DNA from: an uncultured archaeon
Lineage (GTDB): Archaea > Asgardarchaeota > Lokiarchaeia > Sigyniarchaeales > SOKP01
Reading direction: 5' to 3'
DNA length: 64,000 nt
Assembly: GCA_964486045.1 (NCBI GenBank)
Contig: CAZALK010000001.1
Location: forward strand, 648,242 to 712,241
Shown: positions 1 to 64,000 of the stretch, in pieces
Position numbering within the stretch: position 1 is the stretch's first letter
How the letters are laid out: every line of letters begins with the position of its first letter
Notes under the pieces: generated by a model
Database searches by the model: none
The model's input: only the letters and a program-made list of their open reading frames with translations
Told to the model about the DNA's origin: nothing
Position numbers and translations under genes: made by a program

Positions 1-1
1 A

Positions 2-1381
2 CATTTTAAAGGTTCGGAATTGCACCAATATTTCATAGATTTGAGGGAAGGAAAGTTGAACTTTGTGTATAAACCTCAAAATATTACGATAATCCCAAAA
101 TATGTTACCGGGAGGGTTATCGACCTTTTAAATAAAAATGATACTGGGAAAAAATTAGATCAGATTGCTGAGAAATTAAACCTCGCTAAGATTTTAGAGA
201 GGAATATTTCTGTGTTATCAGGTGGAGAACTTCAAAGAGTGGCTATTGCAGCTGCTTATCTTAAAAATGGGGATGTATACCTTTTCGATGAACCCAGCTC
301 GTATTTAGACGTTAGTGAAAGAATAAATATGGCAAAATTAATAAGGAGTTTATCTGCAGAAAATAAGACAGTCATTGTAGTAGAACATGATTTAGCAATA
401 TTAGATTATCTTAGCGATTATGTTTCTGTTTTATATGGTGAACCCGGAGTTTATGGTATTATTTCTCATCCTCAAGGAGTGAGAGTCGGAATTAATATAT
501 ATTTAAATGGGTATATCAAGGATGAAAATGTTCGATTTAGAGAGGATCCTATAGTATTTCATGAACGTCCACCTCAAGAATCTCTATACAGTATTGGAGA
601 CGTTATTTTTTCTTATGATGATGTAAAAATTTCTCTTGGTAATTTCGAATTTGCTGCTTCTGGTAGTGAAATTCATTCTGGAGAAATAATTGGTATTTTA
701 GGACCAAATGGGATAGGTAAGACAACATTTATTAACACGATTGCTAAAATAATGGATAATGAAATCCAAGGGAGCATAAATGATGAACAACAAAACCAAA
801 TAAATGTATCTATGAAATCCCAATATATTAAAATTGATGATGATGGGATAGTCTTAGATCTTATTACTAAAATAAAACTAGCTCCCCATCTTAGTCAATC
901 CTATAAAAAGAGGTTAATAAATACTTTAAAATTAGAGCATATAAGAGAACGTGCTATTTCAGAGTTAAGTGAGGGAGAATTACAAAGAGTTGCGATTGCT
1001 AAATGTTTATCAGCAGATGCGGACCTTTATCTTTTAGACGAACCTTCAGCATTTTTAGATGTTGAGATGAGACTTCAAGTCGCTCAGTTACTTAGGAAAT
1101 CAATTGAGGAATTAAAAAAAGCAGGTTTTGTTGTCGAACATGATATAATTACGCAAGATTTTATTGCTGATTCGATACTTGTATTTGATGGCATTCCTGG
1201 ACTTAAGGGAAAGGCTTTGGTACCTCAAAGTTTAAGAGATGGGTTTAATATGTTCTTAAAAATGATGGGAATAACATTCAGAAGAGATTCAATAACTAAG
1301 AGACCGCGAGTAAATAAAATTGGAAGTAATAAGGATGTTTACCAAAAGAGAATTAATGAATTTTACTATATTCCTAAATAA
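2..1381 (+). CDS. ABCE1: ABCE1/RLI ribosome recycling ATPase (5' truncated by window edge)
   Basis: Frame is open from base 2 (HFKGSELHQYF). Two ABC NBDs: LSGGELQR, FDEPSSYLD, GPNGIGKTT, LDEPSAFLD. C-terminal ITFRRD..RPRVNK hinge motif. Confidence 0.97.
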   Translation, partial: HFKGSELHQYFIDLREGKLNFVYKPQNITIIPKYVTGRVIDLLNKNDTGKKLDQIAEKLNLAKILERNISVLSGGELQRVAIAAAYLKNGDVYLFDEPSSYLDVSERINMAKLIRSLSAENKTVIVVEHDLAILDYLSDYVSVLYGEPGVYGIISHPQGVRVGINIYLNGYIKDENVRFREDPIVFHERPPQESLYSIGDVIFSYDDVKISLGNFEFAASGSEIHSGEIIGILGPNGIGKTTFINTIAKIMDNEIQGSINDEQQNQINVSMKSQYIKIDDDGIVLDLITKIKLAPHLSQSYKKRLINTLKLEHIRERAISELSEGELQRVAIAKCLSADADLYLLDEPSAFLDVEMRLQVAQLLRKSIEELKKAGFVVEHDIITQDFIADSILVFDGIPGLKGKALVPQSLRDGFNMFLKMMGITFRRDSITKRPRVNKIGSNKDVYQKRINEFYYIPK

Positions 1382-1656
1382 AGATCGTAATTAATTCTCA
1401 AAATATTTGTATGCTTTAGTATACTCCTTTATTTCCATTGGAAATTTTTAATTTGTTTTCTGTCATAAATGATATTTTGTTAAATTTCTAATAAGATAAT
1501 TTAAATATAATTGAATAATTTTTAACTGGGGCCCTATTTTATATAATATAAGTTTTTTTTAGTTTTCACTATTTTAAATTAAATTTTGGATACGAAATTA
1601 AGGAGTGTCTCTTAAAAAACTATTGTTATAATAAAAAAGAAAAAAAGAAAATCGTT

Positions 1657-1911
1657 TTAAACCTTAATTTTCCAGAATACTAAAGGACGACCCCTTTTCC
1701 CATCAGTACGAGAGAATTTCTCTATTAACTTACTTTTTTGAAGTTTCACTAAATTATCATAAATGGTTGTCCTTGCTGTGTTTAAATGTTTAACCAAGTC
1801 ATTACGAGTAGAGGGACCTGTTTTTTCTAAGGTTTTAAGTAAATTTTGTTGAATTGGTGACAAAAAGTCTTTAGGCTCAAGAAATTTATCAATTTCAATT
1901 CTATTAGACAT
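1657..1911 (-). CDS. Small winged-helix transcription regulator (TrmB/ArsR-like)
   Basis: HTH TRNDLVKHLNTARTTIYDNLVKL followed by a GKRGRP wing. Confidence 0.85.
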   Translation of the reverse strand: MSNRIEIDKFLEPKDFLSPIQQNLLKTLEKTGPSTRNDLVKHLNTARTTIYDNLVKLQKSKLIEKFSRTDGKRGRPLVFWKIKV

Positions 1912-2119
1912 TATTATACCTTTAAGTTTTTAATTGATTCTAAAACGACAATTTCTCGACATTTTTATCTCATTGTAAAGAAACGGTTTTATGATCATAA
2001 TAATCTCAAATGATATATAAATGATGTTTATTTATGCATTATTATCATCAATAAGCACAAAGATTTAAAACTTAGAATCACTTTTTAAAAATTGGTTTAA
2101 AAATTCTAACAGTAATATA

Positions 2120-2506
2120 ATGACTGAAACATCAAGGACGACAGTAACTCTAAATAATAGCTATATGAGATTGGTGGAGGAGCTTGTAGATGTTTTTGGG
2201 GCAACTAAGGCTCAAGTAATTAGTAATATCGTAGAACGGTTTTTTAATGATAATAATAATGATGCTCTGTTAGAGAAATTAAGAGCGAGGAAGAGAAAAG
2301 AAAATCCCCCTGAAAAAGCTGAAATAGATGAAAGAATTAAAAAATATTTAAAAATATCAGACAAAATACCATTTGATGTGTTTGTAGATCATTTAAATCT
2401 CGATGCCGAATTTGTAATAAATAATCTCGATAACTGGGGGGAAACCTATAAGTTTTTGTTTTTGGACAACAAGATAATTAAAGTGAAAGAAGATAAACCT
2501 ACATGA
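2120..2506 (+). CDS. Ribbon-helix-helix DNA-binding protein with a C-terminal helical/wH-like domain
   Basis: N-terminal RTTVTL strand plus two helices (..TKAQVISNIVERFF) fits the RHH pattern. Confidence 0.65.
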   Translation: MTETSRTTVTLNNSYMRLVEELVDVFGATKAQVISNIVERFFNDNNNDALLEKLRARKRKENPPEKAEIDERIKKYLKISDKIPFDVFVDHLNLDAEFVINNLDNWGETYKFLFLDNKIIKVKEDKPT

Positions 2507-2523
2507 ATTATTATTTCTGTAAT

Positions 2524-2754
2524 TTATCCTCCAAAAATGTTAAAGAAGTCATTTGAAAGTCCAACAGTCCAATCAAGTATGGATGTAATTACACCGGTGA
2601 TAATAAAAAACACAAATAAAGCAAAACCAATGAGTAAAGCGTATTCTACAAGATTTCCACCGTAATCATCTGAAAAAAATTCCTTAATTTTAAAACCTAG
2701 TTTTTTAAAAGCATTTATAATAGTCATTCTTGTTTTACGTTTAAAAATACCCAT
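2524..2754 (-). CDS. Flp/Fap-like (type IVc) pilin
   Basis: Basic leader, then FFSDDYG|GNLVEY (G-1, E+5, Y+6), a hydrophobic helix and a short mature chain. Confidence 0.7.
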   Translation of the reverse strand: MGIFKRKTRMTIINAFKKLGFKIKEFFSDDYGGNLVEYALLIGFALFVFFIITGVITSILDWTVGLSNDFFNIFGG

Positions 2755-2789
2755 TTAAACTAAACAGTAATAAAAAAAAGAGCAAAAAA

Positions 2790-3203
2790 TTAGACCTTCA
2801 ATTTTATTAGAATTTCATTAAGATCTTTATCACTAGCCTGATTTCGTGGTATCTTCACCCCAACTTTGTTATCATCAAAGCTTCTTGGAATAATGTGAAA
2901 ATGGAAATGATTGATTATTTGACCGGCAGCTGTAAAATTGTTCTGGAGGATGTTGTATCCATTAATTTGTAGTTTTTGATGAATTCTCATCGAATTTTTT
3001 TTTACTACTTTAATAGTCTCAGCTAGATTATGATTAGGAATATCTTCTAACGTAGAATAATGATTTTTAGGTATAACTATCGTGTGTTCTTTGAATATAG
3101 GTGAAATATCTAGAAAGGCTAAATTTAGATCATTTTCAAACACGATCTTAGATGAGATTTTTCTTTCTATAATTTTACAAAAAATATAAGAAGTATCTTT
3201 CAA
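2790..3203 (-). CDS. HIT family nucleotide hydrolase
   Basis: FCKII N-terminus, AGQ, and histidine triad HFHFHII. Confidence 0.93.
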   Translation of the reverse strand: MKDTSYIFCKIIERKISSKIVFENDLNLAFLDISPIFKEHTIVIPKNHYSTLEDIPNHNLAETIKVVKKNSMRIHQKLQINGYNILQNNFTAAGQIINHFHFHIIPRSFDDNKVGVKIPRNQASDKDLNEILIKLKV

Positions 3204-3339
3204 TCAATTAACCCCTTTTCAAATAGTAAGTTGTTTAATATTGTTGTGTGTTTTAAATTAAAATTAAAAAACCATTACTGAGATTTATCATAATAAGTTA
3301 TAAAATTTTTCATATTATGAGTAAAACGCTCTGATTATC

Positions 3340-4155
3340 ATGTTTCTTCAAGAAATACAATCAATCATATTAGAGAAATTTTTTCCCAAAAGTTTTAAAT
3401 TAAACTCTGAGATTTATGGGTTGCAATACGACCAGAACAGAGTCAACAAATTAATAAAAAAAGTAATGTTAACAATTGATTTAAGTATAGGGGCATTACA
3501 TTTTGCTGTAAAAAATAAAGTAAACTTAATAATTTCCCATCATAGCTTAATTAAGGAACCAATTAAAACATTTAATCAAAACCTAATCAATAAATTAACT
3601 TTCCTAACTAAATATCCAATTTCAATATTTGTGTTAAACTCTTCATTTATAGCAGCAGAGGGGGGGGTATCAGAAACGATAGCTGAAGCACTCTATTTGA
3701 ATTTAGAAAGAACTTTTGAAATTAAAAATCATAGAGGGATTAAAGTTCCAATTGGACGAATTTGTACTCCAAAGTATTATTTAAAGAAAGATCAAAAAAT
3801 GACTTTAGAATATTTGTTGAAGAGAATTAAAACAAACTTAGAATTAACACATGTGTCATATGTAGGTAATCTCAAGACTACAGTAAATAAGATTTGCATC
3901 GTTGGTGGAGACACATCTAATATTAATTATCTAAAAAAAGCTCTGAATTTAGAATGTGATTGCTTCATATCAGCTAAAATTAACTATACAGATGCAATCT
4001 TCGGAAGAGACACAGGGCTTGCTTTAATTGAGGCGTCACATTATAAGATTGAAATACTAACATTGAAAAAACTCTCCAATATTTTGAGTTTAGAGTTCCC
4101 CTATGTCGAATTTTTATTATTTGAGTCAGGTGATCCATTTAAAATTTCTTTTTAA
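3340..4155 (+). CDS. NIF3-like (GTP cyclohydrolase type 2 homolog) protein
   Basis: YGL, KKVMLTID, LIISHH, GRI, and C-terminal ASHYKIE. Confidence 0.85.
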   Translation: MFLQEIQSIILEKFFPKSFKLNSEIYGLQYDQNRVNKLIKKVMLTIDLSIGALHFAVKNKVNLIISHHSLIKEPIKTFNQNLINKLTFLTKYPISIFVLNSSFIAAEGGVSETIAEALYLNLERTFEIKNHRGIKVPIGRICTPKYYLKKDQKMTLEYLLKRIKTNLELTHVSYVGNLKTTVNKICIVGGDTSNINYLKKALNLECDCFISAKINYTDAIFGRDTGLALIEASHYKIEILTLKKLSNILSLEFPYVEFLLFESGDPFKISF

Positions 4156-4289
4156 AAAGTCATTGAGGGAATTACCATGCTAAGTAAAGTTAAAGATTCT
4201 TAATTATAAGCTTAAATTTTTTGAGATAGGACGTGATTTTAGAAAAATTTTATATCTTTTACTTATTCAGTATTATTAGTGAAATTAAA

Positions 4290-4871
4290 ATGCCAATTAT
4301 TGAATATAACGGGAAAAAACCCGAGATAAGTTCAAATTCTTACGTGAGCCCCCAAAGCACAATAATTGGGGATGTAAAGATAAATGATAACGTGATCATT
4401 TGGCCAGGATCAATAATCCGAGCAGAAAACTCTCCAATTGTAATTGGTGAATATTCAACGATTTTTGATGGAGTAATGATGCTTACACGATCTCAGAGAA
4501 GTTCTATTAATATTGGCAGATACTGTATAATTGAGTCCGGTGTGGCTTTACTAGGTTGTTTTATGGAAGACTATGTTCAGATAAAGGAAGCAACTCTTAT
4601 CTTTGAAGAAGCATCAATAGGTGAGGGTGTAATTATTTTGAAAAAAAGCCAAGTTCCCCCTGGATTGATTATTCCCGCTCGTACTGTCATGAGAGGGAAT
4701 CCTGTAGAATCAATTAGAGAACAAACCAGAAACGATATATTAAAACAGAAGGAACGCGCAGAAAACTATTCTCAATTATTTGTTAAAATAATAAATCAAC
4801 TCCCAAATGCTCAGGGTTATCTATTATCTTTACCTGATTTCTTAAAATTACTAATAAAAAAGGATGAATAA
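4290..4871 (+). CDS. Gamma-carbonic-anhydrase-like left-handed beta-helix protein, no His ligands
   Basis: Hexapeptide repeats, IIGDV.I...V.IWPG.IIR and GNP. ATG at 4290 preferred over GTG at 4233. Confidence 0.85.
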   Translation: MPIIEYNGKKPEISSNSYVSPQSTIIGDVKINDNVIIWPGSIIRAENSPIVIGEYSTIFDGVMMLTRSQRSSINIGRYCIIESGVALLGCFMEDYVQIKEATLIFEEASIGEGVIILKKSQVPPGLIIPARTVMRGNPVESIREQTRNDILKQKERAENYSQLFVKIINQLPNAQGYLLSLPDFLKLLIKKDE

Positions 4872-4897
4872 AAAAAAAATAAAATATGAGTTTATAG

Positions 4898-5785
4898 TCA
4901 GACCATAATATTTAACATTTTAATTAACTCTTTATACCTGGAACGAAGTGTTACTTCTGTTACTCCAACCAAATTTGCAATTTCCTTCTGAGAAACTCTC
5001 TTATCCTTCATTTTGCAGACTAAATAAAGAGATCCTGCACATAAACCTTTAGGATCCTTCCCGGAAGTAGAGAATTTGGATATGAATGATTGTAAAATTT
5101 TAATGGTTGCGTTCTCCGCATCAGCATCTAAATCTAATTCTGCGATAAACCTTGGGATAAGAGAAATTGGATCAGTAGAGGGTACTTTCAGATTTAATTC
5201 TCTGATTAATGTTCTATAACATCTTCTAACATTCTTGGCACTAATAGATGTTTCATCTAGAATTTCCTGTAACGTTCGGGGAATTTTCCTTTCTCTGCAA
5301 GCAAAATATAAACAAGCTGCTACCATTCCATTAATAGATCTTCCCCTAAGTAATTTTTTCTTAAAAGCCTCTATATAAAGTCGGATGGCAGTCTTTTTCA
5401 CATGATTGGGCAAATTTAAATTGCTCGCAATTCTTTTCAATTCAGTTGTTGCTATTAACATATTGCGTTTGTCCCAGGTCATTCGAGAATTCCATTTAGC
5501 AGCCCTTTTTAAGTCAGGATTTTTAATGCTTGTTTTATCGATGATAGTACTTAATCCCATATCAGGTAATAGAATTGAGATGGGAGATCCTGTACGTTCT
5601 CTACTTTCTTTTTCCTGTTTTGTAAAAGCTCTTTTGCCGCTATGAGCCGTATCAACTATCCTCTCATTTATTACCAATCCACATTGACCACAAACTATTT
5701 CTCCCTTTTCATGAAGAGGAATAACCTTACCTCCACATTCAGGGCATGAATTTGTAAAACTTCTTATATATGATTCTATATCCAT
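4898..5785 (-). CDS. tfb: Transcription initiation factor IIB
   Basis: Zn ribbon CPECG..CGQCGLV, two cyclin repeats, GRS, GKDP, VTEVTLRSRYKEL. Confidence 0.97.
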   Translation of the reverse strand: MDIESYIRSFTNSCPECGGKVIPLHEKGEIVCGQCGLVINERIVDTAHSGKRAFTKQEKESRERTGSPISILLPDMGLSTIIDKTSIKNPDLKRAAKWNSRMTWDKRNMLIATTELKRIASNLNLPNHVKKTAIRLYIEAFKKKLLRGRSINGMVAACLYFACRERKIPRTLQEILDETSISAKNVRRCYRTLIRELNLKVPSTDPISLIPRFIAELDLDADAENATIKILQSFISKFSTSGKDPKGLCAGSLYLVCKMKDKRVSQKEIANLVGVTEVTLRSRYKELIKMLNIMV

Positions 5786-5964
5786 AACAATAACCTATTA
5801 TTATATTTAAAACAATTAAAATTCCTTATACCACAATATAAAATTTGTTCAATTGAAAATTAACCCGTGCACCGAATAGAAAATTATTTAATAATAATTT
5901 CGAAATTTTTGTGACTGAAACTCGAAAACAATCTCTGATGCAAATATTAAATAGATAAATAGAC

Positions 5965-5979
5965 TATATAAATGTTTCG
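5965..5979 (-). promoter_or_regulatory. Putative BRE-TATA promoter for tfb
   Basis: Minus strand reads CGAAACA-TTTATATA, implying a ~150-nt 5' UTR. Confidence 0.45.
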
Positions 5980-6054
5980 CTCGAAAATTTGTTTGCCTAC
6001 TAGATAACGAATTAAAAAATTTGAATTGTTCCTGAATTAAAATAAATTTAACAA

Positions 6055-6687
6055 TTATAAGAAAAATGGGAGATAAGTAGTAAATCCAAACAAAATTCCC
6101 CCTCCTATACCTGTAAATAAGACTCCAAAAGCTCTTTTGGGATTGTTAATTAATCGGTTATTATTCACTAGGTACCATAAACTCAAGAGTATATCCAATA
6201 CAGAAATAAGCGATCCTAAGGAAAAACAGTAATATATGGTTTTTTCATGAGGATATTGGGAAGCGGAAATATCCATTATTCCATTTAAATAAAAGGGATC
6301 TATACCACTGAAATCTATGAAACCATAAATTAATTTATCCGGTATAGGATCGAAGATCCAAATTAAAAAGTATGTAAAGTAATTAAATAAGATCCCAAAA
6401 CCTAGAAATAAATAAGATAAACCTAAAATTAATCTTGGTTTTTTAAAGACCTCTGCTTGCTTATCTGAGTTTACTAACCTCTCTTGACGGTAGACACCTC
6501 TTAATCGGAATAATGTTAAAATCCCTATCGATATGATAATTAATACAAAAACGAATTTGATATATTTATAGAAGAGCAAAATGAAATTGTTAAATGCTAC
6601 ACACCAATTTTCTAGCCCAATGATTATATCTTTTAGTATGTCGCCTGTAGACTGGGTGATTCTCCGAAGATTTAAAAGATTAAACAT
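6055..6687 (-). CDS. Membrane protein (about 4 TM), unknown function
   Basis: Several hydrophobic segments. Confidence 0.7.
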   Translation of the reverse strand: MFNLLNLRRITQSTGDILKDIIIGLENWCVAFNNFILLFYKYIKFVFVLIIISIGILTLFRLRGVYRQERLVNSDKQAEVFKKPRLILGLSYLFLGFGILFNYFTYFLIWIFDPIPDKLIYGFIDFSGIDPFYLNGIMDISASQYPHEKTIYYCFSLGSLISVLDILLSLWYLVNNNRLINNPKRAFGVLFTGIGGGILFGFTTYLPFFL

Positions 6688-6759
6688 TCCATAAAAGAGT
6701 TAGGAATCTTGTATTTAAAGTCTACAAAATAATCCTTAGCGGAGAATTAAACAAGATTT

Positions 6760-7191
6760 CTAAGATATTTTTTCACATTCACTATTAATAACTTTCAATG
6801 TTGTGTTAAAATCTTGCCACCAATCTTGACCTTGTTGAGCAACTAACATTGAATCGACCTTTTTAGAGTCCAAACACCTAATTTCTTCCTTATGAGCTTT
6901 AATCTTCGTTTTCCAAATTTCAGAAAAAATCCCTTGTATATTGATTTTAACTTTTTTAATTAATTCTTCATAAGAAACTGATACGTCTTCAATTTTTTGT
7001 AGTTTTTGAAGTTGCTCAAATTTCACTTTTTCTTTAGCCCTGTTCAAATCTCCACAACTTATTTTGATCGAAAATGACTCCTCTTTGCCCCATTTACAGA
7101 ATTTTTGAATTTCACATAATGAACAATAAATCTCAAAACCAATTGTATAATCTTCTAACCCAACAATAGAGTAATTTAAAGTTTTAGGCAT
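6760..7191 (-). CDS. Hypothetical protein with a Cys cluster (CxxC-x5-C..C)
   Basis: YCSLCEIQKFC..SC. Plausible ORF with upstream AT-rich promoter. Confidence 0.7.
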   Translation of the reverse strand: MPKTLNYSIVGLEDYTIGFEIYCSLCEIQKFCKWGKEESFSIKISCGDLNRAKEKVKFEQLQKLQKIEDVSVSYEELIKKVKINIQGIFSEIWKTKIKAHKEEIRCLDSKKVDSMLVAQQGQDWWQDFNTTLKVINSECEKIS

Positions 7192-7338
7192 GATTCTCTC
7201 TTTTTATTTAAATAAAAATATAATCTTATCTCTAATATAATTTAGGTCAAAAAATTTTTTAAACACTATTTATTAAATTATTCGTTAAAGAACGTTTTTT
7301 TAAACTTAACCTTTAAGAGTTCTTAAATTACCCGGTGA

Positions 7339-7412
7339 GGGAGAGTGGCTTAGCCTGGTATAGCGCACGGCTGATAACCGTGAGGTCGGGGGTTCGAAGC
7401 CCCCCTTTCCCA
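7339..7412 (+). tRNA. tRNA-Ile(GAT)
   Basis: Acceptor GGGAGAG/CTTTCCC, anticodon arm CACGG-CTGATAA-CCGTG, T arm GGGGG-TTCGAAG-CCCCC. CCA not encoded. Confidence 0.97.
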
Positions 7413-7499
7413 CTTATTAGATAGACATGTGGTAGACATACTCACCATATTTTTTTATCTTTGTCTAATACAGGAAGTTAAAAAAAATCCTAGAGAGTT

Positions 7500-8402
7500 C
7501 TAAATTTTTAAGTCTTGAGTATATTTTAGATAATTTCTGAAAAACCAACCTACAAAAATCATATCATCTTCTTTCAGATTAGCTCTTTCTAAGGCATTAT
7601 AATAATATTTTCGGATAATAAAAGGAATATCAAACATAGGATAATTATTCTTATACAAAATATAATTCATAACTAATCTCGATATTCTTCCATTTCCATC
7701 TGAGAAAGGATGGATTGAAACAAACCTAAAATGCATTAAACATGCTAATAATACAGGATCCATTGATTGTTTTTTTTCATTATACCATTTAAAGAGAAGA
7801 TCCAATAATTCTTCACATACAAATCCTCCTAATGGAGGAACATAATTACTTCCAGAGATAAAAGCTTTATCTTGTCTTATCATACCGGCAAAATTATTTC
7901 TGTTAGGATGCAAACTAAATAGTTTTCCATGCCATTCTAAAGTTTTTTCTAATGATAATCCAGAATCCTCTAGATTCTTTGTAAATTCATTGTATAAATC
8001 CCAATGTAGTTTAGCTTCGACAATATCGTTTGTAGATTTGTTAATTGGAACATCAGGCTCATCAACAACTAGCGCAACTTCTCTATGTGTTAATGTTGAG
8101 CCTTCAATTTTATTGGTATGATAAGTGAATCTAATACCAAAGCTCTTCAAGAATTCTAATTTTCGATATTTTGGTAATTTATCTAATTTGGAACTATATT
8201 TTTCTTTAATTTCTTCTATGGATTGATTCCATCTCTTATTTAAAATTTCCTCAATAAATTTTTCTTTAATATCCTCTATGTCTTCAGGAATCTCTTTTCC
8301 AATTTCCTTATATAAATTCCTTATATTTCTATTTTCCCGATAAGAATATTGTAGTGAATAATACTCTTTTCCTTCAATTTTTCTTTTTATCACACTTACC
8401 AT
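7500..8402 (-). CDS. Fic family AMPylase (class II, autoinhibited) with N-terminal beta-sheet DNA-binding-like domain
   Basis: Catalytic motif HPFSDGNGRISR. TNKIEG inhibitory motif lies N-terminal to it. Confidence 0.93.
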   Translation of the reverse strand: MVSVIKRKIEGKEYYSLQYSYRENRNIRNLYKEIGKEIPEDIEDIKEKFIEEILNKRWNQSIEEIKEKYSSKLDKLPKYRKLEFLKSFGIRFTYHTNKIEGSTLTHREVALVVDEPDVPINKSTNDIVEAKLHWDLYNEFTKNLEDSGLSLEKTLEWHGKLFSLHPNRNNFAGMIRQDKAFISGSNYVPPLGGFVCEELLDLLFKWYNEKKQSMDPVLLACLMHFRFVSIHPFSDGNGRISRLVMNYILYKNNYPMFDIPFIIRKYYYNALERANLKEDDMIFVGWFFRNYLKYTQDLKI

Positions 8403-8580
8403 AATTACATATTACAAATACAATTATATAAATCTACTTACTTTTTTCCAAAATGTAATTGTAATTACAACTACTCTCTTATTGGTTAAATATAAATAAT
8501 CGAATTTGTAATTGTAATTATAAATACTTTTCAATCTTTTTTATATCTTTTCTCCGATTTGTAGTTGTAAATATTTCTAT
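8402..8580. repeat. Four 20-bp imperfect palindromes at an exact 53-bp period upstream of fic
   Basis: 8402 taattacatattacaaatac; 8455 gtaattgtaattacaactac; 8508 gtaattgtaattataaatac; 8561 gtagttgtaaatatttctat. Confidence 0.75.
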
Positions 8581-8913
8581 GATGCATACTAAAGAGAAGG
8601 TGCATCCATATCTCGCATATTTTTAAATAAGAAAAAGTATCTTCACTTGAGAATGGACAACTTATTCCTCTATTTTAGAGTAATCTTGATTCATCTCATT
8701 AATGTTGTACATCTCTGTATTTTTGAAATCTTGAGAAATTCATTTTTTTATGTCAGAAGTTTTCGACGAGTTAAAGATTTGTTTACTATAAATGTAAAAA
8801 AATGATATATCATGTCTATCGCATGTCGAATTGTAGGTTGAAATCCCCCTTTCCCATTAGTTAATTTCAATAATCTTCATTTACATGATTAATTATCAAA
8901 CCCAATTATAAAT

Positions 8914-9513
8914 GTGAAAATGAAAATTATTATTATCTCTGGGACTCCTGGTTGTGGTAAAACCTCTGTAACCAAAGTATTGTCTAAGTTAATAGATGCT
9001 AAGATCATTTTCTTAAACGAATTGGCAGTTTCAGAAGATTTTTCTTTCGAATATGATAAAGAAAGGAAAACTTACATAGTAGATTTTAAAATATTTCTTC
9101 CCTATATCATAAACAAAATCAAAGTAATAAAAATAGATGATCCTAAATTCTTAATAATAGAAAGTCATTTCTCAGACATCATTCCTAAAAAATACATGGA
9201 TTACGTTTTTATTTTGAGGTGTGACCCAGATGAATTGACTAAACGGTTGAAGGAAAAGAACTTTGATATAAATAAAATAACAGAAAATGTGCAAGCAGAA
9301 ATTTTGGGAAATTGTGTGAATTACTTAGTTCAAAAAAAAATAAAAAAACCTATTTATGAAATTAATACTACGAATCTAAACATTGAATCAGTAGCTAAAA
9401 CCATAAATAATATAATATTTGGAAAAAAAGATGTGGAAAAATATTATTTGGGTAAAATTGATTGGTTAGAAAAGTTATTTCAAGAAGACCGGCTAGTCGA
9501 ATTTTTCGATTAG
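8914..9513 (+). CDS. Adenylate kinase 6 / Fap7 (hCINAP) family
   Basis: GTPGCGKT, IIESH, LRC, KI.EN..AEI.G, G.IDW. Confidence 0.92.
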   Translation: MKMKIIIISGTPGCGKTSVTKVLSKLIDAKIIFLNELAVSEDFSFEYDKERKTYIVDFKIFLPYIINKIKVIKIDDPKFLIIESHFSDIIPKKYMDYVFILRCDPDELTKRLKEKNFDINKITENVQAEILGNCVNYLVQKKIKKPIYEINTTNLNIESVAKTINNIIFGKKDVEKYYLGKIDWLEKLFQEDRLVEFFD

Positions 9514-9525
9514 AAGCAAAATATA

Positions 9526-11187
9526 GTGAGTGTAAGAATTTTGAAATGGGAGATAACTGATATTGATGCTTTAGGACGGATTGGAAAATTAACCGTAAAT
9601 CATAAGAAAATAATTACTCCAAACTTATTTCCAGTTGTCCATCCTTACAGAAATATTCTTAACCTTTCAGATTTAAAGAACATAGGTGCTCAATGTGTTT
9701 TCACAAATGCTTATATCATTAATCAGAACCCTGAAATTCGAGATATCGTCTTAAATAAAGGTCTCCACAAATATTTGAATTTTGATGGAATAATCGCTAC
9801 TGATAGCGGCGCATTCCAGAAATATATGTATAATAAAACTGATTTTGAGCTAAATGCTGAAGCCATAGAAAAATTCCAAGAAGATATTGACTCAGATTTC
9901 TCTGTAATTTTAGATGAACCAGTCCAACCAGATGATAGTTATGAAACTGCTAAAAGGAAAGTTAATTTATCAATACAACGTGCTAAAGATAACACTAATC
10001 GACGAGTCAAAGATACGTGCCATTGGTTTGGACCTATTCATGGTGCAAATTATATGGACTTATTAAAATTCAGTACTATCGAAATGAGTAAATTAGATTT
10101 TGATGTTTATGCGATTGGAGGCTTAGTAAAATCGTTCTTAAATTATCGGTTTGACTTAGTAATTAAAGCACTTTTAAAGGTTAAAGAAAATATCATTTGG
10201 AACAAACCAATTCATATGTTTGGGCTTGGATTACCGCAATTCTTTTCTTTAGCTATAGCGTGTGGATGTGATTTAATGGATTCCGCAGCCTATATTCTCT
10301 TTGCTAAAGAAAACAGGTACTTTACTTTATCTACTGGAACAAGGAATTTAGAAGAATTAGAGGAATTTCCCTGTCATTGTCCGATATGCTGTAAATATGA
10401 ACCCAAAGAGGTAAAGAACTTCGATGATGACTTGAGAACTGAAATACTGGCGAAACATAATTTATACCTATCCTTTTCGGAATTAAGAACAATACGCCAA
10501 GCTATTAAAGAGGGGAATTTATGGGAACTCGTAGAACAAAGAATAAGAAATCATCCCAGTTTAGTAGATGCGTTCGGTATAGTTAAGTCAAATTTCAAAT
10601 TATTTGAAAAACATGAAAAGGTGTATAAACCACATGGAAGATTATTCGCGTCTCCAGAAAGTATGCATAGACCTTTGCTTTATCGCTATGATGCAAAGAT
10701 TGAGAGCAATTATAGAGTTCCACATGAAGCGAAATTTCTAATCCTTCTACCTGAATTAGATGTAAAAGGGTATAAGTCACCGAGTATTAATGATTGGTTG
10801 GAAGAGATTGAAACTAATACAATCATTCCGAGGGAATTTCTTCATATTGCGTTTATTTCCGATTTTTTTGGGATTATACCACTTGATTTGAGTTATACTT
10901 TCCCGATGGGCCAATTTGAGTCAATAAACGGGTTAATAACTAATGATATTATATATCAAAACTTTGCCCAAAGAATTGAGAATTTCTTTAAATTTCATGG
11001 AAAGCATTATGTTAAATGTGGCATATTAGCTCCAGACCTGTATATTAATCAATTCAATGAAGATACTGGATATTTAAAAAAAAGCGCTATTACGAGCATA
11101 ATAGATAAGGAGAGATCTAAATTATCATTAAATTTCTCCATTTTTGAAGATTTACACGGGATTCTGCAATTTTTCAAGGATGATTAA
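9526..11187 (+). CDS. tgtA: tRNA-guanine(15) transglycosylase (archaeosine)
   Basis: TDSGAFQ, LDEP, PIHMFG, DLMDSAAY, Zn site CHCPIC..HN, LWELVE.R.R.HP. Confidence 0.96.
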   Translation: MSVRILKWEITDIDALGRIGKLTVNHKKIITPNLFPVVHPYRNILNLSDLKNIGAQCVFTNAYIINQNPEIRDIVLNKGLHKYLNFDGIIATDSGAFQKYMYNKTDFELNAEAIEKFQEDIDSDFSVILDEPVQPDDSYETAKRKVNLSIQRAKDNTNRRVKDTCHWFGPIHGANYMDLLKFSTIEMSKLDFDVYAIGGLVKSFLNYRFDLVIKALLKVKENIIWNKPIHMFGLGLPQFFSLAIACGCDLMDSAAYILFAKENRYFTLSTGTRNLEELEEFPCHCPICCKYEPKEVKNFDDDLRTEILAKHNLYLSFSELRTIRQAIKEGNLWELVEQRIRNHPSLVDAFGIVKSNFKLFEKHEKVYKPHGRLFASPESMHRPLLYRYDAKIESNYRVPHEAKFLILLPELDVKGYKSPSINDWLEEIETNTIIPREFLHIAFISDFFGIIPLDLSYTFPMGQFESINGLITNDIIYQNFAQRIENFFKFHGKHYVKCGILAPDLYINQFNEDTGYLKKSAITSIIDKERSKLSLNFSIFEDLHGILQFFKDD

Positions 11188-11189
11188 TA

Positions 11190-11612
11190 ATGACGATTAT
11201 CGAAAAAATTTACGCCTGGGGACATGAAAATATTTTATGTACTCATAGAACAACTATTGAGATTACTAAAGAAACAAATTTGACGAAGAAGGGAGATTGT
11301 GTATTAGCCGTAAAAGCGTCAAAAGCATGTCTTGATCTAACTCCTGATTTTCAGCATCAAATTAAGAATGAAAATAAGTTTAAAGTTATATTGAAAGTAG
11401 GCGAATTACAAGATTGTTTTTATGGTTTTGGAAATAAAAAATTAAAATTATTAGATAAAACTAATATGGTTTTTCGTAAAAGCGATTTCATTTGTGAAAG
11501 AACTGTCCTTATAAACTGCTCAAAATCGTCCAAAGAATTAAATAGGGAATTAATTGAAAAATTAAAAAACCCTGAAAGAAAATTATTATTAACATTTGAA
11601 GTAAATGAGTAA
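11190..11612 (+). CDS. DUF371 family protein
   Basis: GH.NI..TH.TTIEITKE..LT..GDC and V.RKS.F...RT. Confidence 0.9.
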   Translation: MTIIEKIYAWGHENILCTHRTTIEITKETNLTKKGDCVLAVKASKACLDLTPDFQHQIKNENKFKVILKVGELQDCFYGFGNKKLKLLDKTNMVFRKSDFICERTVLINCSKSSKELNRELIEKLKNPERKLLLTFEVNE

Positions 11613-12762
11613 AGAGAAAAGTAGTAATAACGTGGAAATCAACTTACTAAAAGTGAAAAAAACCGACGCTCAGCGTACCGTTCAAATTCTAAAAGAGCGT
11701 TTTAAAAAAGATTCTGTTATTGACCATAAATTCAAGATATCATACGAAGACAAATATACACTTTTCCCATTAGTAGAAAATAAAGATGTTATTGCTAAAT
11801 TAAAAAACTTTTTAGATCAATACATTTCATATGAAATTGTTTCTCGAGAAGCTATTAACAGATTGAATTACAAATATAAGTCACTCCAAGAAGCTTTAAC
11901 AGGGAAAATCCCCGTTAAGTACTCGAATTTAATTCCAAAATCCTATGATATTATTGGAAATATCGCAATTCTAGAATTTAAAAAACCATCTCTAATAGAG
12001 GATAATGAATTTAGTCTATACAAAAATCTGATCTCAGATGCGGTAATTAACGTAAATAAAAATGTTCAATCTGTATTTGAAAAAATAAGTGAGATTAAAG
12101 GAGATTATAGGTTAAGAGAATTTGCATTTTTGGTTGGTGAAAATAAGTCAGAAACGACTCACAGAGAGAACAATTGTTCTTTCAAGCTGGATATAAAAAC
12201 TACCTATTTTTCACCAAGACTCGTTTATGAACGACGTAGAGTCTCAAATACTAACATAAAGGAGAACGAAGTAATTGTTGATATGTTCGCTGGAGTAGGA
12301 ATTTTCTCAATACAGATAGCTAAATTAAATTTTGTAAAAATCCATGCTTTTGATGTAAATCCGCATGCTTTTAATTATCTTCAAGCAAACATTGGATTAA
12401 ATAAACTTGAAGGAAGAGTTATTCCATATAATTTTAATGTTAAAGATTTACTTAATCCATCAAACCGGATTGGGAAGCAGTTAAATGGAAAAGTAGATCG
12501 GGTTATAATGAATCTACCTGGCCAATCAGTAAACTTCATAGATGTAGCATGTTTCCTAATGAAACCTGGTGGAATTATACATTTTTACCATTTTTCTGAA
12601 AAACCTAACCCAATAGATAAAACCATAGAGAAATTAAAAAAAAAATTGAATGAATTCAATTGGCTTGCATTTAAAATAGGTCGTGTAAAAATTGTAAAAT
12701 CTCATTCTCCAAAATCAGAATTAGTTGTAATAGATTTAGGCATCAAACCTTTAAATTATTAA
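11605..12762 (+). CDS. trm5: tRNA (guanine37-N1)-methyltransferase, Trm5 family
   Basis: SYDIIG.IA, YFSPRL..ER, DMFAGVG.F, DRVIMNLP. Confidence 0.9.
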   Translation: MSKEKSSNNVEINLLKVKKTDAQRTVQILKERFKKDSVIDHKFKISYEDKYTLFPLVENKDVIAKLKNFLDQYISYEIVSREAINRLNYKYKSLQEALTGKIPVKYSNLIPKSYDIIGNIAILEFKKPSLIEDNEFSLYKNLISDAVINVNKNVQSVFEKISEIKGDYRLREFAFLVGENKSETTHRENNCSFKLDIKTTYFSPRLVYERRRVSNTNIKENEVIVDMFAGVGIFSIQIAKLNFVKIHAFDVNPHAFNYLQANIGLNKLEGRVIPYNFNVKDLLNPSNRIGKQLNGKVDRVIMNLPGQSVNFIDVACFLMKPGGIIHFYHFSEKPNPIDKTIEKLKKKLNEFNWLAFKIGRVKIVKSHSPKSELVVIDLGIKPLNY

Positions 12763-12776
12763 ATGGATTTCTAACT

Positions 12777-15700
12777 CTAATCCTTAGGTATTAAATCTGG
12801 ATATATCGGTTCGAATTTCGAAGTAAACACCTTCGGATTCATCCACCTCTTTTCTTGCTTATTCCACTCAAGGTTTTTCAATGGGTTATATGATTTTAGA
12901 AAATCTAAACCACCATAAATGGATTTAAGCAAATTAAACCCATCAACCAAGTCATTTAGTATTAAATAATCTTTAATTTCTAAATATTCAAATAATAGAT
13001 CAAACAATCTCTCAAACTCATGAAGCTCACACTTAGGAAAGTAGATTTTGATCATTAAACCATTAGGAAATTTGACTTCTTTATCAAATCCATAAATGTA
13101 ATATTCACCTTCTATCTCATAGATGAATGCGAGATTAAAAAAGCTAAAAATTTTAATAAGAGACTCTACTGTCTCTTGTTTTAAATTTGGGATAATAATG
13201 TAAACTTTATCATGAAGACCTAAATTTTTTAAAGATAAGTATGGGAATATCAGATTCTTTTTCAAAAGGCTTGTGATGTGATCTATAGTTTTCTTTTTTT
13301 TGGCACCTAAATACGACTTGATATCTATTGAATGCCAATTAAATATTTGAGACAACGATTGGAATTCAGGAGAATCAGGGCCAAAGTGTGAAGAAATAGG
13401 GCGTTCAGTTATAATAAACTCTTTTACTCCAGTTATCTGAAAATTATATTCAGAATTGAAAAGTATATTTTGCATATGCGCTTTAAACCTATTTGTATTG
13501 TATTGCCAACCCTCTGGGCTAAGATTATAATCAAAATGGAGAATTTGATAAATTTTCTTAACATAAAATACGCAATATTCTCGGATTATCCTCTTTGATT
13601 TCGTTAACCACTTCAAATATTTAACATTTGGAGCACCATGAGGAAATATAAATTTTATGAATATAGAGTTAGATTTATCTATACACGCAGGATACTTAAT
13701 TTTCTGGAAATTATTCATTAGAAGGAGTTTGAAATCGACTTCATTCATATCTGTTGGATAAAAATATAAAAAATGTTGATTAAGGCCAAAATGCTGAAAG
13801 GCAGGAATGAATTTTATAGATTTAATGTAGTTTATAAAGAAGTTTTGCTGTTTATTTTCTTTAAATTTTTTAGTATCCAGTATATATTCATCAAGATTTA
13901 AGTGTAAATGTAACAATTTATCTAAGTCTATTTTAATAAATTTGATTTGTTCCCTTTGGAAACGATCATTAATCTTTTCGATTACATTAGAAATTTTTTT
14001 TTCCTTCGACCAAAATTTATTATGAGACATTAAATTTTCTTGAATTGGTGGTAAGATGCCCCCCAAAAGTTTCTGTATAAAAAGATAATATTGATCAAGA
14101 AGGTCTTTTGAATAAAAGAATTGATTGGCTTGCAAATCATAAAAATTTTTAATGGAAAAAGCCGGAATAAATCCACTCCATTTATATGATTTTGCAAATA
14201 AGATCTGATTTTTAAGATTATTGTATATAATTGAATAAAACTGCCCTTTTTCTTCTATTGTAATGTTAGGAGTACGTAGATCCACCCAAATAAATCTTTC
14301 GTTTAAAATTTCATCCTTGAAATGACAAACACCTGTTAAGGGAAAGTATTTTTTTAACTTATTTATGAATTTTTTAGTCTCCCCTGAATCAGCTACTATT
14401 AAATGAAGAGAATCTTTCATATATTTACCGATAGTAACCGTATTAAGCAAGAATGGTTTAATTAAAGGTGGTTCATGATTTAAAAAGTCGTTAAGAATTC
14501 TATCAATTTTTAAATTTGTTAATTTATAAAGCTTCCACTTCTCATAGGACTGATTTAACTTTTCTTCTTTAGTTTTATAAATAGTGTCTACTAAATTTTG
14601 AGTGACAAGTATTTTCTTGATGATTTGTAGATTAAAAATTTTCAAGTTATAAAATGAATTAAATAAATCATAAAAATATTGGAATTTTTCTACATTTTTT
14701 TTGTATTCATTTCTTGAATTAAAGTAGATCGATATTATCTCATCTAAAATAGTGGACATTACTTTAGCATTATTTAATACAATGTTTTTTTCGATTGAAT
14801 TTACAGAATATTTATTCTTTATCACTTTTTTAAGATGGTTTGAATTTTTAATCTCAAAATTACTTTCTAATATCTCATCTATAAAACCTATTAACGGTAT
14901 AAGCTCATCTAAGTAATTTTTAATATAAAAAAAACCAAAACGTTCATTAGATTCTATAAAATGCAGAGTCTTTGTTTTTATTTCAACCGAATTATAGAAA
15001 ATATTTAATGTTCGTTTTAAATTTTTAATTATAGTGCGTTCCCTAATAACTTCATTCAATAGATCTGATTTTAATTTTTGTAATGTATCCGTTCTCCTTT
15101 CAAAACCAAATCCAGTAACACTAAAAATCGAATTCTATCGAGAAGTAAAAAATCTAAAAGATTAAGTTCAGTTTCATAAAACATTGCACCATATTTTATT
15201 TTAAATTCGGTTTCATATCTATTATCATAAGATTGATGAGTTGGATTTATAATACAATGCTTTTGTGAATATTGCCTTAAATAATTCAAATTCAATGCGA
15301 TTGTTTCAGAATCCCGAATAAAATATCGATATTCAATTATATAACCGGAATTCTTCAATTTCCCTATAAATTCATAAAGGTCTTTTAAATAAGCTTTCGG
15401 TAAAATAAAATAACAAAAAATATCTAAGCAAAATGTGCTTCTTGAAACTTGGGGTGCTAAAAAAAACGGCAATGTACTTATTATCCTAAATATTTTAGAT
15501 TTATCTAATAATGGATTAAACCGGAAATAAACGAGAATTACACATACATTTATATTATTCCAATTAATGTGGTAAGAGGGGGCTAAAAAACTTTCATTCT
15601 TAACCCATTCCATATTTTTAACGAATTTTCTGAGACTTAATTCTGTTTGTAATTGATTATTTTTTTTAAACTCTTGGAAATATCCTTTATAACTTTTTAA

Positions 15701-16414
15701 ATCCCTATATCTCTTTACTTTATAAAAAATCTTTATCAAACATCTAATAGTTTCTATGATCTCATCATTATTCATCGATTTTGAAAGATAAGTTTCAAAT
15801 TCATCAAAAAAAATAGTATGGATATCTTTGCCTATATCTTCTATTTTGTTGCTAAGTTCAGAATAGTTTCCTCTTATAAAATGAAAGAAAAACCTTGTTG
15901 GATTATGTTTTATTTTTTGGTATTTAAAAAAGCTCTCTAGACGGTCAAAAGCAGTCAATCGATTGAATCCTCCATATAAAAGATCGAGTTGCTCAAGATT
16001 TTCCCTAAAGATAGTTCTCCACTCATTTTTGTAAACAGAATTAGAAAGGTTAATCATTATTATTTGATTGATTACCATTTGCGCTACCTCAAAATCTTTT
16101 ATTTCAGAAGGAACAAATAAATTATAAATCTCTCTGAGCAGAATAAATGGCAAGAATTTTAGATATTGATCATAAATTTCAACCACTAACGTATTAGCTT
16201 GAGTATAACGATTAACCCCTCTACTAAAAACACCGTTTTCTTCTGACCCCTCATTTTTACTAATTTTAAATTTAATATTTATTTGGTAAGGGTCTAACCC
16301 TATAACAATAGAAAGATTTTTAAGAAGAGTTTGAATTATTAAATCGGAGTTTTTTTGAAAATCTTTTACTGAAAGATTTTCTATAGTACTGAAATCGATT
16401 AAATCAGGCATCAA
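12777..16414 (-). pseudogene. Large (~1210 aa) multidomain protein with Lrp/AsnC-like modules, split by one frameshift
   Basis: ORFs 15071-16414 and 12777-15059 join if one T is added to the T5 run (plus-strand A5 at 15123-15127), giving ..DRIRFFSVTGFGFERRTDTLQKLKSDLLNEV.. Confidence 0.7.
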
Positions 16415-17326
16415 TATAATCTGTTTGTTTTAAATTACTCAAATAAAATTAAGGAATTAATTATATAATTGTTATCCTCTAATTTTCATAGTAGCAATTA
16501 TAATTTAAAAAATTAGTAGAAAAAAAAATTAAACCAATTTCAATTAATTCATGATTATCTCTATTCATGGATATATCTCACTTGTAGTTATTTTATCGAA
16601 ATTGTAGTAATTTAGAAAATCGGGTGTCTTATCTTTAAATAAATGACAAAATAGTTGTCAGTATTTTTTCGTAGTTTAAAAATATCCTATTTTACACATT
16701 TAATGTAGGTTTAAGTTTTAAGAAATAAATGTCTGAAGGCAATAACTATGGAAAATCAATTTAAAGAGTCTAGAATTAAGTTTTATTTATTTCGAGAAAC
16801 GGAGTAGAATTGACTTAATAGTTAAATCCAATAAAAAATGAGTGATTATACATGCATGGTGGCACCATAAGTCCTTAAATTGTAAATTCTTATGAATTTA
16901 TACCCTACTTTATTTTTATTTTTTAATTACCATTTTTATGTTGAAAAATCTGTTTTCTATTTTCTCGGGCTTTAAAAGTATAGTTTACCACATAATTTTA
17001 TGTTTCATGGAGATGGAGTGGGACCATAAATATACAGATTATCAAGAGTAAATCAATTTTCAAATTCAATGAAATTTGCTCTTTTTAAAAGTATATCCTT
17101 AATTTTTCTCTTTTTTTATATTTTTGTTTATCAAGTTTTTCTAATTTCTATACATTCAAATTCCAATGAAAAATAATCTTAATTAATATGCATTTTAATT
17201 TCCTCTATTATTTGTTTGAAATTATAAATTAGATGCCTAGGAATCTATTTATCCTAATTTTCTCTGATAAATCTCTTTGTTACATAATTCCAAGAAGTTT
17301 TTATACTCGAATATAGAAAAATTTAG

Positions 17327-18565
17327 ATGAACTTAATTAAAAGTAATTATCTCGCGTATTGTGTTGTCTATTTTACTATTAACATAATGAATATTTATCT
17401 TCTCATTTATTTTCCACTGTATTTTTTTGACATTTTAAATATTAACCGGAGCGTTTTAGCGTTAACACAGCTCGTTTCCCGGAGCATGTTGATATTGGCT
17501 ATCTTTATGGGGTATTTTTTTGATAGATTTACTCAAAAGAAGAGATTTCTTATCTCAATTTCTGGATTTATCCTTTTTATGAGCTTTCTCTTATTTATTC
17601 TCTTCCGTAATCTCTTATTTTGGTTTGGTGTCTTTTTATCAATTAGCTTGGCTGCAAGAACGGTAATTCAAACAGGGATGAGTAAATTAATGTTCGAAAT
17701 AGTCAAATCAAATGAGGATCTTAAAAAGAATGTTATATTAATCTCCAATGCTAGTTCATCTCTTGGTGCATTTATACCAACTGTTTTATTTAGTGTCGTT
17801 GTTATAGACTTTTATTCATTGTCTCTCTGGAACTTCTTTTTTCTAATCGGTTGGATAATTTCGTTTCCACTTTTATTGACCTTTTTCCTAATCAGGGATA
17901 CTAATCATAAAAATTTAAATACTCAAAATGAAAAAGGGTTAATTCCTCAGAGTAAAGAAAAAACTTTAAGGTCAAATTCTAAAACTTGGTTAACAATCTT
18001 AGTGTTTGTTTCCTATTTTCTTTTTTGGGGCAGTTATTTGTTTGGATATCCATTAAGTTCTTGGATTACCTCTAATTTTGGGCAAAGCGCATTCAAATTT
18101 TATTCCTCTTTTTACGTAATTTTCTTTCTTTTTAACATGAGCGGGTTTTTTATAGCAAAGAAAATCTATAAAGAAGGAAATGAAAAGAAAATCATTATGA
18201 TAGGAATTCTTAGTATAGTATTCCTTTTCCTCGTTTATCCATATATTTCTTTTCCCATTTTCTTTTTCTTATATTCTGTTGAAGCTTTTATTTACGGTCT
18301 CGTGGTATCCAACTTTTTATATATTATTATTGATATTTCTAGACGAGGAAAATACGAAAATCTAAAATATCAAATAATGCAAAGCTCCAGTTATTTGGGA
18401 AATGCAATTTTCACTTCATTAGGCATATTTTTATCTAATTTTGTTTCTACAACGTCATTAATGACGATCTCAGCCTTTTTGGTACTGCTGGCTGCTGTCC
18501 CTTTGATAGTTCAAGAGGTTCCATATTTCTCTGCTAAATTAAAATATGACAAAATCAGAATCTAG
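17327..18565 (+). CDS. MFS transporter
   Basis: About 12 TM segments and motif A-like GYFFDRFTQKKR. Confidence 0.85.
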   Translation: MNLIKSNYLAYCVVYFTINIMNIYLLIYFPLYFFDILNINRSVLALTQLVSRSMLILAIFMGYFFDRFTQKKRFLISISGFILFMSFLLFILFRNLLFWFGVFLSISLAARTVIQTGMSKLMFEIVKSNEDLKKNVILISNASSSLGAFIPTVLFSVVVIDFYSLSLWNFFFLIGWIISFPLLLTFFLIRDTNHKNLNTQNEKGLIPQSKEKTLRSNSKTWLTILVFVSYFLFWGSYLFGYPLSSWITSNFGQSAFKFYSSFYVIFFLFNMSGFFIAKKIYKEGNEKKIIMIGILSIVFLFLVYPYISFPIFFFLYSVEAFIYGLVVSNFLYIIIDISRRGKYENLKYQIMQSSSYLGNAIFTSLGIFLSNFVSTTSLMTISAFLVLLAAVPLIVQEVPYFSAKLKYDKIRI

Positions 18566-18881
18566 TAAAATAGGTATTCTTGGAGATCATTCCATTAATA
18601 TTCTTGATTTATATGGCAAAATCTTTGGTTAATTTTGCCCCCTAACTGATATGGATTCAAATCTCTGTCAAACAGTCATTGATTCAATTTTAAAGGCATG
18701 TGATTTTCTTATAGTGATCCTTAGGATGAAATTTTTAAAAATCCCTTTACATTTATGTCAAATCGTGGACTCAAATTTTCAACACAGAACCGTTCTACTC
18801 ATCGTTTAATTTTCTGAGGATAAAGTTTAAAAAGGCCTCACCCTCTTTTCTATATTTATATAAAAAATTATGGTTTAATAT

Positions 18882-19130
18882 ATGATATATAAAGAGAATA
18901 TATTTAAATGTCCTAGATGTGGAAATCCGAGAATTGTTGAATATAATGCGAGCTTTGGTTGTACAATCTGTAAAGATAAAGATGGCAAACCTTTAGAATT
19001 TGATAAAGAAGATATTGTCTCGATTAAAGACAAATCCAATATTTTGTCAGTTCAGGAAAAACTAGCATTCTTTAAGGTTTTTGGTAGTAAATCTTTAGAT
19101 CCAGAAGTTAATCGTAGGTTCTTAGAATAG
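18882..19130 (+). CDS. Small zinc-ribbon protein
   Basis: CPRC..CTIC, with TATTTATATAA about 25 nt upstream. Confidence 0.7.
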   Translation: MIYKENIFKCPRCGNPRIVEYNASFGCTICKDKDGKPLEFDKEDIVSIKDKSNILSVQEKLAFFKVFGSKSLDPEVNRRFLE

Positions 19131-19229
19131 TAACAGAAAAAGAATTGATGCATTGGTTTCAGAACGATACAATATAAAATCTCGGTAATTTCCTAAATCT
19201 AATTATTTAATTATAAGAATGTGATTAAG

Positions 19230-19329
19230 CGGACCTGGCAGGAATCGAACCTGCGATCTTTGGATTAGAAGTCCAACGCCATATATACCCAGTTTTATTA
19301 CAAAAACTGCCAGGCTTGGCTACAGGTCC
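19230..19329 (-). tRNA. tRNA-Arg(TCT) with ~25-nt D-loop insertion (probable non-canonical intron)
   Basis: Acceptor GGACCTG/CAGGTCC, D stem GCCA/TGGC, anticodon arm TTGGA-CTTCTAA-TCCAA, T arm GCAGG-TTCGATT-CCTGC. A hairpin CAGTTTT/AAAACTG lies inside the D loop. Confidence 0.92.
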
Positions 19330-19666
19330 TTAATATTAATATAATTAATATTTAAAATACAATATTGTCTTTAAATTTTTGTATCGAAATTCTATACCAC
19401 TTAGGAAGGAAAAATATACGAGAGAAAAAGACTCAACTTAAAACAAATTTAATATCAACTAGTTTTTAGAGGTAGATGAATTTCACAGTGATAAATATTT
19501 TATGTCCTTAACAAACAATAACGTCGGTGAGATTCTGCTTAAGGTAATTTATCAATTTAATAATTTATTAATATATTTCCTTTAATAAATGAGATTCTTT
19601 AATTATATTTAAGATAAATGATTAATTTTGTTTTTTGAATTAGTAAGTTGAAGGAGAGTATCAATT

Positions 19667-20398
19667 TTGTCTGTAAAGCTCAAAACTAAACTTTATATCC
19701 ATCAAAATATACCTTATTCTTTTAATTGGAATAAGAAACATCATAAAGATATATATTCTCAAATAACTACTAATCGAGAAGAATTAAATATACTAAGACT
19801 ACATTTTAAAAGAATTTATGAGGGAATGATCCCAAATAAATTATTTAATTCTCGAAATCTTCCAAGAATCTCGCAATTCAAAATAAGGGGCTTAAAATCT
19901 GCTTTTATTAGGAGTTTTAGCAAAAGATTAATCAGATCAGGTAAAATCAAGTATCATGATTCAAATTCAAAATTACCCCAACAGGTTCAAAAGGTTATGG
20001 ATATATACAAAGTAAATAGAATACCAAAAGTGCCTGGACATGAACCAATTCTAAAAAACATCTTAATTAAAGACAAAAAATCAATAGCAATTGAAGTTCC
20101 AATTTGGGATGAAGCAGAGAAACGGTCAATTACCGGGCATATCGATTTAATCCAAGTTGAAAACGACGTAGTTAAAGTTATTGATTACAAACCCGAAGGG
20201 AAGTTTATTTTCTCTTTACCACAGGTAGCCATGTATGGAATTTTATTAAAATCAAAATTGAATATTAGAAACCTTAAATGTATTTCTTTTAATAAAGAAG
20301 AAGCTTGGGAATATGATCCTAACATCTTAATTTCAGACATAAAAGATTTCTTGATTACCCATCGAATTATTGAAAGACCTTGGGAAAAATATTTGTGA
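19667..20398 (+). CDS. PD-(D/E)XK nuclease (RecB/AddB-like)
   Basis: E-VP, GHID, IDYK and QxxxY (QVAMY) motifs. Confidence 0.85.
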   Translation: MSVKLKTKLYIHQNIPYSFNWNKKHHKDIYSQITTNREELNILRLHFKRIYEGMIPNKLFNSRNLPRISQFKIRGLKSAFIRSFSKRLIRSGKIKYHDSNSKLPQQVQKVMDIYKVNRIPKVPGHEPILKNILIKDKKSIAIEVPIWDEAEKRSITGHIDLIQVENDVVKVIDYKPEGKFIFSLPQVAMYGILLKSKLNIRNLKCISFNKEEAWEYDPNILISDIKDFLITHRIIERPWEKYL

Positions 20399-20409
20399 AA
20401 TATACAAAT

Positions 20410-20685
20410 CTAAGGTGTTTTTTCTTTCATTTCCGATTTATCTTGATCCTCTTTAAACTTTATGTAATCTTTTAATATGAAATAGCACAAAAATAAGGAG
20501 ACAAACTCAATAACTAAACCGTAAAAAGTTATTACTGTACCATTAAACCCGAAATATCTTAATAATATTGCTGCGACTAAACCTGAAGAAGCTAATGCAA
20601 AAACAATAAAACCTTTTAAAATTTCCTTAAACGAGTCTTTCATGTAAATAAGTTCTCTCTTGAGCCAAGAAAATACTGGGGGCAT
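20410..20685 (-). CDS. Small 2-TM membrane protein
   Basis: Two hydrophobic helices. Confidence 0.65.
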   Translation of the reverse strand: MPPVFSWLKRELIYMKDSFKEILKGFIVFALASSGLVAAILLRYFGFNGTVITFYGLVIEFVSLFLCYFILKDYIKFKEDQDKSEMKEKTP

Positions 20686-20793
20686 AAATAATAACCTGTG
20701 TTTTGTAATTATATTTTAAATAAATTAAATATAGAATATTTTAATATCTTTCTAATTTTGTTAGGAAGTCTGAAAACACTGTTATTCAACTTC

Positions 20794-23025
20794 TTATTTT
20801 TTTTTAAATTTAGAATATAGTGCTTTATCTAGTAAGCGCCCGATTCTTTTAGCTAATTGTGTAGCAATTTCATATCTTTCACCGTCAAGTAGATCTGGTT
20901 TATCTTTTAGGGTTTTGGATGAACCTACTCTTTTATTTATAACACTTAAGCTTAAATCACTTACTGTTTTCTTAATTTTTTCATAATCTGGAAAAATTAC
21001 TTTGGGATCAAAAGATTTGATTTTTTCTACAGCAAAATTAAAAAATTCGCTCATTAAATCTATTGGCTCACCTTTTAGTTCACTATGAAGTTTGATGTTC
21101 TCAATAGCAGTTTTAGAATCTTTTTCTTGCCAATACAGTTGATTCGGGTTAATACCAGGACTGTTAATTCTCATAAGGGAACCTGTAATTCTTCTTTCAA
21201 TCCAATTTAAAGTACTTAGTTCTTGTTTTTCACGTAATTTCTGGGATTCTGTTTCTTTTTCTTTCTCTTTTGCTTTAATTTTTTGTTCTACTTCCGATTT
21301 CCGTGTTTGTTCAACCTTTTCTAACCTCTTGACTAGATCATACCCAATACAATAAGAAATGGGCGAGATCAGATCAGATTTTAATTTTAATACAGCTATA
21401 TCCTCGTAAATTGGGCTAACCTCATTTTCTAGCTCCGAAATTCCCTCTTTTAAAGAAGTTTCAATAAGTCGTGCTAAAATAAATCCATTGACTAAGAATG
21501 GTTGGTTCGAAGCATTAAAGACAATAACCAATTCTTCTTGTCTTTTAATTATACGCTCAATTATTAATTCTTCTAACTTAATTCTTACCCAATCTTCTGA
21601 ATTTGTTGTACCAAATATCTTTTTCAGGGCTAAAAGGTATAAGGATCTATCATTAGATACTTTAAAAAATGATTCAATTATTCTACTGAGTTGCCTTAAA
21701 ATTTTGGATAAGATATAGAAAAAAATGTCTTTCACTATTTCATTGATAATTTCATCAAATTCTAGAACAAATATTATATGGGAATAATTTATTAATTCTA
21801 ATTCATCAATGAATACTCTATCGATAATTTGCTTTTTTGTTTTATAATCTTCTATATCATTTTTATTATGTTTTTTATCATTTAACGCTACGATGTCAAG
21901 TTTATTTAGATTGTACCTGATCATATTTCTTTTTACTTTTTCAGATAAATCGTCGTCTATATTTAAGAGGTAGAAAATGTTAAAAACTCCGTACTTATTC
22001 AGCATATAGATAATTTCATCAAAACTAGATTCATTTAAACATTGTATATAATAGATAAAATCGTTCGGATTTTCTTTCAATTTTCTGATTAAAATAAATT
22101 TTAAATAATTAAGATTTTTTTTCTCAAACTGTTCATAATTTATTTTTTCTTTAAGACCATCTTCAATATTTCTTATTAAATCTTTTTTAATCTCATTAGC
22201 TTCTTCGAAAGCTTTCATTCCAGGAATGGAAATAGGAAAACGCTCAAAATTATAATCTATCACTCGTTTTTTAATCATTCTAACAGGCATTGCTTCAATT
22301 TGTAATTCTTTATATGACCTAAACTCAAAATCCAAACGGATTTTATCTATTATTCTCCCCAGTGAGGTTAATTCGATCAACTTATCTTCCTTTTCTTCTG
22401 ATTCCAATTTTTTTTCAATATCTACGGAGATTTCTTTGAAGGCGGAACTTTCTTCTAAAATTTCAGTCTTAACTTTATTAACTAGACCAATAAGATCACC
22501 AATTAAATCATAAAAATAAAATGGTGGATAATTCATTAATGTCTCTTGTATTTCTTGTTCAATTCGACTCTCAATATCCTTGAACTTTTTTTCTCTTTCA
22601 GTTTCTTGGAGATCTGAGGATCTATCATCAATCAGGAAGGAAAGAAAACTATTTTCAAGATCGATTATCTTATTTAAAAGGTTCACCTCTAAAGAAAACG
22701 AATTTTTTAGAAGGATTTCTACTTCCTCAAATAAACTTCTTTTTTCTAACAATTCTAACTTTCTAGTTGACTCAAAGGTAAATTTACTTGCGTCCAGTGT
22801 ACTTTGTACTCGAATCCCTAAATTATGATATATATGGATCGTAGCCGTTGCAATTAATAAATCATTAAAGGTTGTATCTTGCGTAACGAGCTCAAAAATT
22901 TTACCCATATCTGCTTCTCTTTTGAAATGCGAAATTATTAAATCAACTGTTTGAAAAAATCTAGATGCACTTTCAACTGCCGTTGTCTTTCTCTTTACGC
23001 CACTTATCATACTTATTTCATCCAT
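20794..23025 (-). CDS. Large alpha-helical hypothetical protein
   Basis: 743-aa ORF overlapping the upstream ORF by 13 bp. No recognisable motif. Confidence 0.8.
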   Translation of the reverse strand: MDEISMISGVKRKTTAVESASRFFQTVDLIISHFKREADMGKIFELVTQDTTFNDLLIATATIHIYHNLGIRVQSTLDASKFTFESTRKLELLEKRSLFEEVEILLKNSFSLEVNLLNKIIDLENSFLSFLIDDRSSDLQETEREKKFKDIESRIEQEIQETLMNYPPFYFYDLIGDLIGLVNKVKTEILEESSAFKEISVDIEKKLESEEKEDKLIELTSLGRIIDKIRLDFEFRSYKELQIEAMPVRMIKKRVIDYNFERFPISIPGMKAFEEANEIKKDLIRNIEDGLKEKINYEQFEKKNLNYLKFILIRKLKENPNDFIYYIQCLNESSFDEIIYMLNKYGVFNIFYLLNIDDDLSEKVKRNMIRYNLNKLDIVALNDKKHNKNDIEDYKTKKQIIDRVFIDELELINYSHIIFVLEFDEIINEIVKDIFFYILSKILRQLSRIIESFFKVSNDRSLYLLALKKIFGTTNSEDWVRIKLEELIIERIIKRQEELVIVFNASNQPFLVNGFILARLIETSLKEGISELENEVSPIYEDIAVLKLKSDLISPISYCIGYDLVKRLEKVEQTRKSEVEQKIKAKEKEKETESQKLREKQELSTLNWIERRITGSLMRINSPGINPNQLYWQEKDSKTAIENIKLHSELKGEPIDLMSEFFNFAVEKIKSFDPKVIFPDYEKIKKTVSDLSLSVINKRVGSSKTLKDKPDLLDGERYEIATQLAKRIGRLLDKALYSKFKKK

Positions 23026-25307
23026 TCTCTATAAACTTCTTTAAAATTATCTGATAGTTCGAACCGAACATTGTTATGCCAAAACTTAAAATTTATTACA
23101 TGAAAAAGATCCCCCTTAAATAATTCTTTTTCTTTATTTGTTAAATTATGCTTTAAAATTAAAGAAAGTGGCCTTGGAATAAGTTTTGAAAAGTATTTTA
23201 ACATTGTATTTTCGATATAACTATAATAGGTATCATTATTATTCATGCGGAAGAAATTAATTGGATACCTTTCTTCAATTTGAAAATCCAATATGTTTAA
23301 TGCATGTTCTATTTTTTCCTTAACATATTTTGGGAATTCCTCGTTGATTCCTAAGCTTAATTCATAATTATTGTAAAAATCAACTAATTTTTCTTTCACT
23401 TCAACATTGGAGATTTCTGCAATATAATTATCCAAGAATTCCAAAAATTTCTTTAGTTTCTGTTCACTAGCTTCTCGATTTTCAAGGTATTCTAAGAAAT
23501 TATTGTAAACCTCAGGTAAAGTCCAGTCCTTTCTATCCTCAATTTTTAGAAACTTTTTAGAATAGTCATTTATCCACTGTAAGACATACGATTTCCACTC
23601 TAGATTAATTCCACCAATCCTTTTTTCTAAAAAACGATAGAATTTATTAGCGAAACTAATAGGATCTTGGATTTCACTTTCTGATTCATCCTTAATAAAG
23701 CGATTTATTGTTGAATGCCTAAGTATATAACTTAATAAGTAATCTAATTCACTTGAGAATTTTTTAAATTTTTTTATGTGAAATATGATTAGATTAACAT
23801 CCTGATCCATTTGAATTTCAGCAAACGAGACTAAATCTCCTATCTTCAACCTAATATTATCAAAAAAAAAGTCAATGTTATTCTTAACTAAATTACGGAA
23901 CTCTACTATAAGTTTTTTTTCATCAAAAAATTTTGACACATTGATCGATTGAACTTCTATTAAATTAGAAAGATGTTCTTTAAATTTCTCAATTAAATTT
24001 AATCCCAAAATTTTAGCAGGTTTTTGCTCCTTATCAAATTGAGCTTTAAGATTTTCTGTTAATTCAATTACCAATGTTTTTAATCGACGATGAGAAAAAT
24101 AAGCTGGAAATGATCTTCTTATCATTTCCAAGCTTCTCTTAACAATTTCTGAAAAATAGTTAAACACAGAACTTAATTCCGAAACTCTTAAATTCTCCGT
24201 CTGGATAACTGACTGGTTCATAAACTTGATAGCAATTCCGCAAATTTCCTCAAAATCTTCATTTTCTAATTTTCCCTTATTTGCGATAAAAAGTGTGTAG
24301 TTCTCTACTAATATTGATAAATCTCCCATTTCTCCTAATTTGAGAAAATCAGATGAATACTCCAAAAATTTATTTAAATACCTTTCCAGGGTTAATAATA
24401 TCCTAGTTGTCTGGGAAATTAACCATTCTCCTGTGTGAAGTTCTTTAGAATCAATGATTTTTTTTCTGATTCTTTTTATCAGATATTTTACTAATTCATC
24501 TTGATATTCATCTAATGTTCCAATATTTGCTAGATTAATAAGACTTGATCCTAGATTTAATGTCTTATCAACGATAAAATTCGCACTTGGTTCAGAAATC
24601 GAATACTTAAGATGTTCTAGTGCCTCTCGACCTTCAAAAGGCATCTTTACCTTTTCATATCTACTGTTTAATAAATTCATTTCAACTGGTTTTTTATACC
24701 ATAAAATCTTCACATCGGACAAAATTTTAGCATATGTGTTTAATTTCTCTTTTTCTGTTGGAAGTGATGTACTTAGCCCAATTAGTTTCTTATTCCATTT
24801 CTCTTCGATTAATTCTCCAAAAAGCCTTTTGCTAAACCTTGTAGCAAACTTGTTATAAAAATTTTGTTTACTAACATTAGAAAGATCTGGTCGGTCAGCA
24901 AACTCTTCCACTTCATAAAATAATTTGCTTATATTATTCATTGAGGTTCTAGTTTTGTGAACATCCAAGTAACCTGTTTCTGGTTTTAATGCAAGGAGTA
25001 AACTTTCACAGTCTTTATACCCTCCTGGAATATATATCATCGATTTTGGGTAAATTTGCGTTTTTGAAGCGCTTTCATCAAGATTATATAATTCAAATTC
25101 AATACTAAATACTTCCGCTCCAGTGTAATCCCTCAATATCGCATTATACATTGATAAATATTTAATAACTTCCCGTGAAAGTTCATTTACTTTGTCTTTA
25201 GTTAATCTTCCTGGTCCAATAACGTCACCCGCAATGATATCATTTGGAGATGAATATCCAAATATCAAGGAAAACTGGTAATTAATAGATTCTCGTGTGG
25301 TTATCAT
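23013..25307 (-). CDS. Large hypothetical protein (alpha/beta N-terminus, helical C-terminus)
   Basis: 764-aa ORF. No recognisable motif. Confidence 0.8.
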   Translation of the reverse strand: MITTRESINYQFSLIFGYSSPNDIIAGDVIGPGRLTKDKVNELSREVIKYLSMYNAILRDYTGAEVFSIEFELYNLDESASKTQIYPKSMIYIPGGYKDCESLLLALKPETGYLDVHKTRTSMNNISKLFYEVEEFADRPDLSNVSKQNFYNKFATRFSKRLFGELIEEKWNKKLIGLSTSLPTEKEKLNTYAKILSDVKILWYKKPVEMNLLNSRYEKVKMPFEGREALEHLKYSISEPSANFIVDKTLNLGSSLINLANIGTLDEYQDELVKYLIKRIRKKIIDSKELHTGEWLISQTTRILLTLERYLNKFLEYSSDFLKLGEMGDLSILVENYTLFIANKGKLENEDFEEICGIAIKFMNQSVIQTENLRVSELSSVFNYFSEIVKRSLEMIRRSFPAYFSHRRLKTLVIELTENLKAQFDKEQKPAKILGLNLIEKFKEHLSNLIEVQSINVSKFFDEKKLIVEFRNLVKNNIDFFFDNIRLKIGDLVSFAEIQMDQDVNLIIFHIKKFKKFSSELDYLLSYILRHSTINRFIKDESESEIQDPISFANKFYRFLEKRIGGINLEWKSYVLQWINDYSKKFLKIEDRKDWTLPEVYNNFLEYLENREASEQKLKKFLEFLDNYIAEISNVEVKEKLVDFYNNYELSLGINEEFPKYVKEKIEHALNILDFQIEERYPINFFRMNNNDTYYSYIENTMLKYFSKLIPRPLSLILKHNLTNKEKELFKGDLFHVINFKFWHNNVRFELSDNFKEVYREWMK

Positions 25308-25590
25308 AATTTTATTAATGGAAAATATTTGTTCCTAATTTTTAAAATAAATTGTAGTATTTTTTTTAAACAAAATATGCAAAAATTTAGGAGTTGGGTT
25401 AAATATTTATAAATTTATATAATATTAAAATTTAATTTTGAATGATAAGTTGTTATATCATCTAGATCTCCACAATGAATCGTTCTTTTCAATCTCTATT
25501 AATTAAAAATATAAAAATATAATAAGAAAAACATTTATTATAATTATAACAATTATTAAAAATTCCTTATGGCACTAAAGGTGTAGGTTT

Positions 25591-25995
25591 ATTCAGTTTG
25601 GATCTGATTTAGGAATAAATCAAGAAGATATAGAGAAAATTAGTCCTCAAATTACGTTTATTACATCTAATGCAGATATTGAGGCTATTGCGCTTGTAAG
25701 TTCTGAGGGTTACCAGATTGCATTTTCAGCATTACCCCAATATCATGCTGATGGAGATCAGTTTTGCGGTCTTGCAAGTGCATTATTGATGACAGGGAGA
25801 TCTACAATTCAAACATTGTTTCAAGAGGATTTAAGTGAAATCATTGTAAGAGCAGAAAATGGCTACATAATCATAACCAATGCGGGACGATTAGTAATAG
25901 TATGTGCGGGAACTATTATTGATACTTTGATGAAATCTGTGAAGGTCATGCGCATTGCGGCTAAAAATTTATATAAGATTTTCGAAAATAGATAG
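25591..25995 (+). CDS. Roadblock/LC7 domain protein (true start upstream of the called ORF)
   Basis: Frame is open from 25579 and encodes the N-terminal half IEAIALVSSEGYQIA..ASALL, then EIIVRAENGYIII. Start codon uncertain. Confidence 0.85.
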   Translation: MQFGSDLGINQEDIEKISPQITFITSNADIEAIALVSSEGYQIAFSALPQYHADGDQFCGLASALLMTGRSTIQTLFQEDLSEIIVRAENGYIIITNAGRLVIVCAGTIIDTLMKSVKVMRIAAKNLYKIFENR

Positions 25996-26178
25996 AATTT
26001 CCATTCTTATTTTCCTCAACCATTTTCTCGATAAATAAGACTATACATTAATTTATCATTAATGTAATGTTTGGCTCTCAACTCTATAATGCTATTTCAA
26101 AAATATCAATCGAAAAGAGTTAACTTTTTAAACCTTAAAATAATCAATATCATTAAATTATCTTTTAATAATTGATTT

Positions 26179-26253
26179 ATGACACTTGCTAGAAACCTAT
26201 TGTGGTGTTGGCAGTGGCCTTGGCGTGGCGATACCGCCTTATCATTGGAATAA
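26179..26253 (+). CDS. Trp-rich leader peptide (TrpL-like) MTLARNLLWCWQWPWRGDTALSLE
   Basis: ATG 26179 to TAA 26253, four TGG codons within seven, 133 nt upstream of trpB2. Confidence 0.75.
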   Translation: MTLARNLLWCWQWPWRGDTALSLE

Positions 26254-26270
26254 TTAATTAAAAACACATC

Positions 26271-26294
26271 TCTCTTACTCTTTTTTGTCTTTTC
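26271..26294 (+). terminator. Pyrimidine/U-rich tract after the leader peptide (candidate attenuator terminator)
   Basis: tctcttactcttttttgtcttttc resembles archaeal oligo-U terminators. Confidence 0.4.
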
Positions 26295-26386
26295 AAAAAA
26301 AAATTATATCTTATGTGCATTAATCTGTTGATATCCAATAAATTAATGACACACATTTAATATAAAGAAAAAAAAGTGAAACTAAA

Positions 26387-27790
26387 ATGATAGATTATTT
26401 CAAAGCAAGGATATTTTTAGAACCAAGCGAGGTTCCAAAGGAATGGATAAATATCATACCAGATCTACCCACTCCTATAACTCCATTGGTTAACCCAATG
26501 GATGGAAAACCTGCACCGCCAGAAATGGCATTTGCAATTTTTCCCAAAGAATGTGTACTGCAAGAAGTATCACAAGAGAAGACAATTCCTATCCCAAATG
26601 AGCTGAGAGAAATTTATGCTAAAACTTATAGACCAACACCCCTCCATCGCGCCTTAGGGTTAGAGCGGGAGTTGGGAATAGAAGGAGATGATATTAAAAT
26701 ATTTTATAAGAACGAATCAACATCTCCTACGGGATCACATAAACCAAATACTGCGATAGCTCAAGCATTCTATGCAAAAAAAGATGGATTAGAAGGGTTA
26801 GTTACAGAAACAGGGGCGGGACAATGGGGATCCGGCTTAGCGTACGGATGTAATTTATTCGATATCAAATGTACAGTTTACATGGTCAGAGCAAGTTTTA
26901 TACAAAAACCAGGTAGAAAAATCTTAATGAGGTCTTATGATGCTGAAGTTCATGCAAGTCCTTCAAGATTTACAGAATCAGGAAAAAGCTTTTTAGAAAA
27001 AGATCCAGATCATCCTGGAAGCCTAGGAATTGCAATCTCTGAAGCTATTGAACATAGTATGAGTAGCGATAAAATAAGGTATTCTTTAGGATCTGTAGTA
27101 AATTTTGTGCTTTTGCATCAAACGGTTATTGGGCAAGAAGCTAAGATACAATTAAATAAGGTGGGGATCAAAGATCCTGATATAGTAATTGGTTGTATGG
27201 GCGGAGGATCTAACTTCTCTGGGTTAATGATTCCTTTCGCTAGGGACAAATTAACTGGAGTTAACTCAGAAATTGAGATTATTGGGGTGGAACCACGAGC
27301 CTGCCCAAGTGTGTGTAAGGGAGAGTATCGGTGGGATTTTGGGGATACCGCAATGAAAGGACCTATCGCTAAGATGTACACATTAGGTCATACTTTTATT
27401 CCAAGCCCGATTCACGCTGGTGGATTAAGGTATCATGGAATTGCTCCAATAGTTTCAATTTTATACGACAATAAGGTAATATCAGCGACTATGCATCATC
27501 AAACCGAAGTTATCAAAGCTGGGATTCAATTTGCGAAAACGGAAGGAATTCTCCCCGCACCTGAAACCGCACATGCTATAAAAGAAACCATCGATCAAGC
27601 TTTAAAAGCTAAAGAAAACAACGAAAAGAAGGTAATTCTCTTTAATTTTAGCGGTCATGGATACTTTGATTTATTAGCTTATAAAGAATTTATGACAGGT
27701 GCATTAGAAGACTATGAATTACCAACCGAGAACATTCAAAAAGCCTTACAGTCAGAAGAAATGCCCAACATCAATGAAGCAGAATTTTAA
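26387..27790 (+). CDS. trpB2: Tryptophan synthase beta chain 2 (TrpB2)
   Basis: RPTPL.RA..LE, SPTGSHKPNTA (PLP Lys), ETGAGQWG, GGGSN, HAGGLRYHG, SGHG. Confidence 0.96.
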   Translation: MIDYFKARIFLEPSEVPKEWINIIPDLPTPITPLVNPMDGKPAPPEMAFAIFPKECVLQEVSQEKTIPIPNELREIYAKTYRPTPLHRALGLERELGIEGDDIKIFYKNESTSPTGSHKPNTAIAQAFYAKKDGLEGLVTETGAGQWGSGLAYGCNLFDIKCTVYMVRASFIQKPGRKILMRSYDAEVHASPSRFTESGKSFLEKDPDHPGSLGIAISEAIEHSMSSDKIRYSLGSVVNFVLLHQTVIGQEAKIQLNKVGIKDPDIVIGCMGGGSNFSGLMIPFARDKLTGVNSEIEIIGVEPRACPSVCKGEYRWDFGDTAMKGPIAKMYTLGHTFIPSPIHAGGLRYHGIAPIVSILYDNKVISATMHHQTEVIKAGIQFAKTEGILPAPETAHAIKETIDQALKAKENNEKKVILFNFSGHGYFDLLAYKEFMTGALEDYELPTENIQKALQSEEMPNINEAEF

Positions 27791-27898
27791 ACTGTAAAAT
27801 CATTATTTTTTTTTATTTTTTTTTAAAAACTTGATTTTGGGAAAATCTTAAAATCTAGGGATGCTTTAGATATTAAAATTTTAAGAGTTTGGTAATTA

Positions 27899-28966
27899 GT
27901 GAATATAACTTCGGTTATAATTTTATTTTTCCTCTATTCTTATAGTCTAATTCTGCTTTATATCACTTATTTAACAAAAAAAAAAGGTGATAAAGGAGCG
28001 TTCATCAACAATGCTGCGAATTCCATCGTTCTTATAACTTCAATTACAATTAACTTAGTTCTTATTCATGTTATTAATCCAATCAGAGTCCATTTCGTAG
28101 CTTTTCCTTTTGATCTATTGATGGTTTGTTTTATTCTGCTATATATACCCCTTTATACTCTTCTAGTACTAAAAGAAAAGAGAAAAGTAAGTAGAGGAAT
28201 GGGTTCATTAGAAGAGATTAGACCTAGGGCAAGAGATTTGCCATTAAAATATGATATTTATAGAAAATTAACTCATTTTGTCGTTCTGGGAATTATTTTC
28301 TTCTATTTTACTTTGGGATTTTTAATTCAAAATTTTTTTGTTTATATATTAGATTTTCTTCCAGATTTTTTTATTAGAATGTTTGATTTAGGTGATAATG
28401 TAATGATTTTTACTCAATATTTAGTGCTTTTCCTAGTAGGTGCGTCTTTAATTGGCCTATTAACAGCAGATTTCACTAGAATTTTAACACCAAAATATTA
28501 TCCTCTAAAGATAGTAAATCTATTACTAAAAAAAAAAGAGTTACATATGAGATTAGGACCTCATATCTCTATGAGCATTGGTTGTTTTTCAATAATCTTA
28601 CTATATGGTTTTATTCAACCAATTGGACCGTTGATAATTTGCTCTTCAATGGTTATGGCCGTTCTTGGTGATACATCGTCTAATTTAATTGGTAGGTTAA
28701 TTGGAAAAAAGAAGATCCGCACTACAAATAAAACCTACGAAGGACTATTTGCTGGAATTATTGTTGCCTTCATCTCCGGATTTATAGTTTTGTTATCACT
28801 TAAAGATTTTTACTTCCCAAAGAACCAGGGCTTATTTTTTATACCCTTTATTGGGGCTATAATCATTGGTTTGGTTGATTATTTTGATCTTGAAATTGAC
28901 GATAATTTATCCTATATATTCATTCTATCCACAGTACTATTTTTTAGTACACTCCTTCTTTTTTAA
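27899..28966 (+). CDS. CTP-dependent polyprenol/diacylglycerol kinase family membrane protein
   Basis: RKLTH, GD...LIG..IG, KTYEG and DDN motifs in a multi-TM protein. Confidence 0.85.
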   Translation: MNITSVIILFFLYSYSLILLYITYLTKKKGDKGAFINNAANSIVLITSITINLVLIHVINPIRVHFVAFPFDLLMVCFILLYIPLYTLLVLKEKRKVSRGMGSLEEIRPRARDLPLKYDIYRKLTHFVVLGIIFFYFTLGFLIQNFFVYILDFLPDFFIRMFDLGDNVMIFTQYLVLFLVGASLIGLLTADFTRILTPKYYPLKIVNLLLKKKELHMRLGPHISMSIGCFSIILLYGFIQPIGPLIICSSMVMAVLGDTSSNLIGRLIGKKKIRTTNKTYEGLFAGIIVAFISGFIVLLSLKDFYFPKNQGLFFIPFIGAIIIGLVDYFDLEIDDNLSYIFILSTVLFFSTLLLF

Positions 28967-29023
28967 GTCAATATACTCAAATTAGCTTTAACAAAATCTT
29001 TTTCAATTAAGTTGATTTAATTT

Positions 29024-29533
29024 ATGAAAATGATGGAAGAAAAATTAAAAATTGTTAAAATTTCTAAAGGGACTGTTATCGACCATATTGATGCGGGATA
29101 TGCTTTAACAATTCTAAACCTAACTGGTCTTGATGAAGTAAAAAATTTAATAACTATTGGCGTTAATGTCTCTTCTAAAAAATATAATACAAAAGATATC
29201 ATCAAAATTGAGAACGTATTTTTAAATGAAACTCAAATGCAACAAATCTCTATACTCTCACCAAATGCTACTATATCTTTAATTGAAAGCAATAACGTAA
29301 TTGAAAAAAAAAAAGTAAAATTGCCAAATACGATAAAAAAACTCATACTTTGTGTTAACCAAACCTGTATTTCAAATTCAGATGAACCAATATCAACCGA
29401 ATTTACGGTTCTTGAAGAAAAACCGTTAAAAATACAGTGCATCTATTGTGAGCGAATTTATAAATTAGAAGAAATAGTATTCACATTAAAAGAAAAAAAG
29501 GAAAAAATAGTGAAACAGCGAATTCTATTGTAA
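29024..29533 (+). CDS. pyrI: Aspartate carbamoyltransferase regulatory chain
   Basis: GTVIDHI, KDIIKIE, CxNxxCI..CxYC zinc site. Confidence 0.96.
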   Translation: MKMMEEKLKIVKISKGTVIDHIDAGYALTILNLTGLDEVKNLITIGVNVSSKKYNTKDIIKIENVFLNETQMQQISILSPNATISLIESNNVIEKKKVKLPNTIKKLILCVNQTCISNSDEPISTEFTVLEEKPLKIQCIYCERIYKLEEIVFTLKEKKEKIVKQRILL

Positions 29534-29551
29534 CGTAATGATCAATTGTTA

Positions 29552-30001
29552 TTATGTAAATAAACCTAATATTGAAGAGAAATCTTGAATAAAAAATAGT
29601 ATAGTGTGAATCAAAACACCACTAATCATAAACATAAAGAAAAATATACCTATCCCAGGCAATACAATCTTTTTCCAATTCCATTCTTCTTTATCATATT
29701 CGTATTTTAAAATAAAAAAGCTTACAATAAAAGGAAAGAGAAACCACCATATTAACATCCATAAAAATAAAAACCATCCAATTAACCCAAACATTAATCT
29801 TCCACTAATAGCACATAAAGCACCGGTAATAGCTCTAATCCAATAAAGTTTTGTTTCTTTTTCTAGTCGAATATCTAAATCTGTTGCAGGGACTTTTATT
29901 CCTTTTTCTCCCTTAACTGATTTATGTTTAAATTCTTTCTGTTTCTCCTTTATTAACCTTTGCCTTCTTTTTCTAATATCTACTTTCTTACTCTTTCCCA
30001 T
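29552..30001 (-). CDS. EMC6/Rab5ip-like 3-TM membrane protein
   Basis: KLYWIRA..G..CA..G..FGL.GW, then GIGIFFFMF. Three TMs. Confidence 0.55.
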   Translation of the reverse strand: MGKSKKVDIRKRRQRLIKEKQKEFKHKSVKGEKGIKVPATDLDIRLEKETKLYWIRAITGALCAISGRLMFGLIGWFLFLWMLIWWFLFPFIVSFFILKYEYDKEEWNWKKIVLPGIGIFFFMFMISGVLIHTILFFIQDFSSILGLFT

Positions 30002-30071
30002 ATTAATAATATAAATATTATTTACTATAAAAATAATTATATATCTTGATAAATTAAAAACTAGACAAACT

Positions 30072-32126
30072 ATGATGAAAATCGCTAAAGAATTCTCTAA
30101 CTTCGATGTATTCGCAATTGTAAAAGAACTAGACGCGATCTTAATAAATGGTTCAATCTCTAATATTTACGAAGTTCAAGATTTGCTTATTTTAAAAATT
30201 AATACTAATTTTGGGAAAAAAAATTTAATTATTAAAAAAGATTCTCGGATTAATTTAACTGAATATGATTATCCTATCCCCGATTTTCCCAACCAGTACA
30301 TCAGGAGTTTAAGAAAGTTACTCAAAAATAGAAGAATACTTAATATCACGCAATATAAATTTGATAGAATAATAGTAATAGAATTAACCAACAGAGAGGG
30401 TGGGTCTGGGAAATTTATTGTTGAGTTGTTTAATAAGGGTAATTTCCTTCTTTTGGATCAAAATAACATTATAATTGTAGCAAAAAAATACCGGAAATAT
30501 AAGGACAGAAGTATTCTGCCTAAGAAGGAGTACCTTTTTCCTAAATCCAATCAAAATGACTTCTTTACTTTAAATAATGAAGATTTTAAAGCCTTTTTTG
30601 AAAATTCTGAAAATGAAATTGTGAGAGAAATATCAAGAAAATTAAAACTATCTGGATTATATAGTGAGGAGTTATGTTTTAGAGCAAATGTAAATAAAAA
30701 AGGCATCGGGAAAAATCTGAATGATGATGATTTCTCTAAATTATATGATTCATTTAAAAAAATAAGAAATGAAATGCTGTTTGGTTTAATTAAAGCCCAT
30801 ATTGTTTTTAATGAACAAGAAGACGAAATAGCTGTGTTACCATTCGAAATCGAGATTTTTAAAGATTACAAAAGGAAAGAATTTTCTTCTTTTAATGAAG
30901 CTGTTGATGAATTTTATTCAAAAATCGATTATGAATCAGTAAAAAGTCCAAAAGATAGAAAAATTGAACAGATGATTAAAAATCAACAAAAAATATTAAT
31001 AAATCAACAAGAATATCTTGAAGAACTTAAATTAAAAAAAAAAAAATCTTATGAATTAGGAGATTTTTTCTCTATGAATTTCAATAAATTTGAAAAGTTA
31101 ATTTCAGTGATATTAGGCGCGAGAAAAAAAGGATACTCGTGGAAAGAAATAAATTTTAAATTGATAAAAGCAAAGGATGAAAAGTTGAATGGTGCAGAAT
31201 TTTTTAATAAAGTCAATCCCTCTACGAACCAACTCTTAGTCAAAATAAAAAAAGATGATGTCTATCTAGATTTAAGAAAATCTATTGGTGAAAACACAAA
31301 TTTAATATATTCTAAAGGAAAAAAAGCTGAAAAGAAAATAAAAGGAACAATTTCAGCTATAAAGAAAACCGAGGACAAGGTCACCAATCTGAAACTCGAA
31401 AAGGAATCACTGGAAATGGGTATTGATTTCCTTGTTAAAAAGCCAAAGAAAAAATGGTATGAAAAATTCAGATGGTTTAACTCATCAGACGGGTTCCTTA
31501 TTATAGGGGGGAGAGATGCTGCTTCTAATGAAATAGTTTTCAAGAAATATTTGGATCCCTATGATTTAGTCTTCCATACTAACTTCCCTGGTTCACCCCT
31601 AGTAATTATTAAGAATTCCGAAGATAAAGAAATTCCACCAAATACTATTGAAGAAACATCAGAATTTGTTGCGAGTTTCTCCCGAGCTTGGAAAGAAAAT
31701 TGGGGTGTGGTTGATACTTTTTATGTAAATAGCAACCAGATTACGAGATCGCCACCCACGGGAGAATATTTGCAAAAAGGTTCATTTATTATTTCAGGGA
31801 AAAAGAATTTTATAAAGAATGTCAAAACTGAAATAACAATTGGTTTGGTTTTTGTTGAATTAGAAATGAGTTCAGATAGCCAAAATAAAGGTTATTTTCC
31901 AAAAGTTATTTCTGGGCCAGAAACGGCAATTAAAAAGTATACTAATAAAACTATTACAATAATACCAACCAAATCAAAAAGTTTTACAAAAGGAAAATTA
32001 GCAAAAGAAATAAAATCTACATTTATGAAAGATGTAGAAAAAGAATTAAAAAAATGGGTAGAATTATTATCCATTGATGAAATTCTGTTATTCCTCCCTA
32101 ATGGCTTGTCTATGATTAAAAAGTAA
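30072..32126 (+). CDS. rqcH: Ribosome quality-control factor RqcH/NEMF
   Basis: NFACT-N FDRI/ELF..GN, coiled coil, NFACT-R WYEKFRWF..GGRDA..NE, GEYL.KGSF.I.G. Confidence 0.94.
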   Translation: MMKIAKEFSNFDVFAIVKELDAILINGSISNIYEVQDLLILKINTNFGKKNLIIKKDSRINLTEYDYPIPDFPNQYIRSLRKLLKNRRILNITQYKFDRIIVIELTNREGGSGKFIVELFNKGNFLLLDQNNIIIVAKKYRKYKDRSILPKKEYLFPKSNQNDFFTLNNEDFKAFFENSENEIVREISRKLKLSGLYSEELCFRANVNKKGIGKNLNDDDFSKLYDSFKKIRNEMLFGLIKAHIVFNEQEDEIAVLPFEIEIFKDYKRKEFSSFNEAVDEFYSKIDYESVKSPKDRKIEQMIKNQQKILINQQEYLEELKLKKKKSYELGDFFSMNFNKFEKLISVILGARKKGYSWKEINFKLIKAKDEKLNGAEFFNKVNPSTNQLLVKIKKDDVYLDLRKSIGENTNLIYSKGKKAEKKIKGTISAIKKTEDKVTNLKLEKESLEMGIDFLVKKPKKKWYEKFRWFNSSDGFLIIGGRDAASNEIVFKKYLDPYDLVFHTNFPGSPLVIIKNSEDKEIPPNTIEETSEFVASFSRAWKENWGVVDTFYVNSNQITRSPPTGEYLQKGSFIISGKKNFIKNVKTEITIGLVFVELEMSSDSQNKGYFPKVISGPETAIKKYTNKTITIIPTKSKSFTKGKLAKEIKSTFMKDVEKELKKWVELLSIDEILLFLPNGLSMIKK

Positions 32127-32128
32127 TA

Positions 32129-32866
32129 TTACTTAGATTTAAGTTTAATTGTTTTAATATTTTTATAATCATCAAATAATATACCGTCTATTCCTTTAAT
32201 GATTAAGTACTTAATTCTACTTATAGGATCCTTATAATCCAGAAAATCCCAAGACAGAGCCATAATCTCGTTTAGATGACATTTTTCAATAAATTTCTGA
32301 GTTAATAAATTTGACCTTAAACTTATCATATCAAATTGGAAATTTTTTTTAATATCCAACCCCATGTTCAGAAATTCTGGTAGAGATAGACCTAATCCTT
32401 TTGTTATACTAAAACAGCATCTCATATTCGGAATCTTATTTTTAATCTTTAATAAATCATGTAAACGTCTTCCACTAATAATCGTATTTGTTAATAATTT
32501 TTTTTTCTTAATAATTTTAACAACATCATCAGTCAAACCTTCTTCTTTTAACTCAATCATAAAATTAACTTTCCCATTAAATTCATCTAAGACTTCAGTT
32601 AATAATGGGATAGTTTTTTGATTTACAACCGTCTTGAAAGTTTTAATTTCTTTATATGTGAAATCTTTTAGGAAACCTGATCCATTAGTAGTTCTATTTA
32701 GATTAGAATCATGGATTACTACTAATTTCCTATCTTTGGTTTTTCGAACATCAAACTCAATATAGTTTGCCCCATATTCTTTTGCTTTTTTAAAAGCCAA
32801 AATTGTATTCTCATCAAATTCTATCCTAGTTCCTCTGTGCCCTATGAATAGAAAGTTATAAATCAT
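32129..32866 (-). CDS. Glycerophosphodiester phosphodiesterase
   Basis: GHRG..ENT..AF, IEFDV, HD..L.RTT, IELK, GIDGI. Confidence 0.93.
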   Translation of the reverse strand: MIYNFLFIGHRGTRIEFDENTILAFKKAKEYGANYIEFDVRKTKDRKLVVIHDSNLNRTTNGSGFLKDFTYKEIKTFKTVVNQKTIPLLTEVLDEFNGKVNFMIELKEEGLTDDVVKIIKKKKLLTNTIISGRRLHDLLKIKNKIPNMRCCFSITKGLGLSLPEFLNMGLDIKKNFQFDMISLRSNLLTQKFIEKCHLNEIMALSWDFLDYKDPISRIKYLIIKGIDGILFDDYKNIKTIKLKSK

Positions 32867-32878
32867 TTTATTAATCGG

Positions 32879-33295
32879 TTATTTCTCTTGGACTAGATAT
32901 AAATAAATTAGAATTAATAGAAGCCCGATCAAAGTAAAAGTAAAAACAATATAATTCAATAAGGTCTGTCCTAAAGAAAGGGTGAAAAGTAACAGGATTT
33001 CTTTCCAATCTAATGGGTTTCCTGTCATTTCTTTATAATTTCCCATGCTTATCATCATAAATAAGAAAAATAGGAGGATTACTATGACTTTTACTAAAAT
33101 ATTTATGATATCAAAGATGAGATTTATTCCTGCAAAAATCAAAATTATTTCAATATTAAATAAGAGTGAAATTACATAAAAGATTAAACTCAGTGCAGTA
33201 GAAATCACTACTGTTCTATAGGCAAATTTATCCTCAGAAATTCTTCTTGTTTTTGGTTTTTGGTCTTTAGTTTGAACTTTTGGGACTTTTGACAT
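32879..33295 (-). CDS. Membrane protein
   Basis: 3-4 TM segments, coupled to the upstream gene. Confidence 0.7.
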   Translation of the reverse strand: MSKVPKVQTKDQKPKTRRISEDKFAYRTVVISTALSLIFYVISLLFNIEIILIFAGINLIFDIINILVKVIVILLFFLFMMISMGNYKEMTGNPLDWKEILLLFTLSLGQTLLNYIVFTFTLIGLLLILIYLYLVQEK

Positions 33296-33296
33296 A

Positions 33297-34097
33297 TTAA
33301 ACTCTTAATCTCTCCATTTTTTCTTTTAATTTGAAAATTTTGTAAATGTAATAACCAGAGAGAATTCCAACAATACTAAAAACAATTATTATTAAAATCA
33401 TAAGGATTACATCAACCAATAATTGCTCTTCTACTAAAGGTTCAAAAATATTAATAAGAACTATTTCACTTTTAATAATCCCATCTGGATACGATGGTAT
33501 TTTTCCATAAGTTATGTTAAATGCATAACTATTTTCATATTCTAATACCGCATCTTCCTCATATCCGTTAGTCATAGACTGTTTAATCGGGATCGTAAAC
33601 TCATAAACCGAAACTTTTCCATCCAATTTCCCTGCTCCTTCACCATGATAATTTGTGTCGTTTAAAAAAATACTATTATTAATAAAATAATCTAGATAAA
33701 CGAATTCATCAGTTTGTATATTAGAAAATTGAACTATTTTCGCATCGATAAAATCTCCTTGATTTTCTGATGAACTATTGGAAATTAAAAGCCCAATAAA
33801 CTCAGTTGAGTTGTGAGAACTTAATTCTAAATCAACCTGAACAGAGATAAAAAGCTTAGAGCTATCTTGCATAACCCACAAATCAATCGGTAAATCTGTT
33901 AAATTGACCTGAGTTTTAAAAGCATTTTTCCATTCATTCATAGAATCATCGATCTCTCCATCTATAATAGGAGCTTCTCCAAATTCAGCATTAATTTCCT
34001 CAGCTGCACCATAACTATTGATTATAAATAAAGATGAAACTACAAAAAGATTAACTATTGTAATCCAGCTTAATATGACATAACTTATTTTCTTCAA
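33297..34097 (-). CDS. Cell-surface protein with CBM9/DOMON-like domain and C-terminal anchor
   Basis: Signal-like N-terminus, P.IDG....EW, YEF.IP, many NxS/T sequons, C-terminal TM plus basic tail. Confidence 0.65.
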   Translation of the reverse strand: MKKISYVILSWITIVNLFVVSSLFIINSYGAAEEINAEFGEAPIIDGEIDDSMNEWKNAFKTQVNLTDLPIDLWVMQDSSKLFISVQVDLELSSHNSTEFIGLLISNSSSENQGDFIDAKIVQFSNIQTDEFVYLDYFINNSIFLNDTNYHGEGAGKLDGKVSVYEFTIPIKQSMTNGYEEDAVLEYENSYAFNITYGKIPSYPDGIIKSEIVLINIFEPLVEEQLLVDVILMILIIIVFSIVGILSGYYIYKIFKLKEKMERLRV

Positions 34098-34254
34098 ACT
34101 AAATAATTGTTGCTTGTTTTGTTTTGTTAATTATTAAAATTGATAATTAAAATTGAATTTAATATTTTTCCCTACTTTTTTCAATAAGAAGTCAATTTTT
34201 AACAAGTGTATAAATGATAAAATGGAAAAAATTATGAATTTGTATATCCCTTAA

Positions 34255-34704
34255 TTATTTTAAATATTTAGGAAGGAAAACAACGCAGTTGAACTTATTC
34301 AAATATACAATAACATAATTAACCAACCGTTTAATTTTTCGTTTAGCTTCAGATAAATTCTTGTTACTATATTCAGCAAAGCCTTTTGGCCCTATGGCGA
34401 CTAGAACACCACTCAAATCTTTTTCTCTTTTAATAAAAAACCAAAATGGCATTTTTTTTTCATTATCTTTAATGACTATAAGCATCCAAGGATTTAATGT
34501 CCAATCGGTTTTATCTGGGCTTAAAACCTTTTCTATCGCCTTTTTGGTAAGAAACTTTTTCGTCATCTTTATTGATTTTAGGAGAGCATTAAAAAAGCTT
34601 CTCTTTATTTTTAAATATCCCCCAAAATAAACTTTCGCATCAAATAATTCAAGTTCTTTATCTGTTCCATCTGAAAACTTTAAAAAAACCTTCCAAAGAC
34701 TCAT
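34255..34704 (-). CDS. Basic hypothetical protein
   Basis: 149-aa ORF with a 4-bp ATGA overlap to the upstream gene. Confidence 0.7.
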   Translation of the reverse strand: MSLWKVFLKFSDGTDKELELFDAKVYFGGYLKIKRSFFNALLKSIKMTKKFLTKKAIEKVLSPDKTDWTLNPWMLIVIKDNEKKMPFWFFIKREKDLSGVLVAIGPKGFAEYSNKNLSEAKRKIKRLVNYVIVYLNKFNCVVFLPKYLK

Positions 34705-35147
34705 GATTTAGAAACTTTTCCATTATGTAATCCAATTTCTTCTATTTCTACTTTTTTAAATATATTTTTTATTTTTTCAAGTGAAGTTTTTAAATCTTTA
34801 CTTCTTTTTTCAGAAAGGCTTAAATTTAGATAACACTCATACAGCAACTGTCTCTCAATTTTTAAAAATCCGGATGTATGAATAACTTGAAATTTTTGAA
34901 GTAATTTTGAGATCTCTTTTATTATTTTGTTTGATAGCTTTAAACTGCACAGACTAACTTTAATAATTTTTTCTTTATTTATAGGATAAATTGCTAACTT
35001 GATCGAATTTTCAATGGACGATTGAACAATAAGGAGATATCCACAATCATATAAATTTTTAAACGACACTATCGGAATTTTTAAACATGCATAAGTAAAT
35101 TCATTTATCTGTTGAATAAAAGCATTTGTTATGTTTGAATTTTCCAT
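34701..35147 (-). CDS. Hypothetical protein, possible ACT-like C-terminal domain
   Basis: Beta-alpha-beta-beta-alpha-beta-like pattern around HTSGF..YECYL. Confidence 0.6.
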   Translation of the reverse strand: MENSNITNAFIQQINEFTYACLKIPIVSFKNLYDCGYLLIVQSSIENSIKLAIYPINKEKIIKVSLCSLKLSNKIIKEISKLLQKFQVIHTSGFLKIERQLLYECYLNLSLSEKRSKDLKTSLEKIKNIFKKVEIEEIGLHNGKVSKS

Positions 35148-35194
35148 TTTATATTAAACTGATATTTTTGATATTTTATTATTTTAATCGTTTT

Positions 35195-35521
35195 TTACGA
35201 GAGGCTGTTTTCTCTTAAAGATTTAATTGTCCCAGAAGTCTTTACTGGGGATATAATTAACCTTTTTCCATTTATTTCCTGTATAAGTGTTAAAGCGGTT
35301 ATGATAATTTCTTTTGTTTCGTGAGAGCATCGAATAATCCCGCAATTTTCATCAGGATTGAGTTCTACTAGCCATAATCCAATTTTATTCGCACCTTTCA
35401 TTCCAAAATATCGCCATATAGAATGCCATATAGATTTCAAAATAATGTTTTGATCTAGAAATAAGTCTCTTTCTTTAATTATTTTAAAATTTATATATCT
35501 CGATCTTTCATTTTTTACCAA
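35195..35521 (-). CDS. rnp2: RNase P protein Pop5/Rpp14
   Basis: R.RYI.F, FG..G, GIIRC, TSGTIKS. Adjacent to rnp3. Confidence 0.92.
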   Translation of the reverse strand: MVKNERSRYINFKIIKERDLFLDQNIILKSIWHSIWRYFGMKGANKIGLWLVELNPDENCGIIRCSHETKEIIITALTLIQEINGKRLIISPVKTSGTIKSLRENSLS

Positions 35522-35536
35522 TTTAAATCCCTTTTT

Positions 35537-36244
35537 TTATACTAATTTTACTCCCGGTTCAATTATTTTATCATTTTGATCTTCGGTTTTTTCTACTAAG
35601 ATTTTAGGATTTGTAATGTATGCTTTTTTTACTAGATTCGTGGGAATTCCTAATAACGAATTACATATACTTAATTGTGATCTAGGATGTCTAAAATCAA
35701 ATAAATCAATAAAATTTCCACTTATTATCAAATTTGCCTTTAATTTTAAGGCTAATTGCGTGAATTTGAATAAGTTTCTAAAATTTTTTGATTGTACTGC
35801 TTTATTTCTAACCATAATTGGTGCTAACGAAAATTCAATAAAAGAATTATTCTGTTTTGTGAGTGAGATCACTCCTGGAGTGATTGTTTTAATAATTTCG
35901 GGATTAGAAAAGGAAACAATATCAACTCTTGAATCTTTAGCGGATTGTAATTGGACTGCTCTATTCAGAGATTCTATGGAAAGAATATCTGTAAAGTTAC
36001 TGTAACTCTTAATCTTTGCTCTAAAATCCTCAATTTTATTTAATCTTAGATTTATTCTAAAGTAAATATTAATTTTAGATTCCTCCCGCACTCTTTTCCT
36101 AAAATCTGAAGGAATTATTTCTACACCATTCTTAGGCTCTAAGATAATGTTCTTTATGCCAAGTTTCTCACAAATATTTAATTTTTTCTCAATTTCGTTA
36201 AAATCATTTATATTTACTGGAATTCTTGATTCAAAGTATGTCAA
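35537..36244 (-). CDS. rnp3: RNase P protein Rpp30
   Basis: RVDIV, IEFSL.P, R.PR....LG, NP and C-terminal GV. Good GGAGG RBS. Confidence 0.85.
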   Translation of the reverse strand: MTYFESRIPVNINDFNEIEKKLNICEKLGIKNIILEPKNGVEIIPSDFRKRVREESKINIYFRINLRLNKIEDFRAKIKSYSNFTDILSIESLNRAVQLQSAKDSRVDIVSFSNPEIIKTITPGVISLTKQNNSFIEFSLAPIMVRNKAVQSKNFRNLFKFTQLALKLKANLIISGNFIDLFDFRHPRSQLSICNSLLGIPTNLVKKAYITNPKILVEKTEDQNDKIIEPGVKLV

Positions 36245-36488
36245 AAATGTTATAATCCCTCCAAGACAGCATTGTGTTAATTATTTAGTGTTTTTTGAGA
36301 ATAATTTTTTTTTTAGTAATAACTAATTATTCAAAATGTTAATTCCTTAAAAATAAGGGCTTTCCTTATCAAAAAAAGAGACTTTTTAAGGTAAAATTGA
36401 AAAGGACATCTTTATTCACTAATCTTTTAAAAATAATTGAATAAAATCAGTTATAATGGTTAAATAGTTAAATATCAGTATAAGATAT

Positions 36489-36932
36489 ATGTCAGAATTT
36501 AAATTACCTAAATTTGATCAAATTGGGATAGTAGTGAGGGATATTGATAAAACCGTTGAATTTCTCGGCACTATCCTTGATTTTAAAGTTGGGTTGAAAA
36601 TAATTGAACAAATTACAAAGGCAGTTTACAAAGGAAAGGAAGTCTCTTTTAAATTGAAAAAAATCATGCAAAAATTTGATGGAAAACAGATAGAAATTGT
36701 TGAAGTGTTGGAATCTTCAGGAAATCATGTATATTTAGAATATCTTAATGAAGGAAAACAAGGTTTACATCACCTAGGTATATTTACTAAGGATGTAAAA
36801 CCATTATTGAAATATTATAAAAATCAATTAGGTATTGATGTTATCCAAACCGGAAAAGCTGGAAAAGTTAATTTTTATTATTTGAACACTGTGGATATTT
36901 TAGGGTTTTACCTAGAATTAATCGCTTTTTAA
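36489..36932 (+). CDS. VOC family protein (methylmalonyl-CoA epimerase/glyoxalase-like)
   Basis: QIGIVV.D, IEIV, GLHHLG, G..LELI. Confidence 0.88.
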   Translation: MSEFKLPKFDQIGIVVRDIDKTVEFLGTILDFKVGLKIIEQITKAVYKGKEVSFKLKKIMQKFDGKQIEIVEVLESSGNHVYLEYLNEGKQGLHHLGIFTKDVKPLLKYYKNQLGIDVIQTGKAGKVNFYYLNTVDILGFYLELIAF

Positions 36933-36997
36933 TGGAGATCTAATATCTGTCATTTGCGTGTCATAAAGTTTATTTTCAATTTGAAATTTGGTTATGT

Positions 36998-38731
36998 ATG
37001 TCTAATCAATTATTAAACGGTGGCGATTTAACTGTTAAATGTCTATTAGAAGAAGGGATTTCAAAAATTTTTGGCATAGTTGGCGGTGAATTATTAAGAA
37101 TTTACGATGCTATTGAAAGATGGGGACGAGAACAAGGTATTGAAACAGTTATGGTAAGACATGAACAAGCAGGAGGACACATGGCAGACGCGTGGGCTAG
37201 GGCAACAGGTGAAATAGGTGTCTGCTTAGGGACTGTTGGGCCGGGAGTCACTCACCTTGTTCCGGCTGTAGCTACTGCCAATGCGGATTCTATTCCATTG
37301 TTAGTGATTGGAGCACAGATTGGTAGAATGTTTGAAGATACAGGAATTCTACAAGGAGGGATAGACCAAATTGCTTTAATGAAACCTATAACTAAGGCAC
37401 AAATTCAAATAGAAGAACCAAGTGAAATTCCAAGAGCGCTTCAAAAAGCAGTCAGAATTGCATTATCTGGAAGAAGAGGTCCAGTTTACGTTGATTTTAG
37501 GGAAACTGCTCTAGTGAGAGAAGCTTCTGAGAGGGATATTTCACATATTTTAAACCCTGAAAAATATAGAGCTTTTAGAAGACCGAATGGATCTCTTGAA
37601 GATATCAAAGTTGCTGTAAAGATTTTAGAAAATGCCAAAAAACCACTAATTGTCGCCGGTGGAGGTGTAATTGCATCAGAGGCTTCAAAAGAATTAAAAA
37701 CCTTATCAAAAACTTATTTAATTCCAACTGGGACCACAATTAACGGAATTGGATCAATCGGCAGTGATTTAAACACCTTCTTAGACTCCTATTTAATTAA
37801 TGATTCATATCGAACAGCTGCTTCAGAAGCGGATGTAGTTTTATCATTGGGTTGTAAATGGGATTATTCACTATTTTATGGTGCACCACCTCTTTGGAGT
37901 CAAGATCAAAGAATAATTCAAGTTGATATTGATCCAAAAGAAATTGGTAAGAATAGACCAATATCAGTGGGTATTATCGGAGATTGTAAAGCAGTAATTA
38001 ACCAATTGTTACTTGAAATGGAGAAAAATCTTACAAAAAACAAATTAACTGAATGGTCGGAATGGAATTATTATTTGCAAGAAATTAGAAGAAATCAATT
38101 ATCAAACAATCTTAAGATATTAGAGTTTAAGAAGTTACCAATGAAACCCGAAAGACTTGTTTATGAGGTTTTTGATTTCATTCCCAAGGATACACAAATA
38201 GTACTCGATGGTGGTGATATAGTTGTCTTTTCCTATAAATTTATAAACCATAAACCAAGGTCCCCAAGATCAACATTTTTCCCAATTACAATGGGCCATT
38301 TAGGCGTTGGAATACCATATTCAATTGGGGTAAAAATGGCTAAACCAAATAAGTTAGTTGTCTGTTTAACTGGAGATGGAAGTTTTATGTTTAACATTCA
38401 AGAATTAGAAACTGCCCTAAGATTAAACTTACCGATAATTGTAATTATAGCCAATAATTGCGCTTGGGGTATGATAAAGAGCACACAAAAAAACAGCTTT
38501 AGAAAAAGATATTGTGATGTTGATTTTCCTCCCATTAATTATTCAGAAATAGCAAAAGGTTTTGGATGTTACGCTGAAAAAATTGAAAAACCAGAAGAAA
38601 TAAAGAAAGCTATACAACGAGCGATTGACTCTAAAAAACCTGCAGTCATTGATGTTGATATTGCATTTGAGACACCCACCCCAATGCGATTTTTGGCTCA
38701 ATATAAGAAAAATAAGGGACTTTTTGGTTAA
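36998..38731 (+). CDS. Thiamine-diphosphate enzyme (acetolactate synthase/2-hydroxyacyl-CoA lyase-like)
   Basis: RHEQ, GPG.T, GPV and GDGSF..NN ThDP motif. Confidence 0.92.
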   Translation: MSNQLLNGGDLTVKCLLEEGISKIFGIVGGELLRIYDAIERWGREQGIETVMVRHEQAGGHMADAWARATGEIGVCLGTVGPGVTHLVPAVATANADSIPLLVIGAQIGRMFEDTGILQGGIDQIALMKPITKAQIQIEEPSEIPRALQKAVRIALSGRRGPVYVDFRETALVREASERDISHILNPEKYRAFRRPNGSLEDIKVAVKILENAKKPLIVAGGGVIASEASKELKTLSKTYLIPTGTTINGIGSIGSDLNTFLDSYLINDSYRTAASEADVVLSLGCKWDYSLFYGAPPLWSQDQRIIQVDIDPKEIGKNRPISVGIIGDCKAVINQLLLEMEKNLTKNKLTEWSEWNYYLQEIRRNQLSNNLKILEFKKLPMKPERLVYEVFDFIPKDTQIVLDGGDIVVFSYKFINHKPRSPRSTFFPITMGHLGVGIPYSIGVKMAKPNKLVVCLTGDGSFMFNIQELETALRLNLPIIVIIANNCAWGMIKSTQKNSFRKRYCDVDFPPINYSEIAKGFGCYAEKIEKPEEIKKAIQRAIDSKKPAVIDVDIAFETPTPMRFLAQYKKNKGLFG

Positions 38732-38757
38732 TAATAATCGTAATAAATTATTTTGGT

Positions 38758-39567
38758 GTGATTAAAAAAATGATTGAAAATTTTTTTTTAAAAGGAAAAA
38801 TAGCTTTAGTCACAGGAGCAGGTAGCGGATTTGGGCGTGAAATGGCAATAAATTTTGCAAAGAAAGGTGCTAATTTAGTTTTAAATGATATTCATTTAGA
38901 AACTATAAAAGAAACTCGTGACTTAATCCTAAACTCATATGATGTTGAAGTAATGTTAGCGGAAGCAGATATTTCTGATGAAGAACAGGTTAATATCATG
39001 AGTAGAAATGTTTTTCAACGATTTGATAATGTTTTTTTACTAGTTAATAATGCCGGAATAAGAGGGGGTTCGTCATCTTTAAAAACTAAGATTAAAGACT
39101 ACAATATGGTCATGAACATAAATGTTAAAGGTGCGTGGAATGTAACAAAAGCATTCTATAAAAAAATGAGAAGACAGAAATTCAGCCCATTAGCAGGAAA
39201 AATCATAAATATAACCTCGTGTGCGGGTACAGAATGCGGATTGAATCCCTTTATTGGTATTTATAGTGTGAGTAAAGCTGCGCTTATAGCGTTTACAAAG
39301 CTTTGGGCTCTTGAATTAGGCTCAAGTAATATTTCTGTTAACGCAATTTGCCCTGGGATTTTTCTTACACCAGTATACAATAATGATCCAAACTTCATTA
39401 GGGAATGGATAAAATTGAGAAATTTGAAAATTCCTATAGATCAAATTGGAGAAGCCAGGCAAGTTGCTGATGTAGCACTATTCTTAGCCTCACCCGCTTC
39501 AGATTATATTACAGGTCAAAATATTATAATTGATGGTGGGATGACTATATCAATAAATAAACTATAG
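38758..39567 (+). CDS. SDR family oxidoreductase
   Basis: TGAGSGFG, NNAG, YSVSK, ITGQ..IDGG. Confidence 0.94.
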   Translation: MIKKMIENFFLKGKIALVTGAGSGFGREMAINFAKKGANLVLNDIHLETIKETRDLILNSYDVEVMLAEADISDEEQVNIMSRNVFQRFDNVFLLVNNAGIRGGSSSLKTKIKDYNMVMNINVKGAWNVTKAFYKKMRRQKFSPLAGKIINITSCAGTECGLNPFIGIYSVSKAALIAFTKLWALELGSSNISVNAICPGIFLTPVYNNDPNFIREWIKLRNLKIPIDQIGEARQVADVALFLASPASDYITGQNIIIDGGMTISINKL

Positions 39568-39587
39568 ATTAATAAGGAAAAAAAAGT

Positions 39588-40187
39588 TTATTTTCCACGA
39601 CCTTTATTTGCTCGGATGCTAGGCCGTGTTTTTTCAGATCCCCATCCTCTTTTATGTAACCCTCTCGCTCTCTTTCCAGCTGAAGTTAAACCCCTGGTAG
39701 CTCTTTTTTTATGTTGAGGTTCGGTGATCCAATTTATTTTAGGGTCTGACTTAATCACTGGATGAGATGGATCAACTAAGATGACTTCATAATACCAATG
39801 TCTTCCATCAGAGTATATTTTATAACTATTAAGAACTTCCATATTTGGATACTTTCTCTGAGCTCTCTCCTCAGCAATCCATTGTAAGTTTTTACCTGTA
39901 GTATATTTTGAAACCCCCATCGCTCTTGGTTTTCTTCCCCTCTTAGGACGAACTTTATGCATTCCCCCTTTTCTAATCCTAGCTCTTATAATGACATATC
40001 CTTGCTTAGCTTTATATCCTAATTCTCTTGCACGATAAATTTTAGTTGGTCTTTCGACTCTTTGAATTGATTTACCCTTCCGATATTCAATACCGCGATA
40101 CCAATGTGGTGTTTTATACCCTTTATCGTGTTTCTCAAAAGTTTCTTTCACATAGCTATATCCAGACTTCAAACTATTAGGGCACAT
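39588..40187 (-). CDS. rpl15e: 50S ribosomal protein L15e
   Basis: RARELGYKAKQG, AEERA..KYPN.EVLNSY, RGLTSAG. Confidence 0.98.
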   Translation of the reverse strand: MCPNSLKSGYSYVKETFEKHDKGYKTPHWYRGIEYRKGKSIQRVERPTKIYRARELGYKAKQGYVIIRARIRKGGMHKVRPKRGRKPRAMGVSKYTTGKNLQWIAEERAQRKYPNMEVLNSYKIYSDGRHWYYEVILVDPSHPVIKSDPKINWITEPQHKKRATRGLTSAGKRARGLHKRGWGSEKTRPSIRANKGRGK

Positions 40188-40241
40188 CCGTAAATTAATA
40201 TTATTTAAAAATATGCATATTATATTATTTTTATGGTTATT

Positions 40242-41174
40242 CTAATCAGATAAAAAACTCATCAAATATTCTGTTATTTTTTCTGTAATCATAGTACTTG
40301 CTTGAATTTGTGTTTCAACAGTTTGACTTCCGATATGAGGGGTAAGTATTAAGTTATCTTCACAAGAACATAAATCCAAGTTAGTCAAGGGTTCTTGTTG
40401 ATACACATCTAAGGCAGCACCGCTTATTTGTCCATTTTTTAATGCCTTCACTAAAGCAAACTCATCAATTAAATCTCCTCTCGCTGTATTAACTATTAAA
40501 GCGTTTTTATTCATCATATTAAGTCGTTTTTCATTTATTGTGTGTTTAGTTTCATTAGTAGAGGGTAAATGTAATGAAATTATTTGAACATCTACTATAA
40601 GGTCATCCACATTACGATAAACATTATATCCTAATTTTTTTGCTAATTCAATAACCCTTTTCTCTTTATCGTAGACCCCAATTTTCATTCCAAAAGCAGA
40701 ACATCTTTTTGCTACCTCCTGACCAATGTTACCGAACCCAATTAATCCCATTTTCTTATCTTTTAAAACAAATCCCATACAGTCATTTTTGCACCACTTA
40801 CCACAATGCATCATCTCATCCGCTTTTGATATATGCCTAGCTAAGTTAAGTATCAAACCTATTGTCAATTCTGCTACTGAAACAGACGAGGCTTCTGGAG
40901 TATTGAACACTTTAATCCCTAATTCTTTTGCCTTTTGTAGGTCAATATTATCAAGACCAACACCAGCCCTTCCAATTACTTTCAATTTTTTACCCTTTTC
41001 TAATATATTAGCAGTCAGTCTTGTTCTTGATCTAACTATAACAGCTTCATAACTCTGAATTTCTTTTTCCAAATCACTTAGAGTTAGATCATAAAATTCA
41101 TTATATTCGAGCCCATTTTCATCAAAAATCTTAAGAGATTCCTTCTGGATCTTATCTGTAATTAAAATCTTCAT
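40242..41174 (-). CDS. serA: D-3-phosphoglycerate dehydrogenase-like (D-2-hydroxyacid DH, no ACT domain)
   Basis: GRAGVGLDNID, GFGNIG, NTARG, EP, TPHIGSQT. Confidence 0.8.
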   Translation of the reverse strand: MKILITDKIQKESLKIFDENGLEYNEFYDLTLSDLEKEIQSYEAVIVRSRTRLTANILEKGKKLKVIGRAGVGLDNIDLQKAKELGIKVFNTPEASSVSVAELTIGLILNLARHISKADEMMHCGKWCKNDCMGFVLKDKKMGLIGFGNIGQEVAKRCSAFGMKIGVYDKEKRVIELAKKLGYNVYRNVDDLIVDVQIISLHLPSTNETKHTINEKRLNMMNKNALIVNTARGDLIDEFALVKALKNGQISGAALDVYQQEPLTNLDLCSCEDNLILTPHIGSQTVETQIQASTMITEKITEYLMSFLSD

Positions 41175-41267
41175 CTAAATCTGAAAAAAATAATTTTTAT
41201 TACCTTGAATAAATTATCCTAATTATTAATTGCTTTTAGATTTATATTTTTTGAATTTTATTAACCT

Positions 41268-41777
41268 ATGGAAAGAAAAAACAAGAATAAAGATTTTCTC
41301 AACAATCCAAAGGTTGAGAATAAAGAAGGATTAACTGTATCATATGATAGAGATGAGTTAAAAGAAAAATTTCCTCATTTAGTTACTGAAATGTTAGGAA
41401 AAAAACCCCCCATAAAAATCGACTTAATTGAAAATAACATTGATTTAAAGCAATTTAGTGCTGAAATATCAAATCTAGATGAATTAGTAGATCCACGTGT
41501 AATTGATTTTTTAAGAAGATGTATGAATAATGATGAAGCCCTCAATATTTTAGATTACTTACTAAAACAAAAAGAAATCTCAGATGAAGAATATAATTCT
41601 TTTAAAAATCAGATTTTAAAAGGGAAAGGATTAAAAGAATTCATTGATAAACACGGAGGTTTTAAAGGTCATGGTTATTATGAAAAGAAATATAGAGATT
41701 TGACGCGAAGTAAATTAGCACAAAATAAAAATTTAAGTGCACACAAAAATATAGATAAAGAAGTTAAGATACCATGA
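41268..41777 (+). CDS. DUF2095-like archaeal protein
   Basis: FP.L..E, P.VIDFLRRC...EA..I..YL....EI, GYY. Confidence 0.75.
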   Translation: MERKNKNKDFLNNPKVENKEGLTVSYDRDELKEKFPHLVTEMLGKKPPIKIDLIENNIDLKQFSAEISNLDELVDPRVIDFLRRCMNNDEALNILDYLLKQKEISDEEYNSFKNQILKGKGLKEFIDKHGGFKGHGYYEKKYRDLTRSKLAQNKNLSAHKNIDKEVKIP

Positions 41778-41789
41778 TTATTATATTAA

Positions 41790-41871
41790 GAGAAGAAAAA
41801 TGATGAGCTTATGACAATAAGAACTAATGCTCTTAGTTATGACTCATGTCGCCCCAATCTGATTTTTTCTC
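41790..41871 (+). ncRNA. Box C/D sRNA, predicted guide for 23S rRNA Gm2251 (E. coli numbering)
   Basis: Box C ATGATGA at 41800 and box D CTGA at 41859. 9-bp terminal stem GAGAAGAAA/TTTTTTCTC and an internal K-turn-like hairpin. Guide TGTCGCCCCA is complementary to P-loop UGGGGCGGCA. Confidence 0.85.
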
Positions 41872-41897
41872 CTAAAATTTTATAATAAGATTTCAGT

Positions 41898-42161
41898 TCA
41901 TTTACCCTTTGATGCATTTTCTAGCTGATTCTTTAATTTGAGCCCTCTTTCTGTTAAGAAATGCTCTTTTTTGACTACTTTAATGAGGTTTAATTCTAAT
42001 AAGACGGGTATTCTTCCTTTAACACATGAAATTGGTAACCCTGAAAATAATCTAATTATTTCATAATTCTTTGCTCCTTTATCAATTGCAAATAATATTT
42101 CAATTCCCATATAACCTAAAAGATTTTTTAAATCTTCTTTAGATTCTTCTCCATTAATCAA
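41898..42161 (-). CDS. Small winged-helix protein
   Basis: Helix-turn-helix plus LT.RG wing exit. Confidence 0.65.
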   Translation of the reverse strand: MINGEESKEDLKNLLGYMGIEILFAIDKGAKNYEIIRLFSGLPISCVKGRIPVLLELNLIKVVKKEHFLTERGLKLKNQLENASKGK

Positions 42162-42224
42162 TATAATCCAAACACACTATTTTCTTCTAGAAATTTTTTA
42201 GGTGTTGTTAAATCACTTGGTTCA

Positions 42225-43442
42225 CTAATTACTACTGGTTTCATTTGAGTTTAAATCATCGATGCTTACTAAAGGGGATTTATCATCTTCCTTCTCAGTA
42301 TCCTTTAATTTAGGACTGTAATTGTTGGCGACAACGGGTTCAGACTCCTTTGGTAATAGTTTTCTCATCCATTCCGGAAAGGCAGTAGTAATTTGCAAGT
42401 TTGTCTTTAAGACTATATACATTTCACTATCATAATTAATTTCTTCAATTACGTCGTATTTCTTCAGAAATTCAATATTTTCCATTAATGAGTCTAGAGA
42501 CTTCTTTGAAACTAATTTTGGAAGTTTATCTTTTGAAATAAGTCCATTTCTTAACTCAGTAAGAACATTATACTTTTTAGGATCAGCCATTATCTGAAAT
42601 AGAGTAAATATATCTTCTTTTATTTCTTCAATGTTTTTTTTTTCATATTCACTAAAGTAATCTTGGACTTTTGGTAACAGTAATTCTATTAATTCAGGTT
42701 TATCATCTATATACTCTATTACACTATCCGGGGGTATTCTCTCTGCATTTACTTCCTTTAATAGAAGTACATATTTTTCTACTAGACCGATTTGATTTAT
42801 GAAAATGAATTGCCTATCTACTAAAGTTTTAATAATTTCATCGAAATCTTTATTTGGAAAATCCTCGATAAACCCTTCTCTTAGCCACTCCAGAGGTATT
42901 GGACCCTTTGATAACCTTTCTAAAGTTTCAAACATGTGTTTGTCATTCATTAAAATTGCTATTTTCTCTTCTTCAGTTTTTTCTCTTATATCTTCAATGA
43001 TAGTCCAGTATAAATTAATTAACCATGCCTTTACAAGGGCCTCATTCTTTATTATTATCTCTTTTTCATTTTCATGATAATTTACATCGTTAATATAAAA
43101 TGCCGTGTAAATTTCTTCATTTGATTGCAACTGCTCTGAGAATTCAATACATAGTTCTGATATTTTTTCCTCGATTTCTGGTAAAATTTGTTGATCGAAA
43201 ACCGCTGATACCATTAACATTTCCTTATTTCCACGAGCCCAATCAGAGTGAATTTCAAAATAGTAATTCATTGATTTTAAATTTTCAAAAGAGTGAGTAA
43301 AAAAACCTTCACTAAATTGTTGATCCATGATATTCGCTATTTTAACTGATAAATCTTTGCTTAAAGAATTTTTTGGGTATGAATAAAATACTAAAGGTCC
43401 GATCTTACGATGAAAATATGATATGGCTACAATAGTCTTCAA
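42225..43442 (-). CDS. uDENN/longin-domain protein (NPRL2/FLCN-like) with C-terminal winged-helix-like repeats
   Basis: N-terminal SYFHRKIGP....YP and SDWARG loop, followed by two wH-like segments. Confidence 0.7.
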   Translation of the reverse strand: MKTIVAISYFHRKIGPLVFYSYPKNSLSKDLSVKIANIMDQQFSEGFFTHSFENLKSMNYYFEIHSDWARGNKEMLMVSAVFDQQILPEIEEKISELCIEFSEQLQSNEEIYTAFYINDVNYHENEKEIIIKNEALVKAWLINLYWTIIEDIREKTEEEKIAILMNDKHMFETLERLSKGPIPLEWLREGFIEDFPNKDFDEIIKTLVDRQFIFINQIGLVEKYVLLLKEVNAERIPPDSVIEYIDDKPELIELLLPKVQDYFSEYEKKNIEEIKEDIFTLFQIMADPKKYNVLTELRNGLISKDKLPKLVSKKSLDSLMENIEFLKKYDVIEEINYDSEMYIVLKTNLQITTAFPEWMRKLLPKESEPVVANNYSPKLKDTEKEDDKSPLVSIDDLNSNETSSN

Positions 43443-43654
43443 TTAGCGAATCTCCATTACGATTTTTCTTTTATATAAGCACTACAGCTATTTTTTAATG
43501 TTTAACCTAAAATAAATTAATATTAAAGATTATATATTATTAAAGATAAATAAATTTATCTTAACTCAACCTCTAATATCTTTAGGCAAATAAAATACGC
43601 AGTTTTTTTATTTTACTCTTTAAAATCTAATAAATAGAAAGGTTAGAATTAAAT

Positions 43655-44392
43655 ATGTGCCCAATAAAACTAATTGGATTCGATCTTGATGATTGTCTGT
43701 TTGACTCCACAAGATTATCTGATAGGGCTAGAATTAAAGGGATTGACGCAATGATTAACTTAGGTTTAAAAATCGATAGAAATGAAGCAATTCGGACAAT
43801 TTATGATATAGTGCTAGAATACGGTTCAAATTTTTCAAAACACTATAATTTCTTCATTCGAAGATTAAACCAATTAAATGAAAATATAGAATTTATCAGT
43901 TATAATGACCGATATAAATTTATTGCCGCAGCAGTTATGGCTTATCATGAAGAAAAAGTAAATTCAATAAAGTTATATGATGATGTTGAAATCTGTCTTA
44001 AAAAATTAAAGGATTCAGAAATTAAAACTGCAATTATTACTGATGGATTACCAATAAAACAATATGAGAAGATTTTGAGACTTAAAATTGATAATCTTTT
44101 CGATTTAATAATTATATCAGACGAAATTGGAATAAAAAAGCCAAACCCCGAGTTATTCAAATACTGGTTAAAGAAGTTTAATGTCAAAGGTGAAGAAGTT
44201 ATATATATAGGAGATCGAATTGATAAAGATATCTTTCCAGCAAATTTAAATAATATTCATAGTGTTTATCTTCATAGGGGAGGAAAACATGATAAATATG
44301 ATGACAATATAAAAAATGAGGGCCAATTCAAGCCAGATTATGAAATTACTAACTTAAATGAATTATTTGATATAATTCATGAAATCTCATAA
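43655..44392 (+). CDS. HAD-superfamily hydrolase (TIGR02253-like)
   Basis: FDLDD, ITDG...Q..K, KKP.P, GDR..KD. Confidence 0.92.
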   Translation: MCPIKLIGFDLDDCLFDSTRLSDRARIKGIDAMINLGLKIDRNEAIRTIYDIVLEYGSNFSKHYNFFIRRLNQLNENIEFISYNDRYKFIAAAVMAYHEEKVNSIKLYDDVEICLKKLKDSEIKTAIITDGLPIKQYEKILRLKIDNLFDLIIISDEIGIKKPNPELFKYWLKKFNVKGEEVIYIGDRIDKDIFPANLNNIHSVYLHRGGKHDKYDDNIKNEGQFKPDYEITNLNELFDIIHEIS

Positions 44393-44418
44393 TAAAGAAA
44401 TTAGAGAATAGTCAAAAA

Positions 44419-45231
44419 ATGAAAATAGCGTGTATTCAGCCCCAAATATTGCAAGAAAGAAGTCAGTGTTACCTCGAAATTGAAAAAACTTTAAAGAAGT
44501 TAATTGAAAAACATAATAAGACTGAAATAATTTGTTTACCAGAAAAGTGGGTTCCCTTTTCCAAGAATTTAAACGAAATTCTTCAAGAGGAGCGAGGAGA
44601 TGACTACATTTTCTTTAAAAATTTGGCTAAAAAATATAACATCAAAATAATATCTGGAGCGATTTGGGAAAATAGAGATAGTTCTGAAAAACCAGCAATT
44701 ACTTGCTATCTTATTGATGAGAATGGTGAGGAGATTGGTAGACAAGATAAGATCCACCTTTATGCATATGAACAAGAACTGTTCGAACCAGGAAACGTGT
44801 TAAATCTATTTAAAATAGAAAAATCGTATTGTTTTGCAATTCTCATATGCTTTGATATGGCTTTTTTTGAAACCCCTCGTGTAGCTGTCGAAAATGGAGC
44901 GGATATTTTATTTTCCCCAACTCAAATAGGGGAGGATGGAATGTTTAATTGGGACATTTATTTAAAAGCGCGGGCTCTAGAAAATCGGGTACCTATTGTA
45001 GCATGTAACACTTTTGGTAGGCATCTTCGAAGAGTGTTTCGTGGAGAAAGCAAAATTATATCATTTCTAAAAGGAAGTGTATCTCCTTCAAAATTAAAAA
45101 TATCAGAAGGGCCTAGTGGTTCAAGCGGGTTTATTTTTGATGATATTGATTTAGATTTTCCAAGAAAGCTTAGAAAAATTCGATTAAATGAAAAAATTGA
45201 CAAAAATAAAATTAAAGTGAAGAAAATTTAG
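44419..45231 (+). CDS. Carbon-nitrogen hydrolase (nitrilase/amidase)
   Basis: Catalytic triad LPE, KIHL, ICFD, plus ARALEN. Confidence 0.92.
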   Translation: MKIACIQPQILQERSQCYLEIEKTLKKLIEKHNKTEIICLPEKWVPFSKNLNEILQEERGDDYIFFKNLAKKYNIKIISGAIWENRDSSEKPAITCYLIDENGEEIGRQDKIHLYAYEQELFEPGNVLNLFKIEKSYCFAILICFDMAFFETPRVAVENGADILFSPTQIGEDGMFNWDIYLKARALENRVPIVACNTFGRHLRRVFRGESKIISFLKGSVSPSKLKISEGPSGSSGFIFDDIDLDFPRKLRKIRLNEKIDKNKIKVKKI

Positions 45232-45253
45232 GTTAAAAATAATATAAAGGAAC

Positions 45254-46210
45254 ATGAAAAATTCTATAGAATTACAAAAAATTCTATTTACAGGCCTAGA
45301 AGACGGAGGGAAAACTTCAATTCTTTTATCATTAGATAAAAAATTTAGTTTATTGCCCACAGTTCAACCCACAATAAAAACAAAGAGAACTTTTTATACA
45401 AACTCATTATTAGGAATTCAAATTACCCGGTGGGATTTAGGAGGTCAAAAATTATATAGAAAAATATATATCAATGAAAAAAGTAAATACTTTACTGAAA
45501 CACAATCTATTTTTTATGTAATTGATATTCAATCACCACGTAAATTTGAGGAAGCTTTAATATATCTCAAAGATATTATTAATGCTGTTTCAGAAAATCA
45601 TGTTAAAAATTTTCAGCTTTTAATATTACTCCATAAATTTGATCCAGATATTAAAAGCAGGAGTGATATAATTGAGAATCAAAATTTTCTCGAGTCCCAA
45701 ATTACAAAAATTATTGGAAATTTAAAATTTTCGATTTATAAAACTTCAATTTATGATGTAGCCACATTATTAAAAGCTTTTTCTGATGGAGTTTTTTATG
45801 CCACACATAAATCTAAAATGTTTCAAGCACTATTAAAGGATTACATGGGAAAAACATTCAATAGTGTTACACTCTTATTAGATCAGAATTGTTTTATCAT
45901 TGCCAGTAGATCTACGAATGAAGATTATCAAAGAATTTGTGAAGAGATTGCTCCACGACTAACTCAAGCTCTTGAAAAACTCGAAGAATGGGCAATAAAT
46001 ACTATTGATATAGTTACAACAATCGAATTTCCAGAAAAGCACTCAGATTTCCAAAAAAAAGGTATTATTTTTCTTAGGAAACTAGATATTACTAATACAA
46101 GATTCTATCTTATTGCTCTTTGCTTAAATAAAAATGTTAAACTCAGGGCGTATGAATATTTACCTTTATTAGCAGATAATTTAAAGAACTTATTAGAAAG
46201 TTTTGAATAA
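45254..46210 (+). CDS. Rag/Arf-like small GTPase with C-terminal Roadblock-like domain
   Basis: G1 GLEDGGKTS, G3 WDLGGQ, G4 HKFD, G5 TSIYD, and C-terminal LLLDQNCFIIAS. Confidence 0.88.
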   Translation: MKNSIELQKILFTGLEDGGKTSILLSLDKKFSLLPTVQPTIKTKRTFYTNSLLGIQITRWDLGGQKLYRKIYINEKSKYFTETQSIFYVIDIQSPRKFEEALIYLKDIINAVSENHVKNFQLLILLHKFDPDIKSRSDIIENQNFLESQITKIIGNLKFSIYKTSIYDVATLLKAFSDGVFYATHKSKMFQALLKDYMGKTFNSVTLLLDQNCFIIASRSTNEDYQRICEEIAPRLTQALEKLEEWAINTIDIVTTIEFPEKHSDFQKKGIIFLRKLDITNTRFYLIALCLNKNVKLRAYEYLPLLADNLKNLLESFE

Positions 46211-46268
46211 ATTTTTTTTCTTGAAAGAAAGAATTCTCTTTAAGTGAGAATTTTTAATTGATTTTTAG

Positions 46269-46327
46269 ATGATAATTAATCATTACGAAGACAGAATACA
46301 AGATGATTAAAAGCTAACCAAACTTGA
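46269..46327 (+). ncRNA. Candidate second box C/D sRNA
   Basis: C ATGATAA, D' CAGA, C' ATGATTA and D TTGA within 59 nt. The C6/D1 change is compensatory. No target assigned. Confidence 0.4.
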
Positions 46328-46430
46328 ATTTCTTCCAAAGTCATTATTTATTTTTACTTTTAGTGACCCCTCTCTGGGGGGGTTTAAATACTTTAATTTT
46401 AACCAATTAGAAAAAATAATAACATAAAAA

Positions 46431-47624
46431 ATGACCTTTATGCTCGATTTTGATCAACGTTTTGTGGGACCAAAAGCAATTTTTGACCCAAATTTTATTC
46501 CTCCTCAATTGTTGTTTAGAAAAAAAGAAATTATATCATTGAATTCTATTTTAACTGACTCTCTTTCTGATGGATTTTGCCTTAATATACTCTATCAAGG
46601 AATTAATGGAATAGGGAAAAAAGTAATAGCTAACAAAGTTATAGATGATCTCTCAAGAGAAAATAACGGATACAATGATATTCATAAAGTGTTTATAGAT
46701 TGTAAGGAGAAAAATTTTGAAGAATTGACATTTTCTGTATTAAACGACTTGGTTAATATTTCTAAACTTGATTTTAATTTTGAATCCCTCCTGAACTCAA
46801 ATCTGTCACATTTATGGAATGTCTTTAAATTAATCTGCAAAAAAACTGATCTTAACCTTTTCTTTATTTTTGCTAATGTAGAACATTTAAAACCAGATAT
46901 ATTTAAAAAATTTCTCCACCTTGGAAAAGAAAATAATATCACCTCAATTTATACTATCAACAAAATACTGCGACCAACAACAATCGATATCCTATCTGAA
47001 TTTGATTTAAAAAAAAAGTTGAGTTATTTTTCTTACAAAGAACTGTTTTCTATTCTGAAACAAAGAGTTTTATTGACTTTTTCACATGAAGTAGATGAAG
47101 ACCTCATTAAATATATTACAGATTTAATTTGTGAGCAATATGTTCCAGTCCCAGGAAAAGGAATAGAAATAATAAGAGATATATATCCCATATTAAAAGA
47201 AAATCAAATTATATGTGATTTTAGGTTAATAGAACTGTGCCAGAGTCATTTTGACCATATGCAAATTAATGATGAATTTTCTATGTTGAATTATATGTCT
47301 GAAAAAGATTTTTTAAATATCATATTTTTAGACAATCTCTCAAATTATTTTATAAGTAATATGAATTACTACATCGCATTAAATGAACTTGAAGAGATTT
47401 ACAGTATATCTTGTGAATCTTTAGAATATGTAAAGAATATGAATGAATTTCATGATATAATTAAAGAATTATCAAGTATAGGAATATTAAGACCATCGAA
47501 GAAATCTCAAAAGAAAAAAATTTCATCTTTCTTTGATAATTCCGCAAATACCGACTCCTACTTTATGGTTATAAGTCCAAATCAATTAAAAGCTCTTATT
47601 GATACTTTATTTGAAAGATATTAA
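46431..47624 (+). CDS. Degenerate Orc1/Cdc6-like AAA+ protein
   Basis: F.P.F.P..L.FR..E N-terminus, Walker A GINGIGKK, Walker B FANVE, C-terminal wH. Confidence 0.75.
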   Translation: MTFMLDFDQRFVGPKAIFDPNFIPPQLLFRKKEIISLNSILTDSLSDGFCLNILYQGINGIGKKVIANKVIDDLSRENNGYNDIHKVFIDCKEKNFEELTFSVLNDLVNISKLDFNFESLLNSNLSHLWNVFKLICKKTDLNLFFIFANVEHLKPDIFKKFLHLGKENNITSIYTINKILRPTTIDILSEFDLKKKLSYFSYKELFSILKQRVLLTFSHEVDEDLIKYITDLICEQYVPVPGKGIEIIRDIYPILKENQIICDFRLIELCQSHFDHMQINDEFSMLNYMSEKDFLNIIFLDNLSNYFISNMNYYIALNELEEIYSISCESLEYVKNMNEFHDIIKELSSIGILRPSKKSQKKKISSFFDNSANTDSYFMVISPNQLKALIDTLFERY

Positions 47625-47795
47625 TTATATTTGATGGAAACTTAATTCTTTAAATCAAAGTGAGGAATTATAAGCGGGAAACTCTATCAAAAATCAAAGG
47701 CAATTTGAGTTTTTTTATATTTACGACATGCCTATTATATATATATTGGGAATTACTCTATTTTTTATAATAAAGGTAGCAAATGGAGATTAATT

Positions 47796-50700
47796 TTGAC
47801 TTACATTAAAAAAATATCCATGACTGGTTTCAAATCATTTGGAGACCGTACCGTAACAATAAAACTCTCAAGTGGTTTTACTTGCATAGTGGGGCCTAAC
47901 GGGGCTGGAAAATCCAATATTATTGATGCCTTGTGCTTCGCCTTAGGAAGATTAAGTAAGAAAACAATGAGAGCCAAAAGCCTGGAAGATTTGATTTTTG
48001 CTGGATCTCGTGGTAAGAATCCTTCCCAAAGAGCATCAGTCACGATGTTTTTTGATAACTCTGATAATATTTTTCCAGGAGGTACTGATACTTTTGAGAT
48101 TACTCGTACAATAAAAAGAGGAGGGGGCGGTGGTTACAAGATGAATGGAACAAAGTCTACCCGCCAACAAATTCTGAATGCATTAGCCGCCGCAAATATT
48201 GATCCTGATGGCAGCAATCAATTTGTCTTACAAGGAAAGATCGTTGAGTTAACTCATATGAATGCTGAAAGACGAAGATTTTTCATTGAAGACCTTATAG
48301 GACTTCAAAAATACGATGAAATGAAAGATTCTACATTGAAAGAACTAGAAAAAGCAGAAAGAGATTTGGGGCAATTTGAAGCAATTTTCAATGAAGTATC
48401 GTCTCAACTTAAAAAAGTTGAAAAAGAGAAAAATGACGCGCTATTATGGAAGGAGTTTGATGAGCAAATAAACTCTTTAAATTCTCAGTTAATTGCATTA
48501 AAAATATTAAAATTGAGGGATGAAGAAGATGATTTGGAAAAGAAAATTGAATCTTCTTTAAAAATTACTGAAGAATTAAAGGAAAAAATTAATCGACAAG
48601 AATCTTTACTTACACAAGAATCACTTGTTATGGATAACATTCAAACAACAATAAACGAGAAGGAAAAGGAAAAAGAAGAAATAACTGAGGTTATTACTCA
48701 ACTAAAAACCAAAATTTCTTCCAACCAAACAACATCAAACATCGCTGAACAATCAATAGCAAAAGTGCATAAAGAAATAGAAAATCTAACAAAAATGCAA
48801 ATGAAACTCGAACAAGGTCAAACTATTGATATCTTAATGGAAGGTGTTGTATATGATATTAATGAATGCGAAAATAAAATCGAAGAAGCTAAGAAAGAAA
48901 TCGAGAAAAGACAACAAACCCAATCAGAGCTAGATTCTAAAATAAAAAATAATGAAGAAGAAAAATCATTATTCAATAGTGACATCTCAAAAATACGACA
49001 AGATATTTCATCAAATAATGCTCAAATTAAAGTGTTAAAGGATAACATCAAGAAGAATGAAGATAAGAAGGTTAAGTTAGAGGTTGAATTGAATAAACTA
49101 AAAAAAGACGCTGAAAGTATAGATGAAGCTATTGATGATGCAAAGAAGGTAGAAAAAGTAATAAGATCACAGATAAATAATTTAAAAACTCAACTCGTTG
49201 AGGAAAATCAGAAACAAAAAGATTTGGAGAAACAAATAAATAATTTTCAAGAAGCTAAAAATCAATTAAATACAAAATTGATAAATTTACAATCTAATCT
49301 ATCATCTCTTAATACAGAGATTAATATGAATAACGGGAGTATTCAAGATTTAAACACTAAGAAGACAGATATTGAAACAAAAATTCAGGAATTGAGTAAA
49401 GGTAAAGATACAGAGGTAGTAGTAAAAGAACTATTAAGTCAGAATGAGAAAGTAAATAAGGAAATAAATGAACAAAAAGGAAAATTAAAAAAAAAAAACT
49501 CAAACTATAAAAAAAATGAGCAAGCCCTAGAACTGCTAAAAGTGAAAAAAGAATCTTTTGGATCTGAACTTAATGATAATAAAGGAAAAATAGATACCCT
49601 AAGCACAGAAGTAAAAATATTTACAAAAGAATATACGAAACTTGAACGAGAAAAAAATAGCTTAGATTTACAGGTAAACACATTAAATAAAAATATTTTA
49701 AATATAGAAGATGAATTAGAGAAATTTAGTCGAAAAAAGGATAATGTCCAAGGACGCTTAGAAGACCTTTCAAAAGAGAAAGAAAATTTATTAAAGAAAG
49801 TAGAATCTTCCGAAATGGAATATGAGAAGAACGCTACAGATATTACTGGAATTCTACAGATATTAAATATGCTTACTCAAAACATTAATATCTCGGTTGA
49901 ATCCATTAAAGGTAATATACAACAATCTAATGCAGAGGCAATCGAGACATCTGCTGAAGATTTTAAAAAATATGTTTTGGATATTGTCGACATTATGAAA
50001 ACAGTTGAAGAACTTGGTAGTGAAACAGAACAAGTAACTGAAACGTCAATGATGCTCAAGTCTATTATGAAAACTCTAAAATTGTTCACTGATAATGCCG
50101 ATGGTACGATTTTTCAATTAATTGAGAAAGTTAAAGAATCAGCAGATGTAGAAATTCAATCTTCCACAATGACTTTTGATAATTTCGTTCAAGATCTCAT
50201 GGAAATCCTCGAAAATGTCTATATTTCTCTAAGAAAATTAACTATGTCGAAAAGTCAAGAATTATATAAACAATTGGAGGAAATATCTGAAAATATCAAC
50301 TCCCAAACTGGTGATTTTAATCTTATAGAAAAGAGATTAACAGAAATTAATATCCAAACAAAATTCTATACTGAAAATGCTTCATCAATTAATCGTAGAC
50401 TTGATGAAATCAACAAAAGGAATCTGGAATTAAATGAGAGAATTTCAAAATCAAATCAAGAAATAAATGTAAGAACTGGTGTTATAAACGAGAGGAAAAA
50501 GGAGAAAGAAAATATTGAGCAAGAAATACAAAAATTAGAGGGTATTAAAGAGACTTTTTGGGATGATATATCGAAAATCCAAGATAATATTGAGAAAAAA
50601 CAATTAGATTTAGAAAATTCAAGAGATAAATTGCACGAATTACATGGAATCCAAAATTTGTTTGAGAATATAGTGGAAATCGAAGAAAATATCCAAAAAC

Positions 50701-52250
50701 TAAATAGCATAATTGATGAAAAGAAAAATATAATCATTAATACACAAGAAATTATAGAAAAGTATCAAGAGGAACAAAATTCATTACAAAATGATATTGA
50801 TGCTCTCGCTTTAAAAAAAGATAATTTTTGGGAAATGACAAGTAGTATTCAGAAACAGATAGGAGATAGAAATAAAGAACTAGAAGAAGTCATGGATCGA
50901 TTGAGAGCACTTGAAAATGTTATGAGGACAATTAACACAATTGAAGACATAACAAATGAAAATGTTGAAGCAAAAGATAATATTGAAATTAGTCTAAAAC
51001 AAATAAATGAGTTTAATTCTCAAGTAGATGAAATACAAACTAAAGTAGATCAAACCCAAAAGATAGTAGATTCACTCAGAAATGAAAAAATTAAGGAATT
51101 AGAATCACAAAAGAGTGCCCAAAAAGAATTAAATAAAATTAATAAGGATTTACAAAAACACCAAAAAAAATTAAATGAGTTAAATAAAAATAAGGAAAGA
51201 GAGCAAAAAATTGTTGAATTGAATCAAGAGATAGTAGAGACTGAAAAGCAAATACGATCGGTATTAAAAGAATTGGAATCTTTTAGAGGTGAGTTGGATT
51301 CAGAAAGTGTGAAAAAAGATGCCAAACAAGATGAAATTGATAGATTAGCCAAAGAAAAGGATAATTCTTGGAAGAAACAGAAACAACATCAAAAAATGAT
51401 TTCTGATTTTAAGTCAGATCTTTCAATGGAAAATTCTAAGAAGAACAATTTTGAATCCAAAAAAATCATCTGCGCTGATCAAATAGAAACATACTTCCAA
51501 AGATCTAAGGAATATGGTTCTTTACCACCTGTTACTGAAGACCTCTCGGAAGGTGAATTGCAATCAGATATTGTTGAAGCAACAAATAATAAAAAAGTCC
51601 TTGAACCTGTTAATTTAAAGGCAATTGAACAATATGATGCAGTAAAGGAAAGATTTGATGAAATTGACATGCGTAGGCAAACAATTCAGAGAGAAAGGAA
51701 ATCAATTCTAGATGCTATAGATAAAATTGAGCTGGAAAAAACGCGTACATTCATGAAATCTTATCATGAAATAAATCGTGAATTTTCACGGGTATTTCAG
51801 AAATTATCTCCAGGAGGTTCAGCAAAAATGATACTAGATCGTCCCGATAAACCGTTTGAAGGAGGAATTAGTATAGAAGCGAGACCAAGAGGTAAAAAGA
51901 TTAGTTCACTTGAAATTTTAAGCGGTGGTGAAAAAACGCTCGTGGCTCTCTCATTTATCTTTGCCGTCCAGGAATTCTATCCCGCGCCTTTTTACGTTTT
52001 AGATGAGATCGATGCGGCTCTCGATGGTCCTAATGTACACAGAACGTCTGTGGTCATACAGGAATTTTCAAAACAAGCGCAATTCTTGGTTATTAGTCAT
52101 AGAGAGGAGAATATCGTAAATTCTGATAGAATTTATGGCGTCACTATGCAACAATCAGGCGTAACAGATATCTTTAGTGTCGATTTGGAGGAAGAAGCAA
52201 AACGGTTATTAGATCTTGAAGATATCGAGCCTACCATTGCAGAAAACTAA
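47796..52250 (+). CDS. smc: SMC ATPase, unusually long and with no recognisable hinge
   Basis: FKSF, GPNGAGKSNIIDA, LQG, PVN.KAI..Y, LSGGEK, LDEIDAALD, ISH, and long coiled coils. Confidence 0.92.
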   Translation: MTYIKKISMTGFKSFGDRTVTIKLSSGFTCIVGPNGAGKSNIIDALCFALGRLSKKTMRAKSLEDLIFAGSRGKNPSQRASVTMFFDNSDNIFPGGTDTFEITRTIKRGGGGGYKMNGTKSTRQQILNALAAANIDPDGSNQFVLQGKIVELTHMNAERRRFFIEDLIGLQKYDEMKDSTLKELEKAERDLGQFEAIFNEVSSQLKKVEKEKNDALLWKEFDEQINSLNSQLIALKILKLRDEEDDLEKKIESSLKITEELKEKINRQESLLTQESLVMDNIQTTINEKEKEKEEITEVITQLKTKISSNQTTSNIAEQSIAKVHKEIENLTKMQMKLEQGQTIDILMEGVVYDINECENKIEEAKKEIEKRQQTQSELDSKIKNNEEEKSLFNSDISKIRQDISSNNAQIKVLKDNIKKNEDKKVKLEVELNKLKKDAESIDEAIDDAKKVEKVIRSQINNLKTQLVEENQKQKDLEKQINNFQEAKNQLNTKLINLQSNLSSLNTEINMNNGSIQDLNTKKTDIETKIQELSKGKDTEVVVKELLSQNEKVNKEINEQKGKLKKKNSNYKKNEQALELLKVKKESFGSELNDNKGKIDTLSTEVKIFTKEYTKLEREKNSLDLQVNTLNKNILNIEDELEKFSRKKDNVQGRLEDLSKEKENLLKKVESSEMEYEKNATDITGILQILNMLTQNINISVESIKGNIQQSNAEAIETSAEDFKKYVLDIVDIMKTVEELGSETEQVTETSMMLKSIMKTLKLFTDNADGTIFQLIEKVKESADVEIQSSTMTFDNFVQDLMEILENVYISLRKLTMSKSQELYKQLEEISENINSQTGDFNLIEKRLTEINIQTKFYTENASSINRRLDEINKRNLELNERISKSNQEINVRTGVINERKKEKENIEQEIQKLEGIKETFWDDISKIQDNIEKKQLDLENSRDKLHELHGIQNLFENIVEIEENIQKLNSIIDEKKNIIINTQEIIEKYQEEQNSLQNDIDALALKKDNFWEMTSSIQKQIGDRNKELEEVMDRLRALENVMRTINTIEDITNENVEAKDNIEISLKQINEFNSQVDEIQTKVDQTQKIVDSLRNEKIKELESQKSAQKELNKINKDLQKHQKKLNELNKNKEREQKIVELNQEIVETEKQIRSVLKELESFRGELDSESVKKDAKQDEIDRLAKEKDNSWKKQKQHQKMISDFKSDLSMENSKKNNFESKKIICADQIETYFQRSKEYGSLPPVTEDLSEGELQSDIVEATNNKKVLEPVNLKAIEQYDAVKERFDEIDMRRQTIQRERKSILDAIDKIELEKTRTFMKSYHEINREFSRVFQKLSPGGSAKMILDRPDKPFEGGISIEARPRGKKISSLEILSGGEKTLVALSFIFAVQEFYPAPFYVLDEIDAALDGPNVHRTSVVIQEFSKQAQFLVISHREENIVNSDRIYGVTMQQSGVTDIFSVDLEEEAKRLLDLEDIEPTIAEN

Positions 52251-52316
52251 TAAAAACGCGTTACAGACAACCAGACATTCCCACGAGAACTTGAGTTTAA
52301 AATAAAAATAAAAAGT

Positions 52317-55300
52317 TTAGATTCCTTTTCTGCATTTCCTACAAGGTTCAATGTTTTGGTTAACTAACCGTTTAAAGTATTTGGGGGTTATAGTAAACTG
52401 ATGTTGCCTCTGACATGTAATCTGTACTTTTTTAGTGTTGTTTACGTATTCAGAGAGGAGTTTATATTTCAAAAATTCGATCATCTGGACCAATTCTTTT
52501 TTAGCGGTTTGTAGTCGTTCTTTATTCGGATGGTTTTCATCTGCACAGATTTTACACCATCTTCCTTGGTATACAGCACCGGGGGTGGTGTTCCATTTGT
52601 GGTTTTTGTTACATTTTATAGTGATAGGTTTGAACCGTCCACTATACTGGGTAACAAGCTCCCCTCCCCTTTTCCTAACAAAGTGTTGAAATTTTTCAGC
52701 AAATACATCCCTATTGCATTTAGGGCACAGAATCTCAATTTTTTTAAAGTCCTTTTTTAACCAATACGGTGATTTTTCAAATTTATGTCCTTTCTGACAC
52801 CTGTATGTTATTAGGGTTTTAGCATTAACGTACTCACTAATTAAATCACAATTAAACATTTTCCCTATTTTTTGAAAAAACACTGTTGTCCCTTTCATAT
52901 TTCCCGCACATTCTGAACACCAGTTACCCATGTATACAGAATTTGGGGTGGTTGTCCACTGATGTCCTTTTTCACACATGAGAGTTACTTCTTTTCTCGC
53001 TGAGAAATAGGGTGTTATTAAAGCTCCGTCTTTCTTTTTGACATATGTTCTAAATTTTTCAGCATATTCATTTTCATGAATAATGAATTCTTTATAATCA
53101 TATCTAGGGATGTTTTTAAGAGTTTTTCCACTTATCCTTTCATATTCTTTTATAATATATTCTTGCATTTTATCGTAAGGTACAATTTCATCATCAGGAA
53201 TTTGAAGTAAAACTACATTGTTTTCTCCACATTTTTTTAATTTTAGAGCATCCTCTCTCATAATCTTTTGGAGTTCTTCATCTGTCATGCCAAAAGCTTT
53301 CTTCCGATGTTGTATTCCCTGATATTCAAATGCTAATCTTAAGTCTTTGCTATTTCCATCGAGTTCCATTTGATTACCGTTCTCATTAGTTAGCCACTCA
53401 GGATAACTTTTTGGAAAGGGTCTTTTAAAAAGCTTTTCAAAAAACCTTCTACAAATTGTCTCACTAATATATATATGACAATCCGGGCACCATGTATTAG
53501 AATAAACCACGCTATTATATGTAGTAAAAAAGTGATGTCCTTCAGCGCATTCAAGGTGTAGTTTCGACTTGGCATTTTTTAAGACTTTTGTATGACATTT
53601 CCCACCCTTTTTTTCTGCAATTTTCATTACAGTATCTATTGAAACATGTTTCTGTGTTCGGACATATTGCTGATATTCCTCTTTAGTTAAAATCCTATTT
53701 AATTGATTTCGAGTGGAGGTATCGCTTAACAAAAGCCATTCTTGTATATCGTATGCGTTATATTTCCCTGGATTCTCCAAAATTTGTGTTTTAATCACTT
53801 TATTCAAGATGTCATTATCTCTAATTTTTATTATTAGATCAGAAAAATTCAGGAGTACTTTTATCTGATCTTTAATAGAGTTAGTTTTATCATCTGTAGA
53901 AAAATTCACTAATTGTGTTTGTTTCACCTTTACAAAGTTTATAAAAGTCTTGGTTGGACGGAAATTTTTTATCCAATTACCAGATTTGTTAAATTCTGTA
54001 ATAAATTGTTTTATTAACTGATTTTCATGTATATAATGTAAAAATTCTTCAAATAGATCATACTCTTTCACATACGATTGTGAATATTGTTTGTTGAGGT
54101 AAGTAACTAACATATTTTTTTTTATATATTCATAATAATCCCAGCCCCATTTTACGTAGTTTTTAGTATGCTTTTCAAATGCATCTCCAAAAATTCCGAT
54201 TAATTGATTAATATGAAGTTTTTTCAAAATTGAAGCTATAATTTTTATATCTTTGTCAGTAAGGTCTTTTTTTCGTATTATTTGGTTCAATTGTGATTTA
54301 GACTCTTCACTTAATTCTTCTATAGATGTTAGCTTATGTCTTAATAATTCCTTCCAGTCTTTACTGACCAAGGATAGATTTTCATTTTTTCCTCTTTTTT
54401 CAGTTTCTTTAAGTTTCTTTAATTTTTGAGTTAGATGCGTGGTGAATCTTAGTTTTTCAGCAAGAATTTCATGTTTAAACCACCTAATTTTATTATTATA
54501 AAATGTTTGAAAAGCGCTCAGGTTTTTAAACATTTCTTCTTGGATATTAGTCATTTTTTCAAGCTTTTTACTTAAATTCTCAATTATTTCAATGTCGTCA
54601 TTTGTAGGGTTTGCTTTATTCAATAATTTAATTAATTTCTCGTATAACAGTCTATAGTAACGATATTTCTGAATTATATCTATCAATTCTTTTTTGTTTT
54701 CCCCTGAAATATCATCTTCATTAGCTTGTTGAATCCAATTCTCTAGTAGAACTTCCCAGTTTTCTTTTGATTTTTCAATTTCTTTTTTCACCTTCTTCTT
54801 TTGAGCTAAATTCTTTTGTTTCTCCAACCATTTTAAAAATTCTTTGGTTTCTTTTTTAGCATAAAGGGGTCTTTTACCTGTGTCCTGACGGTATTTCTGT
54901 TGTAGCTCTTTTTTCATTTCTTTGTTTTTTTGACTTTTCTGGTTGCTTTTTTGACGCTGTTGAGTAATAATCTTGCTTGTTGATGTTGGTTTTTGTGGTT
55001 GTATTTCATTTTTTAGAAGTTTATCCTTTTTTTTATTAGATTTCTCACTGGGTATTTTTTTAACAACCTTTTTATTTTCAGAAGAAATTTTTTTTTCAGA
55101 TTTTTCCGCTGGTTTTTTTGCTTGCTTTTTAATAAGCTCCGATTCCCCAAATTCCTTAGGATCGGTAATTAGTTCTAGACTTATTACTCTCTTAGGTCTC
55201 TTTTTCTGGGATGATTTTTCAGACGTCTCCTTTTTATTTACAGATTCTTCAGATTTTTTTTGACTATTAGCAGTTTTCGATTCACCAAGCTCTCCGGGAT

Positions 55301-56702
55301 CAGTTGCTAACTCAAGATGCTTTACTTTTATTTTTATTTTTTTTGAGTTTTTCGTTGTTTTTTTTGTTTTCTTTTCCGATTTTTTAGGATGGTTTTGAGG
55401 TAATTTGTAGTCATATTTTGTATTAACTATATGACTATATTCATAATGTTTATAATCCCCAAGCTCCTCGGGATCTGTGATGACCTCAAGTTGCTTGATT
55501 TTCTCCGGTTTTTTTTTGGGAGTTTTTTGTGGTTTCTTTTTTTTTGTCTTCTTCTCTTGTTTTTGAGGTTTCTTATGAGAAAAAATATAGTCGTACTTTG
55601 TTCCAACTATATGACTATATTCATAATGTTTATAATCCCCAAGCTCCTCAGGATCAGTAATTAATTCTAGCTCTTTAGCCTTAATTCGCTTTTTTTTCTG
55701 TTCTCTCTTTTGGATTTGTTCAGGAACTAGCTCAGGTTCTTGTTTGGGAGACTGTTCAGATTCTTGCTCAGATATTAATTCAGGTTCTTGTTTAGGAGTC
55801 TGTTCAGATTCTGGGGATATTTCCCCTTGCTGTTGATCATACATTTTTTCAAGCAAATCTTCAAGAGGTATTAATTCTGGGTCTGGTTGATGAGGAACAG
55901 GCTCCCCATTATCAGGATTTATGAGCTCCAGTTCTTCAAGTTCTCTTTCAGCTTCTTGTTCGGGCTCATTTTCAGATTTTACCTCAGGAGTTTGAGCAAT
56001 TTCATTTTCTGCTGTTTGATCCGATTCGATCTCACGGTCTTCCTCTGTTTCATAATCTCTTTCTGGATAAGTTGGAATGCCCATTTCCTCTAAATCTCCA
56101 AACATTTCAGTAACTTTTTGGGGATCTGCAGGAGGCATAGGTTCACCATCGGGATAAACCAATTCCGGATCTTCTTCAGATTGTTCTGAATCTTGGTCAT
56201 GTTCGCTTTCAGATTCTTCCTCAGGTTCATGGTCAGTTTCTTGATCTGGTATTTGATCAGGTTCATTGTGAATCGTAATAGTAACAGTTCCAGAATGATT
56301 TGGGTTGAGATTTCCATCAGAGTCTGATCCTAGATCATCATTAGGTTTTTCTTCGTTTGGGTTGAAGCTCTCTTCCTCTGGAATCTCATCTGATTCATCT
56401 ACATTGGGATTAAAATCATCCTCATCTGGGATTTCATCTGACTCATCTACATTTGGATTAAAATCATCCTCATCCGGGATTTCATCTGACTCATCTACAT
56501 TTGGATTAAAATCATCCTCATCCGGGATTTCATCTGACTCATCTACATTGGGGTTGAAGGAATCTTCATCTAAGGTCTCATCGGATTTATCAGAAATCTT
56601 TCCTTCCTCAGCTTCATCAGGACTATCTCCACTTTTTAAGGAGTGAATAATTTCAGGTCTATCGGGTCCAATATCGGAATCTAAAAAATCTAGATCTGTC
56701 AA
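52317..56702 (-). CDS. Giant repeat protein with C-terminal Zn-ribbon repeats and PD-(D/E)XK/Vsr-like endonuclease
   Basis: Acidic tandem repeats and four LELITDP.E.G repeats. Five C..xH.(F/W)..C..C units flank SE..C..MELDG..LAFEYQG.QH. AGGTGA RBS before the TTG. Confidence 0.8.
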   Translation of the reverse strand: MTDLDFLDSDIGPDRPEIIHSLKSGDSPDEAEEGKISDKSDETLDEDSFNPNVDESDEIPDEDDFNPNVDESDEIPDEDDFNPNVDESDEIPDEDDFNPNVDESDEIPEEESFNPNEEKPNDDLGSDSDGNLNPNHSGTVTITIHNEPDQIPDQETDHEPEEESESEHDQDSEQSEEDPELVYPDGEPMPPADPQKVTEMFGDLEEMGIPTYPERDYETEEDREIESDQTAENEIAQTPEVKSENEPEQEAERELEELELINPDNGEPVPHQPDPELIPLEDLLEKMYDQQQGEISPESEQTPKQEPELISEQESEQSPKQEPELVPEQIQKREQKKKRIKAKELELITDPEELGDYKHYEYSHIVGTKYDYIFSHKKPQKQEKKTKKKKPQKTPKKKPEKIKQLEVITDPEELGDYKHYEYSHIVNTKYDYKLPQNHPKKSEKKTKKTTKNSKKIKIKVKHLELATDPGELGESKTANSQKKSEESVNKKETSEKSSQKKRPKRVISLELITDPKEFGESELIKKQAKKPAEKSEKKISSENKKVVKKIPSEKSNKKKDKLLKNEIQPQKPTSTSKIITQQRQKSNQKSQKNKEMKKELQQKYRQDTGKRPLYAKKETKEFLKWLEKQKNLAQKKKVKKEIEKSKENWEVLLENWIQQANEDDISGENKKELIDIIQKYRYYRLLYEKLIKLLNKANPTNDDIEIIENLSKKLEKMTNIQEEMFKNLSAFQTFYNNKIRWFKHEILAEKLRFTTHLTQKLKKLKETEKRGKNENLSLVSKDWKELLRHKLTSIEELSEESKSQLNQIIRKKDLTDKDIKIIASILKKLHINQLIGIFGDAFEKHTKNYVKWGWDYYEYIKKNMLVTYLNKQYSQSYVKEYDLFEEFLHYIHENQLIKQFITEFNKSGNWIKNFRPTKTFINFVKVKQTQLVNFSTDDKTNSIKDQIKVLLNFSDLIIKIRDNDILNKVIKTQILENPGKYNAYDIQEWLLLSDTSTRNQLNRILTKEEYQQYVRTQKHVSIDTVMKIAEKKGGKCHTKVLKNAKSKLHLECAEGHHFFTTYNSVVYSNTWCPDCHIYISETICRRFFEKLFKRPFPKSYPEWLTNENGNQMELDGNSKDLRLAFEYQGIQHRKKAFGMTDEELQKIMREDALKLKKCGENNVVLLQIPDDEIVPYDKMQEYIIKEYERISGKTLKNIPRYDYKEFIIHENEYAEKFRTYVKKKDGALITPYFSARKEVTLMCEKGHQWTTTPNSVYMGNWCSECAGNMKGTTVFFQKIGKMFNCDLISEYVNAKTLITYRCQKGHKFEKSPYWLKKDFKKIEILCPKCNRDVFAEKFQHFVRKRGGELVTQYSGRFKPITIKCNKNHKWNTTPGAVYQGRWCKICADENHPNKERLQTAKKELVQMIEFLKYKLLSEYVNNTKKVQITCQRQHQFTITPKYFKRLVNQNIEPCRKCRKGI
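55405..55665. repeat. Duplicated ~75-bp coding block at 180-bp spacing
   Basis: Encodes ITDPEELGDYKHYEYSHIV.TKYDY twice. Confidence 0.85.
56356..56571. repeat. 48-bp coding tandem repeat (~4.5 copies)
   Basis: Near-identical units at 56395, 56443 and 56491, with degenerate flanks. Encodes DESDEIPDEDDFNPNV. Confidence 0.95.
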
Positions 56703-56708
56703 AATTGA

Positions 56709-58709
56709 TCACCTGAATCGATTTGAATACTTATATTCAGGCGTTTTAACAACAAAAATTTCTTGATTACTTCCATTTATAATAAGCGCATAACGAGGAT
56801 TTTGGAGAATAAGGTACTCTTGAGTTTTTAGATTATTAGTAAATAGCTTGCTATCTAAATGGCTAAGGCTGAATAGTATTTTAAGGTTTGGTAAGCTTAA
56901 AGCACAACTAAATAACCGATGGGGGGTATTATCTGAAATGAAGAATGATAATCCTTTACTCCGAAACTCTCTTATTAAATTGTTAAATATTAATTCCAAT
57001 TGCTCTCGTGAGATAAAATCATCCGCATTAGGGTTTGTCGTGATTGGTAATTCTAATATTTGGTAGGCTTCTTCAATCACTATTATGTTTTGAAGTTTAC
57101 CTGCTTCCACATCAGGAATAAGGGTTTTGACCATTTGAAAAATCGCATTAGACAATAATCTTTTAACATAAATATCACACATGGATAAATCAATAAAAAT
57201 TGTTTTTCCATTTCTCCAATCATTAAACCATTTAGGGATATTGTTAATCTGTAATAATTCTAAGGTCTTCTTCAGAATAGGATCAGAGAGAAGGGAAGGA
57301 ATCCGATTTTGTAGAGCTCTTAGAATATAGGTCTGATATTTCTTATGATATGGGTGTTCTATGAAATATTTTTTCAACCCATTAAACAAAGTCTTTAATG
57401 ATCGTGGTAAAGATCCATTTACTTTTATGAAAGCTTTCATTACAACATACAATATCTTATCAGAAGGACTTCCAAGCCCAAGAGATGATGCCAAATACGT
57501 CGCAGTTTCTTGAAGTGACTTGTTTAAATATTCTCCTTCATAAAAATAACTTAAATGTAAATCTGAAGATCCATACTTAAGAATTTTATCGGTAGTATAG
57601 AATCCCTCTTGTTTACCTTTCCCCAGGTTCAAGATTAGAATCCCAATATCAGGAGCATTATTATAAAATTGATTGCAAATATGACCTAATAGATAAGTCT
57701 TTCCTGCACCCGTTTGACCTCCAATAAAAACACTATTTGCAAAATGAGTTGTCGGCAGAGATTTGATTATCTTAGTTTCTACTCCATTAACTACAATATT
57801 ACCAATTGAGATGGAATTCTTATCACTAATAGAGGAATAATTAATATTAACGAGAGGGGGACTATATGATTTTTGTAATGGTAAATCATCTGAGAAAGTG
57901 AAGTCAACCTCATCAGGGCTAATAAATGCCGGAACTCTCTCTTCAGGTAATTTGCCATAAATATAACAATAATAAGCGCCAGTATTTTGATTTTTATCAT
58001 TAATCCAAAAGACGTTAGAACTCATTATTTTTTCCCAAGTGTTAAGACGAGTTTTTTTAATGCAAGCACGCTCTCCTATTAAATTTCTTATACCCATAGT
58101 TAAATACTCCAATTTAGCCTCAAGTTGTACCGTCTTTAACTTATTATTATCAAGCTTATTATCTTGTATAATTCTAATAAAGATCTTGAGTTTATACATT
58201 TCAAATACAGAAACCTTGTCATATTTGTGAATATGAATTGAATCATCCTTTTGCCAGAATATATAGAATTGAAATACGTTAGTGTCCCGCATTTTAAATA
58301 ATTGGATAATCTTCTTGATGATATGAAATTTATCTCCCTTTAAAAATGGAATTCGAGGGAGAACTAGTTCATAAGTGGGGAATTCTTGTTTTAAAATAAA
58401 TAGACCAATTGGTAGAGCTGAGACTTCACCCGAAAGTCCAAGGAATCTTTCTTCTAAATTCATAAGGAACGAATACCCCCTTTTTAGGGCTTTTGATTCG
58501 GTTTCAGCATACATAATAAAGATGAATGAAAAGGTCTTGTTCAGTGTGAGTTCCAAACCATATACAGTTTGGTCTAGAAAAGGATCAAAAAGCCACGACA
58601 TGTCGATTTTAGCACCGTTGTGAGTTCTAGGGTTTACGAATTCTTGCGTTTCTAATTTAGTTGGGATTTGCGTAATTTTTACTCGTGCTTGCCAAAATTT
58701 TGTTTCCAT
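56709..58709 (-). CDS. HerA/VirB4/TrwB-like (FtsK-HerA superfamily) ATPase
   Basis: Walker A GQTGAGKT, Walker B IVIEEA, R-finger FRSKG. Start reassigned to ATG 58709, which has a GAGGGG RBS and avoids the overlap. Confidence 0.85.
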   Translation of the reverse strand: METKFWQARVKITQIPTKLETQEFVNPRTHNGAKIDMSWLFDPFLDQTVYGLELTLNKTFSFIFIMYAETESKALKRGYSFLMNLEERFLGLSGEVSALPIGLFILKQEFPTYELVLPRIPFLKGDKFHIIKKIIQLFKMRDTNVFQFYIFWQKDDSIHIHKYDKVSVFEMYKLKIFIRIIQDNKLDNNKLKTVQLEAKLEYLTMGIRNLIGERACIKKTRLNTWEKIMSSNVFWINDKNQNTGAYYCYIYGKLPEERVPAFISPDEVDFTFSDDLPLQKSYSPPLVNINYSSISDKNSISIGNIVVNGVETKIIKSLPTTHFANSVFIGGQTGAGKTYLLGHICNQFYNNAPDIGILILNLGKGKQEGFYTTDKILKYGSSDLHLSYFYEGEYLNKSLQETATYLASSLGLGSPSDKILYVVMKAFIKVNGSLPRSLKTLFNGLKKYFIEHPYHKKYQTYILRALQNRIPSLLSDPILKKTLELLQINNIPKWFNDWRNGKTIFIDLSMCDIYVKRLLSNAIFQMVKTLIPDVEAGKLQNIIVIEEAYQILELPITTNPNADDFISREQLELIFNNLIREFRSKGLSFFISDNTPHRLFSCALSLPNLKILFSLSHLDSKLFTNNLKTQEYLILQNPRYALIINGSNQEIFVVKTPEYKYSNRFR

Positions 58710-58722
58710 CAAATTTTCCCCT

Positions 58723-59484
58723 CTATTTGTTTGTATTGTAATATGAATGTCTTTCTTTTTCAGGATTATGTCTACGGCGTGAATATCTTTTAAAATTATT
58801 TCTATTTGATAGCTTTTCTGCAGCATATATATTTTTATAGAACAAATTACCAACGAAATGAAATCCGTACTTAAACACAAAATAAAATCCTGTAACTATT
58901 AAATATATAAGGAATTCATGAAACCCTTGTAAATAAAATACAGTAACACTTATAAACGTTAATAGAATTGATAATCCAATTAATAAAATCTGATACATTG
59001 AATGATTGAAATTATTTAGAAATGTTTTGGGAATAATTAAGAAATCCGTAAATGAGGGAGCCGCAGAAAGTGAAATAGAAATCATTATAAAAATAAAAAC
59101 AAAGAAAAATACTGGTTCTACTTGGGAATATAGAAGAGTTTCAAGTAAAAAGAAAAAAAGCCAAAATAAGATATAAAGCGGAGCTAACCCTATCAGAACT
59201 GCTTGTAAAAATGAAATTCTATGTGCTTGAACCTCTACTTCTCCATAGTATCCAAGCCTTCCTTCTTCCTTAAAATCTAATTTCTTAACAAAAGTTACAT
59301 TTTCTATAGGAGAACGAGTTATTATACACATAAGATAGTGGCATAATTCATGGATGACAATTCCTGCCACTGCTAAAACCTTAATAATGTCAGAAAATGG
59401 TGGAGGCACATATTTAAAAGCTAGATAAGAAAATATCACTGAAAATATCATAAACCCGATGATATATGGTATTTCTTCAAACAT
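58723..59484 (-). CDS. Membrane zinc metallopeptidase (M50/M50B-like)
   Basis: HELCH within a TM region, GLAPL and PS..D motifs, multi-TM. Confidence 0.8.
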   Translation of the reverse strand: MFEEIPYIIGFMIFSVIFSYLAFKYVPPPFSDIIKVLAVAGIVIHELCHYLMCIITRSPIENVTFVKKLDFKEEGRLGYYGEVEVQAHRISFLQAVLIGLAPLYILFWLFFFLLETLLYSQVEPVFFFVFIFIMISISLSAAPSFTDFLIIPKTFLNNFNHSMYQILLIGLSILLTFISVTVFYLQGFHEFLIYLIVTGFYFVFKYGFHFVGNLFYKNIYAAEKLSNRNNFKRYSRRRHNPEKERHSYYNTNK

Positions 59485-60516
59485 TTCAAATCATTTTTTT
59501 GAAAATTATTATAGTTAAAAGAAAATACAACGTGAGTATATAAAGAAAAATTTAGAATTTTCTTTCTCTAAAAAAAACAAAATGACAATACAAAATTGGA
59601 ACAAAAATAATAATTATATTAAAAATTCTTTGAAAAAAAAATAAGGATTTGAGAAAATTTGATTCTAAGGGAATAATAAACTAAACTCTTAAAAGTATGG
59701 TTAGTATTTCATAATTTTATTTATATTCTGCATAATGCTGGATTATATTATTCCATAGAACTTTTAGGCATGTATAAATTTTCTTTAAAATTGCTCCTAT
59801 TTTATTCCTGATTTTATGCATGTGATATATAAATGAATTTTTAGTGTAATTCCAGTAGTTCTTATTGCTTTTATAGAGTAGTCGTAACTGTTTTAAATTT
59901 AATGAAGTTTTTGAAAAATAAATTTTTTTTTCATAAATAGAAGTCTCAAAACTTCCAATAAATTGATAAGGATCAGATTACATAAAATTAAGCCATATTT
60001 TGAGTTGTCCTTCTTAAACCTTGGATTAAACTTTGAGAATTTAAATATTTTTATTGACGATTTTTAAAAACCAGAGATATATCGCTTATTATCTTGGTAA
60101 TCCTAACCTTAATTGTCATATAAATGATGTATATTCTAAAAACCCGCGAAAGGATATTAATTCAAAAAGACTTATTGCAGAGATAATAAAAAATATTGAT
60201 AGCAGTGGTATTTATGCATTAATTTCAAGAATAAAAATGGATATAAATAGACCAATGGATGATATAATAAATCCACAATACTAGAATATCGTGAAACCAT
60301 ATTATTTTAAATTGATGTATAAACTATTTGAAACACCATCTAGCCCATAAACATAATATCGGAATAGAATATTATAATTATCCTTATTGTGAATTTACCA
60401 CGAAACACAAGAGTAGTATCCCCCGTTATATTAGATTAAATCACCCCAATGATAAGGATTTTAAAATTCAAATTTATAAATTTCAATAATCATATATTAG
60501 ATAGAGGTGAATAATT

Positions 60517-61692
60517 ATGGCTAAGAAGGGTAAGAAAGCAGAAAAAATTATTAAAGAATTTAACGAAAACATTGAATCTTTTACTGAAAATCTCACCATT
60601 CTAATGGAAAAAATTACTACCTATTTAGACACTACCAATAAATTAACTCTACTCGGTAGTCTATCGAACCACTCTCAAGAAACTCAAAACTTTCATAACG
60701 ATCTTCAAAAAAACGGTCTTGGGATCTTTCTCTGGTTTGAAAATGAATATCCAAATATATCAATGGTTTTTGATCAGTGTGGATTTTTACCCACCGTGGT
60801 AAAAATAAAGGATGTTAGGAAATGCATTGATGAGTATAACCAATTGATAAATCAAACTAACCAAAAATATAAAAATTTGATGAGATTAGAAACTCAAGAA
60901 TCACAAGAACTATTTAATAATACACATCTAGATCCTATCAAAAATCTCATTGTTAAATCTCATTTATGGCGAAAGATTGATGAAAATACAGTAATTTATA
61001 TAGATATATTCTTTAAAACTCTACCTGCTTTAACAATTTATATCGAATTGTTGTCAAAAGTAATAAGAATTGAATCAGCAAGACTTAAAGTATCAAAACG
61101 TAGAAAAGGAACAAAAAATGTATTTAAATCAACTGAACAACTGTTTAAGAGAATAAATAAGGAATTTTATAAAAAATGTCCCGAAAAAATTATAAAAGAT
61201 ATTCAAGAGCTGGGAGATTTTGGTAAAGAAATTACGGATAATTTAGATTATATTAAAGAACATAAAAGAGAAGAATTTTATAATTTGCTAGAGCTATCGA
61301 AGGATTTACACGAATTTCACATCGATTTAGTTAAATATGTATTACGTCTTTGGCACATCAATAAATATGGTAATAGGGATTATGTTAACAACTACAAAAT
61401 TAAACACCAATTTCCAAACATAAATTCAATCATTAATTTTTATATTAAACAACAGTTAATGCCCAATTTCCCAAATTTAAGCCGAATACTAATAGGGTTC
61501 TTCTTCCCCTTTGAAAAATATCGTCATATAGAATCTCATTCTGCCCCAAATTTTGAATTATCTGGTGATGAGAAATATATTTTTATTCCCCAAAAGGGAA
61601 AAAAAAGTAAGATAAAAGTAGATATAGGTGAATTTCAGACGCATATAAGAACTTATCAAAGTTTTATAGAAGCTATAGGTTTATATCGATAA
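60517..61692 (+). CDS. Helical protein with putative C-terminal HEPN domain
   Basis: YRHIESH (Rx4H) near the C-terminus. GAGGTGA RBS. Confidence 0.55.
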   Translation: MAKKGKKAEKIIKEFNENIESFTENLTILMEKITTYLDTTNKLTLLGSLSNHSQETQNFHNDLQKNGLGIFLWFENEYPNISMVFDQCGFLPTVVKIKDVRKCIDEYNQLINQTNQKYKNLMRLETQESQELFNNTHLDPIKNLIVKSHLWRKIDENTVIYIDIFFKTLPALTIYIELLSKVIRIESARLKVSKRRKGTKNVFKSTEQLFKRINKEFYKKCPEKIIKDIQELGDFGKEITDNLDYIKEHKREEFYNLLELSKDLHEFHIDLVKYVLRLWHINKYGNRDYVNNYKIKHQFPNINSIINFYIKQQLMPNFPNLSRILIGFFFPFEKYRHIESHSAPNFELSGDEKYIFIPQKGKKSKIKVDIGEFQTHIRTYQSFIEAIGLYR

Positions 61693-61694
61693 TC

Positions 61695-62237
61695 TTATGC
61701 CTTCTTTTTAATAACTAATGTGTGGTAATCTCCTTTTATATTTTCTGAAAATTCATTTGAAGTGTAGTTAAACCCTCTTATTTCACCATCTCCAGGATCA
61801 AAAAATAATAATTCAGTATCATTATATTCTACTGCTGTCCTTATATGAGCAACTTCCGCGTCTTGCCATCCAATAGGTTTGGGGTTATTCTTCTCCATTA
61901 TGGGGACTTTTATCATTTGTTTAAATGAAACTAAAACGGGTGTTTGGTTATCAATATTAGATTTAATATAGTCCACAACTTCTCTAAGTGAATGATTAAA
62001 ATCACCGATCCCTTTAAAAATAAATTCAAAATCTTTTAAAATTTTTGCTAATTCGGGACTAAGTTCTTTAAAGCCTAATGGTATGCTTCTCGTTTGACAA
62101 AAATACAACAATTTCAGTTCATCATAATTACTTTCTCCATAATATTTAAGAGCATTTTCTATGTTAACAGGTATACAACCTGCTGATGAATGCATTTGAA
62201 TTATTTTTAGATATTTTTCAAAATCGATTTTTGGCAT
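61695..62237 (-). CDS. Papain-fold C39-like cysteine peptidase
   Basis: Q..x..GC, PVLV, AH, FDP triad arrangement. Confidence 0.7.
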   Translation of the reverse strand: MPKIDFEKYLKIIQMHSSAGCIPVNIENALKYYGESNYDELKLLYFCQTRSIPLGFKELSPELAKILKDFEFIFKGIGDFNHSLREVVDYIKSNIDNQTPVLVSFKQMIKVPIMEKNNPKPIGWQDAEVAHIRTAVEYNDTELLFFDPGDGEIRGFNYTSNEFSENIKGDYHTLVIKKKA

Positions 62238-62352
62238 AAATGATTATTGGATAATTTTGTATAAAAAATTTGTCTTTTCTTTTTACTACCTGGCATTCCT
62301 CTAAACATTTTGGTTAAACTCGTTAGATTTAGATGATTCTACAATTTTTTAA

Positions 62353-62655
62353 TTATTCTGTTATTTCAAATGTTAATTTCATAGATTCCAGATATTCTTT
62401 TAACGGTTTTTTAACCTTAGGGAATTTATCACTTAAATAAATATAATCTTCTCGCTGTAAATCTACATAAGTACGTATTAAATCTTTCACAATTGCGTCT
62501 CTAATAAACTTCTTTGGTTTTATCTCAACAGTTTTGCAATAAATGTTTACAGCTTGAGCAAATTCTTGGGATAGTCGTAATGTGAATTTTGTACTAACAA
62601 TCTTCTTTCTAACAATAACTACCTTCTTAACCATATGTTTCAGTTTCAACTTCAT
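62353..62655 (-). CDS. Ribbon-helix-helix protein
   Basis: KFTLRLS strand followed by two helices (FIRDAI). Confidence 0.6.
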   Translation of the reverse strand: MKLKLKHMVKKVVIVRKKIVSTKFTLRLSQEFAQAVNIYCKTVEIKPKKFIRDAIVKDLIRTYVDLQREDYIYLSDKFPKVKKPLKEYLESMKLTFEITE

Positions 62656-62789
62656 AATGAATTAATCCTAAACTTTTCTTTTTATTTTAAAATTCAATAG
62701 AAATCTCAATAAAACTTATTTAGGAGTCTTTCCACTATTTATTTGAAGAAAAAAATCGAGGAATTAATTATTAATAAGTGAATTAACGA

Positions 62790-64000
62790 ATGAAGTTACA
62801 TCAAAATAAAAACAATTTGACATATAGTTATAATACAATTGATATTAAAGAAGCACTTACAAAATTGTCAAACCTTTTAATACTATTTCCATATCATCCT
62901 AGGAAATCTAAAATAGAGAATATAGGATGGTTAACTCCTCAAAAATTATTTCGTAAAAGTGATATCCCAAAAAGACCCTTTTGTGGCATTATTGAAACAT
63001 GTCATAGAAAAGGTTTTCCAGTGTTTAGAGATTGGCTTAATTATATTGAAAATAAAAGTCGAGATAAAAAAAACGTCATAGAAATTAGGAAAAAATTGGT
63101 AAATCATTTAAATGAGTGTATAAAAAATATTGGGTATCAAGAAGAAAATTCAAGAATAATTCTCAATAATCAATTTAAGGAGTTGTATATATGGATTAAA
63201 ATAATGTATGATAAAATCAACTATCTTAAGAATAAAGGGTGTTGGAGTTCAGAATTCTTACAGCAATTAAGAAGAAGAAAAGAAATTTGGGATGCTTACA
63301 AGCAATATCGCAAGATCAAAGCCAAGAAGAGGAGAAAAAAAGTTGATCAATATAATCAAAAAATGGAAGAATTAACGAAAGATGATAAAATTGATGCCTA
63401 TCTTAATAAATTATTCCCAATGAGTTATGACCAATATAAGATAGAAAGAAAACTTCCCAAAAGTTCTTCAGAAAAGGAAATACTAAGATGTAAATTAGTA
63501 AGAACTGAGTATAATTCATATGTTGCAAATTCTCTCTATGATGAGAAGCTTCCCTTAGAAATAATATTTACAAAAATTTTTCATTTCAAACATAACTTAA
63601 AAGAATTTAATATCTTAACTCCACAAGAATTTGATAATTTTATTAATGAAATATTACAATTAATGGGCTATGATTGGGTATCTTGTATTAATGGCGAATT
63701 AATGCTTATAGGATATAGTATAGAAGAAAAAGAGGAAAAAGAAGTCTTTAGATATTTAAAGAAATATCGAAAAGTAATCGAGAATCTTGAAAAAGCCAAA
63801 CAACACATATTGGAAGCAGACTGGAATAGTGTCCCTTTATATTGTTGTAAGGCTATTGAGCACTTTTATAAAAATTTATTAGGACAAAAAAAAGAATTTG
63901 AAAAATACTCAATATCTAGATTAACTCAAAAATTAATAGAGGAAAAGAATATAAATTCTCTCTTTAAAAATTCATCTATTGATATTAACGACGGAATAAA
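62790..64000 (+). CDS. AbiJ-like/HEPN-type protein, 3' truncated by window edge (absent from ORF track)
   Basis: Manual translation is open from ATG 62790 to the window end (>400 aa). The distal part VIENLEKAKQHILEADWNSVPLYCCKAIEHFYK resembles a HEPN N-terminal helix pair. Confidence 0.6.
   Translation, partial: MKLHQNKNNLTYSYNTIDIKEALTKLSNLLILFPYHPRKSKIENIGWLTPQKLFRKSDIPKRPFCGIIETCHRKGFPVFRDWLNYIENKSRDKKNVIEIRKKLVNHLNECIKNIGYQEENSRIILNNQFKELYIWIKIMYDKINYLKNKGCWSSEFLQQLRRRKEIWDAYKQYRKIKAKKRRKKVDQYNQKMEELTKDDKIDAYLNKLFPMSYDQYKIERKLPKSSSEKEILRCKLVRTEYNSYVANSLYDEKLPLEIIFTKIFHFKHNLKEFNILTPQEFDNFINEILQLMGYDWVSCINGELMLIGYSIEEKEEKEVFRYLKKYRKVIENLEKAKQHILEADWNSVPLYCCKAIEHFYKNLLGQKKEFEKYSISRLTQKLIEEKNINSLFKNSSIDINDGI

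Follow-up and report, generated by a model that had tools for sequence, protein, structure and literature searches.

The window analysed here, a 64,000-nt stretch of DNA from an uncultured Asgard archaeon of the Lokiarchaeia, carries a trpB2 gene preceded by a leader with a short, Trp-codon-rich upstream open reading frame (uORF) and several RNA elements (Table 1). As a preliminary description of this DNA had stated, trpB2 is the only Trp-pathway gene in the window, being the sole match there to seven trp-operon proteins. It qualifies as a TrpB2 encoded outside the trp operon, scoring above the TIGR01415 cut-off (518.85 bits) and lying apart from trpA; the source genome has trpB1 inside an operon plus this separate trpB2, an arrangement known as i1_o2 (PMC1854888). 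The gene upstream of the leader (25400–25995), which seems to start before the position reported by the ORF finder (25786), is conserved at many orthologous loci and has no NCBIfam match at 1e-30.

Table 1 Features of the trpB2 locus (positions within the window)
Feature	Position	Strand	Remarks
Purine-rich BRE-like stretch and TATA-like box	26113–26132	+	TTTTTAAA at 26125–26132; promoter function inferred
Leader uORF	26179–26253	+	24 codons, four TGG; start codon kept or GTG/TTG in relatives
Putative sensor: four Trp codons in W-x-W-x-W-x-W register	26203–26223	+	TGG at 26203, 26209, 26215 and 26221
Hairpin P1	26222–26238	+	Last Trp-Arg codons pair with the following arm; stop codon in loop in most orthologues
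CAxxGG element	26243–26248	+	15–26 nt from last Trp codon; candidate aCPSF1 cleavage or factor-binding site
U-rich untranslated spacer, candidate archaeal terminator tract	26270–26294	+	Rich in U4 tracts in orthologues
Hairpin P3 (3-nt bulge, 5-nt loop)	26313–26356	+	Sequence-conserved; covaries
Shine-Dalgarno-like GTGA of trpB2	26376–26379	+	SD-like motif conserved in orthologues
trpB2, stand-alone TrpB-like tryptophan synthase beta	26387–27790	+	467 aa; TIGR01415 589.9 bits

We verified the uORF, its four TGG codons, the TATA-like box, a GGCG/CGCC hairpin, the U-rich tract and the long hairpin, all at the positions first reported, as well as the local GC-richness of the uORF (0.48, against ~0.20 in its flanks and 0.31 in the genome). 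The uORF is genuine and lies beyond chance expectation: only 3 of 3829 intergenic ATG-started uORFs scored in the source genome have at least three Trp codons within eight, and the two of these with four such codons precede trpB2 and trpD. The reading frame does span the 24 codons first reported, but this length is derived: a one-base deletion common to the window's clade lengthens the C-terminal tail, and most orthologous leaders have 15–18 codons, their stop lying one to three codons past the last Trp codon, in the P1 loop. In a quick search, two further groups with other uORF extensions were placed elsewhere on the TrpB2 tree; judging from this quick tree, without a formal test, the extended uORFs likely have separate origins.

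Across orthologues, an ATG-started uORF with at least two Trp codons in eight was present at 122 of 142 distinct trpB2 loci (at least three Trp codons at 105/142), and four more loci had a Trp uORF started by GTG or TTG, for a total of 126/142; one further locus was interrupted by an assembly gap and 15 had no uORF. Controls at the two-Trp level yielded 0/142 on the antisense strand, 1/126 downstream of the gene and 33/1420 in shuffled sequences. The 142 loci are related—the closest named relatives of the source genome are mostly Promethearchaeota (Lokiarchaeia) MAGs—and the counts are not independent, so that independence is overstated. Elsewhere in the class, a uORF ending in W-x-W was present at 16 of the 18 trpB2 loci from other families. 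The order of parts is conserved: TATA, a uORF whose end reads W-x-W-x-W, P1, CAxxGG, U-tracts, P3 and SD. A conserved Trp-rich uORF upstream of Asgard trpB2 orthologues, put forward in the preliminary description as a check on its reading, was thus found in both sets. The leader remains with trpB2 where the upstream gene differs (loci L014, L023–L026, L030), and most trpD loci having upstream DNA possess a Trp uORF as well, including a sister leader before a trpDCFBAEG operon (contig C17; L031:2740–2971) that has the same P1, CAxxGG, U-tract and P3. Related leaders precede trpB2 (L128) and trpD (L040) in Ca. Lokiarchaeum ossiferum B35. In other Asgard families the signal was patchy (15/29 sense vs 3 antisense), with several weak cases but clear ones in families f8 and f21.

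The Trp leaders of f8 (L302, L303, L305, L311) and f21 (L290, L291) are longer (45–59 aa) and have an MGFALT-like N-terminus common to both families, with CAxxGG kept in f8. Leaders of family f2 (L128, L209, L210, L214–L216, L224, L226, L040) have longer spacers and no CAxxGG; a GCTCTA motif is conserved at their stop codon or close to it. In addition, the TrpB2 proteins of records titled Thor-, Hodar-, Hermod- or Odinarchaeota (L051, L057, L062, L071, L079, L091, L103, L108, L109, L120) group among Lokiarchaeia at 75–87% identity; the depositors' labels of these records may be wrong.

The promoter elements upstream of the uORF have counterparts in relatives: in 116 orthologues, a TTTTWA motif peaks 54–63 nt upstream of the leader's ATG, and the BRE-like stretch and TATA-like box are, from their sequence, the probable promoter of a transcript comprising leader and trpB2. 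A promoter of trpB2's own at a TATA-like stretch (26356–26367), raised as a caveat in the preliminary description (~26356–26365), was rejected; this stretch is not conserved in orthologues, whereas the upstream TATA is. At five loci that have no leader at all, a TTTTAW box lies 67–85 nt before trpB2. Of the orthologues, 91% have an SD-like motif ahead of trpB2, compared with 28% of divergently transcribed genes, and the anti-SD of the 16S rRNA is intact.

We assessed RNA structure by comparing the pairing of native arms with that of chimeric ones. P1 arms paired better in the native combination in 32 of 43 representatives and worse in 11 (p=2.5e-3), and P3 arms were likewise better when native (p=5e-5); the covarying structure that had been proposed as a further check therefore exists in both hairpins. 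The GGCG/CGCC hairpin initially noted at 26227–26238 is present, but represents a shifted register of the conserved P1. In pair counts over 30 leaders, seven pairs had changed on both sides vs 2.6 in shuffles, a control that ignores relatedness. Covariation rests on the chimera test and the pair counts, neither of them fully independent of phylogeny; an unbiased mutual-information scan was dominated by relatedness. None of the 19 other segment pairs beat the chimeric controls, and the long-range pairings suggested by visual inspection, of the U-tract with an A-tract close to the SD and of CAxxGG with either the loop of P3 or the Trp codons, failed the same test.

Between the two hairpins lies the CAxxGG element, which the preliminary description had overlooked. 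Its C, A, G and G are near-invariant; it recurs in the distant family f8, is part of the reading frame where the uORF is extended and is absent from most leaders of families f2 and f4. The chimera test revealed no covarying partner for it, and a T-box-like reading was rejected, the T of TGG not being kept. The spacer that follows is richer in T than the DNA after convergent genes (fraction 0.47–0.56 in 113 leaders vs 0.38–0.42) and has 2.5 vs 1.3 U4 tracts per 60 nt. In masked folds, the position of the ribosome altered access to the CA, and not to the U-tract or the SD.

P3 has only two matches in the source genome, namely the two Trp leaders, and its core is kept at nine trpB2 loci that lack the uORF (L057, L059, L120, L138, L140, L142, L148, L158, L198). 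Because these leader-less loci retain it, P3 has a role independent of the uORF. A Trp-responsive factor or ligand might even exert the main control by binding P3, either in the RNA or in the DNA as an operator of the TrpY or Tar kind, and leave the uORF secondary; its sequence conservation, its confinement to the two Trp loci and its survival without the uORF would fit, as would the DNA-binding regulators known from archaeal trp operons (PMC6737238). Such an arrangement would leave the conserved Trp codons, start codons and P1 unexplained, however, the Cys and Leu leaders described below have no P3, and the excess of G-U over A-C pairs on the sense strand (35 vs 10) favours RNA over DNA, so that we regard it as improbable. 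One of the nine loci, L138, keeps the TATA, start codon, P3 and gene, while Trp codons, P1, CAxxGG and U-tract are gone together—a clean deletion of sensor and spacer.

What the leader peptide itself contributes can be gauged from its codons. Length (11–59 aa) and N-terminus vary freely among orthologues, yet 401 of the 461 codons that follow TGG begin with C (12.7% in the genome's coding sequences), and the spacer codons are CAG in 44/59 (genome, 21%) and CGT in 40/54 (genome, 11%). These biases point to selection on the RNA rather than on the peptide. They weigh against a TnaC-like arrest peptide, in which the nascent chain would sense free tryptophan in the exit tunnel and block termination at the stop codon: WQWPWR-like endings do recur and the untranslated spacer is long, like that of the tna leader, but peptide length and N-terminus are variable, the stop has shifted downstream in three places of the tree, and synonymous codons are constrained. 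The conserved peptide with fixed residue-to-stop spacing that would define this type was not found in the leaders, whose length and stop vary and whose constraint is at the RNA level. Moreover, arrest at high Trp would here need to shut biosynthesis off, the reverse of tna logic. We therefore hold an arrest peptide to be very unlikely. The likeness to E. coli tnaC lies elsewhere, in a uORF followed by a long untranslated spacer open to a termination factor, with the stalled ribosome adjoining the loading site; TnaC, by contrast, responds to free Trp by means of its peptide (PMC8429421) and switches catabolism on, whereas the Asgard leader has no conserved peptide or stop position, precedes biosynthetic genes and has aCPSF1 as its candidate factor.

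RNA-level constraint also leaves room for the uORF being an untranslated by-product of an RNA motif or, alternatively, for its encoding a trans-acting small protein, in either case without Trp sensing in cis. P1 demands TGGC repeats, the uORF has been lost at 15 of 142 loci, and its translation has not been demonstrated. Nevertheless, frame, start and stop are kept, the repeated codons fit the pathway encoded downstream not only for Trp but also for Cys, Leu and Arg (see below), and the peptide is not conserved in the manner of a protein; we rate this explanation, too, as very unlikely.

In bacteria, clustered cognate codons in a leader uORF are an established sensor of charged tRNA. We read the Asgard uORF in the same way because its run of a rare amino acid matches the pathway, is kept over the class and overlaps a hairpin, as in that precedent; cis-acting sensing of Trp-tRNA by the uORF is, in our analysis, highly likely. 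The core of the preliminary description, that a Trp-codon uORF controls trpB2 in cis, hence gains support from orthologue conservation, and the leader as a whole is real, conserved and very probably regulatory, all of this without experimental data.

It had been left between control of read-through and control of translation how the sensor would act; no alternative terminator/antiterminator pairing was supported, and whether transcription or translation is the target remains undecided. Classical attenuation through competing antiterminator and intrinsic terminator hairpins would share the sensor logic, and the CC in the 3′ arm of P1 has a possible second partner in the GG of CAxxGG. That helix, however, has only 2–3 bp and is no better in native than in chimeric combination (12 vs 30), no hairpin-plus-U terminator was found, P3 comes after the U-tract rather than before it, and Rfam gave no credible match, which makes this output hardly probable. 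The comparison with E. coli trpL is instructive in this respect. Shared are a short uORF with clustered Trp codons before trp genes, codons that form the 5′ arm of a hairpin, and, as would be expected of the Asgard leader, induction on Trp shortage; the Asgard leader differs in its alternating W-x-W near the stop, its 130–170 nt spacer and its archaeal promoter, and in lacking an antiterminator and a GC hairpin followed by U. Of the features that define trpL membership, a cognate-codon uORF before pathway genes and codons overlapping a conserved hairpin (segment 1:2, via P1) are met; a mutually exclusive antiterminator helix (2:3), where only P1 and P3 beat chimeras, a GC-rich intrinsic terminator with U run, and a match to an Rfam leader model (such as Trp_leader) are not. 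The Asgard leader is accordingly trpL-like in its working yet falls outside the trpL class, with translation and Trp-dependent read-through being inferred.

The main rival to the output we favour is post-transcriptional: the same Trp-tRNA sensor could act on initiation at the trpB2 SD, on re-initiation or on the stability of the full-length mRNA. The trpB2 SD is conserved and lies ~20 nt past the end of P3, an A-rich stretch beside the SD is paired to the U-tract in the fold of the window's own leader, and P3 arms vs the ribosome-binding site (RBS) gave a borderline result (p ~0.06). Mycobacterial polycysteine leaderless sORFs provide a precedent, in which C-terminal cognate codons control translation by pairing with the SD (10.1101/834739). 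The Asgard codons resemble these in being terminal and pairing with downstream RNA, but their partner is the adjacent arm, and the SD is ~150 nt away; hiding of the SD by the codons, as that class requires, was supported neither by Trp codons vs RBS (p=0.88) nor by masked folds, in which SD accessibility was unaffected by ribosome position. Covariation with the RBS region was also missing for the U-tract (p 0.56), and a seven-gene operon has the same leader. We consider post-transcriptional output unlikely, but by no means negligible.

With the parts of classical attenuation missing and SD sequestration unsupported, we propose that aCPSF1/FttA terminates transcription prematurely in the untranslated spacer before trpB2 and that the ribosome gates this step—an output that is inferred only and that we judge about evenly poised between right and wrong. 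Transcription would start ~25 nt before the uORF (inferred). At ample Trp, the ribosome would complete the uORF and depart, exposing CAxxGG and 130–170 nt of untranslated U-rich RNA, which aCPSF1 would cleave, terminating transcription. Under Trp shortage, the ribosome would stall on the Trp codons, melt P1 and adjoin CAxxGG, thereby blocking aCPSF1 loading, and the polymerase would get to P3 and the SD so that trpB2 is expressed; P3 might serve as a pause or as a 5′-protective element. Given the covariation of P1 with the Trp codons, a ribosome stalled there is bound to alter this hairpin. The scheme would combine a trpL-type sensor with occlusion of the kind known from the tnaC leader, where a stalled ribosome blocks Rho.

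Several properties of the factor suit this scheme. Lokiarchaeal aCPSF1 is functional in Methanococcus maripaludis reporters and terminates according to the number of U4 tracts (PMC8716108); the Pyrococcus enzyme prefers single-stranded CA (PMC3553952); and FttA needs nascent RNA from −1 to −36, i.e. 36 nt, and cuts optimally after U with U-rich RNA upstream (PMC11616081). aCPSF1 is encoded in the source genome, and with U4 tracts in untranslated RNA the leader meets what defines an aCPSF1-dependent terminator in these two points, mapped 3′ ends being unavailable. The termination described so far, however, occurs at gene ends and inside operons and is not gated by an amino-acid-sensing uORF (PMC8716108, PMC11616081, PMC3553952), and mutual exclusion of ribosome and FttA is only a hypothesis in PMC11616081.

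The U4-rich spacer, the aCPSF1 gene, the shift in CA accessibility and the joint loss of sensor and spacer in L138 suggest aCPSF1-dependent output. Against it, data on expression, start sites and termination are lacking, U-rich tracts are nothing unusual at a genomic GC content of 31%, and CAxxGG is not universal, as families f2 and f4 illustrate. The U-tracts lie 30–70 nt past the Trp codons, outside the footprint of a stalled ribosome, so direct occlusion requires a first cut close to CAxxGG, and P1, being GC-rich, is unlike the U-rich RNA favoured by FttA ahead of its cleavage site.

The source genome harbours further leaders of this kind. A poly-Cys uORF before a cysteine-synthase-family gene (L047, ~5070–5152, minus strand, G000:C25) is kept in 5/5 close orthologues; its stop codon occupies the loop of a hairpin, and a long hairpin follows. 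A Leu-ending uORF before leuS (L048:953–1036, G000:C21; L259–L274) was found at 15 of 17 loci in a first scan. In most relatives the leuS leader has a hairpin directly after the stop, with a U-tract inside its loop. The LeuRS of the source genome and of G013 (L259, L260) are only ~33–35% identical to those of other genus members (L261–L275), and the same leader precedes both types; replacement of leuS behind a kept leader is possible. In this one genome, a Leu-rich uORF with the ending LHLLLL lies ahead of a leuA-like gene (G000:C34, before 9027, minus strand) and an Arg-rich one with the ending RPSRRGF ahead of a five-gene arg operon (G000:C14, before 22180, minus strand). No cognate leader was evident upstream of hisG, hom or pheA of the source genome, and a scan by cognate run plus hairpin was too noisy for use. 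The queries used did not find ilvC (TIGR00465) or DAHP synthase (PF00793) in this 99% complete genome, in which trp, his and arg genes are nonetheless present. An Asgard system of leaders for several amino acids (Trp, Cys, Leu, Arg), in which a stalled ribosome blocks aCPSF1 cleavage at a CA past a short stem-loop, is a tentative proposition, and we would sooner doubt it than assume it.

Trp-responsive control of archaeal trp genes is known for TrpY and Tar, which, unlike the leader, are DNA-binding proteins acting at initiation (PMC6737238); neither 'attenuat' nor 'leader' occurs in that source. We found no report of archaeal attenuation by an amino-acid leader peptide in the literature searched, which did not cover most subscription journals, and Methanosarcina uORFs have been catalogued without a mechanism. 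In 2005, Xie and Reeve reportedly suggested that the leader of trpY contains a Met-Trp ORF of two codons.

Archaeal amino-acid genes have been described as controlled at initiation by DNA-binding factors (PMC6737238). A conserved sensor of charged tRNA in the form of a uORF would add ribosome-based control to these, and as there is no terminator/antiterminator pair, a different output step is needed. If our proposal is true, the closest lineage to eukaryotes would have attenuation that uses a nuclease—aCPSF1 is the orthologue of eukaryotic CPSF73—in place of a terminator hairpin or Rho. The leader would then be a natural test bed for the hypothesized competition of ribosome and FttA/aCPSF1 on nascent RNA (PMC11616081). 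As far as sequence alone can tell, ribosomal sensing of Trp shortage, known in bacteria, very probably extends to this Asgard archaeon and most of the relatives examined.

Follow-up and report, generated by a model that had tools for sequence, protein, structure and literature searches.

The window, by which we mean the whole stretch of 64,000 nucleotides analysed here, contains an smc gene whose frame, at 47796–52250, is unbroken over 1484 codons. The gene and its parts are as follows.

47796..52250, plus strand: smc, encoding a long-armed hinge-less Smc of 1484 aa with a TTG start (ORF list and translation)
47796..48332, plus strand: N-terminal head half, residues 1–179, with Walker A (G33–S40) and the Q-loop (Q146) read in the translation; matches to SMC_N, AAA_23 and AAA_29
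48333..49832, plus strand: N-terminal arm strand, residues 180–679, with ~97-aa tandem repeats at 307–403, 404–501 and 502–598
49833..50255, plus strand: apex domain, residues 680–820, a predicted acidic four-helix bundle at the hinge's place (AF2 model, pLDDT 80.6)
49833..50006, plus strand: apex repeat unit 1, residues 680–737, helix 2 preceded by the last stretch of the N-arm helix (hhalign against unit 2)
50046..50219, plus strand: apex repeat unit 2, residues 751–808, helix 3 plus helix 4, the latter continuing into the C-arm (hhalign against unit 1; helix limits from AF2)
50256..51695, plus strand: C-terminal arm strand, residues 821–1300, with ~90-aa tandem repeats at 921–1010, 1011–1100 and 1101–1190
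51696..52250, plus strand: C-terminal head half, residues 1301–1484, with the LSGGEK signature (1375–1380), Walker B (1399–1404) and the H-loop (H1435) read in the translation
52030..52250, plus strand: the smc tail, the last 72 codons and the stop codon, of which a diverged second copy (relic) lies on contig C28, directly upstream of scpA

An earlier note on this DNA had singled out 49818–50290, which corresponds to residues 675–831 of the smc ORF, as the site of a replaced dimerisation module, and had read both head halves as typical of Smc. The heads agree with that reading. They form a split ABC ATPase with the complete motif set (Walker A, Q-loop, signature, Walker B, D-loop and H-loop) and look ATPase-competent; Pfam SMC_N matched, in split form, at both ends of the protein (1.1e-43). 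In a PDB sequence search, residues 2–183 matched the Pyrococcus Smc head 1xew_X with 158 bits, and residues 1254–1471 aligned with the Pyrococcus Smc construct 5xei, with a total score of 394 bits; two Asgard Smc proteins that have a hinge reached 422 and 452 bits. The top PDB matches were Smc heads and eukaryotic SMC1–4. TIGR02168 scored 602.5 bits, above its cut-off of 567.35, while TIGR02169 scored 603.1 bits, below its cut-off of 729.4, which we count against our main reading; both models matched in 4–5 pieces, with the middle skipped.

The protein might instead belong to a different SMC-like family with Smc-like heads, such as Rad50/SbcC, ASRP/ClsN, RecN or a defence SMC. The NCBIfam matches that point this way were weak: the ASRP (ClsN/Sph) model NF045487 reached 125 of the required 300 bits, and in the C-terminal head only, the Rad50/SbcC models 39–86 bits (the scores of 80–86 speaking most for them) against 700–1087, and arcadin-4 58 bits, every such score being far under cut-offs that range from 300 to 1087 bits. 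RecN (TIGR00634) reached 29.5 of the 407.85 bits needed, and MukB, MksB and JetC were not among the Pfam and NCBIfam matches listed. A separate 906-aa SMC_N/Rad50-like ORF is located on contig C6. Considering also the best PDB matches given above, the lack of a CxxC hook and the ScpAB operon, whose products are the predicted partners of the long Smc, we regard membership of another family as very improbable.

Possession of a hinge is generally taken to define true SMC proteins; proposed roles of the domain include DNA binding and gating, both for DNA entry and for bypass. In the window Smc the hinge is absent, as had been claimed for its midpoint: Pfam SMC_hinge gave no match even at E<=1, PF06470 was found in 0 of the 120 homologues listed (of 172), and the PDB sequence search returned no hinge chain, whereas a Thor-like Asgard Smc, used for comparison, matched the Pyrococcus hinge 4rsj with 114 bits. 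A hinge too diverged for sequence models to recognise has some precedent in this genome, whose second, divergent SMC paralogue has a hinge that scores only 27–32 bits. In profile–profile comparisons, however, this drifted hinge, serving as the positive control, still matched the Asgard hinges (Prob 92%, E 5e-7), whereas the apex of the long Smc family compared with the Asgard hinge profile gave Prob 0.07% and E 0.71. The apex has 4 Gly versus 11–18 in hinges, and it is acidic versus neutral to basic in 13 of the 14 hinges checked. Pfam, the PDB sequence search, the controlled profile comparison and two strandless helical models (see below) thus exclude, for practical purposes, a merely diverged hinge, which we consider extremely improbable. 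A zinc hook at the apex is ruled out by the absence of CxxC anywhere in the protein, also observed in the earlier note; the whole sequence contains just four cysteines (residues 30, 47, 358 and 1226). The choice of ClsN and Sph as hinge-less comparators in that note has to be corrected, since both of these ASRP proteins carry a zinc-hook motif (PMC9389158) and are therefore hook-bearing, not simply hinge-less.

The apex of the window Smc is a domain of ~145 aa that is helical throughout, with a net charge of -11 and 0 Pro. AlphaFold models of residues 560–960 and 660–860, built from alignments that were shallow (32 and 41 sequences), were entirely helical and contained no strands, in keeping with the all-helical middle that had been anticipated. 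The AF2 helices of the apex span residues 661–709, 713–741, 749–781 and 784–859, with pLDDT values of 52–79 in the region from helix 2 to helix 3. The twofold repeat previously recognised from two 27-mers, which lie at residues 711–737 and 782–808, proved to be real and longer than stated: the family profiles of residues 680–737 and 751–808 aligned in hhalign over 58 columns (Prob 97.6%, E 3.1e-12), while each unit gave E>=0.02 against 16 coiled-coil arm segments as a control. The apex domain consists of one helical hairpin that has been duplicated in tandem. Residues 691–720 are 94% identical over 104 aligned full-length sequences, polar positions included, as compared with 50–70% in the arms.

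Structural searches did not link the apex to any particular relative. Foldseek with the 401-aa model (560–960) retrieved coiled-coil hairpins only, and with the 201-aa apex model nothing at E<=0.001; the ESM Atlas search with the apex yielded no named cluster. Among the matches of the 560–960 model were the elbow of MukB and an arm segment of Pyrococcus Smc, and there was also a resemblance to dynein stalks. VIA-align returned generic four-helix bundles only, among them a designed bundle (Z 15.2, rmsd 2.1 Å over 138 aa), in a method in which Z below about 13 is common among helical bundles and four-helix-bundle matches are generic. The vinculin tail, the FAT domain, the talin rod and 4HB chemoreceptor sensors have the same up-down four-helix topology (Z 11–13.5, rmsd 2–3.5 Å, 120–154 residues), but their identity to the apex is only 4–12%, and the first and last helices of the apex run into the SMC arms. 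Several such bundles are protein-binding or dimerising modules. The four-helix fold is common, and therefore neither homology nor function can be inferred from these matches.

Sequence searches were more specific. Among 1.84 billion representatives, the apex found 31 matches, every one a long Smc or a double-module protein, and no relative beyond these. In the latter, which are non-SMC proteins of about 1000 aa, the 147-position apex profile occurs in full as a tandem pair. The apex is therefore an autonomous domain, helical and strongly conserved. The double-module proteins occur in 4 of the 7 sampled genomes of one family, with only one weak match in the family of the window genome; one of them ends in a Lys-rich H1-like tail, and their gene context was uninformative.

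The arms of the window Smc are longer than those of canonical Smc. Residues 1–441 are collinear with canonical residues 2–443 and residues 984–1468 with 687–1190, and the insert at the hinge's place comprises about 470 aa instead of a ~170-aa hinge. Because it adds about 165 coiled-coil residues per arm strand, the arm reaches about 505 aa versus about 340 aa (about 50% longer), or about 75 nm if fully coiled. In the AF2 model of residues 560–960, which covers the apex-proximal third only, the arm helices 561–709 and 820–959 have pLDDT >90. Canonical arms gave a coiled-coil background of E 1e-5 to 1e-7 in the repeat test, so that only in-register pairs at E 1e-11 to 1e-13 were counted. With no shift in register, the N-arm repeats aligned at E 4.6e-11 and 1.2e-11 and the first two C-arm repeats at E 3.4e-13, exceeding the background by 4–6 orders of magnitude. 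A 1296-aa relative has about 97 aa fewer on each strand. In the B. subtilis chimera Smc(Zh), in which the hinge was swapped for the Pyrococcus Rad50 zinc hook with retention of function, function varied with arm length with a period of about 91 aa and modes at 423 and 515 aa (Burmann et al. 2017, PMC5344682). The arms of about 410 aa in the 1296-aa relative and 505 aa in the window Smc are near these modes, and the arm units of 97 and 90 aa are close to this period.

The window Smc has 172 homologues from many studies, those listed being mostly 1474–1487 aa long. Across its order the long-armed form measures 1474–1497 aa and is present in 60 of the 68 genomes sampled from one of its two families and in all 7 sampled from the other. 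The long hinge-less form is kept within one order of Loki-type Asgard archaea; our literature search found no paper on it. An assembly artefact or a pseudogene might be suspected from the host genome bin (99% complete, 7.8% contamination) and from the 3′ end of the gene, but the intact frame, the many homologues and the strong constraint on the apex leave this a negligible probability. The smc tail at 52030–52250 and C28:17179–17399 share 80% nucleotide identity; when both are compared with the smc tail of the closest relative, the C28 relic is 96% and the window tail 90% identical, with 96% in the neighbouring region. The smc 3′ end has thus been swapped in the window genome. One C28 candidate for the 723-aa sibling ORF of the window's ATPase turned out to be unrelated; the true second copy of this ATPase is at the opposite end of that contig.

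The scpA and scpB genes are absent from the window, as noted before, and a kleisin search of the genome found both on contig C28, away from smc. In the relatives G213, G147 and G165 the gene is linked to them, with smc, scpA and scpB contiguous, and the ScpA and ScpB of the window genome are orthologues of these linked proteins (40% and 54% identity, respectively). No conserved neighbours of the long smc besides scpAB were seen. The ScpA linked to the long Smc has an N-terminal extension of 85–132 aa, with a net charge of +29 in two genomes, and the linked ScpB also bears a long N-terminal extension. The Smc-type heads, the ScpAB operon in relatives and the all-helical, autonomous apex without hinge profile similarity support the conclusion that the hinge of a condensin-type Smc has been replaced, not merely diverged, as the earlier note had proposed.

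The long form could nevertheless be a specialised extra paralogue, the housekeeping Smc being the hinge-bearing protein of ~1200 aa that some relatives possess and whose function would have been lost or moved in this genus. Four genera from the window's family and three from the sister family do carry, besides the long form, hinge-bearing Smc proteins of 1195–1206 aa, and in the head tree these copies group with other hinge-bearing Asgard Smc. This grouping has 57% support only, however, in a tree that contains no non-Asgard or eukaryotic sequences, has a very long outgroup branch and is poorly resolved (38–62% at deep nodes), and the head phylogeny did not decide which Loki Smc is vertical. 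The heads of both Smc types of the order are equally, at 44%, identical to other Asgard Smc, so that orthology rests on the operon and ScpB. The operon is retained by the long form, whose ScpB shares 34–46% identity with the ScpB proteins linked to Smc in eight further Asgard families, versus only 19–28% for the ScpB-like protein encoded next to the copy with a hinge. The long form therefore appears to be the vertical Smc rather than a stray paralogue. The window genome has no hinge-bearing condensin-type Smc, and a search of 57 sampled genomes from five genera of its family (window genome included), and of two from genus g11, gave no strong match to the hinge. We consider the extra-paralogue explanation quite unlikely.

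On balance, we lean towards a rebuilt Smc of the Smc–ScpAB condensin in one Loki order, whose hinge has given way to longer arms and an acidic four-helix bundle that would take over dimerisation. If the bundle dimerises, as we infer, it would replace the constitutive dimerisation of the hinge by bundle-to-bundle pairing or a hairpin swap, in a manner likened to the Rad50 zinc hook engineered into B. subtilis Smc. DNA would then be handled at the head and kleisin end only, as the acidic apex suggests.

The apex may, on the other hand, be a docking knob. The Smc pair would then be joined solely by arm–arm contacts, by engagement of the heads and by the kleisin, and the acidic bundle would either bind another protein (for instance a loader, an anchor, a basic chromatin protein) or fold back on the heads or kleisin. 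Arm–arm contacts reportedly aid dimerisation of hinge-less B. subtilis Smc (PMC5526789). The conserved polar surface residues point to some protein–protein interface, the ScpA extension could be bound by an acidic knob, and the dynein stalks of which the fold search is reminiscent have a binding knob as their tip domain. The occurrence of the domain in non-SMC proteins, one with an H1-like tail, is also in line with docking, but these proteins have the restricted distribution described above, and their tandem modules fit homotypic pairing at least equally well. With scpAB the only conserved neighbours seen, we hold a docking role to be unlikely, albeit a serious contender.

The rebuilt Smc shares with prokaryotic Smc–ScpAB (Pyrococcus, B. 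subtilis; TIGR02168/TIGR02169) the ABC head motifs, the long antiparallel coiled coil, the smc-scpA-scpB operon, and the kleisin with the ScpB kite; it differs in lacking the alpha/beta hinge, in its ~505-aa instead of ~340-aa arms, in its acidic four-helix-bundle apex and in the long N-terminal extensions of the linked ScpA and ScpB. Smc(Zh) is likewise a true Smc with its hinge exchanged for an unrelated apex module (PMC5344682), but the Loki form is natural and has, instead of a CxxC hook, a metal-free helical bundle that may dimerise. Rad50/SbcC and the ASRP proteins are SMC-superfamily ATPases whose coiled-coil tip also lacks a hinge domain; theirs have a zinc hook, diverged heads and other partners, whereas the Loki protein has no CxxC, Smc-type heads and ScpAB. 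Sussfeld et al. (2025, PMC12153180) report a marine Actinobacteria cluster of SMC homologues with neither hinge nor CxxC; these are, by description, bacterial and highly divergent, unlike the Loki form with its conserved heads, known partners and defined replacement domain. Studies of Asgard SMC evolution count paralogues and mention no hinge replacement in their main text (bioRxiv 10.1101/2024.01.07.573240; PMC8665677).

Because the hinge is replaced in an Smc that keeps its heads and ScpA/ScpB, the long form represents a natural SMC complex without a hinge. No other prokaryotes are as closely related to eukaryotes as the Asgard archaea, to which its host belongs. We tentatively suggest, while granting that this broader proposal could well fail, that a whole Asgard order runs its vertical Smc–ScpAB, the sole condensin-type SMC in many genera, hinge-free, by means of a new metal-free helical-bundle dimerisation domain and arms lengthened by whole superhelical periods. 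A natural, conserved Smc–ScpAB of this kind offers a ready test of which hinge functions are dispensable and, with its acidic apex, its arms ~50% longer and its units matching the ~91-aa period, of arm-length tuning as well. If the proposal is true, neither the hinge fold nor DNA binding or gating by the hinge would be required for SMC function, as nature itself would show, and the apex would be a new portable pairing module, common to Smc and a chromatin-associated non-SMC protein.

The smc gene lies in a window of about 30% G+C, and its neighboring ORFs include ones for a Gtr1/RagA-like GTPase and an Orc1/Cdc6-like protein (weak match), consistent with an Asgard archaeon. The gene and the ATPase motifs read in its translation are as follows.

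47796-52250, + strand: smc, encoding the long hinge-less Smc (1484 aa, TTG start, single ORF)
Residues 33-40: Walker A
Residue Q146: Q-loop
Residues 1375-1380: signature LSGGEK
Residues 1399-1404: Walker B
Residue 1435: H-loop His

Pfam SMC_N matched both ends of this long Smc (1.1e-43). TIGR02168 (602.5 bits, exceeding its cut-off) and TIGR02169 (603 bits, under its cut-off of 729) both matched piecewise, skipping the middle. The closest solved structures were the Smc heads of Pyrococcus and B. subtilis and eukaryotic SMC1-4. The score against the Pyrococcus construct 5xei was 394 bits, as compared with 422 and 452 bits for two hinge-bearing Asgard Smc proteins; the heads are therefore ordinary and condensin-type, as the earlier note had stated from the sequence.

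The same note had claimed that the segment at 49818-50290 (residues 675-831) contains neither a hinge nor a zinc hook, and both absences held. Pfam SMC_hinge did not match long Smc even when the threshold was relaxed to E<=1, and PF06470 was absent from all 120 homologues among the matches listed. Long Smc matched none of the PDB hinge chains, whereas a Thor-like Asgard Smc matched the Pyrococcus hinge 4rsj with 114 bits. The family profile for residues 660-860, set against a hinge profile built from 13 Asgard Smc proteins (1180-1206 aa), gave Prob 0.07% and E 0.71, whereas the strongly drifted hinge of the other SMC paralogue of this genome, used as a positive control, gave Prob 92% and E 5e-7. 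CxxC occurs nowhere in the protein, which has four Cys in all. The literature search, which covered a subset of journals, yielded no account of an Asgard Smc that lacks a hinge. Two evolutionary studies of SMC proteins with Asgard genomes in their sampling (bioRxiv 10.1101/2024.01.07.573240; PMC8665677) speak of the hinge in no more than general terms in the main text, and a hinge-less SMC cluster has been reported from marine Actinobacteria (PMC12153180).

Residues 2-443 and 687-1190 of a hinge-bearing Smc found in the same family as the window are collinear with residues 1-441 and 984-1468 of long Smc; therefore, about 470 aa (about 515-984) fill a position that a hinge would occupy with about 170 aa. 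The middle had been described as looking all-helical, and the AlphaFold models of residues 560-960 (pLDDT 83) and 660-860 (pLDDT 80.6, pTM 0.61) are indeed wholly helical, with an N-arm helix to 709, helices at 713-741 and 749-781, and one from 784 on into the C-arm. For the larger model, the matches were confined to hairpins of antiparallel coiled coil (the MukB elbow, chemoreceptors, dynein stalks and a piece of the Pyrococcus Smc arm). The model of the apex, the helical domain at the hinge position (residues about 680-820), matched a designed four-helix bundle (Z 15.2, rmsd 2.1 A over 138 residues) and the vinculin tail, FAT, talin and 4HB sensor domains (Z 11-13.5). Judged from the model, these matches to up-down four-helix bundles are generic, being of topology only and not implying kinship. 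Foldseek with the predicted (monomer) apex model returned nothing at E<=0.001.

The proposed twofold repeat of the middle was also borne out. Family profiles of residues 680-737 and 751-808 aligned with each other at Prob 97.6% and E 3.1e-12, whereas either half against 16 arm segments gave E>=0.02; the repeat is therefore genuine, and in composition the apex differs from coiled coil. In the models, each unit is a helical hairpin, and the two hairpins are predicted to form the bundle. Among 104 aligned full-length sequences, residues 691-720 are 94% and residues 781-840 83-86% identical, and 30-residue windows of the arms are 46-81% identical (mostly 50-70%); the apex is the most conserved part of long Smc outside the heads. 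The apex is acidic, with a net charge of -11 in the long Smc of the window and of -12 to -19 in six relatives, and has 4 Gly and no Pro. The hinge regions of 14 Asgard SMC proteins have 11-18 Gly and net charges of -1 to +12 in 13 cases, the remaining one, from family f24, having -8.

When the apex was searched against 1.84 billion representative proteins, only 31 matches were obtained, comprising long Smc and non-SMC proteins of about 920-1180 aa. The latter, seen in the sister family only, match the entire 147-position apex profile twice in tandem (about 68-209 and 325-463), near the N-terminus and followed by a further region and then coiled coil.

L020:3997-7122, - strand: double-apex non-SMC protein of the relative's genome G213 (proteins P0141-P0149 are of the same type)

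One of them, P0145, ends in a Lys-rich H1-like tail. Since the profile is matched end to end in non-SMC proteins, the apex is a portable domain, there present as a pair.

Each arm strand exceeds the canonical length by about 165 residues, the extra stretch adjoining the apex. Full-register alignments were obtained among the N-arm segments 307-403, 404-501 and 502-598 (E 4.6e-11 and 1.2e-11) and between the C-arm segments 921-1010 and 1011-1100 (E 3.4e-13). These values lie 4-6 orders of magnitude over background, because arbitrary coiled-coil segments of canonical arms reach E 1e-5 to 1e-7 at best; this sequence evidence is supportive of true repeats but not conclusive. P0140, a complete 1296-aa relative with the same apex, has 97 aa fewer on the N strand and 97 aa fewer on the C strand, and is a natural arm-length variant, shorter by one repeat. 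Natural Smc arm lengths have modes of 423 and 515 aa, with a functional period of 91 aa (Burmann et al., PMC5344682). The arms of the 1296-aa relative (about 410 aa) and of long Smc (about 505 aa) are near these modes, and the repeat unit is near this period.

Sampling of 301 genomes across the phylum found the apex in 60 of the 68 from the window's family and in all seven of the sister family in the same order; three isolated matches outside the order are probably contamination or chance. Smc in other Asgard families is mostly about 1190-1220 aa long and has a strong hinge. Smc C-head matches at E<=1e-20 numbered 0/11 in family f16, 0/7 in f22 and 1/28 in f7, with the hinge match absent or weak. 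In f24, the C-head was matched in 21/21 and the hinge in 17/21, at only E about 1e-5 to 1e-2, and Smc is about 1203 aa (two genomes checked). Four genera of the window's family have both hinge-bearing and long Smc, as do three genera in the sister family. No hinge-bearing Smc was found in 57 sampled genomes of five other genera of the window's family, including the 99%-complete genome studied here, or in the two of genus g11 of the sister family. The hinge-bearing second Smc (1195-1206 aa, hinge 111 bits; L019:6177-10393 in G213, L022 and L023) is accompanied by its own very diverged ScpB-like gene; an old duplication and a transfer are candidate origins.

In three relatives (G147, G165 and G213, the last a single 4.36-Mb contig), scpA and scpB come immediately after long smc. 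This linked ScpB is 34-46% identical to Smc-adjacent ScpB in loci of eight other Asgard families, and for the ScpB-like protein encoded next to the hinge-bearing Smc of Loki, identity to the ScpB of those families is just 19-28%. The heads do not discriminate, both Loki forms being 44% identical to other Asgard Smc, and a tree of the heads proved poorly supported. The operon structure and the ScpB identities suggest that the long form is the vertical Smc-ScpAB of the order, a view that we hold with moderate confidence. The linked ScpA proteins carry 85-132 aa before a conserved FW motif, as compared with 7-20 aa in canonical Asgard ScpA (six where the motif was placeable).

Loci of extended ScpA: L015:9366-10415, L018:9656-10756, L021:5933-6922, L034:8190-9212, L035:2840-3988

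The extension is Lys-rich in G213 and G089 (net +29), contains a HeH/Rho_N-like motif in the present genome and starts with a Cys-rich stretch in G147. The ScpB proteins linked to long Smc have long N-terminal extensions that are acidic. As a lead, the Lys-rich ScpA extension is a candidate site of relocated DNA contacts.

A kleisin search of the present genome found ScpA (weak Pfam match) on contig C28 with ScpB (117 bits) alongside, orthologues of the long-Smc-linked pair of the relatives.

C28:17179-17399 (L015:9180-9400): smc 3′-end relic of 72 codons, directly upstream of scpA-scpB
C28:25247-28444: inverted second copy of genes downstream of the window smc (window 56435-59623; 94.6% nucleotide identity)
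L016:5874-9341 (contig C25), - strand: divergent SMC paralogue of 1155 aa with a weak hinge (27-32 bits)

This arrangement shows that smc, scpA and scpB were once contiguous in this genome. The relic is 80% identical in DNA to window 52030-52250 and 96% identical to the smc tail of the closest relative, a value that the neighboring gene body shares; the tail now on the window smc is 90% identical to that of the relative. This pattern fits a tail swap by a mobile element downstream of smc. The inverted copy (a 253-aa gene, a HerA-like ATPase and the start of a giant nuclease gene) extends to the terminus of C28, some 6 kb past scpB, and may account for the present location of smc and scpAB on separate contigs. 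The 1155-aa paralogue is flanked by ORFs of 216 and 421 aa without Pfam matches, and the three are possibly of an SMC5/6-related archaeal type with kleisin and kite. A 403-aa ORF at the window end (62790-63998, + strand) has an 87% identical paralogue at L016:2130-3422 (- strand), 2.5 kb from the SMC paralogue.

Long Smc was observed to combine an ATPase-competent head with very long arms and a helical apex that lacks a hinge, and it has dedicated genes for a kleisin and a kite. An SMC-kleisin motor needs both arms joined at the far end. In B. subtilis Smc, an unrelated dimeriser can take the place of the hinge (PMC5344682), and arm contacts contribute to Smc dimerisation (PMC5526789). The apex would be unlikely to bind DNA, because it is acidic. 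Its polar surface positions are also conserved, which suggests an interface outside the bundle core. The main alternative, which we consider rather improbable, is that the apex is a docking knob for a partner. We lean towards homotypic pairing of two apex bundles, or a swap of their hairpins, since no other part outside the heads is as conserved as the apex, its polar surface is conserved and it occurs elsewhere as a tandem pair; such pairing or swapping would provide the constitutive dimer contact of this Smc.

Follow-up and report, generated by a model that had tools for sequence, protein, structure and literature searches.

A triad of genes lies on the minus strand of the 64,000-nt stretch of DNA analysed here (the window), coding for an M50B-like membrane metallopeptidase, a P-loop ATPase and a 1461-aa repeat/nuclease protein, called below the giant protein. 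The preliminary description of this DNA had reported three co-oriented, tightly coupled genes, and the ORFs, gaps and ribosome-binding boxes were all found again: 13 nt separate the peptidase stop from the ATG of the ATPase gene, 6 nt separate the ATPase stop from the TTG of the giant gene, and Shine-Dalgarno-like boxes are placed before the ATPase gene (GAGGGG) and the giant gene (AGGTGA). The promoter region of the peptidase gene contains TTTATATA, about 60-75 nt ahead of the ATG. The giant gene is convergent with smc, whose product has 1484 aa here and is full-length by comparison with TIGR02168/9, and ends 66 bp from the smc stop. No ORF fits between the giant stop (52317) and the smc stop (52250), in agreement with the earlier remark that no obvious immunity gene follows the nuclease. 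The features are listed below.

52020..52250, plus strand: current last 76 codons of smc, a probable replacement end linked to the element (identity drop, orphan boundary)
52317-56702, minus strand: ORF of the giant protein, 1461 aa, TTG start
52317..53612, minus strand: predicted nuclease head (aa 1031-1461), with a treble-clef Zn ribbon, a DUF559/Vsr-like core (ELDG...EYQGIQH...D..K) and four more Zn-ribbon modules
53613..54827, minus strand: helical middle region (aa 626-1030), from 71 representative relatives
54828..54893, minus strand: family signature motif YRQDTGKRPLYAKKETKEFLKW (aa 604-625), conserved among relatives
54894..55712, minus strand: lysine-rich linker with four LE[LV][IA]TDPxE[LF]G motifs (aa 331-603), from a motif scan
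55713..56702, minus strand: acidic disordered region with 16-aa tandem repeats (aa 1-330), from sequence composition and repeats
56709-58709, minus strand: ORF of the ATPase, ATG start (the listed TTG ORF begins at 58880)
56709..57839, minus strand: ATPase C-terminal P-loop domain of the FtsK-HerA/VirB4 class (aa 291-666), model pLDDT 86
57840..58709, minus strand: ATPase N-terminal domain, VirB4-N-domain-like (aa 1-290), from structure and fold match
58723-59484, minus strand: ORF of the peptidase, 253 aa, a polytopic membrane protein and M50B-like zinc metallopeptidase (HELCH 45-49, PSFTD 143-147)
59485..59623, minus strand: upstream limit of the repeated unit, where similarity among the near-identical copies C1, C28 and C41 starts; the flanks beyond are unrelated

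Eight copies of the ATPase are present in this genome (G000), and three copies (C1, C28 and C41) are 85-99% identical to each other in unrelated flanks. Matches were obtained in 12 of the 24 genomes of the genus. In a sample of the Asgard phylum, 23 of 54 genomes of the same family were positive (43%), as was 1 of 5 in a sister family, compared to 0 of 192 in 27 other families. The preliminary description had made its reading depend on synteny in other genomes, and the order of the triad recurs in at least 5 other MAG loci (full triads in L067, L068, L069, L078 and L094), with pairs in 8 further loci. We conclude that the triad is the conserved core of a multi-copy element, essentially of one Loki-type (Promethearchaeota) family among the sampled Asgard genomes. 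The 2.9 million contigs of IMG/VR contained no relative of the ATPase, and PHROG gave no match for ATPase or peptidase; a virus origin was rejected on these grounds. Literature searches found no description of the triad.

Build of the three proteins

The giant protein was found to have the layout described earlier, namely acidic repeats, a K-rich linker with LELITDP motifs, a helical region, then Zn ribbons with an endonuclease recognised from sequence motifs. The tandem repeats, of 48 nt, are present in 3.5 copies with 96% identity (56386-56552), and an acidic N-terminus is common to full-length relatives (0.3-0.4 D+E in the first 300 aa). The LELITDP motif is confined to close relatives (2/47) and was rejected as a family feature. 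Of 47 long relatives, about 22 keep the signature motif (consensus Y.QETG[KR]RPIY..KETKGF..W among giants), as do the ATPase-linked giants of other loci; it is absent from free-standing smc nucleases, to which part of the helical region is common, from about aa 651 or about aa 883. Cysteines are lacking before residue 1000, after which 19 Cys and five CxxC are found. No TM segment, signal peptide or known secretion domain was detected in the giant protein; Pfam gave nothing convincing on the N-terminal 1030 aa, and the middle region had no usable match in the Atlas.

The head yielded weak Pfam matches to DUF4379 and Jiv90, and matched PHROG 559 (1e-35) and 681 (8e-24), both annotated endonuclease. 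Its alignment contains invariant E/D/E/Q-H/D/K columns, and its language-model look-alikes in the Atlas carry DUF4379 with DUF559, DUF723 or CapR. PDB sequence searches with the head, as single sequence and as profile, returned nothing relevant, and tblastn of the nuclease core against phage records returned two marginal matches. The head is predicted to be a Zn-ribbon plus DUF559-like nuclease, a fold that rests on motifs, PHROG names and language-model look-alikes.

Other heads are found in the relatives: LAGLIDADG_3 in 16 of 48, and also GIY-YIG, DUF4379, HNH, HTH arrays and TFIIB. In the C31 copy, 98% of residues are identical over aa 597-870; beyond the recombination breakpoint, at about aa 870, it continues with a TFIIB-like segment and two HNH-like domains. 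With the free-standing smc nucleases, identity is 42-67% over the helical part and rises to 71-79% over the head. At the level of sequence, we conclude that the third gene is modular, its N-terminal portion of about 650 aa going with the ATPase-linked giants and lacking in the free-standing smc nucleases, and its C-terminal head being interchangeable. This is the outcome of a check suggested by the preliminary description, that the third gene might keep its N-terminal or middle motif while swapping C-terminal domains.

For the ATPase, the preliminary description had proposed an FtsK-HerA enzyme with an N-terminal extension of ~300 aa. The class and an extension of ~290 aa were recovered, but the N-domain resembles VirB4 rather than HerA. 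Modelled alone (pLDDT 77) and compared to 48,161 PDB representatives, this domain had as best match the TrwK/VirB4 N-domain (Z 10.1, rmsd 4.3, 219 residues aligned, colinear), with a Z modestly above background, and Foldseek gave TrwK chains at probability 0.85-0.96. The N-domain thus matched VirB4 and not the HAS barrel of HerA, and no NurA, SIR2 or DUF4297 partner was seen. Fold matches of the C-domain were DndH-C (Z 30.1), VirB4 (4ag6, 27.2), HerA (27.2) and TrwB (23.8), and EccC (ESX/T7SS) was also among the matches of the ATPase. The catalytic motifs are intact, with an invariant Walker A (GxxGxGKT), a Walker B and the conserved R583. PADLOC matched the C-domain to mad8 (3e-13) and also to HerA; Pfam gave a weak DUF87 match only (2.3e-5), with none to VirB4, CagE, TraC or AAA_10, and NCBIfam gave Walker-A-level noise only. 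Judging by the models, the ATPase has the two-domain build of VirB4 and not that of HerA. Its relatives of about 940 aa possess a fused, polytopic domain of 5-6 TM. The peptidase HMM did not match this membrane domain, and a Rosetta-stone fusion of peptidase and ATPase was rejected. Neighbours in the window are smc and a variable region, with no pilin, VirB6, VirB3, coupling protein or relaxase nearby; at the other loci, where flanking ORFs were compared with the three families of the triad only, just the peptidase and the giant recur beside the ATPase.

The M50-like HExxH membrane protease of the preliminary description was borne out. All 128 homologues of the peptidase are Asgard proteins, in which H45, E46, H49, P143, S144 and D147 are invariant or nearly so, the PSxxD at 143-147 being invariant. 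Pfam Peptidase_M50B (PF13398) matched 17 of 24 homologues (best E-value 6e-7) and PF02163 matched 10 of 24; the protein of the window is itself below the Pfam threshold. It has about 5-6 hydrophobic segments and intact catalytic motifs. The family therefore combines the traits of M50/M50B enzymes: HExxH with a later conserved Asp, membrane segments, and a profile match in homologues.

Stranded and probably replaced gene ends

Compared to its closest relative, G013, the smc gene of this genome is 78.4% identical in the tail versus 88.0% in the preceding 600 nt (Fisher p 0.0014). A stranded native smc tail was found elsewhere in the same genome, on another contig (C28:17169-17396), and is 86.5% identical to G013. 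Directly after this orphan, C28 carries the genes that lie behind smc in relatives with an empty site, in the order seen downstream of smc in G013.

Homologues of the head, 71-79% identical, converge on smc at the same place in G018, G008, G004 and G044. The native last 76 codons of smc are stranded 6-17 kb downstream, on the same contig, in G004, G018, G008 and G012 (partial and divergent in the latter), and in four genomes the orphan tails start at exactly the boundary of the replaced tail (52020 here). The orphans of G004, G018 and G008 have an identical junction, ahead of which the same element end, of about 130 nt, is found; within G000 this end occurs only on C28. In trees of the tail, the orphans group with their vertical relatives (97/82, 100/99, 98/95) and the current tails are placed elsewhere, AU tests on these 231 nt being non-significant (p 0.36, 0.41 and 0.066 for current tails with vertical relatives). 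In G018, G008 and G004, the smc islands contain the nuclease without ATPase or peptidase, meaning that the motor arm is not needed for homing as such.

A stranded smc tail was also sought in positions 59401-64000 of the window and on C1, and none was found. Positions 59485-64000 have no DNA counterpart in three close relatives, and yielded no far boundary of the insertion. The native smc tail thus lies off the contig of the window, and contamination of the MAG is 7.8%; C28 and C41 could, given this contamination, be strain variants.

A second candidate site was found on C14, where the end of a G3P-dehydrogenase-like gene is overlapped by a giant with a LAGLIDADG head. On the far side of the ATPase, 12.3 kb away, the final 50 codons of this gene occur a second time, and this orphan gene end marks the insertion of 12.3 kb in which the copy lies. 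In a generic scan for orphan gene ends, C14 alone was positive among 8 regions of the same genome, the C41 copy having been left out, and 47 foreign loci with flanks of up to 10 kb were largely negative. A methyltransferase fragment adjacent to the C28 copy was considered as a similar replacement and rejected; it has no intact partner in the genome, and is a truncation.

Probable homing and the alternatives

WHO elements of Torulaspora and Lachancea yeasts place an endonuclease gene just downstream of an essential host gene; their insertion replaces the 3' end of the host gene by an alternative copy and strands the old end downstream, and a complete host gene is kept (Coughlan et al. 2020, PMC7282813; Osborne et al. 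2026, bioRxiv 10.64898/2026.08.13.744650). WHO nucleases are intein-derived LAGLIDADG proteins with a zinc finger, found in eukaryotes, and come without ATPase or membrane peptidase (PMC7282813; 10.64898/2026.08.13.744650). As in WHO, a nuclease gene lies here by an intact host gene with a probably replaced end and a stranded end, and both nuclease and gene end are diverse. Unlike WHO, the host is an archaeon, the predicted targets include smc, and the head is Zn-ribbon plus DUF559-like, with LAGLIDADG, GIY-YIG and HNH on other copies; moreover, an N-terminal module of about 650 aa is joined to the nuclease, and this module always goes with a VirB4-like ATPase and a membrane peptidase. By sequence, the smc element is an analogue of WHO and not a member of the family, its nuclease not being homologous to HO/WHO and its cleavage being predicted. 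We think it probable, while leaving real room for doubt, that the triad at smc is a WHO-like homing element that replaces gene ends and carries an unprecedented motor arm. To our knowledge, published cases of homing with replacement of a gene end come only from yeasts (WHO elements) and fungal mitochondria, and no described homing element, secretion system or defence system combines a homing nuclease, a VirB4-like ATPase and a membrane peptidase.

Under such a scheme, the nuclease would cut element-free smc alleles near the Walker-B/D-loop codons (..DEIDAALDG|PNVHR..), the candidate cut region in native-type smc being GATGGTCCTAATGT. Repair from an element-bearing copy would import both the element and a cut-resistant replacement tail, so that smc would stay whole. 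This would follow, by analogy, the logic of the yeast elements. Recombination between copies would swap heads, and so retarget the element.

Among the alternatives, export of a polymorphic toxin was the one put forward by the preliminary description: ATPase and peptidase would secrete the giant, and its variable nuclease would kill competitors. Under this view, the producer would be protected by its recoded smc tail instead of an immunity protein. Polymorphic toxins such as the LXG toxins of type VII secretion are exported by FtsK-like ATPases, and resemble the present unit in three ways: the N-terminal part is conserved, the C-terminal nuclease domains can be swapped, and a P-loop motor is linked. 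What stands of the earlier proposal is the conserved N-terminus, the variable C-terminus and the synteny; that the ATPase family is membrane-linked and VirB4-like, with EccC among its fold matches, and that the unit is multi-copy and diversifying, also fit it. However, no immunity gene follows the nuclease here, nor does a small gene recur after giants elsewhere, the giant has no WXG/LXG domain, signal peptide or known secretion domain, and the heads (LAGLIDADG, GIY-YIG, HNH, HTH array, TFIIB) are typical of site-specific homing enzymes or DNA binders and are not typical toxin domains. The gene-end replacement footprints, at smc in particular, point to action on the lineage of the element's own host genome. 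Toxin export is, in our opinion, unlikely.

We give still less credit to a resident, non-mobile machine, for example a membrane-tethered motor for DNA processing or chromosome handling, to whose third gene an smc-homing nuclease would have been fused by recombination. The nuclease does stand alone at smc in four relatives, and the jump in identity from the helical part to the head fits a recent graft. Against this, near-identical triads occupy unrelated flanks in one genome, the family is patchy (43% of family genomes), other copies have other homing heads, and the C14 copy is within a 12.3-kb insertion with an orphan gene end.

Antiviral or anti-plasmid defence by HerA plus nuclease, in which the ATPase would assemble with the nuclease and activate it on infection, is very improbable: the C-domain fold is that of HerA in the SIR2-HerA/Nezha and DUF4297-HerA complexes and of DndH in DndFGH (Z 24-30), the nuclease partner is likewise encoded adjacent, PADLOC matches mad8 and HerA, and the adjoining 60.5-64 kb varies between genomes and was HEPN-rich in the first sequence-only reading, but the N-domain is VirB4-like and not a HerA HAS barrel, the partner is a membrane protein, SIR2, DUF4297 and Dnd genes are missing, the homing-type heads lie beside replaced host gene ends, and the unit behaves as mobile, with as many as 8 copies in a genome, a number uncommon for a single defence system. 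The negative results with IMG/VR and PHROG are neutral in this respect. The preliminary description had offered a DNA-translocation or defence module as its other option; the VirB4-like N-domain and the homing-type heads speak against defence, and the ATPase may translocate DNA. Because its heads are of homing or DNA-binding type, no immunity gene is present, and the smc locus has the footprint of a replaced and a stranded end, a selfish homing element describes the unit better than a module for toxin export or defence does.

The putative motor arm

VirB4/TrwK ATPases belong to type IV secretion, and the archaeal Ced/Ted are DNA-import systems. The ATPase of the proposed homing element has in common with them a VirB4-like N-domain and a P-loop C-domain of FtsK/HerA class, and its polytopic membrane partner, or fusion, echoes the VirB3-VirB4 fusions that exist. 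It differs by the lack of a Pfam VirB4, TraC or CagE match, of a pilin, VirB6, coupling protein or relaxase nearby, and by its M50B-like partner. From the structural models, we infer that the ATPase may serve in export or DNA translocation, which is strengthened by the VirB4-like N-domain and by the polytopic membrane domain fused to it in relatives.

More speculatively, the ATPase might dock on the M50B-like protein (or on the fused membrane domain in relatives) and act on the N-terminal module of the giant. Thereby it would carry the nuclease, perhaps together with DNA, through the membrane, so that the element could reach cells whose sites are empty. In the fullest form of this proposal, which we advance tentatively and consider rather doubtful, the element would be self-spreading: ATPase and M50B-like protein would form a minimal translocon sending the giant nuclease into neighbouring Asgard cells, where its cut in an unprotected target such as smc would compel the cell to copy the element; the producer's only 'immunity' would be its recoded gene end. 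The disordered N-terminus of the giant, with its charges segregated, would thread the protein through and perhaps pilot DNA of the element. If true, the archaea most closely related to eukaryotes would have a new form of horizontal transfer and gene drive, one that unites homing with polymorphic effectors and an export akin to conjugation. No transfer apparatus is known so far from Asgard archaea, so a motor carrying protein or DNA from cell to cell would be the first, and would account for the spread of a homing element in the absence of sex.

The same gene-end strategy as in yeasts probably operates here on an essential chromosome-organising gene, the tail of smc being rewritten in Asgard archaea, and heads are swapped among major homing-endonuclease families. 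Even without transfer, the family offers ready-made, predicted site-specific nucleases with putative natural targets, and can be used to follow recombination and gene flow in these genomes. It also calls for caution with phylogenies built on the 3' ends of genes such as smc.

Layout and products of the three-gene unit

The unit comprises three co-oriented genes:

58723-59484, minus strand: pep, ORF of 253 aa, putative membrane peptidase
56709-58709 (from the ATG), minus strand: ATPase gene, ORF of 666 aa
52317-56702, minus strand: giant protein gene, ORF of 1461 aa

These positions agree with the preliminary description, as does the tight coupling it reported, with gaps of 13 nt (pep/ATPase) and 6 nt (ATPase/giant) and boxes GAGGGG and AGGTGA preceding the ATPase and giant genes, respectively. 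In the mechanical ORF list the ATPase starts at an upstream TTG within pep; the ATG is used here. The G+C content of the window is 26-34%, and a Rag/Gtr-like GTPase gene, an Orc1/Cdc6 paralogue and smc lie just upstream within it. Every relative found carried a Promethearchaeota/Asgard label.

Pep has about 5-6 hydrophobic segments. Across 24 aligned homologues, residues H45, E46, H49 and P143-S144-x-x-D147 show little or no variation; 17 of the 24 match Pfam Peptidase_M50B (best 6e-7) and 10 match Peptidase_M50, the window's own pep falling below the Pfam threshold. The earlier reading as an M50-like HExxH membrane protease is thereby supported, and pep is an M50B-like intramembrane zinc peptidase with its ligands intact.

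The ATPase was modelled in full (pLDDT 86), and its residues 1-290 alone (pLDDT 77). Structural alignments of residues 290-666 were effectively tied (DndH-C Z 30.1, VirB4 27.2, HerA 27.2, TrwB 23.8). Among 48,161 representative chains, the best match of the N-terminal 290 residues was the TrwK/VirB4 N-domain (Z 10.1, rmsd 4.3, 219 residues, colinear), and the highest Foldseek probabilities (0.85-0.96) went to TrwK chains. Given this top match, the predicted build is VirB4-like, not HerA-like, and has no HAS barrel. What had been called a HerA/VirB4-like ATPase with a ~300-aa N-terminal extension thus keeps its P-loop class, its extension and its VirB4 likeness, but loses the HerA-like build. 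Sequence profiles place it in no named family, DUF87 alone matching, weakly; PADLOC mad8 matches across the P-loop domain (3e-13). In relatives of ~940 aa a domain with 5-6 TM segments, unlike pep, is fused at the N-terminus, and there are thus two different ways of membrane anchoring within the ATPase family.

The giant protein is charge-segregated and modular:

aa 1-330: acidic, 16-aa tandem repeats
aa 331-603: lysine-rich, four LELITDP-type motifs
aa 604-625: signature motif
aa 626-1030: helical region
aa 1031-1461: cysteine-rich C-terminal domain, hereafter the head

In the head, a core whose invariant columns read E...D...E-x-x-G-x-Q-H...D-x-x-K lies between one treble-clef ribbon and four more ribbons. 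Its ribbon array is matched by endonuclease-annotated PHROGs (1e-35), and its language-model look-alikes (0.94) are viral clusters with DUF4379 plus DUF559/DUF723/CapR. Sequence searches with the head against solved structures gave no match, and for this reason we describe it as a candidate DUF559/Vsr-like PD-(D/E)xK nuclease. In a paralogue on contig C14 of the same genome, G000 (L101:4664-8929, minus strand), the first 170 aa are acidic repeats made of DDPFDEYPDEDP units, in place of which the window's giant has DDFNPNVDESDEIPDE units. In eukaryotic endocytosis, DPF motifs serve to bind adaptors.

Copies of the unit and exchange of heads

The unit is multi-copy and patchily distributed. G000 has eight ATPase copies; the C28 copy shares 98% identity with the window's copy, on C1, the C41 copy 85%, and five others 31-39%. 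The block common to C1, C28 and C41 (at least 3.2 kb; nucleotide identity 94.6% for C28 and 88.7% for C41) starts in the pep promoter and extends through pep and the ATPase gene into the beginning of the giant gene, with unrelated flanks. Within the genus, 12 of 24 genomes had a match. Of 251 Asgard genomes sampled, the ATPase family was present in 23/54 of the same family, 1/5 of a sister family and 0/192 across 27 other families; it has no member in IMG/VR. A lack of synteny in other genomes would have refuted the preliminary description, but synteny was seen: the order pep-ATPase-giant is kept in five other MAG loci (ATPase identities 29-75%), and four more have pep-ATPase and four more ATPase-giant. 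In one ATPase subfamily (G000 C12:37970-39979, ORF 6969-8978 of locus G_C12; L017, L020, L082, L085, L087) a 560-690-aa protein is encoded before, not after, the ATPase; in the C12 protein, motifs suggest a GIY-YIG-type N-terminus, and KINQERAKDPEWREKMT repeats and an acidic tail are also present. Another giant of G000, of 1709 aa (L099:210-5339; C1:291709-296838), combines acidic repeats with a nuclease head of DUF4379 type; it has no adjoining ATPase gene, the nearest copy being 30 kb off.

A search of 1.8 billion representatives yielded 71 relatives of giant aa 597-1030, many with the motif Y.QETG[KR]RPIY..KETKGF..W. Heads among the 48 long relatives were LAGLIDADG_3 (16/48), GIY-YIG (2/48) and DUF4379 (2/48), others having HTH arrays or a TFIIB repeat. 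The ATPase-linked giants of L068, L069, L090 and C14 have a C-terminal LAGLIDADG. The giant on C31 of G000 is 98% identical to the window's over aa 597-870; past this point, a clean recombination breakpoint, it has a TFIIB-like segment plus two HNH-like domains. The architecture is modular and heads are swapped: the N-terminal/middle part is kept while C-termini vary, as the polymorphic-toxin proposal, which an invariant C-terminus would have refuted, had anticipated. Against that proposal, the heads are of the kinds found in homing enzymes and site-specific DNA binders, and no immunity-type gene comes after the giant, either here, as noted early, or at other loci.

The smc gene end and a proposed homing mechanism

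The giant gene is convergent on smc, whose end is duplicated. When the last 499 aa of Smc were searched against 41 genomes of the genus, extra copies comprised only the last ~41-76 residues. Such orphan tails lie 6-17 kb downstream of full-length smc on the same contig in G004, G018, G008 and G012, on another contig in G046, and on C28 in G000. In the junction alignment, the orphans of G000-C28, G004, G018 and G008 start at the identical base, after ..GATGG, at the PNVHR codons that come right after the Walker-B/D-loop. A ~130-nt shared element end precedes these four orphans, and the ribosome-binding site and next gene behind them are those of empty-site genomes. At occupied loci the nuclease gene comes after the current smc tail, the present end of the full-length gene. 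The genes after smc in the empty-site relatives G013 and G002 have their counterparts on C28, in unchanged order, immediately past the orphan. In G018, G008, G004 and G044 a free-standing protein of 462-822 aa, 71-79% identical to the window's head, is convergent on smc; it lacks the first ~650 aa of the giant and the signature motif, and no ATPase or peptidase gene is nearby.

The ~130-nt stretch (L065:8556-8672, that is G000 C28:17055-17171; L059:14886-15015; L060:12413-12501; L061:18969-19112) is conserved across four genomes, the remainder of the islands differing. It gives an in-frame ATG in G018 and G004 and TTG in G008, so that the orphan tail remains an open frame of 77-85 codons, and it may carry an outward promoter that maintains expression of the genes once located downstream of smc.

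In a tree built from the 600 nt that precede the tail, the pairs are G000/G013, G008/G021 and G018/G041. In the tail tree the orphans pair with those relatives (97/82, 100/99, 98/95) and current tails are placed elsewhere. Between G000 and G013, identity falls from 88.0% in the 600 nt ahead of the tail to 78.4% in the current tail (Fisher p 0.0014); the C28 orphan shares 86.5% identity with the G013 tail. AU tests on the short tail stretch were not significant (p 0.36, 0.41, 0.066), and a separate history of current tails is therefore suggested, short of proven. The structural evidence at smc is stronger than that from trees and identities.

We infer that the element homes by gene conversion after cutting at a specific site: the nuclease would cut the empty smc allele, and repair would copy in the element plus a replacement gene end, stranding the old one. 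The motor arm (ATPase and pep) is dispensable for homing itself, because the free-standing smc nucleases occur without it. More speculatively, and we think this rather unlikely, the ATPase docked on the M50B-like protein could handle the giant's N-terminal module and move the nuclease, with or without DNA, across a membrane. Access to cells with empty sites is a problem for every prokaryotic homing element; such a motor would solve it, and the recoded gene end would then be the functional equivalent of an immunity gene.

In the literature searched, no account of the triad was found. WHO elements, yeast homing elements that replace host gene 3′ ends (PMC7282813; bioRxiv 10.64898/2026.08.13.744650), leave a footprint like that at smc and work alike, yet the triad element is not one of them, because the nucleases are unrelated. 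The ATPase resembles VirB4 in build but lacks its family profile and partners. Polymorphic toxins share the N-conserved, C-variable logic, but the triad has no immunity genes; HerA-effector defence systems share the ATPase fold, but their partners and N-domain are absent.

Other gene ends and surroundings of the insertion

A gene end is also duplicated on C14, where the LAGLIDADG giant gene has a 4-nt overlap with the end of an FAD-dependent (G3P-dehydrogenase-like) gene, of 563 aa and convergent with it. The last 50 residues encoded by the FAD-dependent gene recur 12.3 kb away in the same orientation (46% identity), on the far side of the giant and ATPase genes and three others, the motor arm here being inside the inserted block. 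At most other ATPase loci no orphan gene end was found within the sequence available.

The order on C28 is g154, g313, 3.5 kb of island interior, the element end, the orphan tail and four smc-downstream genes, then a truncated methyltransferase and a second triad. This order is compatible with an inversion or recombination event involving two copies of the triad, and also with co-assembly of a strain (G000 contamination is 7.8%). The truncated gene, for a beta-class DNA methyltransferase, has kept just its final 101 codons (C28:24674-24976) and directly adjoins the second triad on the promoter side; it is intact in G013 (278 aa, DPPY motif), and no intact copy was found elsewhere in G000.

Positions 59485-64000 of the window have no DNA counterpart in G013, G044 or G002, the closest relatives searched, and contain no orphan tail. 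This variable stretch, which may be cargo or an island of its own, encodes a 391-aa ORF, a C39-like peptidase (61695-62237) and others.

In another MAG, a second copy of the last 110 ATPase codons, 95% identical, lies 2.7 kb downstream (L086:3366-5345 and 8033-8359), a pattern that looks like homing of one element into another's ATPase gene, at its 3′ end. Directly past the ATPase of the C1:261679 copy in G000, a 30-codon fragment (C1:263694-263786) matches the C-terminal tail of a local surface-protein family (53-71% identity) and may be another stranded gene end.
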